A DNA stretch of 58,785 bases, counting the filler, from Jimgerdemannia flammicorona (lineage: Eukaryota), in the NCBI GenBank assembly GCA_003990765.1. It is 3 parts of 3 records of this genome, joined end to end, with 100 filler letters (N's around TTAATTAATTAA, not from the genome) between each part and the next. Parts side by side here need not be neighbours in the genome. Positions count along the whole stretch, not along the records: positions 1 to 19,534 come from RBNJ01001918.1; 2 more parts are not named here. One strand, written 5' to 3'. The notes below the pieces were generated by a model that was given only the letters and a program-made list of their open reading frames with translations, was not told the DNA's origin and did not search any database. How positions within the stretch are numbered: position 1 is the first letter of the stretch; the number at the start of each line of letters is the position of its first letter. The position numbers and the translations under genes are program-made. Of this stretch, positions 1-58,785 are shown in pieces.

Positions 1-149
1 TTTTTACAATCCACACCACGCATTATCCTCTTCTTTTCTCCTATATATTTCTCTCTACATCGCGCGTTTCCGTTCTCATTTCTCCTAAACGTTATTGCCG
101 GCAATTTTCACATTTCCAAAATCATCTCTCCATTTTCAACTTTTCAACG

Positions 150-535
150 TCAACATTACAACGTAAACCCCGTCAAGACAGGTTTACATCCCTTCATAGC
201 ATACTCTTCAACGTCGGACGCCCAACCGTTGTTCCCCGGGACAAGGCGCCGTGCCAAAACAGAGACAAACGACACGATAAAGAACTCCCGTTTATCGTGC
301 GAAAACATCTCCAATGCATTCCACTTGTTCAACACGAATTGGCAGACTTTCATTCGACTATCGCGAGGCAGCCAAAAACGCATCGACGTCGTATATCTGC
401 CAGCTCTCGACACCCTTATGATCATTTTTAACGAAAACTACCCGCCGGACTAGAGCGCAAAAGTGTGGCTCGCAAACAAACTGAATATGACTGCAGATTT
501 GGTTTCAAAACCAGAGGCAAAACGCGCGGAAGTAG
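150..535 (+). pseudogene. Homeodomain transcription factor pseudogene (cassette gene A, best-preserved copy)
   Basis: Joining frames over 366-535 gives RQPKTHRRRIS / LDTLMIIFNENYPPD*SAKVWLANKLNMT / QIWFQNQRQNARK*. This is an N-arm, helices 1-2 and the WFQN helix 3 (tggtttcaaaac at 500-511), with two frameshifts and one in-frame stop. The 5' limit is approximate. Confidence 0.8.
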
Positions 536-1849
536 CAGATTATGCGCAAAGAAAGAACGGCGGTATCCTTTCTCACAGTTCGTTTGATTTTGATAGCAAC
601 AAGACTATTGTCATTACTGAAGCAAGGTTTGGTATGCACGTGTGCGAAAAGGTATATATCGCGATAACCACAAACGCCACCAAGTATGCTGACGACTTTG
701 AGGGCTCCGGGGCTCTAAACACGACCTAATCAGAATTAGCCGAGGATAGGGAACAACGGACGTCGCCGGTTGTGGCACATGTTGTGTAATAGCCAAAATA
801 CTGAAGTGGAGCGGAGAAGAGAGAAAGGAGAGTTGTTTATTGATCATATGTATGTCGCGCTGGCCGATGAGTGGCGTATAATTGATGACGTTTCCGGATT
901 GACGTAAACAGATGTCACGTGCTTACATGTCGAGTTAAAGAAATTGATTTCTCAACAGCGTACATAGAACCTATGGAACATGGTAATAAATCCGAAATAC
1001 CTGCGAGCACGACAACGACCACACGCTCCGACAATATATTAACTATTTTGTCATCACCGAAGCGTAACCTGTAGTGCTTAACAGCGATCCAGCAGCCGCA
1101 ACAGCTTCAGTACATATTCTAATTCCTGTAATCGGCAACATCGGCGTTCCAGACTCCCGTTTTAGTTCTCGACGATGATCTAAGCGCTTCAAAGGTTGTG
1201 ACAGTTACAATGTCAATGACGATGACTCAGACAAAGAGAACTGCCGAAGTATATACTGTTCACCGTCCGGCACACACTAACACAAGCGTCGGCGCACCAT
1301 TCACTCGTACACGACGTCTGCCTCGCCGCTCTCGATTTCCACTAATCACAGAAGCACCACATACCACCCTGCTCCCGGTCTCTCAACCAAACATCATCAT
1401 TTTTATTGTCTTCCAATTTAACAAACATTACGTAGTTCGGCGGTACCCCCAGATCTCTGGTATGTACCATGGCATCACAGATACTCCGGCGCTCGTCATA
1501 ACTGCCACGCCGGCCATGCTCCCGACGACGCTACAACACAAAATTCCGTCACCGCAAGCAGAGATTGATAAAGAATCATTAAAACAAGACTCCAGAAACC
1601 TTAAATTACACTTCCGTCAAAGAATTTGGGCTTGACCGTGTTGAAAAAAGCTGGGCAAGTCAGCACGGGGCGATGAAAGTGGCATATCGTTGAAGGACCT
1701 CAAGGTGCCGTGATATTTGCCGACTCCCGCGGCCCAGAAAGGCTCAGAAGAGAACACGACCAAGGACGATGATGCCTGCAACATAGGTTTTCAAGTTAAT
1801 TCCAATATCGAGGCCGACGCCGAAAACTCCTCAGCCTATTTCTTTATCA

Positions 1850-2300
1850 CTTTTGCCGCAAAGTCCCTGACGTCGCGGGCGCTGCACCTTATGTATCTGC
1901 CAGCTGTCCAAATTGCCTACTATCACATCAAGCTGATCGGATCAACGTTTTGCCTTTTCGTGTTGACCCACCGTTATACTTGTAGATTTTTGTACTGCAT
2001 TTTAACCATAACAAATACGTGTTTATGGTGGTGTCGTTTGCCTCGGTTGTTGACGCAGCTTTGAGAGCGCGCAGCGGCCTGGGGAACGACGTTTGGGCGT
2101 CTAACTTTGAGGAATATATGATGAAGGGATCTTTGTGTTCTAATGTTGCCATTGATGATGAAAACAGGGTGGGGTTTTTGATGTCTGAAAATTGTCAGCA
2201 ATACAGCATGGTGGGGAGAGAAATGCAAAGGAGAAAAGAGAAGGAGGACGTGTGGTGTAGAGAGCAAAAAACCAATTACAAAGCCTGGTTTGAAGCCATT
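1850..2300 (-). pseudogene. Inverted paralog of gene A (5' part; homeobox not recognisable)
   Basis: ORF 1928-2152 DPFIIYSSKLDAQTSFPRPLRA..TEANDT aligns with HPFIAYSSTSDAQPLFPGTRRRAKTETNDT of copy 1. The upstream pyrimidine-rich leader also matches positions 10-60. Confidence 0.65.
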
Positions 2301-2639
2301 GCTAATCTCCAAAATTGAATGACATTTAACCCATTGTTACGTAGCAGTTGGTCAAATGAAACACAATGCAAAGAAAAGTAAAAAAATGGAATATCACTCG
2401 ACAAGTTTATTATAACGGCCAGCAATTTATTAGGTAAACAGATCGATGACGTGACACTCTGATTGTGCTGGGATCATGTGACATTGCGGAAGCGATTTTC
2501 GTTCTCCGCCACCGACCAAGCCCCAAAGGATTTTGTCCCCAGAGCGTTAGTAAAACAACTTATCAACGTGTCTGCTTGCGCGCAAAGCGATGCACGGATA
2601 CTTAGAACCGCTGCTGCGCTAATTTAATCGAATTATTAC

Positions 2640-3290
2640 AGTTTCACCATTTTGCTGAATGCGCATTTTTCACATCGCATAGAAATTGACTTTGACAAAA
2701 CGCTGCATAGTGGGCACCGTAAAAATCTTAGTCCCGTTTATTGATGGAACCGATTGGCGCTAACAGAAGCGTCGGGTTTATTCCGTCTGTGCGAGATGGG
2801 ATTCCGACGTCCGTACCAGCAAACGCTAATACGATTGTGGAAGCCAAATTCTAAACACTCAATGTTGACACGAATCACTGAGTGTTCCGTTCTTCGGGGC
2901 ACGTAAATAGGTACGTCATGCCATGACGCAGCCCTGGGCTACTGCGTCAATCCGCAAAGCCTTATCTTCAGTCCCATTCCGTAGCGACATATATCGGTTC
3001 GGAAAGTGCGAGCTGAAACAAAGACTTCTTCGAGTGGGCGCAACGACATATAGCGGCTCCGAAGAGCCAAAGAATTATGGGGAGGCAGGAGTCATGGGCG
3101 AGCTCGGTACCTGGAGAAACGTACCGGCACTGTTCTCGAAGAATAATGATTTTCCAATTGTAGTTGCTCGTTCCGATAGTTGGGGTTGCGGATGTGTCGC
3201 TTTTCCAAGCCTTTTGCGCGACGATAATTTTTCGTTGTGTTTCTGAGTCTGTGCCGGGGACGAGTTCAATGAGCTTATCCATCAGTTAAT
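2640..3290 (-). pseudogene. Cassette gene B copy 1, degenerate (possible HMG-box)
   Basis: Nucleotide and peptide homology to 8520-9195 (MDKLIELVPGTDSETQRKIIVAQKAWKSD vs LIDELMEFFTDTASQTQGKSIIAQTAWKND), with stops and frameshifts. The paralogy is clear; the HMG identity is tentative. Confidence 0.5.
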
Positions 3291-4260
3291 TATATATATA
3301 TATGTATTAAAAACGTAACCAACGATCTGAGAACAAGTTAAATAAATCAGAGTTGAACTTTTCGAAAACGCAATTTGAGGAATAGCTGTTATTTTGACCC
3401 ATAAACACTGGCAATTAGGCACGGCACCCGAGACCCGTGGCGAATAAAAATAATTGAGCGAAGATCGGCCTTAATTCCTAACATAGAAAAGTAACCCTGA
3501 TCTGAGTTCGAAAGCTTCCGTTTCCAATGACCGCTACTTAAAGCGGATCGATATATTTGCCAGGACAATAATGTACCGATGTGCTTATGCGGAAGGCTGG
3601 AATAGGCCGCTCCAAGCTGTGGGATAAGTGAACCTTATTTCCGCACCGATTCGTTTCAACATCTCAGGAAATTGGCCCTGATATTTCGTTAGCACATTGG
3701 TAATAGCACTAGCATGCAATAACACAGCATCTTTCCGTCCTTCGATCGTCCTCTCGCGTGCAGTGCTAGTTAGAATGATTACCTATGTTGCCCCATTTGA
3801 GTTATTATCTTTTTATTTAAAAAAATAAAATAAAATAAGTCAGCATAAAATTACAATGTATTTTGCAAAATCCATGATGGATCCATACCTAAGGCAAATT
3901 TTTCGAATCTCGTTTTATCTGCAAAGCGACCGTTAGATTTATTCGGAGTGAGCTATTTGTTCATTCACGCCACCCACATATTTCGTTTGCTTTGTTTATC
4001 ATGTAGTGGAACTGATCTGTTGTGGCTCAATGCCCTAATATGTATGGAACCTTCCGCATTCCGACTTTTTGCGAAAGTCTATGTATATACGGACTAAATT
4101 TATGTAATTAATAACCAGTCGACTTCCGACTATAGACTTCGGCTCCGACAATATCCTTCCGCTTCTGAAAGAACGCTGACATGCCCAAAAATTCCCTCTG
4201 AGGTAATATTGACACGACTCCTCAAAATAAAATAATCATATAAGCCATCTCTGGTTATGC

Positions 4261-4350
4261 AAATATAACATTTCTGAATAACTTACGCCACTCGGAAGGC
4301 ACCACAAATCATTTGCAAACCCTAAAGTGTTATAAATACGTACATTACTG
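4261..4350 (+). promoter_or_regulatory. Conserved TATA-containing promoter block of gene C copy 1
   Basis: Near-identical to 10065-10152, including gtgtTATAAATAcgtacatt (TATA at 4331-4338) and cactcggaag. Confidence 0.6.
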
Positions 4351-4598
4351 TGCAACCAAAACCTTTAATAAGACCCGCACATATCCCCTATTACTTTCAA
4401 TTTTCTCATAAACACCAGAACTTTCATATCGTTCACCCAGCGCGCTTTTCGTTTTTTGTCAAAAAGACTAAATAATATCGTCAAACGAATTACCTTGGAA
4501 CGTCTCCAAACATTCCGTGGATAAAATAGTACGTATGAAACGAAACATCGACGCTTTAAATTTGTAAAAAAAAATATGGACAAAAGTCTTGAGAACAG

Positions 4599-5130
4599 TT
4601 GCTATCCTCTTATAAATTTCACGGCAACGAACACCGCTCTTTTAGGATGCCTCCTTGTTTCTCATGGTGTCTTTTCTGCCTGGAGGATGCAATTTGCGAA
4701 GGAGGTCACATAGATACCTCTCAATATCATTCCGCGTCGGAGCATTGTGAAGGGTCTAAAGACTATATCGACATCCCTCCAACAGGTGAATCTCAATTCG
4801 CCTCGGAAGCCTGCGCCGGCAACTTGAGAAATAGCTGCGCAATAAATCAAGCAAAGCCGGAGACAGGTCCAATTTTGCAGCAGCTCCCTGCTAGTCAATC
4901 TCCTAGCGTAAATGTCGCCCTACAACCCCCCACCCCAACCACAGCCACTTTCATTCCTAGATCCGTTCCATACAAGGAATGTCCAGACTGTTTGAGGAAG
5001 AAAAGGCGATGTCGCGTTCACGTTACCGGCAAGAAAACAAAACGGAATACTCCGTTGAATGCAAATTGGACAAGTTAGCACATCGAGAAATGCACTGCAC
5101 ACGTTGTAAACCCTTTTGTATGATTTTCAG
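4599..5130 (+). pseudogene. Zn2Cys6-type protein, frameshifted copy (cassette gene C copy 1)
   Basis: PYKECPDCLRKKRRCRVH matches copy 2. A ~13-nt deletion near 5052 removes the first Cys of the cluster, and the remnant VECKLDKLAHREMHCTRC continues out of frame. Confidence 0.7.
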
Positions 5131-6649
5131 TGTAGAGACGAAGTAAGGCAGTCCTAGATCTCAAACTTAGGGATTATCTCACCAACCTTTCCAGATCCGC
5201 TTTGTCGAAAATAATAATTACTTACTTGCTTGAATTTATAAGTTTTGATACAATAGTATGGCATGTGCAGATTATAAGGTAAAATTCTTCAACTTTATGC
5301 CTATGTAACATATATAAGTCAAATCCATAATTGATTAGTTTGTATACCATGAGATTAAAATTGTACATGGAAATTTTATGTATATCCTTCCTTAACTGAG
5401 TAAAATAAATTCCGAATGACACACAGGAATCTAGTTGAATATGACGCAATCCAATTCCACCCGTATGTAGCATTGGTTGTACGCATTCTCCAAACCACAC
5501 GAACGACTTCCGGATAAATTTTGTGACTTAGCCTTGTCCCCGAGAGATGCCAACCCTTCCTAAGACGTGTATCTCCCGTCCCTCAAATGCCATTGGTGCT
5601 TGACCCACTCCCCACTCATTCTGGTAATGGCAGGAGGCACGTACGTCGGACGAGCAAAGTTGGGTATTGAAGCGAGGAACTGAATTTGCAGGAAAGAAAG
5701 AGAGTGGAGACATGATATAGAGGAGAGGTAGGTACGGGAAGAGATGAGACGAGAATCGACGCTGAACGATAAGCGTAGATCGAAGTGAGCGTGCGCTTGG
5801 AGCCAAAGGCGGGACATGCATACATAAAGAAATAGCGCCGCTCCGGACATAGGAAACGGGCGTAAAATATGCGAATAGTTAGAATCCTTATGCGCTTATT
5901 GAGCGTTGACACCTGATCTGGCGCGCCCATAGAAAATTTCATTAATATCTGTTGTTTGGAAAAGTCTGATATATTTCATGTAATTTCGTTAAACGATTCG
6001 TCGCAACGAAAACTATCAAGCTTCAAAAATGACCCAGTATTCACAGGTTCTTCAGATAGAGCTTTCTTGTCCGCATGTACTCTTTTTTAATCTCGCCAAC
6101 CATCCGTTATTTTTATTTTACATTTATTTATTTAATTGAAGATTATATGACTAATACTATAAACCACCTAAAGGTCGACGTGTAAGCCTATGAAAGGGTT
6201 TTGAGGATACGCATAGAACCGCTCGGCTTGCATATTGCGATTTATAAGGACTTTCGGGCCTCCTGATAGGGATAGCGCGCTAGAGACACGTCATCACTCG
6301 ATTAGGCAATCATATTATAATTAGCATACGTGCAATTCTTTACATTCACAACTTCGAGTTCTCCCCTTATGGTTTCTGCTATTATTTTGTAATAATAATA
6401 ATAATTATAATATTACTCACAAAATCAAATCCAATTCCTCAGTCAACTCTGATTGGCGAACAGAACTTATGACGTGTTCGTTAGAGTGATTGTGACGGGT
6501 TCGGAAGCGACATTCGCTCCCCGCCACCAATGGAATTTTTGTCACCTCGCCGAACGTCACGTGTTCGAGCGTTCGCAAAACAACTTTATGTGTGCGATCA
6601 ACATGTCTGCATACGAAATGCACGGAAATTTAGTAACCCTGCTGCGGGA

Positions 6650-7350
6650 ATTAAATTGGATTATTACGGTAGGGGCGACAATTTTAGCATTTTCTTCGTT
6701 GGCATATCCATTGATAAAAGAAATGGATAGAACAAACGTTGTGATGTAGGAATCGCGAAAATCATCGTCCCGTTCATTGATGGGTTCGATTTATCCTAAC
6801 GGAAATGTCGGATTTATTCCACCTGAGCAAGAAGGAATTCCGACCTTTGAACCAATAAATTAAAATAAACGGTGGACGCCAATTTCAAAACACCAAACAA
6901 ACAGGTACGGGAGCTTTGACACTGGTGGGCGCGTAGCACCGTATCCGGTAGACTGAAACGGTCTGCTGCGGCATCGGGATACGTCAATCGGCACGTCATA
7001 TCATGATGACAACTGTCATATCATAAGTCATTCCGTTACGTGACGATATCTTTCGGTTCAAGAGGTGCGAGTTGGAACGGGGACTTTTTGAAACAATCGT
7101 AACGACATAGCGGGTGACGTGTGAATCAGGGGCGACGGCATTCTGCGAGCAACCAATGTGCATTGTTATCGCCGAATGATATTTGCCGTTAGAATTTGCC
7201 CGTTAAATTATTGGTGCTAGACGATGATACTGCGCCTTTTTACTCAAGAAGTTTGTGCTATCCAATGATGGTTTTTTTTTTTATTTTTTTATTGAGCTTC
7301 CGAGGCTATGTAAGGCACGAGTTCAATGAGCTCATTCATCAGCTGGTTCT
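6650..7350 (-). pseudogene. Cassette gene B copy 2, degenerate
   Basis: QLMNELIELVPYIASEAQ* and MTCRLTYPD are homologous to the other B copies. The flanks 6400-6650 and 7420-7500 also match those copies. Confidence 0.5.
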
Positions 7351-7919
7351 ATAAAACGTTCTTTTTAAATTTAGATAGCACAAAAGAGCTAGAAGGAAAC
7401 TAAATAATACAGAATCAAATATTTCGATGGTCTATTTTGAGGAATAGAAGTCGCTTCCGCAGGTAAGCTGACCCATAAACAAAGGCGTGTAAAAGGCAAT
7501 TAGGGAACCGAAAAATGTGAGAGTGCATGTAAAGAAACCAGCCACGATGTCAATTGTCTATGATGTGGTCGAAATTTACGGTATAGATGCACAAAGCATA
7601 AACCAATCAAAATGTGGCGAACTCGGACACTAATCATCACGCCTATTCGTGCCGTTATCTCTCTCACCCGTGTGTTTGTTTCCCTGACAGTTCTGTAGTA
7701 CAATTGTAATAGAGCTTGCAATATCATCGCTCTTTCTCTCAATCATTCCCATGTGCAGAACTATAGTGCAGGCTTGCCTCATTTTAGGTCTTACAAAATT
7801 TGTGATCGATTCAGACTCAGGATATTAAATACTCGTTTCGGCCGTTGGATTCATTCTGGTGTACCTCTTGACATTATTTTTTTTTTTTAAAAAAAATAAT
7901 AATAAACATTGATTCATGC

Positions 7920-8230
7920 TTCCCATCTAAATTTGCGTGACGGGTGTGGTTATTTTCAGTCAATTTACTAGCCATTCGGTTATGTTCCAGTCTGTGGTTT
8001 TCATGAAGGATGGCGAACACTTGTGTATTAATGAGACGATTCTTTTTTGACTGCCTCGCGATGGTCAGGTCAAACGTTTTGCTGGATTCGTTGAGCCAGC
8101 GGAATACTTTAGAGACGCTTGTGCCATTTTCGACAGCGAAAATCGCGTGTTTAGGGTTCTTTCGTTTGTCATGGTTATTGCCGCGCGCTTTGAGGCGTTT
8201 GGATATCCGATTTTGAATAAATTTAACCCC
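7920..8230 (-). pseudogene. Gene A (homeodomain) paralog, degenerate
   Basis: The minus strand has accatcgcgaggcagtcaaaaaagaatcg, matching actatcgcgaggcagccaaaaacgcatcg of copy 1. It continues through a helix-1/2-homologous stretch to ..TPVTQI* where QIW is expected. Confidence 0.6.
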
Positions 8231-8566
8231 TTGTCAAAGAGTATTTTATATGAGATTTAATCCACCATAACGATGGTAACATATAACACACAAAGAAATA
8301 TAAAAAAAAGGGAATAACACGCGTCGGCCACAGTATTCAAATTATGACGTGAAACCAACGGCACGTGATTTACTGGGTGCGGAAGCGACTTGAAACCCCG
8401 CCTCCAGGCACCCGTTTTCGTGCACTCGCTAACGACTTTATGTGTTTGACCAACGCTACCTCCCTACGAGCAAAGTGAGTATGGGTATTTAGTAGCGCTG
8501 CAACGTAAATAAAATCGGACTATTACGGTTTGGCCATTTTCCTAACACAAAATTTCCCATTGCTTC

Positions 8567-9193
8567 TCACGCATGCCCTATGATAAAAGAGTATTGGCAT
8601 TGAACACTTTCCATTGTTGGCACCCGAAAAATCTTTATCGTGCTGATTGGTGGGATTCGATCTACGCGGGCATGGAATTTGGGTACTGGGATCACGACCG
8701 TATCCCAATTGTAGTAATAACTGTGGGTGGCCCATTTCAAACACCCGAGTGATGGAGATGTTGACAAAAATCGACCGGTAACCCTGTATTCGTATTTGGC
8801 AACCTGGAACGGCCGATCCCGGCTATCGGGGTTTGTTAAACGGTACCTCATGATGGCAGCTTTGGGTGCCTGTGTCAATTCGCAGAACCTTGCTTTTCGT
8901 CCCGTTAAGTTTCGGTTCAGGAACTGCGAGCTAAAAGGAAGACTTCTCGAAATAGGTACGACGCCATATCTTCTCCAAATAGCAAGGAATCTAGGATCAC
9001 ACCATGTGATGGGAGAAGGCGGCGCCGGGCGGAACTGCGGAGAGGCCAACGGGTCATTTTTCTCGCGGAATGATGCTTTCCATTGGAGAACTACGTCATT
9101 TTTCCAAGCCGTCTGCGCAATGATGGATTTTCCTTGCGTTTGCGAGGCTGTGTCAGTGAAGAATTCCATGAGCTCATCAATCAGCTGGTTCAA
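8567..9193 (-). CDS. Cassette gene B copy 3, open 208-codon frame; possible divergent HMG-box protein
   Basis: Only B copy with a long open frame (ORF track starts at TTG; first ATG ~9169). RNLTGRKARFCELTQAPKAAIMRYRLTNPDSRDRP resembles the HMG-box C-half (WxNLxxEEKxxFxELAxxxKxxHxxxYPDYKYRP). The N-half match is poor, and it may be a pseudogene. Confidence 0.35.
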   Translation of the reverse strand: MNQLIDELMEFFTDTASQTQGKSIIAQTAWKNDVVLQWKASFREKNDPLASPQFRPAPPSPITWCDPRFLAIWRRYGVVPISRSLPFSSQFLNRNLTGRKARFCELTQAPKAAIMRYRLTNPDSRDRPFQVAKYEYRVTGRFLSTSPSLGCLKWATHSYYYNWDTVVIPVPKFHARVDRIPPISTIKIFRVPTMESVQCQYSFIIGHA

Positions 9194-10064
9194 TGAAGGA
9201 ATTCTTTTTTACAATTATCAAGCACAAAAGATCCCTGAAGGAAAAGCCTCTATAATTGAACGGCATAAAACCCTCAATTCCAATCAAATATAAGGCAGCT
9301 TTGCTATGCATTCGTGCTTCGAGATGTTTCATTTCCGGGACCGCTGCCTAACGCGGATAGACATTTTGGCAGTGCAGCGATCTAACGATTTACCTCTCGA
9401 AGGCCAGAGTAGGCCGTTCCAAACCGTCAGATAAGTGAAACCCTATGATTTGTATCAACACCTTCCATCCGGGTGCTTCGAAATTGGTCCTGACAGTTCG
9501 TTATGGCAATTGCAATAGCACTCGCTTGCATTATCTTCCCCACTTTGGATCATCTCCATGTGCAGAGCTAGTTAGAGTGATTGTACAGGGTTGCTTCATT
9601 TGAGCTCTTAACATTTCTTTCTAATAGCCAAAATCCAAGATGGATTCAGACCCCAGGAAATATCTTAGAAACTCATTTCGCCTGCGACGCGGGAGCTAAT
9701 TGTAATTTAGAATCACGCTGCACCACATAATACGCAGCTTTGGCAACCATCTAGTGGGCCGCTCCGTTGTGCCTCAGTGCCACTATTTCTATGGAATCTT
9801 CTGAAATCCAACTGTTTTGCGGTGTTCATGCGATTGTAAAAAATCATACTTATAATGACATCCTCCTATGACCTTGGCACAGAAACAGGTTCAAAAACTT
9901 GATAAAATTCCCCCAGTCGTCAGATTCCTGAGTTGTCTACGGGTCCGATACCGAAAATACTTTTAATTTCCATTAAAAGAATGCTACCTTATGCCAAAGT
10001 TCATACGTCTCTTCCACTTTTCTTGACGTTTTTCTTTTAAAACATAATGCGTCACTGGGTTTAT

Positions 10065-10152
10065 AAATATAATATTTCTGAATAACTAACGACACTCGGA
10101 AGAAGCCACTAATCGTTTCCAAGCCCCAAAAGTGTTATAAATACGTACATTC
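10065..10152 (+). promoter_or_regulatory. Conserved TATA-containing promoter block of gene C copy 2
   Basis: Paralogous to 4261-4350; TATAAATA at 10136-10143, ~270 nt upstream of the ATG. Confidence 0.6.
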
Positions 10153-10409
10153 TGTGCATCCAGAACCTTTATGTGTCCCCCGCATCCCCATACTACGCTC
10201 ACTTACATCTCATACACCGAGGATTAATCTCGTTCACAAAACGGCTTTAATTTGTTTTTGTCAAATAGACAAACTAATGTTGTCAAACGCTCCATCTCAA
10301 AAAGCCTCTAAACATTCCGCGGACAAAATCGTACGTACAGAATGGAACCTCGCCTTCTTCAATTTTTGTAAAGCAAAACATACAGCAATTCACACGTCAC
10401 ACTTTCACA

Positions 10410-10922
10410 ATGCCTCGGGAACAGTTATCCTCTAGCAATGCCCCCGACAACGAATTCAGCTCTGATAACATACATCCCTGCGACGACTTCTGTCTCACTT
10501 GCCTAGATCCGCATTCCCCAGGAGGTGACATGGATACCGTTGACGACCATCACACGTCGGCGCCTTGTAATATCCCGCCAACTGCCGCGTTGGAGACCTT
10601 CACCGGCAAATTGTCAAATGGCGACGCAAAGAATCAAGATACGGCAGGGCCAGGGCCAAATTCCCAGCAGTTCGAAGCTAACCTACCATCTTGCCCATCG
10701 CCGAGTTCAACCGCGGCCACTTCTCTCCCTAAGCCCATTCCGTACAAGGATTGTCCAGACTGTTCGAGGAAGAAGAATCGATGCCGCATTCACGCTACCG
10801 TCAAGACGGGAAAACGGAACCCTCCCGGGAGGGTGTGCGTTGAGTGTAAATCGCTTAAGAAAGGATGTCGAGGAATGCCCTGCATACGTTGTGTATACTT
10901 CGATATCAAATGTCACTTATAG
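10410..10922 (+). CDS. Small Zn(II)2Cys6 binuclear-cluster protein, 170 aa (cassette gene C copy 2, intact)
   Basis: ATG-to-stop ORF. The C-terminal CVECKSLKKGCRGMPCIRCVYFDIKC is C-x2-C-x6-C-x4-C-x2-C-x6-C, preceded by CPDCSRKKNRCRIH. Confidence 0.75.
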   Translation: MPREQLSSSNAPDNEFSSDNIHPCDDFCLTCLDPHSPGGDMDTVDDHHTSAPCNIPPTAALETFTGKLSNGDAKNQDTAGPGPNSQQFEANLPSCPSPSSTAATSLPKPIPYKDCPDCSRKKNRCRIHATVKTGKRNPPGRVCVECKSLKKGCRGMPCIRCVYFDIKCHL

Positions 10923-11018
10923 ACCTTACCGCAAATCTTTTAGGGCCAGAAAACTACGATTATTTTTTATGCTTGAATTATATGGTTTAACACAGCAGGA
11001 TGAAATGTATAGATTATG

Positions 11019-11052
<34 letters not shown>

Positions 11053-11299
11053 AATTATATGCAGATGTATTATATATATATTTAATATTTAAGTCAAATC
11101 TATAGTTCATTAGTTTGTATACTATAGACTAAAATACCGAAATTTATATGGCGAAGCTTTATGCCTATGCTTCTTTGACTGAGGGAAGTGGCACCCAAAA
11201 TGCAGTTGAACGTGACTCAATTTCATTCAATCTGTATGGACACTGGTTGTCCGCCAGGGTCTCAAGGTTTTGTCGTGTCATGTGCTTTGCTCCAAATCG

Positions 11300-11420
11300 G
11301 GGTATGCGTTTTAATTTTGCCATTGAAAAGTGACTTGATGTTGAGAGTGGTGGAAGTAATGTTTACGAGAAAAGAGGAGGAGGACGCGTGACATGGAGAG
11401 TAAAGACCCAAATCGCGTAT
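11300..11420 (-). repeat. Remnant of the gene A 5' leader (start of a fourth cassette unit)
   Basis: gagaaaagaggaggaggacgcgtgacatggagag resembles ggagaaaagagaaggaggacgtgtggtgtagagag at 2230-2262. Confidence 0.4.
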
Positions 11421-11968
11421 GCGATCCGGTCAATCACAAATCACATCAGGAAATTTTTTCCTTGTCCGGATCTAGTTCGTCACGAGTTCGCCCAACAATT
11501 ACCCGTTCGCTGACCCGGGCGCCTACTCTCTAACTACGGACTGCACGAACCAGAACCGCCCCAGAACTCTCTCACCGGACCAGAGAGTGCGAACCAGCGC
11601 CAGGACACTTCCGTTATCAGGACTGGATGTAGACGTCACTAACGGTGACGTTATCATTTACAAATATTATACTAAAAATCCTACATTTTCCAATTACTGA
11701 TATGTGTACTTTGCAAATATATTACTATATCATATTGCTATATTATGTCAGTATAATAGATTAGAAAAAGTATATACAATGTTCAGAATAGTATCAGAAG
11801 AATAGAAAGAATATTCAGACTGTGTAAAAGTATATATATTAAAGGAATTATATGTAACTGTATTTTTGAGTAGAGAACAGACATACTGATTATATTAGAT
11901 TTAGATAGTAAGATTAGTCACATAATTGGTCTTACTTTTCTAGATTATATTGAATTTTTTATATATAT

Positions 11969-12800
11969 TGTGGCATGTGATTTGTATGGATTGTTTGTTG
12001 AATTGCATGGCTCAATATTCACTTTAACTGCTATTCGATTTGTTCCCGCTTCTCGCGTCAAGTTGGAGTTCGCGTGTCGTGAGTCGTTGGTCACGTGACT
12101 GAACTTTCGAAATGGCGAAAGGTGAAAGAACATATGTCGCGGATTCTCTATGTTTCTTGGCAGTCTAGCGTATCCTTGGCTAAGTTTCCCGGCGAGTTTC
12201 CTGGGTCTTGTATCCGATTTCTGTGGTGGCTTAACTGACTTGTATCTTGAGTTTTGGCATGATTTTCTGAAGCACCATTACTAAATGTAGCAGTGTTTCC
12301 TGGTCTTGTATCCAATTTTATTGTTCTTGAGTTTCCTGGCAATTGTTTTGTAGGTTCTCTATGTTTTCTGATAGTGTTCTGATAATTTCTGTGGTCTTGT
12401 ATCTTGAGTTTTGGGTCTTGTATCCAATTCTCTATGGCAGCAGTGGTTTGTATCTTGAATTTTGTAACAATTTTTGAGGTGGCAGCAAAATGGCAAGAGT
12501 AATCCTTTAACTCTTGGAGGCAGTGTATTTCTCTGTAAAACCTTTTTACTTCAAACTTCATCTGACTGAGGTTTATTCACTGCAAGTCAAGGGGGTATTT
12601 ATACAAATTTCAGGCTATATATGAGACTATATAATTATTTGTAACTCATAATTACTAGAAGATACTATTTAGTGCACTTTTAGAAATCAAGTGACTAACT
12701 AGCTAGATAAGGCTAATTTTATATTTGTGATGAATTTGGCTAGTTAATAAGTAGTTACTGTTAATATAACTAACTAACTTACTCAAATTTGCCTAATAGA
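11969..12800 (-). mobile_element. Degenerate LTR related to the Gypsy LTR at 15373-16777 (ends approximate)
   Basis: gactgaggtttattcact..ggggtatttatacaa (12563-12606) matches the TATA/AATAAA block at 16402-16446. Internal tandem repeats of tcttgtatc. Confidence 0.5.
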
Positions 12801-12839
12801 GCATTTATATGCAACTTGAAATTCAATGTAACTGGGATT

Positions 12840-13750
12840 ATATCATCCTTATCTTCCTCTTCATTTTCTTCAAAGAGTCTGACCAAATAATTTTCTACAA
12901 TCTCTACAGTTATGCTGAGATTAGTGAAGAGCTCTGTAGATGATAAAAGAGAACTTGTATACTCCTTCAGAAGGTTGTTAAGATCTTCTTCCCATAAAAT
13001 GAGCAGTTCACTCTACTCTGGTTCTTGAGGTCTCCAACCAATAGTATTGTCATTTACAAAGTAGGGTATATCTATGGAATTCTGAGAGTAGTAAACTCTC
13101 AGAGTGGGGTCTTGGAACAATGCAATCAGACCTTGAAGGAACTGATCTGAGTTGGTCTCTAGAATGGGATTTCAAAGGTCTTAAACCTCATCACTCTTGA
13201 CCATAATAGTAGACTGGACTTCTTCTACAACCATTTTTTCAAGATGGTCTATATAGTGGCTTATCAGTTCTTAAATATCTGAAACCTTGATATATTCCAA
13301 GTTGGAGATAGCCCAGGGTACATGCCTGGATATCTGGTGAGCTTTTTTTTGCCAACTTCTGTTTATATCTATCCAGACATATGACATCTATAATCTCTTA
13401 AGAGCTGGTCTGTGAGAAGTCTTGGTAGAGATAATATCCCAATTCATATTCTTGCCATATCTAGAGATACTTAGTGGTAGTAGAGATCAATGTTTCCATT
13501 TCATAGTAGTAGTATTGGTCTCTTATAAAGAGATTCAGGCTTAGAGTTCTTTTTATATACATTCTCATAGCCTTTTTGATATCAGAGAATATCTCATATT
13601 GGGCTAATGGACCTTAGTGGTTCCTTGATCTTACTGTTTGATAAGTGGTAGGTATTTTATTTTATAGTGAGTTTTCTATTTATGAATAATACCTTATACT
13701 CCTTTTTGATAGTTCTTTTATATTCTAAGAGTTTTTTTCTTTCATCTAGA
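12840..13750 (-). pseudogene. Stop-riddled ORF remnant abutting an LTR, unknown protein with acidic C-terminus
   Basis: Minus-strand peptides FLQGLIALFQDPTLRVYYSQNSIDIPYFVNDNTIGWRPQEP and IVENYLVRLFEENEEEDKDD; no pol motifs seen. Confidence 0.35.
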
Positions 13751-15372
13751 GAGTAGAGTCACCTGATTTGGAGTAGTATACTGCTGAGATCACTATGTAT
13801 TACAATGAGTTCAGATGCAGATAATCTTCTGGTCAAGATGAGTCACAGTTGAGTCATAATTTGTAACTAGAGACTTATGACGTCTGAGCAGTCCCTGACT
13901 TCTGATGTCATCAGTTTCAAAGGTGTCATCACAATATATTGATAGAGAAAATAATTTTTAATAAGAATATAAATATTAATATTATAAACTGAATAATAAA
14001 GAATACTTAGCATAGTTAACCCATATAGTTACCTATATATTCTATCAATTTATATAAATAATCAGATATACTTGTCCTCTGAGAGAATGTTTATCTCTTG
14101 AGAGAACAATTATTCTCTGAAAGAACATCTGTCCTCCAAGAGAACAAGTAGTTATATCTTCTCTAAATTAGTCTTATAGTATATTTAATAATTATTCAGA
14201 TATATAGTAACTAGATAGTAACTGAACTTATATAAAATACTCTAGAGATTCAAGTAAAAAAACCTCTATCTGAAAAGTCAAAGAAATATAATAGCCTATT
14301 ATCTGATATATATACTTAGGAGAAATATCTGCTAAAAGTTACTTAATTTAGAAAGAATTACAATACTTAAGATATAGGTCTATATACCAATAAGCTACTT
14401 CTATGAAGTTGTAAACTTTATTTTTTTTCACTTAAGTCTACTTACTAATATAAAGAAGTTCACCAATTTTGGTCTGATTATCAGATTAAGTCTAAAGAGA
14501 AAGTTGTCAAAATTGTTTATATTATACAATAAGAGAACTTAAACCTTTAGAAACTGAAAATTTTATTACTTTTTAACAAAGTAACTAAGGACTCAAGCTA
14601 AGCTACATTGCTGCCTCACATTATAATTTATCTTTATTGAGTCAGTATATTATATTTGAGAAGATTTTAAAATATATATATATAACTTTTTAACTTATAA
14701 AACTCAACACTCAATCTAGAGATTAATATGTACTACTGAAATATTTGATATAGTATTAATTTTTATAACTATAGAAGATAGAATATAATAAAGTATTTAA
14801 ATAGAAAGAGAAGTAATCACCTTAAGATTTAGAAATTACTCACTTTCAGAAGATCTCTATTGTGGAATACTTGGAAGAGTAGAGAGAAGAAGGAGGGTAT
14901 TGTTTATTAATGCTAACTTATACACTTTTATATATATTGATGATATTTATATAATAACATAGTCAGGCTACTATATATCAAGTTGTTATAACTGAGATAT
15001 TATAATACTTCCACTCAATGAGATATATTCCAGAATAGACAAAATATACAAATAAAAGACTAACTAAACACAACCAACTGAATACTATCTAGATGATCAG
15101 AAAAGATCAAAACTCTCTACTTATAAGTATGAAAACAGGTCAAGAATGTAGTGAAAGACTAGTAATATAGATCCAGAATAAAGGATGTAAAAAATGTTAG
15201 AGAAATATATATAAGATACACAGAAATGTAGAGATATATATAAGATATAGTGGAAGACTTTTAGAAGCCAGAAAGGTCCCATAATCTTTATTGAAATACT
15301 TGAATATTGATTATTAGCATATAGTTCCCATTGATATAGAGTTGCTTATTATAAGTCTCATTCCTTATATAT

Positions 15373-16777
15373 TGTAAGTGCCGGCTCAATGGAGGCAAAT
15401 TACAAGGTTTGGGGTTGATGTAGTTTGGCTTGAGCCCCCAGTTACTTTGTCAAAAAGCAACAAAATGTTCTTGGTGTTTAGCAGTATAATAGTCAAGATC
15501 TGGATACTGTGCGAGCGATTTCCTTATTGGGACAGTTCTCTGGGTGTAGCGGCAATTTGTGTGTCTTTTCCTTCTTGGGTCAACTGGGAATGGCAGAATT
15601 TTGTGTATAGCGCGAGCGGTTTCCTTCTTGAGTGACGATCTCTGATTTCTGCATGACGATCTTAGTGCGGCGATCTCTGTGTAGCGCGACGATCTCCTTA
15701 TGCATGATGGTCTGGCAATTTAGTGGTTCTCCTTATGCAGATTTGGTGGATAACTCGATTTGGCTCACTGGGAATATTTGGCGCAGTTTCTTCTATACCG
15801 GGCTCACTGGGAATGACGAATAACTCGAAAGTGGTGGACGATGCAGATTTGGCGGGCTTCTTGAAAACGGCAGCTTAACTGGGAATTAACTTGGATGGTG
15901 CGGATTCTTCCTGAATCGGCAGGGTTCTTCTGGGAAACGGGATGGTGCGGATTCTTCTAAATCGGCGGCTTCAACTGGGAATATGAACTGCTGGCGGCGT
16001 TCTTTTGGGAAAGGGTCTCTTGGCAAAGTTACATCAAAGACTGGCTTCGTTTGCACAGGGTTACATTGTAGACTGGCTCCACTGCGAAGTTGCATCAGAA
16101 ACTGGCTTGAGCAAGGCGGCTTTCTCTTAGGCAGTGGAAAGGTGGAAATCTTCAGGCTTATCTGGCAAGCGAACCAAGGGTTTCTCTTCAAAAAGCGGCG
16201 AAGTTCTTCTTGAACTTAGGTGGCAAGTCTTCAGGCTTATCTGGCAAGCAAACCAATAGTTCCAAAGGCAGCGAAGTTCTTCCTCAAACTTGGCGGCAAA
16301 ATCAGCTTTGTATCGGAAAGTGGACCAGAGTGGAAAGGGGACCGGAGTGGAAAGGGGACCAATGCTCAAACTTTAGAGGCTTGTTTGGTATTTGTATTTC
16401 GGACTGAGGTTTTATTCACTCTTGCCTCTGGGGTAATTTATACAAGTTGGTTGCTATCTGGTTACTATGCGGCTAACTATAGATTTGTTATTTTTGGTAA
16501 TGTTTGGGTGTATCCTCTGGGTACAGGTGTGTCCGCAGGACATGAGTGTGTCCACAGGACATGAGTGTGTCTGCAGGACATGAGTGTGTCTGCCAGACAT
16601 GAGTGTGTCCTCAGGACATAGGTAAACAATCCTGATCTGGTGTCTTGGCTAATTATAAGTGTGGTGGGCATGAGTAACTATGATATACTGGAAGTCACAT
16701 CATGCTGAGTAAGTATACTAATTGTTCGCGTCATTTGGCTAAGTTATAATTCAGGTGGTACGTTTTGGTCTGTTACA
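15373..16777 (-). repeat. 3' LTR, 1405 bp
   Basis: Termini TGTAA...TTACA. TATA and AATAAA near 16410-16445, 20-bp tandem repeats at 16525-16620, and homology to 37712-39162. Confidence 0.9.
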
Positions 16778-16792
16778 TTAGCCCCCACTGAA
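16778..16792 (-). promoter_or_regulatory. Polypurine-tract (PPT)-like plus-strand primer site
   Basis: Minus strand ..ttcagtgggggctaa lies immediately before the LTR start TGTAACA. Confidence 0.6.
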
Positions 16793-16816
16793 GGGTAGTC
16801 TGTCTCAGACTATTCT

Positions 16817-17329
16817 TCAGTCATCATCCCAATAGACATAGGCCACTTCTGCATCTATACCTGTTCCATCATCATCCTCTGAGCTGTGGTCACTCCATTC
16901 CAGGGACTCTTCTTCTTCCTCAGGAAATAGGATCTCCACTTGATGAATAATGCTGAGGTAGGTGGGTTGTGTCATCCTTTGGAGGTCATTCAGGGAAAAC
17001 TGGGCCTGGATTAAGGCAGAAGGATTTCGTTTGTATATTGTGTATAGTCTGTCTGCAGCGGTAGTATTCCTTCTGTTCAGGCCAGTGGTGTTTTGGACAT
17101 AGGCTAGGTCTGGGAGAGGAAGATTTTGCAATTGTTCTCCAATTGCATAATATGCCTATAGCTGGTGGACCTGGAGTAGCCTTTCGGCCAAAGTGAGGTT
17201 CTCTTGATGAACTCAGATTCTCTGAAGATAGGTTCCATTGGGTTCTCTGAACTGAGGCAGGGGAACTGGTAGGGCTTGGAGGGAACTGAGAACAAGAGTT
17301 TGGAGGCGGTTGTCAATTCTCTGATTCAT
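16817..17329 (-). pseudogene. Extra 170-codon ORF between integrase and PPT
   Basis: ATG at 17329 reads MNQRIDNRLQTLV..QRI*VHQENLTLAERLLQVHQL*AYYAIGEQLQNLPLPDL..AADRLYTIY..EEEEESLEWSDHSSEDDD. It is one frame with two stops explicable as CGA>TGA and CAG>TAG. Confidence 0.7.
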
Positions 17330-18392
17330 GGTATGAGAGGAAGTATATCTTGAGGTGATTGATGTGTACTGGTGTTCTCAGGGTTCGTCCATCCATGCTT
17401 CTTAAATAGATGCTGGTTCCTCTGATGTTGTGTACAAGATAAGGTCCTTCCCATTTTGGTTCCAGTTTGGTGGCAAAGTTTGTCTCAATCATGCTTCTCC
17501 AAACTAGGACTTGATCTCCAATCTTGATCTCCTGATCCTTCTGTTTTTGATTATAGTACTTTTTTTGTCTTTTCTGGGCTTTGATAATCTGTCCTTGGGC
17601 TTGATTTCGTAACTGTTCTGCCTTCTTGAGGAGGTCTCCGAGATTCTCATGGTCAGCAGTTCTGGTTTTCTTGGCAAACATCATTTTGAATGGCTTTTGT
17701 TTGGTTGATGTGGCAGGGGTGTTCCGAATTTCCCATAGGATCTCAGGTAAGCAGAGGTCCCAATTAATAGGGTTGACTCAGGCAAGTCCTTTCTTGATAG
17801 TCTGGTTCATTCTTTCTGTCATGCCATTGGTCTGGGGGTGGTATGATGTGGTCCTTTTGAGGTGGATCTTGTGAATTCGGGCATAACTTGTGATTATGTT
17901 GTTGATGAATTCTGAGCCTCGGTCAGAGATGAGTTCTTCTGGAGGTCCATATCTGAGTGTGAGTCCATGGAGGAGACCTACAATGGTTAAGGCATCTGCA
18001 ATTTCCATTGGAAAAGCCTTGGGCCACTTGATCAGATGTTCTACAAATACAAGGATGTATTTGTTTCTTCTTGGTGTAACTGGTAGAGGTCCAATTACGT
18101 CTACTCCCCATCTTTGAAAGATGTGAGTGGGTGGAGGAATCGGTTGCAGAGGGGCTTGATAGTTCTTCTTTCCTTGGTATTTCTGGCAGGTTTCACATTT
18201 CTGAATGATGTCTTGGACTTGAGTTCTGAGGTGGGGCCAATGTTGATATTCTTTTCGAATCCTCTCTTCTATGCTTGTCTGTCCTTGGTGGGCTTTCTGA
18301 TGTTCTTTTCGGATAAGATCTTCTTGTGCTTTGATGGTCTGAGGAGCTTCCTTTAGGGTGTGGTTCCTCGGGACACCCTTCATCTGATTCAT
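17313..18392 (-). pseudogene. Gypsy integrase (disrupted)
   Basis: HHCC finger (HQKAHQG..CETC), WGVDVIGPLP, ISDRGSEF, YHPQTNGMTERMN and LEPKWEGPY. Split over two ORFs, with no chromodomain. Confidence 0.92.
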
Positions 18393-19534
18393 TGGGGCTG
18401 GTGGGAAAGTACATCAACATTGTTGTGGGCTTTCCCTGCTTTGTGAATGATGGTGATTTTGTAATCCTGAAGGATAAGGATCCAGTGGGCTAGAATTCTG
18501 GCAGGTTCCTTGCGGTTGAATAGCCATTTGAGGGCTGCATGGTCTGTAATCAGGGTGAACCTTTTTCTGATGAGGTAATGCTTGAACAGGGTGACCACCC
18601 ATATGACTGCAAGACACTCCAGTTTGGTGCTACCATAGTTTGTCTGCTGCTGATTGGTAGCTCTGCTTGCATAAGCTATCACATGGTGCTGTTGGTCAGG
18701 TCCTTCTTGGGCTAGAACTGCTCCTAGGCCATCTTTGGAAGCATCTGTATACAAGATGAATGGCTTCTGTAGATTGGGGTGTACAAGGATTGGTGCTGTA
18801 GTCATGCGGTTCTTGAGTTCTCTGAAGGCTTTTTCCTGTGATTCTGTCCATTTGAATGTCATTCCTTTCTTGAGAAGGATTCGGATTGGGGCAGCAATTT
18901 GGGCAAAATCCTTGATGAACCTTCTGTAGTAGGATACTAGCATCAGGAATGATAGTGTTTCTTTTGGAGTCTTGGGTACTGGCCAATTGTTGATCTTCTC
19001 AGTTTTCTTTGGGTCTGCATGAGTTCCTTCTTTTGAGACCACAAATCCTAGGAATTCGAGTTTCTGTTTTCCAAAGTAGCATTTCTTTGCATTCAGTCTC
19101 AAGTGATTCTTGTGGGTGAGCTTGAAGAATTCCTCTAGGTAGTGCAGGTGTTCTTCGAAATTTGCTGAGTAGATGTTGGAATCATCTATGTATACAATCA
19201 GGCAGTAGTGGATCAAGGGAGCATAGACTGAATTCATCATCCTCTGGAAGGTGGGGGGTGCATTGCAAAGTCCAAAGGGCATTCGGAGGTATTCAAACAG
19301 TTTCCCTAGAGCAAGGAAAGCTGTCTTTTGAATGTCCTTGGGGTCCATGGGGATCTCATGGAATCCTGCGAAGAGGTCCATACTGCTGAAGTATCTGGCA
19401 TCTTGTAACTGGTCCAAAAGGTCATCGATTCTGGGCAAAGGATAAGCATCCTTTTCAGTGACTGAGTTGAGTTTTCTGTAATCCACGCAGAGTCTCCATC
19501 CTCCTTTCTTTGGTACAATAAGTATAGGGCTGGC
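18389..19534 (-). CDS. Gypsy reverse transcriptase-RNase H (partial pol)
   Basis: DYRKLN, YPLPRIDDLL, MPFGLCNAP, YIDD, LYTDAS and LITDHAAL motifs. Confidence 0.95.
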   Translation of the reverse strand, partial: ASPILIVPKKGGWRLCVDYRKLNSVTEKDAYPLPRIDDLLDQLQDARYFSSMDLFAGFHEIPMDPKDIQKTAFLALGKLFEYLRMPFGLCNAPPTFQRMMNSVYAPLIHYCLIVYIDDSNIYSANFEEHLHYLEEFFKLTHKNHLRLNAKKCYFGKQKLEFLGFVVSKEGTHADPKKTEKINNWPVPKTPKETLSFLMLVSYYRRFIKDFAQIAAPIRILLKKGMTFKWTESQEKAFRELKNRMTTAPILVHPNLQKPFILYTDASKDGLGAVLAQEGPDQQHHVIAYASRATNQQQTNYGSTKLECLAVIWVVTLFKHYLIRKRFTLITDHAALKWLFNRKEPARILAHWILILQDYKITIIHKAGKAHNNVDVLSHQPQ

Positions 19535-19634
19535 NNNNNNNNNNNNNNNNNNNNNNNNNNNNNNNNNNNNNNNNNNNNTTAATTAATTAANNNNNNNNNN
19601 NNNNNNNNNNNNNNNNNNNNNNNNNNNNNNNNNN
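19535..19634. other. Artificial scaffold spacer
   Basis: N44-TTAATTAATTAA-N44, giving stops in all six frames. Confidence 0.95.
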
Positions 19635-20374
19635 AAAAAAAAAAAAAAAAAAAAAACGAAAATGAAACCTAGACTGCGCCTGTGTCATTTACAATTGTTA
19701 TCAGAAAGGGGATAAGGGAAGGGTGACATTAGGGCAGGGGATAGGGGACAGGGGGCAGGAGACAGGGTACGGAAAAATACAATTGTGATGTGCAATACGA
19801 ACGGTTATCGAGTGACTGACTGGCTGTTCCTAAGATTCGGAAACAGGGGCATTGATTTCTGCTGCTGTCGTTATGCACCGATCCACCATGTTGCACGAAT
19901 TAGAGCCAATAATTATTCTCCGAACTGATCTGTCACACCTTCGATTATTAATTATTGTGGCGGACCATGAGGAAAACTATGTCATCAACACGTCATCAGT
20001 TCTTATCAGTTCTTTATTGAATCAATGAAAATGACAAAATCGTTGAAACAAACGAGCTTGAAAGAAATTCTTTTCGAATTATTATTGTACTGACTAAATT
20101 CGAATATAAGCAAGCTATCAAAACTGAGAAGGAGTGTAGTTTTCCCAGCAAATATCTACTAATGGGGTATAAGGGGTGTGGGGGGTGGATTGTTGGGATT
20201 GTTGACTTTCCTTAAGCTGGATGTTCTGTACTAGTTCAATCATCTTCTTGTCTTCTTTTGCTGTAGTTTTACTACACTTCTTATTCTCTTTTGCTGTATT
20301 TTTACCATACTTCTTAACTTCTTTTGTTATATTTTTATCATACTATTCTTTGTCTGAGTACTGCTATAATGACT

Positions 20375-20820
20375 TCAGAGACTTGATTGCTTTCTTAGTA
20401 TCAATGCAGTTATCTGAATATGAATAGAAGATAGATGAGCAAACATGCACAGATCATTAGTTTGATTTCATCACATAGCTATATATAATACTTTATATAG
20501 TTCTGATATGTATACTGAAAAGATTCAGCTTAGTTAAGATCATATTCTGCTGAGACTTGACTAGGACATGTATCTCCTTGGTACCAATGCTGTTGTCTGA
20601 ATATCATTAGTTTGATTCTATTATATAGCTATATATAGTGCTTTATATAGTTCTGACATACTTTTGAGATTCAGCTCAGTTAAGATTATATTCTACTTTA
20701 TAAACTCAGCCTCCTCAGTACTAATACTATTATCTGAATATAAACAGAAGATCATTAGTTTGATTCTATCATGCAACTGTATATAGTGCTTTATATAGTT
20801 CTGATACACTTTTGAGATTC

Positions 20821-20880
<60 letters not shown>

Positions 20881-21700
20881 GTTACTCAGACTTTATTTAT
20901 TCCTAATTAATCTAACTTATATATTATACAATAACTCCACTCCCTAACCAATTTCTCTGGGGGGACTATATCCTATCTCTTTATAGTAAAAGGTCACAAG
21001 ACTATTAGCTATCACAACTCTCTCACTACTCTATTTATAAATTATCTCTACAAGTTGATAATAATAACTACTCTAAGAGCTCTACCCCATCTATCAATCA
21101 GATAGAATATCTCTCATCAATTCTTCTCATCTCAACAAATACTCCTTTAAACTTATTTATCTCTTCTCCTCAAATATATATAACTAATATCTAGCTAACT
21201 CTATCTATACTATTAAAATCTATCTTATAGTGAGCCACTTATTACTGATACAATCTATCAATCTTCTCTCAAATTATCTCAGCAATTCTACTCACCATCC
21301 TCTCTCCTCACAACTCTAAGTCAATTATCAATCACTATCCAAAAGTCTTCAAGCACTCTGCACTTACCTAATTAATATTTAGACAACTGTATAAAACTCT
21401 CTTTCTACTCTCTGAATAGAAGTTCAATATGATATTCTTCTGCAGTATATACTATTTGAGATTCAGCTCAGTTAAGGTTATGTTCTGCTTCAGAGACTCA
21501 GCTAGAGTATATATCTCTTTAATACTAATATTATTATTTAAATATAAACAGAAGATCATTAGTTTGATTTTATTATATAGCTATATATAGTGTTTTATAT
21601 AGTTCTGATATACTTTTGAAATTCAGCTCAGTCAAAGTTATATTTTACTTCAGAGACTCAGCTAGAACATATGACTTCTTACCACCAATACTATTATCTA
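20375..21700 (-). pseudogene. RNI-like/NLRC3-type leucine-rich-repeat pseudogene, one LRR per exon
   Basis: ~150-bp repeating unit of exon plus intron. Exons read DNSIGGKKSYVLAESLK*NITLTELNF and DNSIGTKEIHVLVKSQQNMILTKLNL. The repeated introns have GT, an ACTAAT branch site and AG. Confidence 0.75.
20823..21454 (-). mobile_element. 5'-truncated LINE copy inserted in the LRR pseudogene
   Basis: Poly(T) at 20823-20878. The 3' end gtaactata(A)n is shared with the LINE ending at 34140. 12-bp TSD tttgagattcag at 20811-20822 and 21455-21466. Confidence 0.8.
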
Positions 21701-21709
21701 AATACTATA

Positions 21710-21800
21710 GTAATAAGAGCTATAATAAGAACTATAATAAGAGCTATAATAATGAGAACTGCAATAAGAGCTATAATGAGAGTTATAATAAGAGCATAAG
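21710..21800. repeat. 12-bp tandem repeat (taataagagcta)~7
   Basis: Directly visible. Confidence 0.8.
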
Positions 21801-24399
21801 ATAAGAATCTTTCTCTGATATAATTTAAGTTATATAAACTTCTAACAATACTTTCAGTATTATTTTTAGAGAAAAGATACTATTAACATAGTAAGCAATA
21901 AGTATTTTAAGGAGTATACTAGATAGGGTGGCCCTAGTGCATTTAACTGATAATATGTAAGGAGAAGTCATAGATTGGAGAGGAGTCTGTTGAGTACTCT
22001 CTCTGATAGATAAGAAGGTGATAGAGGTGAGTCTAGTAGATAGAGATCTGGGAGGATGAGTTTTGCTGACAAGATCAAGGCAGGATATCCAGCAACTGGA
22101 TTGAAGAGTTGGCTGCAGAAGAGTAAGGAGAAGGAGAGAACTGTAAGATTTAGTAGTAGAGCCCATAGTAGTAGTAGCAGTAGGGTTAGAGAAGTAGGGG
22201 CTGGGGAGAGTAGAACTACTGATGGAGGGAACTACTAATCTACATTGATCTTTCTCTACTACAATTCACATTATATACACTTTTATAATACACTTTTAAG
22301 TTATTTATTAGAGAAAGGTACTAAGGCAATGACTAACAGCAAGCAAGCAGATATACATACTAGGTTGGGTGAACCTGGGGCCTTTGACTAGCAATATGTC
22401 AGATGAGAATATAGGCTTAAGATGGGGTCTTTTGGTGGCCCAAGTGGGCAGGGCAGCTCAGGCAGTAGAAGCAGTACTGGTGATGGGGCTGGAGGGCAGA
22501 AGGGGAAGAGCTTTGTAGACATACTATGGACTGGTGGTTGGCTGGTGAGAACTCAGGGTGGGCAGGCAGGAGGAAAGGGAAAGTAGAAGGTTGGGGAAGC
22601 TGGAGGTATTAGATCTTAGCTGGTGAGAGATAGGGCTAGTGAGGTAGCTGCTGGGAGTAGTAGTGGAACTACTGATGGTAGTGTGACTGGGAATCTGGAA
22701 AAAAATCCAGATATGACTATTGATAGAGGGGCTGAACAGATGGGCCCAAAGCAGAAGGAAGACCTGACTGATGATGTGATGGGGCTAGTAGTGGCACCAT
22801 TACTCAAGAAGTCAATTTCAGAGTTTGTAGTAACCTTGTACTTCAGGGGCTTAGCAGTGATAGCAAGAATGGTTCTGGGGCTTATTTTGGAGCAGGTGGC
22901 TGGAGCAGTCTCAGTAAAGTTTCTGAAGAGGTTGGAGGGGGTGGAGGTGGGCTTCAAGAAGGCAGGTCTATTGGAGGAGGCTTTGAAGACTAGAGTGACT
23001 ATAGGAGAGGTGGTGGTCTCTATAGTATAGTGCTTGAGGTGGGACCCCCAGGGTGATGTAGTTACTAGTAAAGGGGGTGTCTATAGTAATAAAGAAAGAG
23101 ACTAGAAGGAGGGTAGAGGAGGTGATGGTGGAGTATGATAATGTAGTTGATATTAGTTTCCAGATATAGGAGGGGACTATCTTCAGGACAGGTAATATGG
23201 ATATCAGGATTAGACTGACTGAGAGGGAGGCCATGGAGAAGATGAGTGACTGACCTTTAGTGTTGATATGGGGGGCTTTTATCTGCAAGATATTGAGAGT
23301 AAAAGGGAGTGAAGAAGAGGAGGAGAACTTGTTGAAGGCTCTGGAGGAGTTAAGTAGTACTGTCAAGTAGAGAGCAAAGGCCTGGAAGTTGTATGTAGAG
23401 TTGATGTATCTGGAGATTATTGAAGAGAGGCACATTTATACTAACAAGAGGCAGTGGGAGAGGACTCAAGGATACCAAAGGCAGAGGGAGCTACTAGCAA
23501 GCATAAAAGGAGAGGTGAAGATAAAGGCTGGGGGCACTGAGAAGTCTGAGAGTGTGAAGGTAAGTGTCTGGGCTAATAAGAGAGGAGGAGATATAGAGGA
23601 GAGCCTGGAAGGGGCTGGGAAGGTACCTCATAAGGACCCTTTTGCTGATGGTACATTTGAAGTCTAGGAACCAGTTATTGATGATACTCCCCTACTGGTC
23701 AGACAGAGTCCAGCTGTAAGGAGTCAGGCAGCAGAGGATGAGCTGATGAGGGGCACTCAGTGGGTACACTTTGGGGTTCCTGATATAACAAAAGGAGGAC
23801 AGATGGTGGCAGTTGATGAGGATGAGCTGGTGGATATCTCAGAGAAGGGGTGGGATGAGACTGCCAGTGTAGAGACTGATATGTACCATGATGCTGGATA
23901 CAGGAAGGCCAGGGATGCCTGGAGGGAAGAAGATGGGAAACCTGCTGTGAATGAGCAAGATAATAGATAACTTCATTGCTGAGGAATTGGGGGAAGTAGA
24001 CCTGTGAGTGATGAGTGAGGAGTATTGAGTGTGAATTCTGCATAAATATAGAGTGGTAGAGATACTGAAGGTAGAGATACTTGCAATTTTCCTAGAGGAG
24101 GAGAGTTATGAGGTTGATAAGGAAAGGGAGACTAAGTTGGCAGTCATTGCTGGTGAGCAAGCTGCCTACTGTTGGGTAGAGTGTCATGATTTATAACTCT
24201 AGCAGGAGGTATGCCTGGAGTATCATGAGGATTTTGAGGAAAAAGAGGATGGGATGATGGCTGAACTTCTGGATGGGCTGGAGGCACAGGCAGCAGAAGA
24301 GAAGGAACTGGCTGCTGAATATGACTTGGACTTGGTACAGGAGGAGTTGAATGTAGACTTGTAAAGGATAAGACTGATATTACTATTATTTTTTATAAA

Positions 24400-27300
24400 T
24401 AGTACAACTAATATCTTCTCTCTGAATGTGAATGGGTTAAGGGGATCTGGATAGTATAAGAACATTTTTACTTAGCTTAAGGGATTGGAAGCTGATCTCT
24501 TTTTACTATAGAATATATGATGTGAGAATGAAGAGAATCAGGTGGAGTGGACTAGAGAATGGGGAGAAGCTACTACTTAGATTGGCAAAGTGGTGATTCT
24601 GGTGAGGAGGGGTAGAGGAGATTTGGATAGAGTCAGGAGCTGGGGTGACTGATTGTTCTAGGGAGAATGGCATCAACCTGGGTAGGAATCAGTGAGGGTT
24701 GGCTCCTGCTACTGCCCTATAGCTAGGGGTGAGTGGATTGAGTGGGTTAGAGATCTTTTAGAGGAGGGTATTCTTTTGGAGAAAAGAGTAGATGTCCTGG
24801 GAGGGGACTTTAATATGGTGCAGAATCCACAGTTAGATAGGACTGATGGAGGAAGTAGTGCGAGTGAGAGGAGTAGTGGTCTAGATGCCTGAGAGAAGGT
24901 AGAAAACCTTAGCTCTTTGGGAGATATGGGCAGAACAAAGTGGGGTGAAAAGAGAGTTTACACATACTGGGTAAATAGACTAGGCATGAGGATTAACTGG
25001 ATTCTGACTGCTGAATACTGGGGTGTAGATGTTTGGAGGTCTCTGGAGGTAGAGTGGTGCCTATGGTCTGATCACTGGGGGTTCTTAGGGCAGAAGTAGT
25101 TTGGGGGGAGTAGAGATAGACCTGGACATTGGTACCTTAACTTCTCTCTGCTGACTGAGAAGATATTGTAGAATCTATAGATAGAGGACATCCAGGGGAA
25201 GGTGGCTAGCTGGATACATAAAGGTTTACCTGTGGGTATTTGTTAGATGAGATTGAAGAAGGCTGTGAGAGTTTATTGAGAAGAAGCTGGTAGGGAGATT
25301 GAGAGGCAGTAAAGAAAGAGAATAAGGTGTACTTCTAATAGGCTGCTTAGATTACAGATAGAGTGGGCTGATTTGATTTCTTCTGAAGAGGTGGAGGATT
25401 GGAGGTTAGAGTGAGTGAAATTAGAGATAGTGGAGCTACAATGGATATTGCAAGAAGAGGAAGAGATTTATATGAAAGGAATGGCTGCCAGACTAAGGTG
25501 GCAGGGGCTTGAGGAAGGGGAGAGGCCTACTAGGTACTTGTCAAGACTTCTCAAGGCTAGGAGAGTGTGACATCAATGGGATGGGATCCTTGATACTAAG
25601 GGAGAAATGGTGTATAATATGCAACTGACCTTGGGAGTACTGAAGGAGAGGTGGAGGGGTCTGTAGAGTGAGAAGGAAGGGAGTGTAGATGAGGAGAAAA
25701 TTGGCAACATATTGGAGGAGTGAGAACTACCACTGGTGGAGGGCCTTAAAGACTTGATACTGTCAGTCTGAGAGGAGGAAATCTAGGGTATCCTGGTAAC
25801 AACTAAGCTTAGAACAGCACCAGGAGAGAATGGGCTATCTTGGGACTTTTGGAAGAAGATAGTAATAGTCCCTGGAGTGTTAGGAGAGATAACTGTCCTC
25901 TGTGACCATGTTCTTCTGAATGGCAGGTGGGTTGGTGAGCAGGACTTAGGGCTGGTGGCCTTGTTGTATAAAGACAAGAGAAGGAGAGAGGATTAGAAGA
26001 ACTAGAGACTGATCATGCTTCTGGATATAGATAGAAAGATAGTAACTAAGGTGATTGTTGCAAGGCTACAGAAGGTTGCCCAACAGATACTGGGTGAGGA
26101 GTAGTGGAACTTTGTTGGAGGTAAGCTTATCAGAGATAGGACTGCCTAGGTTTATGGTATTATTGAAGGAGCAAGGGCTTGTGGATTAGATGAGAGACTG
26201 GTCTTTTTGGACCAGAAAAAGGCCTATGACCATATTTAGCAGGTGTGGCTAGGTAAGGTACTGGATAGAATTAGTATTCCTCCATAATTTTGAGCTTCTA
26301 TGTTGAATCTGTTGGAGGGGAGTAGGGCAGTACTGATGTATAATGGACACTAGGGTATGGCATTTCCCTTGGAAAGAGAAGTTCCTCAGGGAGACCCACT
26401 GTCTCCTATCCTCTATACCCTTTTATTAGAATATTTGATGGATAGGATATGGCAGAAGGTGGCAGGGCTCTCTATATATGATATGGTGTAGAAGGTGGGA
26501 GCCTTTATAGATGATATGGTAGTTGGTCTTGGCTCAGTGGTAAATGTGGAGGTACTTCAGAAGATAGTAAAATAGTACAAGGCACACTCTGGGGCAAAAC
26601 TCAACTAGTATAAGTGTGAGATAATGGTGCTGGGGAATAGACTAGTGGGAGGAGACATTATTGGAACAATTGTCTCTACAGGAGAGGTAGTGAGATATCT
26701 GGGTATCTTCCTCTCTATATATAGTTCTATCTTGCCATGAGTGTAGTGGGAGAGGAGGGTGGCCATTTGGGGGAAGGCTCTGAAAGATTGAAGAGATTGC
26801 CACATCTCCTTAGCAGGCTAGGTATTGATCCTGAATATCTACTGGTTTCCCAAGCTATAGTATATTACTTATCATTTAAACTTTTCAGCTTGAGTAGTGA
26901 AGAGACTAACGAAACTGGCTAGAGATTGGATTTGGACAGAGAGGCAGTCCCAGATTAGTTGGGACACTCTTGCAATACTGGTGGTTTGAGGAGGGCTAGG
27001 CCTAGTAGATTTTCCTAAGCAGCTGCATTGTCTGCAAGCTTGGTGGTTGAAAAGAGCTATTGAATTGCAGGGAGGGAGTTGGGTTCCTCTAATACAGAAG
27101 GTATGGGAGATGAGATTCTCTCCATAAGGGTCCTCGGGAGATTTGCTATCTCTGGTGGATCTAGATAGAAGCCAATGGCTACAGTATAAGGGCTTCTGGT
27201 GGGGGGTGGTAGATAGAGTACACCAAATAGGCCTGTGCTGGTAAAGCAATAAGAGGGAGACACTATAGGGTCTAGCTATGTAGCAATGAGATCAACTACT

Positions 27301-27400
27301 TCTGGGAGGTATTTCACTTGCTGAGTTTGATATTAGTGATAGAGTAGAATGTCAGTGGGGACTTGGACAGAATCTATGACCAAGTAGTTAGCAGGTAGTA
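24400..27400 (+). pseudogene. LINE ORF2: AP endonuclease plus reverse transcriptase, many stops
   Basis: SLNVNGL (~24420), GGDFN (~24800), SDH (~25070), APGENGL, FLDQKKAYD, VPQGDPLSP (~26385), FIDD (~26505) and YLG. Confidence 0.92.
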
Positions 27401-28146
27401 GATTGGTAAGGAGTGGAACTGAGCAGGAGTCTGGTCATAGAGTGCTGAGGTACAGAGGTGGCTTCCTCCCAAGTTCTGAGTAGTATAGTAGAGGATGCTG
27501 TGGAGGAATGTTATATTGAATTTCCATGCTGGGTATCTGGTGGATGGTGGTCAATTAGATTGTGAGGAGTATTATAATATTGAGCAAGTTGGGGGATTTA
27601 TGTAGATGTCAGAACATTGGCTAGAAGAGTGTGAGATTCTGGAGGACTTTTGGATTGCAGTAGGGGCCTGGTTGGGTGTAGAGAGGAGGCCAGATGGAGA
27701 GAGAGGGTGCTGGGAGGATCTGAAATCTAGATTAGTAAGAGGTGTGGGCAATGGATGGCTTACTGCAGGGTGAGTTTTAGCTGTATAGATAGGGCTAGCT
27801 AGATATTAGCTCTTTATTTTTGAGGAAAGGTGGTAGTTAGGTATATAGAAGAAGTTATTGAGATGAGAGGGGTTGATGGAAGATCTATTGACTGAGTAGT
27901 GGGTTGGTTGGGATTAGTGCTCTCAAATGAATCAAATATATTCGAATCAAATCAAATTGAGATTGATTTGAATTGAATGGAAATGGGGATTTTTATATTT
28001 GAATTGAATTTGAATCAAATCAAATTTGAATCAAATTGGAGGTTTGATTTGATTTGATACGAATCGAATTGGGGGTTTGATTTGATTTGATATAAATCAA
28101 ATTAGAAGTTTGATTGAGGGTCTCAATTTGTCACACATAATATATG

Positions 28147-28298
28147 CTACAAAAATTTTTATTACCAAGTAACTGAAATTCTTTTTATTGTCTACCCCCC
28201 TGCACCTACAATGGTCTACTTCCTACAAAAATTTTTATTGCCAAGTAACTGAAATTCTTTTTATTGTCTATCTCTCTGCACTTATAATGGTCTACTTC
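28147..28298. repeat. ~75-bp direct tandem duplication
   Basis: ctacaaaaatttttatt.ccaagtaactgaaattctttttattgtcta..atggtctacttc occurs twice. Confidence 0.85.
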
Positions 28299-28345
28299 CT
28301 GCAATACCTGACTGCAGCTACCATCTGCTGAGCATTATTATATGG

Positions 28346-29173
28346 TCATTTTTCAAGAAGAAGGTTTGGAGTCAATGAGTTTAACTTTTGGCAAATTTTG
28401 GATAAGGTACCACATATCTTTTCATACCACTGGCAATTGAAGCAACTTGTGCAAGGCTTATCTCTTGGCCTTCTTGGAGCAGTGGTGGCCTTAGCAGTGT
28501 TGGCAGCCTTGGTGGCATCAGCAGTCTTGGCAGCATCAGCAGCCTCATTGGTGGCCTCATTGGCAGCCTCATTGGTGGCCTCATCAGTAGCCTCATTATC
28601 TTGAATGGTAAGGATGGTGTTATTGTCTTGAATTGCAGTCTTGTCTTGAATTTCTTGAATGATGGTCACGTCATTATCTTGAATAGTAATGATGACCTCG
28701 TTATCTTGAATAGTAATGATGGCCTTGTCATCTTGAATAGTAATGATGGCCTTGTCATCTTGAATAGTAATGATGGCCTCATTATCTTGAGTGGCCTTAT
28801 CATCTGTTGAAAGGAGAATAACCTCTTCTCCCTCACCACTGCTGGCTGAAAGGAGGATAGCCTCATCTACCTTGTCATTATCTGAGTTATCATTGTCATC
28901 TGAATGAAAGAAGATAGCATCATCTATTGCCTTGATGAATTCTTCGATGGTACATATCTATAATTTTTCTTTTTTTCCTTTTACATTGAGCTTTGATGGT
29001 AGTTGTTCCTTCTTCATTTAGCCACATAATGATTCTGCCAATTCGATGATTCATCATTTCAAATACTCCAGAGATGGTTTCAAGGTAAGCATGAAGGTTA
29101 TTTGTGGGAGTATTCATTATGAAGGTTATTAGCAAGAGAAATGTTTTTTTTTTTTTTTTCTTTTCTTACCATT
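28346..29173 (-). CDS. Second gene inside the hAT: acidic repeat protein with Cys-rich C-terminus (gene model tentative)
   Basis: Stop-free frame 28346-28957 (204 codons) starts after an AG and contains (DKAIITIQD)n, (NEAA)n and CTSCFNCQWYEKIC. TATA at ~29190 and ATG|GTAAG at ~29170. Confidence 0.5.
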
Positions 29174-29229
29174 AGAGGCAGCTTATTTATATATTTTATC
29201 TGATGTCATAGCTATAGCCATATCCAAAG

Positions 29230-29660
29230 TACCATATCTGAAGCTCTTGGCTACATATGTTTGAAGCACTACCTGACTATGTATATTTGAAGCACTGCCA
29301 TATTGAAAGCTCTTGGCTATATATATATTTGAAGCACCACCTGACTATGTATATTCAAAGTGCCACCACATCTGAAGTGCCACCATATCTGAAGCTCTTG
29401 GCTACATATGTTTGAAGTACTACCATATCTGAAGCTCTTGGCTATGTATATTCGAAGTGCCACCATATCTGAAGCTCTTGGCTATGTATGTTTGAAGTAC
29501 ATACTGTACTTAAATCCATTAAGTATTTGCCTCAGCATTTGCTCACTATCACTGATAAGAACCAAGAGTTTGCTCTTTGCTACCATATTTAAAGCACTAC
29601 CATATCCACTTGGCTATGTATATGCTGCCATATTGGAAGCTCTCAGTACTACTATATCTG
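29230..29660. repeat. Tandem repeat array (ccatatctgaagctcttggcta..) upstream of the hAT second gene
   Basis: Multiple imperfect ~20-45-bp units visible. Confidence 0.75.
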
Positions 29661-29819
29661 AAGTGGCTATCATTTTGACCAAGGGGTTTTATTTAAAGGT
29701 ATGTATATCAGAAATTACTGGAAAAAAAATATATATATATATTTCAAGATTTTGAGATTAGCTAGCTAATTGGAATATTAGACTGATTGCTATACCTTTA
29801 AACATATATATTCATGAAT

Positions 29820-32344
29820 TGTTTCAGAGTCTAAAATACCTCTTTTTAATAATACAAGATCTTTACCCTTTGAAAATATTCTTTCAATTGATGTGCTTGT
29901 TGTGAGGATAGCTAAATAGTCACATGCCATTTTTGTTAGATTTGGGAAATCTCTGCTATGGCCCTAATATTTTTCATAAATGATTAAATCAAAAAGAAAT
30001 TCTAAAATTTCAATTCGAATATATATATATAAATTCTAAACTTACTTACTACCAAGATAATATATCAACTCCTGATGAATATTCAACAGTTTCACATTTC
30101 AAATAAATATTTACCTCTTGCTCGGGAATCACTATTAGTTTCTGTCATTTGCTGAACATATGTTCTTATAGTTCAGTATCCACATTATCTCCAGTATCTT
30201 CAATATTAGAACTTACTCAATAAACCAATCTAGCTAGAGGGATATAGGTTGTATTATAGGTTGTGTAAAATGCATTTTTCACCTCTTCAATCCACTCGGG
30301 TTCCCAATTGTAAGATATATAATATTGTAATTTAAGTCTGAGATTGAGTACTGATTTTATTCAAAAAAGAAAAAAATTAGTTCAATTTCAAAATACAGCC
30401 AACATTATTTTGAATATATACTTACTAGTACCAACATAATAAATTGGAGTATCTGTCCTTTTATAATATTCTTTCAACTTAACAATAGCTGCTGTTAGTG
30501 TCAGGTGAATGAGATTCAACTCTTCAGTATTATTATCCTCCAACTTATCCAGTAAGAAGTTATAAATCGGAATAGTAGAATAAATTATTGGATATTTATG
30601 CTACATAGCAAGATCTGTTGCTTGTTTGAAGTACTTTAGAATATCAACAATGTCTTTTAACACCTGCCAAGTATAATCTTCAATAGTGTATTTTCGAAAA
30701 TTCCTATTAGCAATAATGGTTGCAGTTAAGGGCTATATATAATATATATATAATAGTAATTAATTTGTTAGATTATCACTCATGAATAAATTAAATATAT
30801 TTGATTCAAAATATTTTGAAATATTTTGAATCGAATCACCAATTCAATTTGATACTATTTGTTGGGAGTACTGATCTGAAGAATAAAAAAAAAAAAAAAA
30901 AAAGATAATTCTAAGGCTCATTCAATTATCAAATATGTTGAATTCCATCAAGTTCTAACATCCAATATGAGTTCTTTTGGATTGCTGATTCCAAAAATTC
31001 TACATTGCTTAGCAAATTGCTCTCAACACTATAGTAAAGATTAGATCTTGGTAATAATCATTCAGAGCCTTGATATTTCTCTATTCTCAGTTGTATCATT
31101 ATCTTCACTCTCAGCCTTCAGACAGATTAAAAATGCCTGAACAGCCAGGTTAATGATATGTGCCAGGCAGTATATGTGTTGTATTGGTGGATTGTTAAGA
31201 TAAGTGTGATTGAATTTCTCTTGAATTATTTGAAAAAACACATTGTTGTTGGATGTATTGTCTATTGTTATAGCCAATATCTAGAGTGAAAATCAATAAT
31301 TTGAAATGTAAGATAACTGTATTTCGAAATATGTATATATATTTTTTTAAAAAAAAAAAATCACAATCTTTTTCATATAAAAATATAAAACAAAACCACT
31401 CATTTCCAAAATATGAAATTATATACCTTTGTTGATATCCCAAAGTCTCTGATATAGTTCATGAAGGCATCAGTAAGATTTTCACCTGAATGAGATCCTG
31501 ACAGCTTGACAAAATCAATCAACATATAGTTGAGTTATCAATTCTGACTGATCTAATGTACATTAATTCCAAGAAATACATGCATATTAGGTGATATCCA
31601 TATATCAATAGTGAAAGATATTTAACCGAGTACATTCTATTTCCAAATAAATTAATTGGAATGAGCTTAATTCGAATTAATATTTGAATAAGTCAAAATA
31701 TTAAATCTTACCTATAGCTTAATTTTGACAGTATTATGACTCTATTGAAAAGCTAGTCTGATTTCATTTTGAATAGTTCCAGTAGAAGGAATAGTAATGT
31801 CTAGTTTCAGAAGGCAAAAAATATCTTTCAGCTCTGAACTCTCAACAATCATAAAAGACTGATTATCATTAATAATCCAGCAAATGAGCTTGTCTTGAAA
31901 TAACTATATAGAGAATTTTGGCTATTTAAAAAAAGAGAGTTCTTAGGATACTCATCAGTATAGCCATCAGCTCCCCCAATTACAATATGGTCAAAAGGTA
32001 AACCATATTTGTGATAAGTACGAATCTATCATTCCAACCTGAAGACTCTTATAGTGTTTGTTGAAATGTATCTACAAATTTGTTGTTGAGCTACCTTTAG
32101 ACTTATATTTTACTTTACAGTGATTATACTTCAGAATGACTTCTCTATCATCATTGTGCACCTTTGTAAACTCCTTCCAAATATCAGAGTATGTATGGCA
32201 TACTCTTTCTTTTTCTTTTGCAGATTGTGTTGAGGTTGTTACTGCACTTGTTGAAGTTATATCTGTTGATATTATGGCTATTATTATAGTATCCTCTGTA
32301 ACTGATAGTGGTGTAAAAGGGTCATCTGATATGCTTGAATACAT
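29820..32344 (-). pseudogene. hAT transposase with BED finger, multi-intron, inactivated
   Basis: BED SDIWKEF..HCKVKY..STTNL, ITIDNTSNN, CLAHIINLAVQAFL, LDVRT*WNST and the dimerisation motif FPNLTKMACDYLAILTTSTSIERIFS. AT-rich GT..AG introns lie between the motifs. Confidence 0.9.
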
Positions 32345-32630
32345 TAAGGAAGATAGTTGTATATTGTGAGTTTCAATATATTTTTTTTCCCTTTTTAATA
32401 GTCATTTATTAACTATCTATAACATGCCACATATCCTCATACAACATCAGTAGTCCTATTCTACCCCAATCTCAATCCACTCCCAGCCTTACACCTTTAG
32501 GGTGTGAGTTGTGACCTCACTACCCAAGTAACTAGATCCTCCTACCCGGCCTACCCCACCTAGTGGGTATGGGTTGTGAGCCCCAACCACCTCAAGTACT
32601 TAACATCTAGTGCACCTGACCTACCCCTAT

Positions 32631-33592
32631 TAGTGCTTTCTGTCTTGCCCATCTAGCCTGTCTTGCCTGCCCATGTTGCCTGTGTTGTCATCTTGCCATC
32701 TTGCCCATCTTGCCTGTCTTACCCATCTTGCCCGCCCATGTTGCCCATGTTCCCTGTATTACCTGTCTTGCCCATCTTGCCTGTATTGTCTGTCTTGCCC
32801 ATCTTGCCTGTGTTGCCCACCCATGTTGCCCATGTTGCCTGTGTTGCCCATGTTGCCCACCCGTATTGCCCATGTTGCCTGTGTTACCCATCTTGCCCGT
32901 CTTGCCCATCTTGCCCGTCTTGCCCACCCATATTGTCCATGTTGCCTATGTTACCCATGTTGCCCATGTTGTCCATGTTGCCCATATTGCCCATTTTGTC
33001 TGTTTTGCCCATCTTGCCCATGTCACCTATCTTGCCGTCTGCCCATCTTATCCATGTCGCCCATCTTGCCATCTTGCCCGTCTTGCCTGTCTTGCCTACC
33101 CATGTTGCCTGTGTTGTCCGTGTTGCCCATGTTGCCTATGTTGCCTGCCCATATTGCCTGTATTGCCCTTGTTGCCCACCCATATTGCCTGTATTGCCCG
33201 TGTTGCCCGCCCGTGTTGCCTATGTTTCCTGTGTTGCCCACCCATATTGCCCGTATTGCCCGTGTTGCCTGTTTTGCCCGTTTTGCTCATTTTGCCCGTT
33301 TTGCCCATTTTGCCCATTTTGCCCATTTTGCCCATCTTGCCCATCTTGCCCATGTCACCTGTCTTGCCATCTGCCCATCTTGTCCATGTCGCCCATCTTG
33401 CCATCTTGCTGTCTTGCCTGTCTTGCCCATCTTGCCCATCTTGCCTGTCTTGCCTGTCTTGCCCGTCTTGCCCATATCACCTGTCTTGTCATCTTGCCAT
33501 CTTGCCCATCTTGCCCATCTTGCCTGCCTGTATTGCCCATGTTACCCATATTACCCGTGTTACTCATATTGCCCGTATTGCTCGTGTTGCCT
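32631..33592. repeat. 9-bp satellite, ~100 units (TTGCCCGTC/TTGCCCATC/TTGCCTGTC)
   Basis: Directly visible; begins right after a TIR-like TAGTGCTTTC at 32631. Confidence 0.92.
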
Positions 33593-34101
33593 GGTGAGTT
33601 TCAATACATGTGAGTTTCTAATTACCATATTGAGTTTTGAGGATCAAATCAAATCAATTTGATTTAACTTTGGAATTGAGCCAACTATCACATTATTTTA
33701 TTTATATACTAGTATTGTAATATTTACAATTAGGCAGTAGCTTATATGACTATAATCCCCTGTTCAGCTGATAGAGAAATCTCATTGAATTAAATCAAAT
33801 TGAAACTCGAATCGAATTGACCTCAATTCGAATCAAATTGAATCAAATTAGACTCATATTCAATTCAATTTGATTCATTAAGAGCACTAGTTGGGACCCC
33901 CAGGGTAGGCAACATCACCATTTGGTAGAAGGAATCTATAAACAGAGTAGTAGATAGGTGGCAATAGTGAATGATAAAGTAGTCTTTCATTGAGAGAGAA
34001 TAGAGAGAGAGAGGGTCCCCTAGGGGGATTGGGTAGGAGTAGGCACAGTGTATTATATAGAGAATAGACAATGTGTTAATAAAGAAAGGAATCCAAGTAA
34101 C

Positions 34102-34142
<41 letters not shown>

Positions 34143-34290
34143 AGACTGCTAATCTGAAAAAAAAAATCCAGATAGGATGGCTGATAGTGAGGGGGACAGG
34201 GGGGGGGGCCAAGGCCTGGAGATCTAGCTAACAGTATAATGAGTCTGGTGGTAGTACTATTACTTAAGAAATTAGTATCTGAATTTACAG

Positions 34291-36222
34291 TATAATGAAA
34301 TTATACTCCAATATCACAAAAAATGATATCATCAAGCTGACATCATCAGATTTGTACCACCAGCAAGGTTATATATTAGAAAAACTAAGAATATTAGTGA
34401 GATTATAATGATTTTATACTAATTTCAACTCTCTTCAGTTAGTGATATTATAGTAGTTACACTAGCTTCTATTAGTTTAGTATATACTCATACTGACATC
34501 ACTATAGATATACCTCTGAAATAAACTAAAGATGCTAAAAATAGTATAAGACTAAATTATTCTTCAGCCACATTGATGTCATAAACTAAAATAGTCTATA
34601 ATATTATAGAAATTAGAGTATATCAAATTTAGTTACTAATATTATTAGCCCTCTAATGTTAAGATCTAGTAAGATCTTTAAGACTAGTGACTTCATGGGC
34701 TAAACTAGACCATAACAAGCTATGAAATTATAGTTACCATATACTAAAATAGTTTATTTGGTAAACAAATAAATATCCTGTAAACTAGCTCTGAAAAATA
34801 ATTATATAAATAATTATTATATAAACTCAAAGATACTTTTCAAAAAATAAAAAACTAAATATAAATAAATTATGTTCTCTCCTTCTGAACATATCTACTA
34901 AGTACTCTGAAATGCTATCTTTGACCATCAATACCAGTTCTCCTAGAAATATATTGATATAAATATCTATAATCTTAAGTAGTATCTATAAGCTACTGAT
35001 GAAGTTGTATCAAGAATGCAATAGATCACTAGATACTTCATGATATTGAGAAACTACTAGACAGGTAGACTTATTGTCAGAAGTAGTATAAATATTTCAG
35101 AGATACTAGACAAATATAGTGTCTCTATCTTTAGATAGTATATTTTGCTCTATACGTATCTACCAATTGTTCAGAAAAATACCCTTTGCCATTAGTAGCA
35201 TATAAGAAATAGCTCTTGTCAAAATTAGCAGCCTTAATGATACCCACACAATATAAGTAGAGTTAGATCTTATAAATAACTTTAACCTTTAAGACCAGAT
35301 GATACTTGGCTATATAAGAATGAGATATTCAACTCTATCATTAGTCTCTTCCAAGGATCAATTATATAAGTCTCCATCCCTATCAGTGCCTGGCCACCTG
35401 GCTTTCCTGTTCCCTCATATGTTAGACTAGTCTCTAACTAGTCTACTATATCATCTGAAGCCATAAGATCAGAAGCTAGCTCATAAGAACTAACTTCTTT
35501 CTCATCTAAAATAGAATTAGATAAAAGACTCTTAATCTTTTATATAGAAGTTTATTACTACTATATAATATAATGAAATACTACATCATAAGTTTCAGTC
35601 AAAATCTAGAATAATTACCTCATAACAAGTATATAAAAATAATATTATTAAATAGTATTATTATGACTTTATGATGATACTATTATAGTATAACTTTTGT
35701 ATCATTTTTAGTAAATTTCTATCTTATATTTTCTAGCCAATAGTTAGTCAATATATAAAGATCTCAAAAATATATAAATATCTCCAAATAAGTGACTCAA
35801 TAAAAGACAGAATTTACAGAATACAGAATAAAAGAACAATTAAAAACTTAAGTCTATAATATAAGATAAGTTCTAAAATAAGCTCTAATAGAAAGACTAT
35901 ATCTAAAATTAGATACCCTGAACTCTATAAATACTTGAACTCTGAAGAATCTAAATATAATTCTCAGAACTAGACTATATCTAAAAAGATATACTAAAGA
36001 ACTTAGACTTTAAAGAATTAAAGTCTGTAATTGTCAAATTATTATCCAAGTTTACCAGAAGGAGACTAGATCAATTAAAAGTATAACAGATAGTACTAAG
36101 ATATTAAGACAGCTGTTTCCTCAAACTACAGACATCTGATATAAGTGCCTTTACATTATTAATATTAAGAATCATTAACTCAAAGGATATAACTATCATA
36201 ATAGTGAAGATATACTATTATA
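34291..36222. mobile_element. Heavily mutated solo LTR or LTR-derived insertion, 1932 bp
   Basis: Cleanly interrupts LINE-A. 5-bp TSD tacag/tatag; termini TATAAT..ATTATA, interpretable as mutated TGTAAT..ATTACA. Confidence 0.7.
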
Positions 36223-36426
36223 TATAGTCACATTGTACTTCTGAACTTGGCAGTTACAGCCAAAATGGTTCTGAGGCTTCTGGCCTAGAAGGTGAAAGGG
36301 GTAATATCAGTGAAGTTCTTAAAGAGTCTGAAAGGAGTGGAAGTTGGCTTTGAGGAGAAGAAGTTGAAGAAGAGAGTAGTAGTAGGAGGGGTAGCAATCT
36401 CTATAGCTCAGTACTTATACTAAGAC

Positions 36427-37263
36427 TAGTGCTCTGAATGAGTCAATTCAAATCAAATCCAGATTCAATTTATCACATAATAGTTTGATCCAAATCTCAA
36501 ATCTGAAGCCATCCAAATTAACTTAGATTAATCTGAATCACTTTATCTGAATTATCTTATCTGAATCATCCATCTGAATCACTCTATCTGAATCACTCTA
36601 TCTGAACCACTCAATCTGAATTACTCAATCTGAATTACTCAATTCAAATTACTCAATCTGAATCCTCCAATTTGAATCCTCTAATTCAAATCCTTCAATT
36701 TGAATTCTTCAATCTGAATCCTCATCTAAATCTTTCAACTAAATCCTCTAATCTGAATTCTCTAATCCAAATCCTCTAATCTGAATTCTCTATATGACTC
36801 ATATACCAGATGCATCTATATATACAATATACACATATACAAACATACTACATATGTACATATAAACATATGTCAACAGATCAGTCTTCAATAGTTTATA
36901 GTACTGATAATGCTTTAAGTCAAATATCTCCAATAGTTCCACACCTTTCATACAATCCTCACTCTGAAATCTAACAACATTGTGCTAAGATAGGAAATAA
37001 TATTATTTGTAACTATTATAGGTAAAATCTTATATAATACTGTTTTCATCCACCTCTATAAACTGTATAGCCAGAAGTTCAAAATTCTTAGTAGTTTAAC
37101 TTCAAACATATATTGATATATAAAAGACAAGTACTCTGACAAAATCAAAAAGAATACAAAGATAAATAAAATCAATATCTAAGCTATAGTGGGTATATTT
37201 ATCTGATTGTCTGACTATTTCTATTCTAATAATCCCATTTAATCAAAAATATTTAGCCATACT
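36427..37263. mobile_element. Left end of a hAT-family element inserted in LINE-A
   Basis: Starts TAGTGCTCT like the hAT at 27915; ~13-bp subterminal repeats aatctgaatcactc at 36540-36790. Confidence 0.7.
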
Positions 37264-37711
37264 TAGTGCTCTGACTGAATCAATTTGAATCAAATCCAGA
37301 TTCGATTCATCACATAATGGTTTGATCCAAATCTCAAATCTAAAGCCATCTGAATCAACTCAGATTAATCTGAATTACTCTATCCAAATTACCCCATTTG
37401 AATCACCCATCCAAATCATCCCAATCTGAATCACTCAATCCAAATCACTCAATCTGAATCACTTAATCCAAATTACTCAATCCAAATCCTCTAATTTGAA
37501 TCCTCCAATTCAAATCCTCCAATTTGAATCCTTCAATTTGAATCCTTCAATCTGAATTCTTATCCAAATCCTTCAACTGAATCCTCCAATCTGAATCCTC
37601 CACATGACTCATATACTAGATATATCCATATATACAATACACATATATGCAAATACATGCAAACATACAAATATATATGTCAACAGATTAGTCTTTAACA
37701 GTTCACAGTAC
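37264..37711. mobile_element. Second copy of the same hAT left end, interrupted by an LTR
   Basis: Colinear with 36427-36904 and breaks at ..agtac|tgtgacg. Confidence 0.7.
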
Positions 37712-39162
37712 TGTGACGAGCCAAGACATACCACCTGAATCATATCTTAACCAGATGACGCGAACAAGATGATGTGAACACTCAGCTTAGTAACTAGCAA
37801 CCATTGCTGCAGAAACTGTATAAATAGCCAGACATACCAGAAAGGGTCTGTTTACCTGTACAGACTCTGTACACTGTACAGACTCTATACACTGTATAGG
37901 TCCTGTATACTATACAGACTCTGTACACCTGCCATAAGGAGCAAGTCTATAGTTAGCCACATAGCAACCAGATAGCAACCAACTTGTATAAATTACCCCA
38001 GAGGCGAGAGTGAATAAAACCTCAGTCCAAAATACAAACACCAAAGAAGCCTCTAAAGATTGAGCATTGGTCCCCTTTCCACTCTGGTCCACTTTCCAAT
38101 ATAAAGCTGAAGATTTGCTACCTAAGTTCAAGAAGAACTTCGCCGCCTTTGAAGAGAAACCTGCCTCTTAAGGAATAAGCCACGCTACATTTTTGGTTTG
38201 CTTGCCAGATAAGCCTGAAGATTTCTGCCTTTTCCACCACCTAAGAGAAAGCTGCCTTACTCAAGCCAGTTTCTGATGCAACTTCGCAGTGATCCGTTGT
38301 GCAAACGAAGCCAATCCTTAATGCAACTTTGCCAAGAGACCCTTTCTGAGCCACCCTCCCGTTTCCCAGTCAGAGCCCGCCGATTCAGGAAGAATCTGCA
38401 TTGTCCACTGTTCTCAAGTTATCCGCATTCCCAGAAGAGCCCGATTTGAAACCACTCACGCCATTCAAGTAGTATTCTCAGTTGGAGCTGAATCCGTGCC
38501 ATCCGAGTAGATTCCCAGTTAAGCCGCCGTTTTCAAGAAGCCCGCCAAATCTGCATCGTCCACCACTTTTGTGTCATCCGCCATATTCCCAGTTGAAGTT
38601 GCCAACTCAGGAAGAATCCGCGACATCCAAGTTATTTGTTATTCCCAGTGAGCCCATTGCAGAGGAATCCTCACCATACAATTCCCAGTGAGCCTGTTAC
38701 AGAAGAACTTGCCGCCAGCATAATTCCCAGTAAAGCCCACCGCTTTTGGAGAATCCACACCAAATTGAGTTATCTGCCAAATTATCAGAACATCTGCATA
38801 AGGAACCCATCATGCTACACAAGAGATCGCCCGCCACCCAAGAAGGAGAACCGCTAAATTGCCAGACCATCACACCCAGAGATCGTCACACCAAGACCGT
38901 CACCCAGAAATCACTTACTTTTGGAAATCGCCTCACTACACAAAATTGTAGCATTCTCAGTTGACTCAAGAAGGAAACCCATTCACACACAGATCACTGC
39001 TACACCCAGAGAACAGTCCCAATAAGGAAATCGCTCGCAGATATCCAGCTTTGACTATTATACCACTAAACACCAAGAACATTTTGTTGCTTTTAACAAA
39101 GTAACTGGGGGCTCAAGCCAAACTACATCAACCCCCAACCTTGTAATTTGCCTCCATTGAGC
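37712..39162 (+). repeat. LTR of the same family as 15373-16777, opposite orientation, cut by the gap
   Basis: Starts TGTGAC and has extensive reverse-complement homology with indels, ending ~10 nt short of the homologous LTR end. Confidence 0.9.
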
Positions 39163-39262
39163 NNNNNNNNNNNNNNNNNNNNNNNNNNNNNNNNNNNNNN
39201 NNNNNNTTAATTAATTAANNNNNNNNNNNNNNNNNNNNNNNNNNNNNNNNNNNNNNNNNNNN
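39163..39262. other. Artificial scaffold spacer
   Basis: N44-TTAATTAATTAA-N44. Confidence 0.95.
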
Positions 39263-39856
39263 AAAAAAAAAGTCTCACAAGCACCACATGACTTGCCCCA
39301 TATTGTGCGTGCGAACCTGATCCTATAGAGCAAAATATCTGAATTATCTGGTCATTATGTTTTCATGAAACTAAGCTCATTTTAACTGGTTTAATTACTT
39401 TAATTGTTTAACAACTATTTTTTTTTTTAAAAAAAAAAACTATAAAATTTATACACAGATTAGAATTATAAATAAATCTTATTGAAATTATATACTTTAT
39501 ATATCGCTCTTCACTTTGTGGTTGAGAAATAGAATAAGGTCCGAGTCTTATTTATGGCTAAATGTTTGTCTCTGGAATAATACCCCACCTTTTTTTGACA
39601 TTCCAAATATCTAGTTTATTAGCTAATACATTTAATAAATGCTATATATTTCAAAATGATTAATATCAAAAGATATATATATATACTATTATGGGGCTAC
39701 AAGTCTTTAGCCGTCATGTGTTTTTCCAGCATTAAGCTTTAGCGGCCCAGCCATGGTTACTGAGTTTCAGAGCTATAAATTAGGATACATCGACGAGGAG
39801 GACCTTCCAGCCTCGAACTGAATCCCCCTTAAAAAAAAACAACTGGCCAAAGAAAT

Positions 39857-41203
39857 ATGTCACTACTCTTTCCTTCGGCAAGCGACAGCACCACTGCCCC
39901 AGTTCCTTCATTGGTTATGGCCAAGCTCATTGAAGTACACTCCAGTTTTGCAGAAGACAAATTATTGAATGCTTGGAAGGAGTTCATGACCACATATCCG
40001 AACGCAAAAGATCAACAAATCACAGAGTTCATTGGCGAAAATATCAGGAAGCAAGACTACGCCATATTCCTACGTCGTCTGGGTATGGTGCTCGAAATTC
40101 TCAAGTTCAAGAATATCAAGCTCTTCGATGTCGCGCCAACCGCGCCAACGCAAGCCCAAAATCGAGTATACCGCCCTCCGCACCGGCGCCAGTCTTTTCG
40201 AGATATTCAAGACCCACGCGAAGCAGAGGCCCGGGAGGCTTTCCGAAGCCATCGAAACCTTGAGAGCCACTGTTTCGACACCCAATACCTCCGAGGGAAC
40301 TATCGGACTGCGTCCAATGCGGCACCAGGCCGTGTGTCCGCCGCTGGGGGTCATTCGGCGGTCGTCTTACAACAACTACTCTCGATGCGGGTCCCGGCAG
40401 ATGGTTTTCTCTGGCAACACCTATTTTCTCAATTCCGTGAAGACGACTACGTGCTCGCCACGCTTGATTGCGCGATCGTTTTTCAAGGCTTTATAAACAC
40501 CGGCTCATACGGACAGGAACGCGGAGGGACAACCGAGAGTTTCAATGACCATGAGAAATTCAAGATCTTCCACCAGCACGGATTCAACACGCAAGGGTGG
40601 ATCGAAAAGTTCAAACTTAGCGACCATGACTGGTTTGCTCAACTCCATGTGCAGAAAATATATTTTCAAGAAAAAAACGACATACGTTTCAAGATAAAGC
40701 AAAGACCCGCACCAGGGTTCGTTGACAAGCCAGCGCATTTTTTGTGGTTCTACCACAATGTCTACAAGGTTCGCGACAAAGCCGAGTGGGACTCAAGCAA
40801 TATCGAATCCATACGTGACTACCACTTTGCCGCCTGGAAAGAGGTCCCCAACAAGCTCCCCCTGAGTAAGTGGACGACAGACCAGTGGAAAACGCTATTG
40901 AATATTCCTCTTGGCAGGCTTAGAAGAACCCTCCGGAACCCCGCATATGACAGTATTCATTGCCTGTGGAGTCAAGTCCTTTGGAATCAATTGGTGGATG
41001 AGTTGAAGGAAAAACAAGCGGCTAGAGGAACGCAAGAAAAAACTGACATTGAGAAGACGAAGGAGAAAGAGGAGGATGAACAAATTAGCCTGATCCATGG
41101 GTTTGAAAATGATCTGGATGATACCAAAGAAGTGTTCTTCACCTATGCAAGGCAATGGGGGGATACGTTATCGGGATTGATGGCTGGGAAACTATCGCTT
41201 TGA
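39857..41203 (+). CDS. Intronless hypothetical protein, 448 aa
   Basis: ATG-to-TGA ORF with globular-type composition and normal CpG; TATAAAT at ~39775. No family recognised. Confidence 0.75.
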   Translation: MSLLFPSASDSTTAPVPSLVMAKLIEVHSSFAEDKLLNAWKEFMTTYPNAKDQQITEFIGENIRKQDYAIFLRRLGMVLEILKFKNIKLFDVAPTAPTQAQNRVYRPPHRRQSFRDIQDPREAEAREAFRSHRNLESHCFDTQYLRGNYRTASNAAPGRVSAAGGHSAVVLQQLLSMRVPADGFLWQHLFSQFREDDYVLATLDCAIVFQGFINTGSYGQERGGTTESFNDHEKFKIFHQHGFNTQGWIEKFKLSDHDWFAQLHVQKIYFQEKNDIRFKIKQRPAPGFVDKPAHFLWFYHNVYKVRDKAEWDSSNIESIRDYHFAAWKEVPNKLPLSKWTTDQWKTLLNIPLGRLRRTLRNPAYDSIHCLWSQVLWNQLVDELKEKQAARGTQEKTDIEKTKEKEEDEQISLIHGFENDLDDTKEVFFTYARQWGDTLSGLMAGKLSL

Positions 41204-41516
41204 ACCAATGGTTTATAATTTTATACGATTTACATTTCCCCTTCATATTTTATACCTATTGTTTATTTTCAGCAATAAATAATGAATATCGACGGGTGGT
41301 ATTTTCCCGAAAAGTTTTTTGCTCATGCGTGACATCCCAGCTGGCTTGTTTTCATTACAAACGGCATAGAAAAAGGTGATCTTTTCGTAACCACGCACTG
41401 ATGTGTTGTGGGATTGATCTGGATCATAGTCACGGTCAGTATTGATCGGTCGGCCATACTGGACCGCCACCAAGTTGATGACAATTATGTGAGATGGACA
41501 GAATTTTCCGTTTATT

Positions 41517-44500
41517 CTACCGCATACCTCCCAAGCATTCCGCCACCCACCTTCCGACCCTATCCTCCACTCCCAACGCCAACACCCTCGCCGCCACCAT
41601 CTCGAAACTCCCCGATCGATCGCTAACAAACCCATCACCCTGTACCAAAAGTTCCATTAGAATCCCTATAATCTTTCTATATATTTCACCTGCGGTCGGT
41701 GCACTTGGTAATTCATACAACGAATCCAACTCGTCCATACCCGTCGGTATCGAGTATCGGGCGGATGTGACTTGCCCGACAGGTACTGTATCCAAATGAG
41801 GTTCGCATTTCCGCAACACCCCTATAATTTTCCTCGCATAATGCGGTGTGAACGCCGAGGTGCCTGTGGGAGCCCCCGGGTTTCCGGCCACCCTTACCAA
41901 TGCGATGTAATGGAAAGTCTTCAGAACGTCAAGCACGGTAGCCAATACCACTGGTACATCGACCTTACTCACGGTGAGTTTCTCAATTGCATGTAAGAGC
42001 GCTGTAGCAACGCTGGCGGATTGTTGGAAGAACGCAAGCCCAACCCACCGCAAGCGGTCGTGGCGCACGTGAGCGGAGAGAATGGTGCGGAGAAGGAGCC
42101 GTGCGGTGAATAAAATGTGATTCAAATGGGTGGTTGTGACCGCTATGTGGTGAAGAAATGTGGCGAGGCCGCTGTGTGTGAGAAGCTCGACGGTGATTGT
42201 CGGGATGGCGATCGCGTTGAAGAGAATCTATACCGAGACCAGTAATTTTTGCTGAAAATGTTAGTGAAATGATACCAAGAGGTGGGAGGCATAAAGACAA
42301 AGTGCGTACCTCAACCACAATCTTGCGGGTGATGCCGTCCGCCATTTGCGAATTATAAAAACTCGAAATGATGTCCCAGACATGACGTCTCTTGAGCAGC
42401 TTATAGTCCTGGATTCAAAATTAACGAGGTAACATGAGATTACGTCATTAACATCATCTGGCAAGAACGTATCGAGCATATCATACCTCTGGACATTTCA
42501 ATCCAGCACTGATCAACCTCAACATCCAGACGCGATCTTTCTTGAAGTTGAACGACGATGTGTTAAATAAGCTATAAAACATGGGAATATCCTTTTTTTT
42601 TTTTTTTTTTTTTTTTGACAAGTACTTTGAATTAGAATGTCTGTTAGAATATGACGATGTAAATATAGTTTCTCCGATCACTTAAGCTTACCTCCAAATC
42701 GATAAATGGCCGTTGCAATAAAAACCTGTTAACATGCGGGTACATGAAATGCGCTGGTTGCAACAGTATCGCAAACGCGTGCGCTACAAACACGGTAATA
42801 ATGGTGGGGATGCGTTGCGTCATGGGATCGAGGTGGTCGCCACAGTCAGTGATGGCATTTTTAAGTGAGTCAAGGAGGAGGAGTATTTGCTTCTTTTCGC
42901 GGAATGTTGCGTGCTGGCACAAGAGGTACATACAACGCGAGACAATAAATAAAACAGATAAAACAAAAAACAAACCAAAAGTATTGTACTGTGGGCTTTG
43001 TGGGAATTGCCATTAATCGGGGGATAGGAAAGTATGGGATCAGTTAGGATGACCACGCGCCTACCTCTAGCAGGATGTAGAACTCGTCCATTAAGAAGTA
43101 CGCCACCCTTCGCACATCTTCATCCAGTGACGACATCGCTGTTACGACAAACCCAAGGGCGTTTGTCTCAATGAATTTGCGGCAATCGAGTTGATTACCA
43201 TAAGTCATTAAGCTGGAGAATAAAGGGAGAAGAAACGCCGGGTCGTAGGTTGGGGCCGCGAACTCTTTCTCCCTCTTTTCCTTCTCTTCCCCTCGTAATG
43301 CTTTCGTGACAGGGAATCTTGTGTAAGAGTATGTCATAACCAAGGGATCAAGCAGCGCCAATGACTCAGCAATTGCCCCCGCACCACTGCTTATCACACC
43401 TCCGCGCTGCGCATTGTGACTACGTATTGTGTTAGAGCCCTGGCCCCAGACCATAGCCTTAGCAACGATAGAGTTGCGCGAGCGACGCTCAACGGTAATG
43501 AGAACATCAAGAATCAGCCGATCAGATAGAGAAGTTGTGGCGCTGTAGCTGGAGAGGAGGGCGTCTATGTGAGAAGGGTGCTTTGTTGCAACTGAAGGGC
43601 GGATTCGCACGAGGGTGTGGACAAGGTTGGTAAGTGCAAGGCGGTGTTTGGATTCAGTGGTGGGCATGAAAGATTTTTGAGAAAGTGTCGGAGGGGCTGT
43701 GAGACGCTCGAAGTCCTTATGTTCAATCGTCATCCTCAGGTAGGTTTGAATCGGTTCGTCTTTTTGATGCTAAAATTACACCAAAGAAAACGGATGTGAG
43801 TTAAGAAAAGTGTTGTGATTAATGGCAATGGTAGCAATAGGGTGTAGACAGGTGACCAACTGACCTTCTTATACACGAGCGATATTAAAGTGGCCACGAA
43901 ATCGATCATGACAGATTCGGAAAACCGGTCGAGCAAGATGGCGAAGATGAAATCTCGGACAGTATCGTCACTCAAACCGGAAAAATTATTCAGAGATGCG
44001 GTGGCTATAGAGGCTGTTAAAATAGGAGGAATCTCATCAGTAATAGAGAAGTTGACATCATTGTGTCATTTCAACGAATTTCTGAACTAACCAAGTTTTT
44101 GGAATACTATATCCACGTCGGCAGAACTTCCTAGAAACCCATTCGTTTTCACCAATGCAGCCACATCCTTCAGAAATTCTTCCAAGTACGTTTCCAACAA
44201 TTTGTTCCTCGTTTCCTCTCTAACAGTGATCCTCAGCGCGGTTTCCATGACTAGCAAGGATTCCAACGTTACAAGTGATGCAGTATGCTGCTTTACAATC
44301 TCCAACACGAACAACGGAAACTCGACCGAAGGTGATAGTTCAACAAGTCGAGTAAGTGTAGCAGTGTCCAAAGAAACATCGTGGTGTTTAGATGATGACG
44401 GCGAGGTAAAGATGGCGTAGAGTAAAGTACGGCCATAGTGCTCTACAAGATATGCAGCGAGGCGCTTGTCGTCCTTGGTCGCGTTTCGCATCCAAATTAA

Positions 44501-47500
44501 ATTGTTGTCGGATGATACAGTGGACACGGCTTTCGAAAATGCGTTCATGAGGACCACCATCTCCGGTAATTTAACCTTCTTGTTATTGTTTTTGTTCCCA
44601 AGTACCCATCTGACGAACTCGGCACGATATTGTGGGTCACCGACAATGAGTAACGCAAGGATTTTCGCTCTTGTCTCATTAATATGTTCTAGGATAAATG
44701 TCACAATCATTGGTTCTATTCCTCCTGGGAGGATTCCAAAGAGTCTTTGCTCAGCCAGAGGAAAATCAATGGCCGGTGCCGCGGAATTCCGACGTCCGGT
44801 ATGGCCTAAGATATGGGGCGGCAACGATACTTCGAGAAATTCGGCGATCAGGGTGTCGAACTCGGCACACGGATGTGACTGCCATAGGCGGATAAGTATC
44901 TTGAGCGAACCCGCAGAGACCGTAGAACGGGATGAGGTAATCTTAGAGAGCTTGCTGAGGACTTCTGATAATATGCCGTTAAAGCGCTTGACGTCAGCAG
45001 TCACTTGGCTGGTCGACGAAAATAGCCAGTCGTAATCAAGGCAGAGGAGCTGGTCCAGGATGGAAGACAAATCCTCTTCGTCGCAGAAGCTCAAGAATTG
45101 GGAGAAAAGGGACGCAATCTAAATATTCGATAATATAAAGAGACATCAGAATAACGGCGCGAACTAATTCATATGCTCATGACGGAAAGAGATTCTCCTG
45201 TTAAAATCCGGCCACCTTTTCGTCGAACGCTGCTATCCCCACGATTTTAGCTCCAATCTGATTCAGGTTCCGAAGTACTGCGTCCACCACTCTTTGCTTG
45301 TATGGACGGCACAAAGACGCATCAGTCCTGGAGGTCTTGGCGCGCGACGAACTGGAGCTCAAAAACCTGACGACGAGTTTAGCAACATCTAGAAGTCAAA
45401 TCCCACCCCCACCCCCCAAAAAAAAGAAAGAAAGAAAAAGAAAAAAGACATCGATTTAATATCAGCGCTTTATATCACGGCGAAATAAATTGCACTGGCC
45501 ACAGCGAGGAAAATACGTACGCTGATCTAGAGTATCAAGCAGAAGTTTCGAATCATCCTTTACCATATCATAATCTTCGGTGCCTTTTCCGACCAAAAAT
45601 AATCCTTTCACCACTGGGTGTCCAAATACAACATCCTTCAGCTCGTTGAAGACGGTCTCATTGCCTTGCGACCTGGCTAAAAGATCCTTCAACAAGATGC
45701 AACACGTTTGCAAGGTTGCCATTTCAATTGAGTGCTGGCTCGAGCGCGCCAAAAGTGCCGATAAGAACAAGATAATCAGATGACAAGCGGGCGATATTTC
45801 TTCAACTGGTAACTGATTGATGGATTGCTGAAGCGTTTCGACGATTTTGGAACTTTCCAAAAGAACATGAGTGACGTTCAAAAACAGGGTGGCGAACGGG
45901 ATGTGGAGCAAAAGAGTGCCAATAGATGACACTGGGCTGCATTAGATTGTTAGAGGAAAAAAAATAAAGGGGGGGGGGGTTAGTATTATTGTCAAACTGG
46001 GTAAAGCAAGCCAAGGCATGTTAATATATACATATGCACATCTAAATTGAATTCCCTGACATACTTCTCGTTGCCGTATCCGTGTATATAACGAGTCACT
46101 TCTGTATATGCAAACAAACTCCCTGCTGACGGATGCCGCATTTCGAGATACTCAAGTATGGGCTCATAATTCGACCATGCTAAGTTCTGTTCACAGTGGT
46201 TGGCGAGGTCCGCCAGATATTTGTCAATAGAAGATACGGGCATGCGCAAAAGAAGGGCAATGAAATTGGACCGTCCCGTTTGTAAATGTGACGGATTTTT
46301 GTCTAAAGGGAGCGAGACACTGATGAATTAGTATCTGGGTCGCGAAAACAGCAATTACATCAATCAATCATACAATGAAGGACGTACTCTTGAGCAAAGC
46401 CAATGTCTCTTCTTCAACCGAATCTTTCCGTTTCGCACCCGTCTTCGATTTCGTCAAACCATTCCCTACCTTCCCGTTAATCTTTCTCGCCGCATAGCTC
46501 GCATCCACCGCAATCATGAAGTTCTCGAAATCACTTCCTAATGCAGCAAAAATGCATTTTTCATCCCACTTCCCCGTATTTTTCATCAACTCCTCGTCTA
46601 CACCATCCATTTCAATAACATCCATGACCTTCCGAAGGGACTCCTCCAAATAAAATGGCACCGTCTGCTTCCTCATCAACCTTTTCATCAACCGCGAAAG
46701 GAACAGTGCGATCGGTGTCACGAAAGTCGGTTTCTGCTCACGAACGTATAGGTACTGCTCGAGTAACGTGGCGAGCAGCGGACTGTATGGGTGCGTAAAC
46801 GAGGAGAGGCCCTGAGCGGCAAGGATGTCGACCGTGATGGAGCGGAGTTTCTGCGCGATGAAAGGCCTGCCGCCCACATCCACATTATTCGTTGGGTCCT
46901 GCTCGGTCTGTAGACGCTGGTTGACTGCCGTCACGAGATTCACCACGTCGTCCACGTAGCGATATGGCGTCTTGAGGCACCGACCAATGCAGTCGTCCAT
47001 GAACTGGAGCACTGTTTTTTGGTCTTCGGAGAGCACGCCGGCAGTGTCTGATCCGGCGACGCCAGAGAGCAAAAAGTTACGTGGTAAGGCTTCCAGCCAG
47101 AAGCGGACCTCATTAGCGTCATGTTGAAAGAGGATGGATTCGGACAACAGCTTGTGCAGAATACGTTGGACAAGGTGACGGACGTGGGTGTGATTAGTAG
47201 AGAGGTATAGGGTGAGGAGAGTGGTCAGGTGGGAGGTAGATGAATCCGCTGTGTGTTTATTATACCAATACGATTGGTTAAAATTTAAGAGATCAGAATA
47301 CGCACACAATAATCAACACAAGGTTCACTAAAGACCCACCCATTTACTTACCAGCCTTGCTAGCCCACTTAAAGTCTGGGAGCACCAACAACAGCTCCAA
47401 CAAATGTATCAACGGCCCTAACTGCACCGCCCCCAAATCCACGGGTATGAGCTTCCCGAAATCAAACTTGGATTCCATCATGGCCTCCGGGAGGTATTGC

Positions 47501-50109
47501 TGATAATATTTGATCAACCGCAAGGTGCTCTCGTGCAGGACCTGTTGCTGGACGCGCAGTTCCGTCGCGTCCTCCTGCTGTGTCTGCGCCATCTTGGAGA
47601 TGGAGGCAACCTGATGCTGTAGCAAGACAATCGTCTGTACATCCGGGACGCGACGGCGCATCTCGTCGTGGATGTGCTGCGCGACTTGGCGCCATCGTGC
47701 GGATCCGACGAGTTGAGCACCGACGGTTTCGTCCGCCGTGACATCCGTTTGGGGGAATGCCCGTTCGTCCTGCAACTCGTCCAGCTCCGCTGCAATCTCG
47801 TCCATCTTTTCGAGCACGCGTCCGAGTTTCTGGAAGGCGATGCCTAGGACAACGGTGGTCATGTATTTCACAAGGGGGCTCGCGTGTTGGAGGCCTTTAC
47901 CAGTGACGGAGCGGTTTGCACAAGTGGGAAGGATGTTATCCATGATGACGTGAACGGGTGGGGGCATAGTGGGGTATGATTGAGTAAGCGGGAAGTAGAG
48001 CGATGGGATTGGGAGGGAAATAATCTTGTGGAGGAGTGTCATGTTCGCGAGCCATTTTGAAGATAGCCGAGGATCAAAGGTCAGCGAGGTGGATTGCCAG
48101 TAACTGTAAATATTGTGGGGAAATATTAAAAGATATCGCAATCAGAAAATCTTGTGCAAGTCATATATAAGCAGAACCGCGCGGCCCCACAAACTTAACG
48201 TAAGCTTACACTTGCACCAGCTCCGGACATGCCCCCAAAATTTTCAATAGCAGTTCCTGCTGCCTCGGGTCATCAGTAGGCCTGAGCGAGATGACATATT
48301 TCGATAATATCTTGTTATGAATCTTAACATTCTTGTCACCGCCATCGCCTCCTCCTGCCGCACTGGGTTGTGCAATTGTGCTGGGCGGGTACCAGCTGGC
48401 ATCGTGGAAGCAGACGCCGACACCGGGCGTGCAGCAAATGGAGATCAGAAAATGGTGAACGAGATCAGCAGGAATTTTAGTGGGGTCCGTAGAGGAGTCG
48501 GAGTCTTTACGGATGTATATTTTTGTCAGCTGCGTACGTGGGATGGAAGTTCCAATGGATTAATAAAGATCTAGCCCATCTTAGCGAATCGGCATTTCTA
48601 ATCGAGCACGATGGAAGGCAACCGTCAAGCCGCATTTCAATTGAAAATACCTGATCCAACACGTAGTTATTGAAAAGTGCAACCTTCAACGATCGGCTCA
48701 CTTCTTGTTCCATGATCAGATAATCATACATGACCGACAAAACTTCCCCGATAAGCTGGCAGTATATAACACATGATAGGTAATAAGAAAAGCTTAAGAG
48801 AGAGAACCCAATCTAAAAGAAACCTCTTTCCGCAAGTTCCGATAATTCCGCAATTCGATTGATTTATGATCATTATGCAAGAGTATATTACCTCATACGA
48901 ATCCTGCCCCAATCCTTTGAAAATAGCACTCACGAATTTTTTGATATCGAGAACATCTTTTTTGATCCGCGCATCGCCGTTGACAAAAAAGGAGAGGACG
49001 AAGCGAATCCATAGGCTGCGTATGTCTACGTTTTGTCAAAGGACGGAGAAAGTCGAAATACAAGAACATCAACATGAGTATCGCAATGGTGTCAAAGATG
49101 CTACAGACCTAGAGAGTGCTTTCTTACCTGACTTGAAGTTGAGCGCACCCTCATCACTATGTTTTTTTCGCAGAACCAAAAACTTACCGACAGCCTGTTT
49201 TTACACAAATGCAGTTCGTATTTCCAATAAGAATGGGAGGAGCAAGTGAGCTCGCTGTTTCAGACAGATGGTCCATGCAACTATTTCCATGCATCACAAA
49301 GTTCGCCGTCCGTCCTCACTTACCTTCTGCTGAAAGTTGAACCCTTCGATCATCTCCCTCGTCGTCGGCTGGCTGAACGAATTCATCGCGATCAGCAACC
49401 GCAGCGCACTCTGGCATAACGGGATACGGCCTGATGATAGGTTCCGATATACGATTTTCATGTGACCACGAAGGACCCTTCGTATGATTGAAAGGCCGAC
49501 TGAACGCGCGGAAGGCGTATGGGCGAGTTGGATTGTTTTCGCGAGGATGTCGGGAACGAGCGACTCGAGCTGCGTGATGTTATTCTGGGAGCGATGGGGT
49601 GTAAATCAGAGAGGAGTCGTCAACTGGACGAACGCGATCGCTGTAATGGCATTCACTGAAAGAAGAGTCTATATTCACGCCTATAATGTCAATATACGTA
49701 CAGCAACCTGAAATTCCCATAACCGAAACAATTCTGTGCACTCTGGCGACGAGTGCATGTATTCGAAAAGCACACGGGCATTGTTCGAAGAAGGGTCGGA
49801 ACGTGTGGTCGTAGCTGCGTGGAGCTGGCTCCGAAGGCGTGCAAGACCTTTTCAAATTACGTAAAATATGAGTAAAACAGTCTGATGCGAAACTCGCCAT
49901 TGTCACAGAAATCCAGGACAATATAAAAGCAGTGGCTGTCCACCTCGTCACTCCGAACCTTGGGACAATACGTCAATGTTGGTTGAGTTCAGCACAGATA
50001 CCAAATCCTTGAGCTCTAGAAACAGTTCAAAATTTCTTGAAGGTACATCTTCAAGCTCTTCTTCTCCTTCGTCGGCTCGTAAGGGTTGCGACTTCTCTGC
50101 AATGTTCAT
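41517..50109 (-). CDS. URB1: Nucleolar pre-ribosomal-associated protein 1 (Urb1/Npa1), multi-exon
   Basis: C-terminal NopRA1-type motifs TYDPAFLLPL, LGFVVTAMSSLDEDVRRVAY, HFMYPHVNRFLLQRPFIDLE|DIPMFYSLF and DRVWMLRLISAGL. Many GT-AG exons; probable start MNIAEKSQ at 50109. Not all exon limits were resolved. Confidence 0.88.
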
Positions 50110-50587
50110 GGTGTCTTTGAAGGGTCTGACGTTCTAATTTCTGCACAAGAATTTTGTTTGTTTTTGGGACTGTTCGTCGTCGCATGTGATCCAAGCCGCT
50201 CCAGTTTAGAATGAATTCTTTAAGCGGGCAAGATAAATAAAGGTAGTGCATTTTCGGGTTGCCTTGGACTCGCAAACCATACAGATAGTTTATGGTATAT
50301 ATTTAATTTATTGTCACACACTGGACAAGCCTTCCCATTATCGTGGCGCCAGGACACAGGCTCTGGAAAATACATGTACAAGTAGAGACAATTTACAACA
50401 CTATCGGAAATGCCCGAGTGTTAAACAAATTTCACAATCAGACACGACCGAGTGTTTACCAAAGAAATGGAAACACGAGGAAGTTCGATTAAACTATTAT
50501 AAAGCTATTATCTATAATTTTGAGTTCAGATGCCAGAATGCAAAAACAAACTATGTGGAAAGGATGAAAAAGTTTATCGGAGAAATG

Positions 50588-50694
<107 letters not shown>

Positions 50695-50697
50695 TAT

Positions 50698-53600
50698 TTA
50701 AGGCTTCTTGGGGAAGAGATTCGAGATCCAGCCGAGCGCATCGTCAATCCAGTTTGAGCTTGACGTGCTCGTTGGTGATGGTGCAGCTGACGTCGTGGAG
50801 GTAGTGGGTGCGGGGTCGGGGTTCACGACAGCGGGGGTGGTGGTGGTTGGGGTGGACGGGGGTGTGGTCTCGGGCGTATTGGGGGTAGCCGTTGCGGAAG
50901 TCGGCTGGACCACCGGCGCGACCGTCGACGAGGTCGTGACGACGCCTGTGGCGCTGCCAGTCGCGAGGACCGAGCTGGAGCCGGCAGCGAGGCTCGCGGA
51001 AGAGGCCAGCGAGGGGATGAGGCTGCTTGCGGTGGAGTTCTTGAGGTACTGCTGGATGGCCGCGGCGACGGCAGCATCATTGGCCGAGTTAACCTCGCCG
51101 TTGTTGGGTTTGCCAAACGACAGGGAGACGGTGTTCGCGACGTTGTCCTGGCTGTAGGCCAGCGCAGCCTGGAACTGGTCGACAATGATGCCAGTGCCTT
51201 GAGCAGCGAGGGAGATGGTCACGGGTAGTTGGAACTTGAAGGCGAAGTGGTTGGCGATGATGAGCTGGAGGAGGGTCGAGAAGCTGGCGACAATTGGGAC
51301 CTTGATGGCATATTTGAGCGAACCTTGCGAGTGCGGGCCGACAGTGAGCGGCTCACCGAGGGTGACCAAGTTAGTGGAGAACTGCGACAATACAACGGAA
51401 TTGCCCTTGGCGGGGAAATCCTTGACAACAACATTAGCGTTCATCGTGGCGAGGGTGAAGGGGGAATCCAGCGGGTTCTTCAGGACGAAGTTGACGTAAG
51501 CATCAACGGTTTCGGGCACGGTCGAATGGTCGCCGAACAAGATTCCGATGAGGTTGATCGATGAGAGATCGACAACGGTGGTGGCACTGAGAATGAGTGG
51601 AGTGTTTTGGAGACCAACAAGGTTGGTGGTCAATTGGACACCACCGAGGGCACCTGCCAATGAAGGAATTGTAGCGACACCCTTGTTGATACTGAGCTGG
51701 GAGGAGGCACCGGTCATGTAACCAGAGAGCAGGGCGACGGCGGCAGCCTGGGCAGCTGGCGACGCGTTGGCACCGGGGCTCAGATGGAACTCACTGGGCA
51801 CGGTGTTCAGGCCAGGAACCAACTTGAGGTTGTTCAGGTAGACCGGACCCATGCTTTGACCCTGGAAGTCAACGTTGAAGTGAACATCACCGGTGGCGAT
51901 GCTAATCGTCGAAGGGTTGTTGATCTTGGTATCGAGGGAAATCTTGATGTACTCCTGGCCGCTCGAACCGAGGACCTTGACGTTGTCGAGAGTAACAGTT
52001 CCGCCGAAATCCTGGAAGCCACCCAAGGTTTGGGCGATAGGAGATGCCAAGTCGAAGTTAATACCGTTCAGAGTCAATTCACCGACAGCGCTGCTAGCCT
52101 TCACGTTGGCGGCACCCTTGAACTGGAGGGTCGGAATCTGGGCGAGGGGAGCCAGGGTAAGACTAGTGGTGAACTTGTCGAACAGGGATTGCGAAGGCTG
52201 GTAGACGGCAAACGGCACATTGGTGAAGGAAGTTGTGATGGTCAAAGTGGAAGGATCGGTCTTGGCGGCGCCCCAGGGGAGCGTCAAGAGGGCTAGAGGG
52301 GAAGACTCGCCAGCACCAGTATTGACACCGATGGTCATGGTTTCCTCGATGTCGTGGACATTGATCGGGAAGCCGAAGGGAAGGCTGAAGTTGGCAATGA
52401 CACCGTTGGCGGAGGAGACAATGGGAGAGTACGCGCCGTTCGGGACGGTGAAGTCAAAGGCCATGTTTGTCAGGGATATACCGTGAAGCAACTTGACGTC
52501 TTTGCCCCCAGGGAGCGAAGTCTCCAACTTCAGGGACTTGAAGGCCTCAGACAACCATGAGACATCACCGGTAGCGCCCGCGGCACCAGCGCCGACGACG
52601 GAGACGATTGTGTTCTTGCCAGCAAGATAGTTATCGAAAACGGTTTGGATGGCGGCGAGATCGTTAGCGCTGGACTGGGGAATCAGGCGCCCGACCATCG
52701 AGAACGAGATCTTGCCGCTAGGGGGAATGGTGACAGACGAAGCAGCCAGGGGACCAAGAAGATGGTCGCCATTGTTATCGGCAAAGAACGAGTTGAACGA
52801 CAGAACATTAAGGCTGATACCGACATTGGACGGATTGTTCAACGTGGTCGCAATGATCAAAGTAATGCCACCCTGAGGGTCGTTTCCGGGGAGCTGGAAC
52901 GAGTCAACAACGGCGCTGATGCCCTGCATACCCTTCAACGAGACCTTCTTGGACATGGAAATGCCAGTGAAAGTGTACTGGAGGGCGGTGACGGCCACAC
53001 CCTCGGCATCGATCTGCCAGTCGAAAGAGGCTTCGTTCAGCAGAACCTTGGAGAATTCAGCCATCACACCGCTATCCGCAACGGTGAAGGTCGCGTTCAG
53101 GTTGACAGTGGCGCCGACATCAGCGTAGGCGATGACGGAGGGCATAGCCAACTGACCGAGGGTCTTGCCGTTCCAACTGACCTTGACGCCATTGGGGAAG
53201 GAGATGTTGGCCTCCATGGGGCCGGTATTCTTGATGGAACCAGTCAACCAAGTGTTGAAAGAATTGGACGTGGGATTCCAGATTACGACATTATCGAAAG
53301 CGAGAGTGGCGGCGTTCACAATAGCTTGCACGATGGGCTGGCCAACGACGGGGATGAGAAGGTCGATGGACTTGTCGGTGTGGCAGGCGATGTTAGTCTG
53401 GGAGTAGTCGAGATCGGTGACGTACTGGCCGATTTTAACCGTCGACTTTAGGACAAGGTCGACGTGGAGGTTGCCCAAAGCGGTCTCAACGAAGAGGGGA
53501 AGGTTGAAGCCCTTGAAGAGGTCGGCGCTCGGAGTGACAGACGCGTTACCAACGTTCAGACCACCCATATTCAGGAGACCATCCAAAGCCTTAATGTTAT

Positions 53601-55988
53601 CGGAGGTGATGCCAGGCGCGGTGAGGGCGTTCTCGCGCAACAGAAGCGCGATGGAGGCCGGCTGCAAGTTCATTTTGAGGTTGAGTGGCGGGGACGAAGA
53701 CGAGGTCTTACCGCCAACGACGATGGGGTTGGAGCTAATATCCTGATCGATCTGGCCGACGGGCATGCCAGCATAGCTGACAGTGGAGACAACCTTTGTA
53801 ATGGTCAAACCAGCAGAGAAGGGATTGGTGATGACGACGGCAGCGTTGGCAATGGAGGTAGACAGAGTGTCGGACAGTACAACGAGGCTCGCGTTCTGGA
53901 CAAGCTTGCTCTTCAAGCCGGGCAACACGGAGGTCAGGCTGATCTGAGAAAGACCGCCGGCGAGCGAGGTGATCGGGGTGGTTCCATTGAAACCGGCGAT
54001 TCTGACAGTGGTGTCATTGCCGCCGATGAAGGAGGTCAGGAGCTTGAGGCCTTGAGGCGAGCTGGCCGGAGCGAATGCGGAGATGGCGTTGACGGAGTTC
54101 GCACCCCTGAACAGGGTGAGATTCGGAAGACCGACGGTGCCGAGGGTAACATCTTCGAAGATCATGTTGAAGGTCACGTCGCCAGTGGTGATCTGGAGGT
54201 TCGAGGGATTCTGCATGCCAACGGCAATAACAAGATTCAGGTGCTCGGCGGTACCGCCAACGACATCGAGAGAGTTTATCACGGTGGGGGTGCTGTTCAA
54301 GGCCTGGAGACCGACAAGGGAAGTGCTAGCGTTGAAGGGAATACCCGTCAAGATGACGTTGCCGATGGGAGTGGAAGCACCAACGGTAGCATTGCCGACC
54401 ACTGAGAAGTTGACGGATTTCAGGAGGGTGAGGTTGGTGCTGAAGCGATCGAAAGCGGCGTACTTGTCAGGGAAGATGGTCAAGGGCGACTGGCCGATCA
54501 CGAAGTTGAGGACACCGAGACCCGAATTGCTGGTGGCGTTGCCCCAAGTGGACTGGAGAGAGGCAATCGGACCGTCAGTGTCAGTGGCGATGGTCATGTT
54601 CTGCTCGACTTGAGTGATGTTAAGGCTGAAACCGAACGGCATCTTGAAGTTGGCGGAGACGCCATCGCTGGAGACCATGGGCGAGTAGGGAGACTGAGCG
54701 TTGAAGGCGAAGTTCATGGAGCCAAGGCTGATGCCGGTGATGAGTTGCAACGGGGTCTTGGTCTGAAGGGCGACGTGAAGGGTGATGCTCTGGAAACCTT
54801 CGCTCAACCAGCCGACAGAATGGACACCATCGGGGGCGGCGGATACACCCTGGGCGGTCGTGTTGGAAACCTTGCCAGCGATGTATTGAGACATCAACTC
54901 GGAAATGTTGGACAGATCGACGGGGGCAGTTTGCTTGATCATCTTGCCGGACAGCGTGATGTTGTTCGGACCAGAGCTCAGGAAGACATTCTTGGCGGAG
55001 ACAGGACCGATTAAAGTGTTTTTGTATCCGATGTTGAGGTTGATGGTACCCAGCTGGACGCCGATCGGAGAGGGGTTGTACAGCGAAGTGACGATAGACC
55101 TATAATGCAGTCATCGCGTCAGTATCAAAATAGGATAGCACCAACGCAAACATTGCTGGATCTGGGGGTAAGGTTATACGAATCGGCGTGGTTAATAGAA
55201 CTTACATGTCAATGCCACCGTTCGGGTCGTCTTGGGGAAGGTAGAATTCCAAAACCTCGGCCTTGGTGAATCCGGCCATGCCGTTTAGGGTGACCTCTTT
55301 GTGGAGCTTCAGGTTATCAACGGTCCTACCGAGTGCGCTAACAGTGACCGTACCCTCCATAACCCATGTGAACTGATCCTGAGACAACAAGAACTTGGAG
55401 AAATTGCCCATAACGGCCGTATCATTAATTATGAATGTGGTGGTTGTGACAAGATTGCCGCTACCTCCAGCCACTGAAACGGATGGCAGCGTCAAGGTGC
55501 CAAGCACAATGCCGTTCCACGACACGGTGATGGGCGAGGGGAAGGTGATCTGGAGGCAAGAAAGGAAGTCACAGAAGAGTTAATGCCATGAAATACGGTT
55601 TGTGTTGACGTTGCTCACATAGAAAGGGTTTGCATACCGTGGCACCCAGAGGTCCGGTGTTTCCGAGCACGCCGGACATGGACATAATGTAGCTGTTGTT
55701 CGCGTTTAGTGAGCTGGGATCCACATCACGTTTGGCACTACCAGAGGCCTGTGTGGGGAAGGTGATGTTGACGGTGTTGAGGGAGATGGAGCTGCCATTG
55801 ATGGTGGCTTGAGCGATTTGAGGGAAAGCGACAAGAAGAATGACGGGGATAATGATGGCGATGAGGATGATGGTGATGATAACGCAGATAATCCAAAATT
55901 TCTTGCGTTTGTAGAAGGGGATTTTGGAGGCCGGAGCCTTTTCATGATGCAAGGGCAAATCGCTTCCGGCTTCGGAGGATGGCGCCAT
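50698..55988 (-). CDS. Large type II membrane protein with repeated DUF3712/LEA2-like beta domains (Tag1/Sag1-like), ~1698 aa
   Basis: Exons 55638-55988, 55206-55549 and 50698-55099 have GT-AG junctions and stay in frame (5097 nt). N-terminal TM KKFWIICVIITIILIAIIIPVILLVAFP, recurring NPS/NPF, LP..DP.GGI and F.(M/L)PFGF motifs, and an S/T/P-rich tail. Confidence 0.85.
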
Positions 55989-58785
55989 TATAAGAATGAG
56001 TGTTATAAAAAGCGGTGACCGCTAGGAAAATCGACAATAAAAGAAAGACAGGGGCGTCCAACGGCTCTACTTCTGACTGAGGGTTTCGGCAAGCGATGTC
56101 GCAGATATATATATATATGATTTCTGGCCGGCAGGCGTTCTCCGCACGTTCCCGAGCCAGCCTCTCCCACACGTGTCACAAAGTCTGTGAAGCCATTTCG
56201 GCTTTTGCCCAGCGCGGCTTTCTTTGGCTGGCATTAACTGCATGTGAATGCGGCAATTGATCCTAGCGCAGCAGGGTTTTGTGTTCCGGCGCTCAAACCG
56301 CGCAATTTGCCCGGAAAGGCAACCCTGCTAATGAACGACCCCCATCACATGATACAATTTGCAACTTGACTGGTCAATTTGACCGGGTTAAAAATCATTT
56401 ATTAAAACATCACTTCCATGGTTTCTACGCCTGCAGTCAGTACGTTCCATCTTCATGTGCGAGCGCATTGCCCCACATAATTACAGCACAATAACAATAT
56501 ATTTTTTTATTAACATACAACAAACATGTCAAAATAGTGCGTGTCAAACACCCCACACCACTCCGTTTGCCGGAGGTGAGATGCGAATCACGGACACAAG
56601 GATGCCTGACATGTGTAGTATCATCCAGAGGTGCTGCGGGAAATTTCTTTTTATGTTCTGATCCCGATATCAAATGATAACCGCAACAGGCTCCGAACGT
56701 GCACTCGTTGCTCTACCACACTTTCGGGCGAGATCCTATCTGAGCGCTTTGCGTAAACCCATGATCGAGGTGTGCAATTGAGTATACTGGGCATCACAAA
56801 ATCGTATACTTAGGGTTCAGCAAGTGATCGGAGCGTAGTCCTTTGAAGGCCTGGTTCGTGCTCCTTGTCCCGTCACGATTAGGTAGGTTCGGTCCATCTC
56901 AAAACCCGAAAACGGGCAGCTCGCGTTCATGATCTCACAAAAGGCACGATGCGATCGGTTTTCAGGCTCAGAATCTGGTGGTGTGGGGAATGATTTGCGT
57001 GCAGGGGTCCTTTCCAGTCTAGATAAGCTAGCATAATAGTATAGTACAAAAGCCACTAAAATATTGTGCTAGAGGTGGAAAACTGTGCGACATCATAAGA
57101 CGCGAACGGTCTCGTGGGGATTACCAAGGTTTTTGGTTGACATTGAAACGATGTCCAATAAGAAGATACGAAAAAAGATAAAAATAAAAACAAAGGAGGA
57201 GGATAGCTCCCTAAGATACATATGGGCAGTTCCGTCACGTTACGTACACGCTTAGTAGACTTTTTGCAGACCATTATGCCTCATAATTCTGATATACCTT
57301 TTGGCCTCGACGATCATTAGTCAATATCGATTAGTGGAGAAACAATTTTTTCTTTTGAAGGCTGCAGACATAAATCACCTGCCAACACATTACGGTTCGA
57401 ATTTCAAAACATCGTGAACGGCGGTATACGTCCGTCGTTGTGTGGATTGTTTTGTGTTTGGTGTAGCGTTCTCGAAATATCCGTCGCTCCACAAAGTCGA
57501 AGGGCTGTGCACGCAAACGCACCAGCCCCTTCAAGCAGTTTTCCATGTGACGTCGTCGTCAAACATTTATCCATTTATCTGCTACTCCGCCATGTATTAA
57601 GCATAGCTACAATATTATTGGTCGAACTGAGCGTATACTGAGAATCTCTTGCTTCGCAGATATGACATCATAAAGGTGATGGCTATGATGCATACTCCTG
57701 CTTGATTTTACATGCATTCAGCCCACGCTAAAGACGCCCAGAAATAGCGGGGAAGAGCTACTTGGAAGAAATAATTCCCGTCTCTAAGTACCAACACTAC
57801 ATTATTTAGCGCATATGCGGTGCGGGTGTCTCTTTGCGTATACCATGTCAGAGGGATACGAATTTTCCCTTGCTCATCCCTGAACTGGTACTGTCTCATA
57901 ATCATTTGGTTCTGCAGATTGCAAAATCCTTGAATCGGGAAGGCAAACTGGTTAAGCAGAAAGAGTACATTATGTCGTCAGTTTGGACATACGCGCGCAT
58001 TAACCACATTGGCGCATTAAATAATAAAGAAAAAACCCTCACCCCTAGCTATGATGATGTCCGATAGTCGTTGACAACCCTTGGGCTCTGGAAAGATCCA
58101 TCATAAAGCGAAGAGCGTCCGCATGTGAAGATCTCACGCCAAATGGAGCCTCCAGCCGATGGGAAAACACCTTATCAAATTATGTAAGAATCCCTAGAGC
58201 AAGGGGAATACCACATGGAAACGCCAGCTTGTGGGCATCGCATCTTTTTTTTTTTTTTTTTTTTTTTTAGTATATTCAACGATCGTTGGGCAGTTTGAAA
58301 GCGAGCTTTTCGAGTTATGGAGTATCCCTCTTCTTGTCTCCTTACAACACCTCGCGGTTTAGTACCATTTTCGGTTTTGATAAATTATGTCACTTCGGAT
58401 CGTCGGTTGACCGAGAATTATGGGGTACTATGAAGGTATTAGTAGTTTCATACTATTTATTCCTTCTAACCGTATGGTTGCCCCACACACGCCATCCTCT
58501 CTTCATCTGAAACCGAAGGCTTATAGGGAAATACGCTTAGAAATGACGGTAGCACAAAAAAAAAGTGGGGAACTACAGCTCGCCTCACAAGTGACGGAGT
58601 ACCGGATCCGTCGATGGTTGAAAACTGTGTTCCCATTTTTGTCCCTTTTCACCCTTTTGGGAGGGCGAGAAATTGCGGTTTCAGTCATGCACATGATCGG
58701 CGGAGGGGTTCCGTTAAGACCGAATTTCAGAAATAAATATCGAACCGGCAAAAAAAAAATGTTTTTTTTTTTTTTTTTTTTTTTT

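Follow-up and report, generated by a model that had tools for sequence, protein, structure and literature searches.

Probable remains of an old, decaying duplication of a homeodomain, orphan and zinc-cluster cassette in Jimgerdemannia flammicorona

The window (the whole stretch of Jimgerdemannia flammicorona DNA that was analysed, 58,785 nucleotides long, filler included) carries copies of a cassette made up of three segments, A, B and C, each repeat being ~3.3–3.8 kb long. Repeats were compared by self-blastn of positions 1–13000, and the borders of the copies were set with nhmmer profiles for A, B and C. Units 1 (~1660–5500) and 3 (~7860–11270) are collinear at ~62–65% identity (blastn E down to 5e-52), or 61.5% across 3146 aligned columns. 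The self-blastn matches between them pair 4240–5107 with 10044–10892 (64.9% over 910 nt, E 4.6e-52), 3529–3813 with 9339–9616 (E 3.8e-15), 3201–3285 with 9100–9184 (76.5%) and 5310–5484 with 11085–11254. Unit 2 (5500–7860) retains part B only, matching unit 1 at 6567–6893 (2542–2858, E 2e-18) and 7282–7353 (3225–3296); neither an A nor a C copy was detected there with the nhmmer profiles. A fourth unit is represented by a stub of 64 nt on the minus strand (11351–11414; nhmmer A profile, E 1.1e-4), which consists only of the CT-rich block from upstream of gene A and in which 11367–11411 matches 2231–2275 (80% over 45 nt, self-blastn). Beyond the stub lies AT-rich, repeat-rich DNA. The repeated unit of the original prediction and its coordinates are thus borne out by the collinear self-blastn matches and the nhmmer placement of copies, as is its claim that three unrelated segments move as one unit, A, B and C having been co-duplicated. 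No further copies were found in the rest of the 58.8-kb window, by nhmmer profiles or by sequence search. ORFs of at least 150 codons number seven, against 0.97 expected from 300 local Markov shuffles.

The A copy that can best be read, A0, is an inverted homeodomain pseudogene on the plus strand at 1–620, truncated by the left edge of the window (nhmmer A profile, E 5.6e-147); in self-blastn, its positions 1–55 match 2270–2216 and 188–240 match 2130–2078. It comprises a CT-rich promoter-like block (1–150) and a homeodomain remnant (~361–532) with a stop codon immediately past it (533–535), and is interrupted by an in-frame TAG (451–453) and a frameshift (~490–493). Translated with X at both breaks, A0 scores 23.4 bits against the Pfam Homeodomain cutoff of 22.9 (E 5.1e-5), a margin of 0.5 bit that is attained only by reading through two breaks. 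The top PDB phmmer match of this read-through is the DUX4 homeodomain (E 1.2e-3), and 25 of its 26 PDB matches at E≤1 contain a homeodomain, the remaining one (E 0.3) being a PR-domain zinc-finger protein. A1 (1661–2303, minus strand), placed by nhmmer and by translated comparison with A0 (33% over 103 aa in frame 1 of A0, E 9e-5), retains its ATG (2152) and a 74-codon N-terminal ORF (1928–2152), with the homeodomain part decayed beyond recognition. In the heavily decayed A3 (7863–8419, minus strand, nhmmer), the start of the homeodomain, SRGSQKRI, is readable and is followed by stops and frameshifts. The lesions are private to each copy, the TAG of A0 lying opposite non-stop codons in A1 and A3. 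Segment A had been predicted to carry a clear WFQN homeodomain; six-frame translation of the whole window finds this motif once, at ~500 on the plus strand in A0, but A0 has its TAG and frameshift, and the motif is lost from A1 and A3. To judge from these remnants, A is by descent a small typical-class homeodomain gene, of which every copy is broken.

Profile matches to segment C lie at 4198–5498 and 10001–11269, both on the plus strand (nhmmer). The second holds C3 (10410–10922), an intact intronless gene of 170 codons according to its ORF, family alignment and model. A Cys-containing acidic, low-complexity region at its N-terminus is followed at the C-terminal end by a C-x2-C-x6-C-x2-H knuckle (residues 115–128) and then a Zn2Cys6-type cluster (C143 to C168). 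C1 (4599–5146), recognized by tblastn, tblastx and DNA alignment, is a pseudogene of the same zinc bi-module gene: the ATG is missing, zinc modules 1 and 2 are put out of frame with each other by a 13-nt gap, and the Zn2Cys6 cluster no longer has its third Cys. The predicted Zn2Cys6 identity of C consequently holds for C3, but not for C1 in this condition. The tblastn alignment of C3 with C1 nevertheless keeps to a single frame for 154 aa (41.6%, E 4e-23), and the five indels within it all have lengths divisible by three (3, 3, 21, 12 and 15), the sixth between the two copies being the 13-nt frameshift; this pattern suggests that both copies of C remained coding for long. The duplication is old, as the C ORFs differ at a p-distance of 0.316 (Jukes–Cantor K 0.41). 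Differences between C1 and C3 fall on the three codon positions at 48/166, 57/165 and 52/166, with no third-position excess, and the B copies likewise have none; purifying selection is therefore not directly visible when the paralogues are compared. None of the residues that are invariant or nearly so in the family alignment is missing from the zinc modules of C3, and in a neutral simulation over half of K just 2.5% of 5000 copies retained the ATG and an open frame. C3, the only copy clearly still intact, has probably been kept by selection.

Exhaustive phmmer with C3 returned 11 matches at E≤1e-3. The best-matching stretch spans both zinc modules in ten of them, and in the eleventh covers query residues 68–138, with the first module only. 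The ten relatives that were looked up comprise seven proteins of J. flammicorona or Endogone sp. and three unnamed environmental sequences, so that all named ones are from Endogonales. The Pfam Zn_clus cutoff is passed by two of the 11. The family profile run against the PDB hit only Zn2Cys6 structures at E≤1 (five of five, PUT3 at 2.2e-3). The AF2 model of C3 has a pLDDT of 73–84 for residues 111–170; the matches listed by Foldseek for it are all Zn2Cys6 DNA-binding domains, and VIA-align against 48,161 chains gave a single match with Z≥2, Pho7 (Z 2.1, rmsd 1.5 Å, 36 aligned residues). Taking sequence and predicted fold together, C is a small gene without introns whose product terminates in a CCCH knuckle and a divergent Zn2Cys6 cluster.

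C3 resembles the Zn(II)2Cys6 domain (PF00172; Gal4, PUT3, Pho7, LAC9) in its spacing, C-x2-C-x6-C-x4-C-x2-C-x6-C, and in its model, which puts a short helix after each CxxC and whose fold matches are all Zn2Cys6. Unlike that domain, C3 falls below the Pfam cutoff (11.3 bits against 21), its loop between Cys3 and Cys4 is four residues long, one shorter than that of PUT3, a conserved C-x2-C-x6-C-x2-H knuckle stands ahead of the cluster, and the cluster lies at the extreme C-terminus of the 170 residues, where neither a linker nor a coiled coil nor a regulatory domain follows. The Endogonales zinc bi-module proteins, RUP49734.1, RUP43547.1 and RUS32295.1 from J. flammicorona and RUS15077.1 from Endogone sp. 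FLAS-F59071, share the CCCH knuckle and Zn2Cys6 cluster with C3 at 34–50% identity over ~65–115 residues. In these proteins (122–531 aa), however, the module is near the N-terminus with long tails after it, whereas in C3 it is the end of the protein; no close orthologue of C3 is among them, the best E-value being 2.5e-9. Most likely, C3 acts as a short DNA-binding regulator of the zinc-cluster type, consisting of little beyond its DNA-binding domain.

Segment B is found on the minus strand in three units, placed with the nhmmer B profile: B1 (2418–3420), B2 (6441–7480) and B3 (8337–9319). Its longest ORF is that of B3 (8567–9193), with 208 codons from a TTG or 200 from the first ATG (9169), and is overlapped by an antisense ORF of 188 codons (8727–9293, plus strand). 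B1 is frameshifted compared with the B3 ORF and holds short ORFs on both strands (2968–3282, minus, 104 aa; 2923–3246, plus, 107 aa), while B2 meets a stop codon 16 codons past a conserved ATG. B as an HMG-box gene was considered and found unsupported. The weak resemblance to an HMG box that had been suggested was not recovered: segment B matches neither HMG_box nor any other Pfam family at E≤1, or even at E≤10, and no PDB sequence at E≤10 on either strand. This absence of HMG or transcription-factor similarity in the B consensus counts against the HMG reading.

It is conceivable, though we consider it unlikely, that unit 3 is a working two-gene module, in which B3 is a real lineage-specific orphan gene divergent from C3 and the two are co-regulated via their common intergenic region of ~1.2 kb. 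Two ORFs of at least 200 codons are observed against 0.077 expected from local Markov shuffles, in just 7% of which the longest ORF attains 200 codons, and the 208-codon B3 ORF would be unexplained if B were non-coding. Moreover, the single B3 frame takes in all of the peptide blocks that B1 and B2 have conserved, and B1 and B3 share 53% identity over the N-terminal 32 residues. Set against this, B3 has no relative in a word-indexed search of 5.8 billion proteins or in metagenome contigs, its AF2 model has a mean pLDDT of 33, and its ESM Atlas recognition value is 1181, where 2300 is reached by 91 of 100 known-family proteins and by 9 of 100 shuffled or reversed ones. The B1–B3 indels are not multiples of three, the B copies carry no codon-position signal, an antisense ORF of like length overlaps B3, and B3 has lost the ATG that B1 and B2 still share. 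We regard it as quite improbable that the cassette belongs to a mobile or foldback element or is its cargo, with A, B and C as captured host fragments spread by local transposition and B as the remnant of a small terminal-inverted-repeat element. An inverted repeat does surround most of B3 (arms 8706–8772 and 9447–9512; alignment score 37, where 200 shuffles gave at most 25), its 15-nt core is retained in unit 1 (2862–2876 and 3648–3662), and nhmmer finds inverted matches to the B profile at 9379–9497 (E 5e-9) and 3568–3675 (E 8e-6). Gypsy remnants and satellites adjoin the array, and Endogonales genomes are described as TE-rich in PMC10386755. Yet 150 scanned ORFs of 1–11530 show no similarity to a transposase, integrase or reverse transcriptase, the window has no copies elsewhere, and its Gypsy element has no match to C3; the collinear copies lie next to one another and have diverged to about the same degree, which is the expectation for an old tandem duplication.

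The original prediction saw in the cassette a mating-type-like module. Under such a reading this would be a present or past mating-type-like or cell-identity locus, where A with its partners B and C specifies compatibility and balancing selection maintains the copies as diverged alleles or paralogues, comparable to the HD pairs of Basidiomycota and the proposed Rhizophagus MAT locus. A is genuinely a homeodomain gene by descent, it is accompanied by C, a second DNA-binding gene that is read from the other strand, and the copies are highly diverged, as MAT alleles can be. According to PMC10386755, two HD-like genes make up a candidate MAT locus in Rhizophagus, a relative in Mucoromycota, and Mucoromycota except AM fungi rely on HMG proteins in sex determination. 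The cassette is like HD mating-type loci (basidiomycete HD1/HD2, the Rhizophagus irregularis MAT candidate) in that a homeodomain gene adjoins a divergent second DNA-binding gene in Mucoromycota (PMC10386755). Unlike those loci, however, it has a zinc-cluster partner and a single homeodomain class, and hence no HD1/HD2 pair; no TALE/HD1 partner was found among the 150 of 153 ORFs that were scanned. Each of the three homeodomain copies is a pseudogene with lesions of its own, and the cassette copies are tandem paralogues on one molecule, not alternative alleles. In the mucoralean sex locus, a triose-phosphate transporter and an RNA helicase flank the SexP/SexM HMG genes. The cassette shares with that locus a host in the same phylum and nothing more: a Pfam scan of 150 ORFs in 1–11530 found no HMG box, and a scan of 13 larger ORFs elsewhere in the window yielded neither of the sex-locus flank genes, the transporter and the helicase. 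As there is no HMG box, the homeodomains are dead and no HD1/HD2 pair exists, the mating-type idea is unsupported, and we consider it very improbable.

We find it likely that the region goes back to a local segmental duplication that took place long ago in this Endogonales-type fungal genome and whose copies have since decayed independently, and that the array is not a mating-type locus. Since nothing ties the cassette to mating type, this would be fairly ordinary gene birth and death. The ancestral A may have been a small intronless gene of ~140–150 codons that had a CT-rich promoter block and whose extreme C-terminus was formed by a typical-class (Q50) homeodomain. B would have lain directly upstream of A on the same strand, perhaps encoding an orphan protein of no detectable family, and C, divergent from B, would have encoded the CCCH zinc knuckle and divergent Zn2Cys6 DNA-binding cluster. 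Unequal recombination most likely multiplied this cassette, giving the tandem copies plus the one inverted copy at the left edge of the window. Redundant copies would then have decayed independently: A0, A1 and A3 by different stops and frameshifts, C1 by losing its start codon, frame and one zinc ligand, unit 2 by losing A and C, and unit 4 by reduction to a stub beside repeat-rich DNA. The claim of birth and death, with most copies decayed and unannotated, is upheld in this respect, and even the intact C3 gives no self-match in a collection of 5.8 billion proteins. The best-conserved part of the whole unit is non-coding: it is the block upstream of C1 (4240–4560, plus strand), which matches 10044–10372 upstream of C3, with 82 of 100 columns conserved at 4275–4375, and holds an identical 23-nt stretch with the TATAAATA motif.

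A repeated unit, with gene A and segment B on the minus strand and gene C on the plus strand, is borne out by self-blastn of positions 1–13000 followed by nhmmer profiles of the three parts, and the original prediction had placed it accurately. Units 1 (approximately 1660–5500) and 3 (approximately 7860–11270) are joined by a collinear series of self-blastn matches: 2894–3029 with 8826–8947, 3201–3285 with 9100–9184 (76.5%), 3529–3813 with 9339–9616 (E 3.8e-15), 3866–4073 with 9629–9821, 4240–5107 with 10044–10892 (64.9% over 910 nt, E 4.6e-52) and 5310–5484 with 11085–11254. Within unit 2, self-blastn similarity is confined to the B part (6567–6893 with 2542–2858, E 2e-18; 7282–7353 with 3225–3296; 7286–7399 with 9128–9244), and the nhmmer profiles find neither an A nor a C copy there. 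Self-blastn also detects an inverted A at the left end of the window (1–55 with 2270–2216, 188–240 with 2130–2078, 356–385 with 8066–8037) and a stub, the remnant of a fourth unit (11367–11411 with 2231–2275). The profiles delimit A at 1–620 on the plus strand (A0) and at 2303–1661 (A1) and 8419–7863 (A3) on the minus strand, with the stub at 11414–11351, also minus; B at 3420–2418 (B1), 7480–6441 (B2) and 9319–8337 (B3), always on the minus strand; and C at 4198–5498 (C1) and 10001–11269 (C3), both on the plus strand. No further copy of A, B or C is found by nhmmer elsewhere in the 58.8 kb.

Aligned globally, units 1 and 3 are 61.5% identical over 3146 columns, and within the C open reading frame (ORF) the p-distance between C1 and C3 is 0.316 (Jukes-Cantor K 0.41), which makes the duplication an old one. 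A larger "super-unit" duplication, pairing 5484–6440 with 11254–13000, was considered and rejected, as there is no significant similarity between the two stretches, and a candidate A copy in unit 2 was likewise discarded because its similarity is not significant. Also in unit 2, all three minus-strand frames stay open for approximately 110–120 codons across a pyrimidine-rich stretch at 5531–5975, which in composition is like the CT-rich block preceding gene A, with no significant sequence similarity to it. At its right end the array gives way to AT-rich DNA with Gypsy remnants and satellites.

Helix 3 of the homeodomain carries the motif W-F-x-N-x-R, with Asn51 and Arg53. Across all six translated frames of the window, the string WFQN is found a single time, near position 500 on the plus strand, within the inverted copy A0, where the full motif is present as QIWFQNQRQNARK at approximately 494–532; the motif is found in neither A1 nor A3. 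The A0 domain is spread across two frames, being broken by a TAG at 451–453 and a frameshift near 490. When 229–532 is translated with an X at the stop and another at the frameshift (P0002), the read-through matches Pfam Homeodomain PF00046 over profile positions 12–57 (E 5.1e-5), its 23.4 bits narrowly clearing the cutoff of 22.9. This borderline pass would identify the domain in this copy alone; among 150 uninterrupted single ORFs scanned, there is no Homeodomain score. Twenty-five of the 26 PDB sequences that match the read-through at E≤1 contain homeodomains (best DUX4, 1.2e-3), the remaining one being a PR-domain zinc-finger protein at E 0.3. HMMER places a 4-residue gap ahead of helix 3, and a stop codon immediately follows the domain on its 3' side. 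We read the spacing from an F-x-x-N-x-Y-P-like block to W48 as that of a typical 60-residue domain and not of the TALE class.

The clear WFQN homeodomain that had been proposed for gene A is thus borne out in part, for A0 with its two breaks, and falls for the other two copies. A1 retains the ATG and a 74-codon N-terminal ORF (A0 and A1 are 33% identical over 103 aa, E 9e-5), its homeodomain being gone, while in A3 the start of the domain is readable and is then followed by stops. No copy has an intact reading frame, A1 and A3 being more decayed than A0 with its TAG and frameshift, and the lesions differ among the copies, which therefore decayed independently after duplication. A CT-rich block lies upstream of each copy and is the sole remnant in the stub. 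A word-indexed search of the protein collection returned no homologue of near length for the A0 read-through. Gene A is by descent a small homeodomain gene, dead in all three copies seen here.

For segment B, the suggestion of an HMG box has no support, with neither a Pfam nor a PDB match on any test run. There are 153 ORFs in 1–11600 that measure 40 codons or more from stop to stop; the Pfam scan covered 150 of them (all but the last three, which lie beyond 11476), and at E≤1 it returned for B no match to the HMG box PF00505 or to any other family. The B3 ORF (208 codons, 8567–9193, minus strand) and the ORF antisense to it match no Pfam family even at E≤10, and neither strand of B3 matches a PDB sequence at E≤10. 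No relative was found in the word-indexed search of proteins of near length, and among metagenome contigs 90 pattern matches were obtained, none of which was confirmed. In the ESM Atlas the best score for B3 was 0.79, giving no lead, with a recognition value of 1181 (2300 is reached by 91 of 100 known-family proteins and by 9 of 100 shuffled or reversed ones). A single-sequence AF2 model has a mean pLDDT of 33.4 and no helices, a quality too low to speak to any fold, the three-helix L shape of an HMG box included.

Whether B3 encodes a protein has evidence on both sides. The peptide blocks conserved in B1 and B2 are in the frame of the B3 ORF, and long ORFs exceed expectation, with seven of at least 150 codons observed versus 0.97 in local Markov shuffles and two of at least 200 codons versus 0.077; the longest ORF reaches at least 200 codons in 7% of such shuffles. 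Counting against B3 as a gene are an overlapping 188-codon ORF on the opposite strand, the presence of ORFs on both strands in B1 too, indels between B1 and B3 that are not multiples of three, flat codon-position counts among B1, B2 and B3, and the loss in B3 of the ATG common to B1 and B2. A codon-usage model trained on seven window ORFs did not distinguish the strands and frames of B3. We conclude that B was probably coding once, and that B3 is perhaps alive in unit 3. Inverted repeat arms at 8706–8772 and 9447–9512 bracket approximately 680 bp, including the 5' two-thirds of the B3 ORF. Their local alignment score, 37 where 200 shuffles reach 25 at most, is weak and above chance, and unit 1 retains a 15-nt core of the repeat (2862–2876 and 3648–3662); the repeat may be what is left of a foldback or MITE-like element, or else a palindrome with a regulatory role.

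Gene C is preserved in unit 3 as an intact ORF of 170 codons (10410–10922). Over 154 aa, C1 aligns with this ORF in a single frame (41.6%, E 4e-23), and all five indels in the aligned stretch are multiples of three (3, 3, 21, 12 and 15), the chance of which is approximately (1/3)^5 = 0.004; both copies therefore remained coding through much of their divergence. C1 is now a pseudogene, having lost its ATG and the third Cys of the cluster and carrying a 13-nt gap between the zinc modules. In a simulation of neutral substitution over half of K, 2.5% of copies retain the ATG and an open frame, a figure that is an upper bound since indels are uncounted; so low a fraction speaks for selective maintenance of C3. 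Over codon positions, the substitutions that separate C1 from C3 are evenly spread (48, 57 and 52 of approximately 166), and this absence of a third-position excess counts against selection on C3. C3 has no self-match among the near-length proteins of the collection searched, and was thus missed by annotation. Nowhere is the unit better conserved than in a non-coding block upstream of C (4275–4375 with 10079–10180, 82 of 100 columns); it contains an identical 23-nt stretch with the motif TATAAATA, and we infer that it is the core promoter of C.

Two other processes were considered for this gene. Retroposition of C3 would take a 31-nt A run as its poly(A) tail, and is rejected as the run lies inside sequence collinear with unit 1. 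RIP-like mutation is rejected as well, C1 and C3 differing by 191 transitions and 188 transversions with no excess of C-to-T. The A run itself (approximately 31 A at 11019–11049, approximately 100 nt 3' of the C3 stop) is lacking at the collinear place in unit 1, and so looks like a local microsatellite expansion.

An exhaustive search of 1.84 billion representatives at E≤1e-3 returned 11 relatives of C3, the best at 2.5e-9. In ten of these the best stretch spans the two C-terminal zinc modules of C3, and in one (P0009, query residues 68–138) it covers the first module alone. Ten relatives were looked up: seven are from Jimgerdemannia flammicorona or Endogone sp. and three are unnamed environmental sequences, in keeping with an Endogonales genome. 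The family alignment contains a C-x2-C-x6-C-x2-H knuckle, followed after approximately 14 residues by C-x2-C-x6-C-x4-C-x2-C-x6-C, and C3 retains every invariant or near-invariant residue within both zinc modules. The family thereby joins a CCCH knuckle to a Zn2Cys6 cluster of divergent type. The usual pattern of such a cluster is C-x2-C-x6-C-x5-12-C-x2-C-x6-8-C, and the six Cys of C3, with spacings of 2, 6, 4, 2 and 6, leave a middle loop one residue shorter than its minimum.

The assignment to Zn2Cys6 draws on several lines of evidence. Against Pfam Zn_clus PF00172, C3 scores E 0.4 and 11.3 bits, below the cutoff of 21; two of its 11 relatives pass (21.2 and 23.7), two are sub-threshold, and seven have no match at E≤0.1. 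Several relatives are named in UniRef as Zn(2)-C6 domain proteins, and all five PDB matches of the family profile at E≤1 are Zn2Cys6 proteins (PUT3, 2.2e-3). An AF2 model of C3 built with the alignment is confident in residues 111–170 alone (pLDDT 73–84). All Foldseek rows listed for this model are Zn2Cys6 DNA-binding domains, with weak E values (0.48–9.7) and, for the top nine, an rmsd of 1.1–1.8 Å over approximately 30 columns. In a wide VIA-align search, Pho7 was the sole chain of 48,161 with Z≥2 (Z 2.1, rmsd 1.5 Å, 36 aligned). The ESM Atlas adds weak Zn_clus leads (0.79 and 0.78), and in metagenome contigs none of the 213 pattern matches to a 5-sequence alignment of C was confirmed. Profile and predicted fold are each weak alone and all point to Zn2Cys6. 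Taken together, the Pfam passes, UniRef names, PDB profile and AF2, Foldseek and VIA-align results make C a divergent Zn2Cys6 gene; every named member of its family is a protein of Endogonales. The predicted Zn2Cys6 cluster therefore holds for C3, by profile and fold and below the Pfam cutoff, and does not extend to C1 with its lost third Cys.

The original prediction further took the three genes to form a mating-type-like module, a reading for which we find no support. In Mucorales, the sex locus consists of a SexP or SexM HMG gene between a triose-phosphate transporter and an RNA helicase. The cassette has no HMG box, and its homeodomain copies are dead. The flanks show nothing reminiscent of a sex locus: neither transporter nor helicase is seen among the 13 larger ORFs of 12–56 kb, a set that short-exon spliced genes may escape and that yields a Gypsy integrase, a DUF3712 protein and a weak Npa1 match. 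According to a published review (PMC10386755), two HD-like genes make up a candidate MAT locus in Rhizophagus, and other Mucoromycota rely on HMG proteins; the review treats no locus like the A-B-C cassette. The pairing of an HD1 TALE-type homeodomain with an HD2, as in MAT loci of the basidiomycete or Rhizophagus type, is also missing here. One homeodomain family is found in the window, with its single WFQN and no second Homeodomain match among 150 ORFs, and the copies are tandem paralogues, not alleles. Our literature searches listed no paper on transcription-factor or MAT loci in Endogonales. We consider it very improbable that the cassette is what survives of a module for identity or compatibility specific to Endogonales, in which a mini homeodomain protein, a zinc-cluster protein consisting of the DNA-binding domain only and the orphan B would have acted together, and of which intact linked copies might persist at other places in the genome or in those of relatives. 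If this were true, it would be an HD and Zn2Cys6 regulatory pairing undescribed for any fungal MAT or developmental locus.

The locus is instead a duplication of an ordinary kind, in decay, in which one member of a little-known family of zinc-cluster genes is still intact. An ancestral three-part cassette, A and B sharing a strand and C diverging from them, would have been multiplied locally, its copies then being pseudogenized one by one, such that C3, and perhaps B3, was left alive. Such multiplication followed by copy-by-copy loss fits the evidence, and "birth and death" is thus the right description. For the most part the outcome is a clean negative: what was a candidate for a mating-type-like module, in a mycorrhizal lineage that is unculturable and poorly known, proves to be a segmental duplication in decay. 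On the positive side, C3 adds to an unstudied family a small, intact zinc-cluster gene that the protein collection searched does not contain. The locus also illustrates how small regulator genes, a miniature homeodomain gene among them, multiply by local duplication along with their neighbours and then die. This is useful background for annotating TE-rich Endogonales-type genomes of approximately 240 Mb; the same review describes Endogonales genomes as large and TE-rich (PMC10386755).

Beyond the array, a Ty3/gypsy reverse transcriptase-RNaseH-integrase remnant occupies 17313–19582 on the minus strand, in three ORFs of which one runs into the N stretch; its integrase part matches Integrase_H2C2, rve and zf-H2C2, and the remnant does not resemble the zinc module of C3. 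ARAGORN found nothing in the whole window, nor did Rfam (E≤0.1) in 1–12500. Beside Gypsy remnants, 22001–28000 has a very strong GC skew of +0.41 to +0.50, its plus strand being G-rich and C-poor. A 203-codon ORF at 28346–28957 (minus strand) carries tandem "AIITIQDDK/VIITIQDN" repeats and a Cys-containing C-terminal end, and belongs to no Pfam family, and an uninterrupted 456-codon ORF at 39833–41203 (plus strand) matches no Pfam family at E≤0.01. At 32620–33662, a minisatellite of 9-nt period leaves all three plus-strand frames open, with ORFs of 318–342 codons of the "LPVLPILP/CPSC" type that make it artefact-prone for gene callers. A 14-nt-period array at 36427–37614 is nested in a higher-order repeat of approximately 837 bp, in two blocks 85% identical. 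The window, which is eukaryotic and fungal, also holds a multi-exon gene weakly resembling Npa1/URB1 and a DUF3712 gene of 1470 codons (50698–55110, minus strand), whose 3' end adjoins a run of more than 100 A at 50590–50700, read as approximately 40 Lys in a plus-frame ORF.
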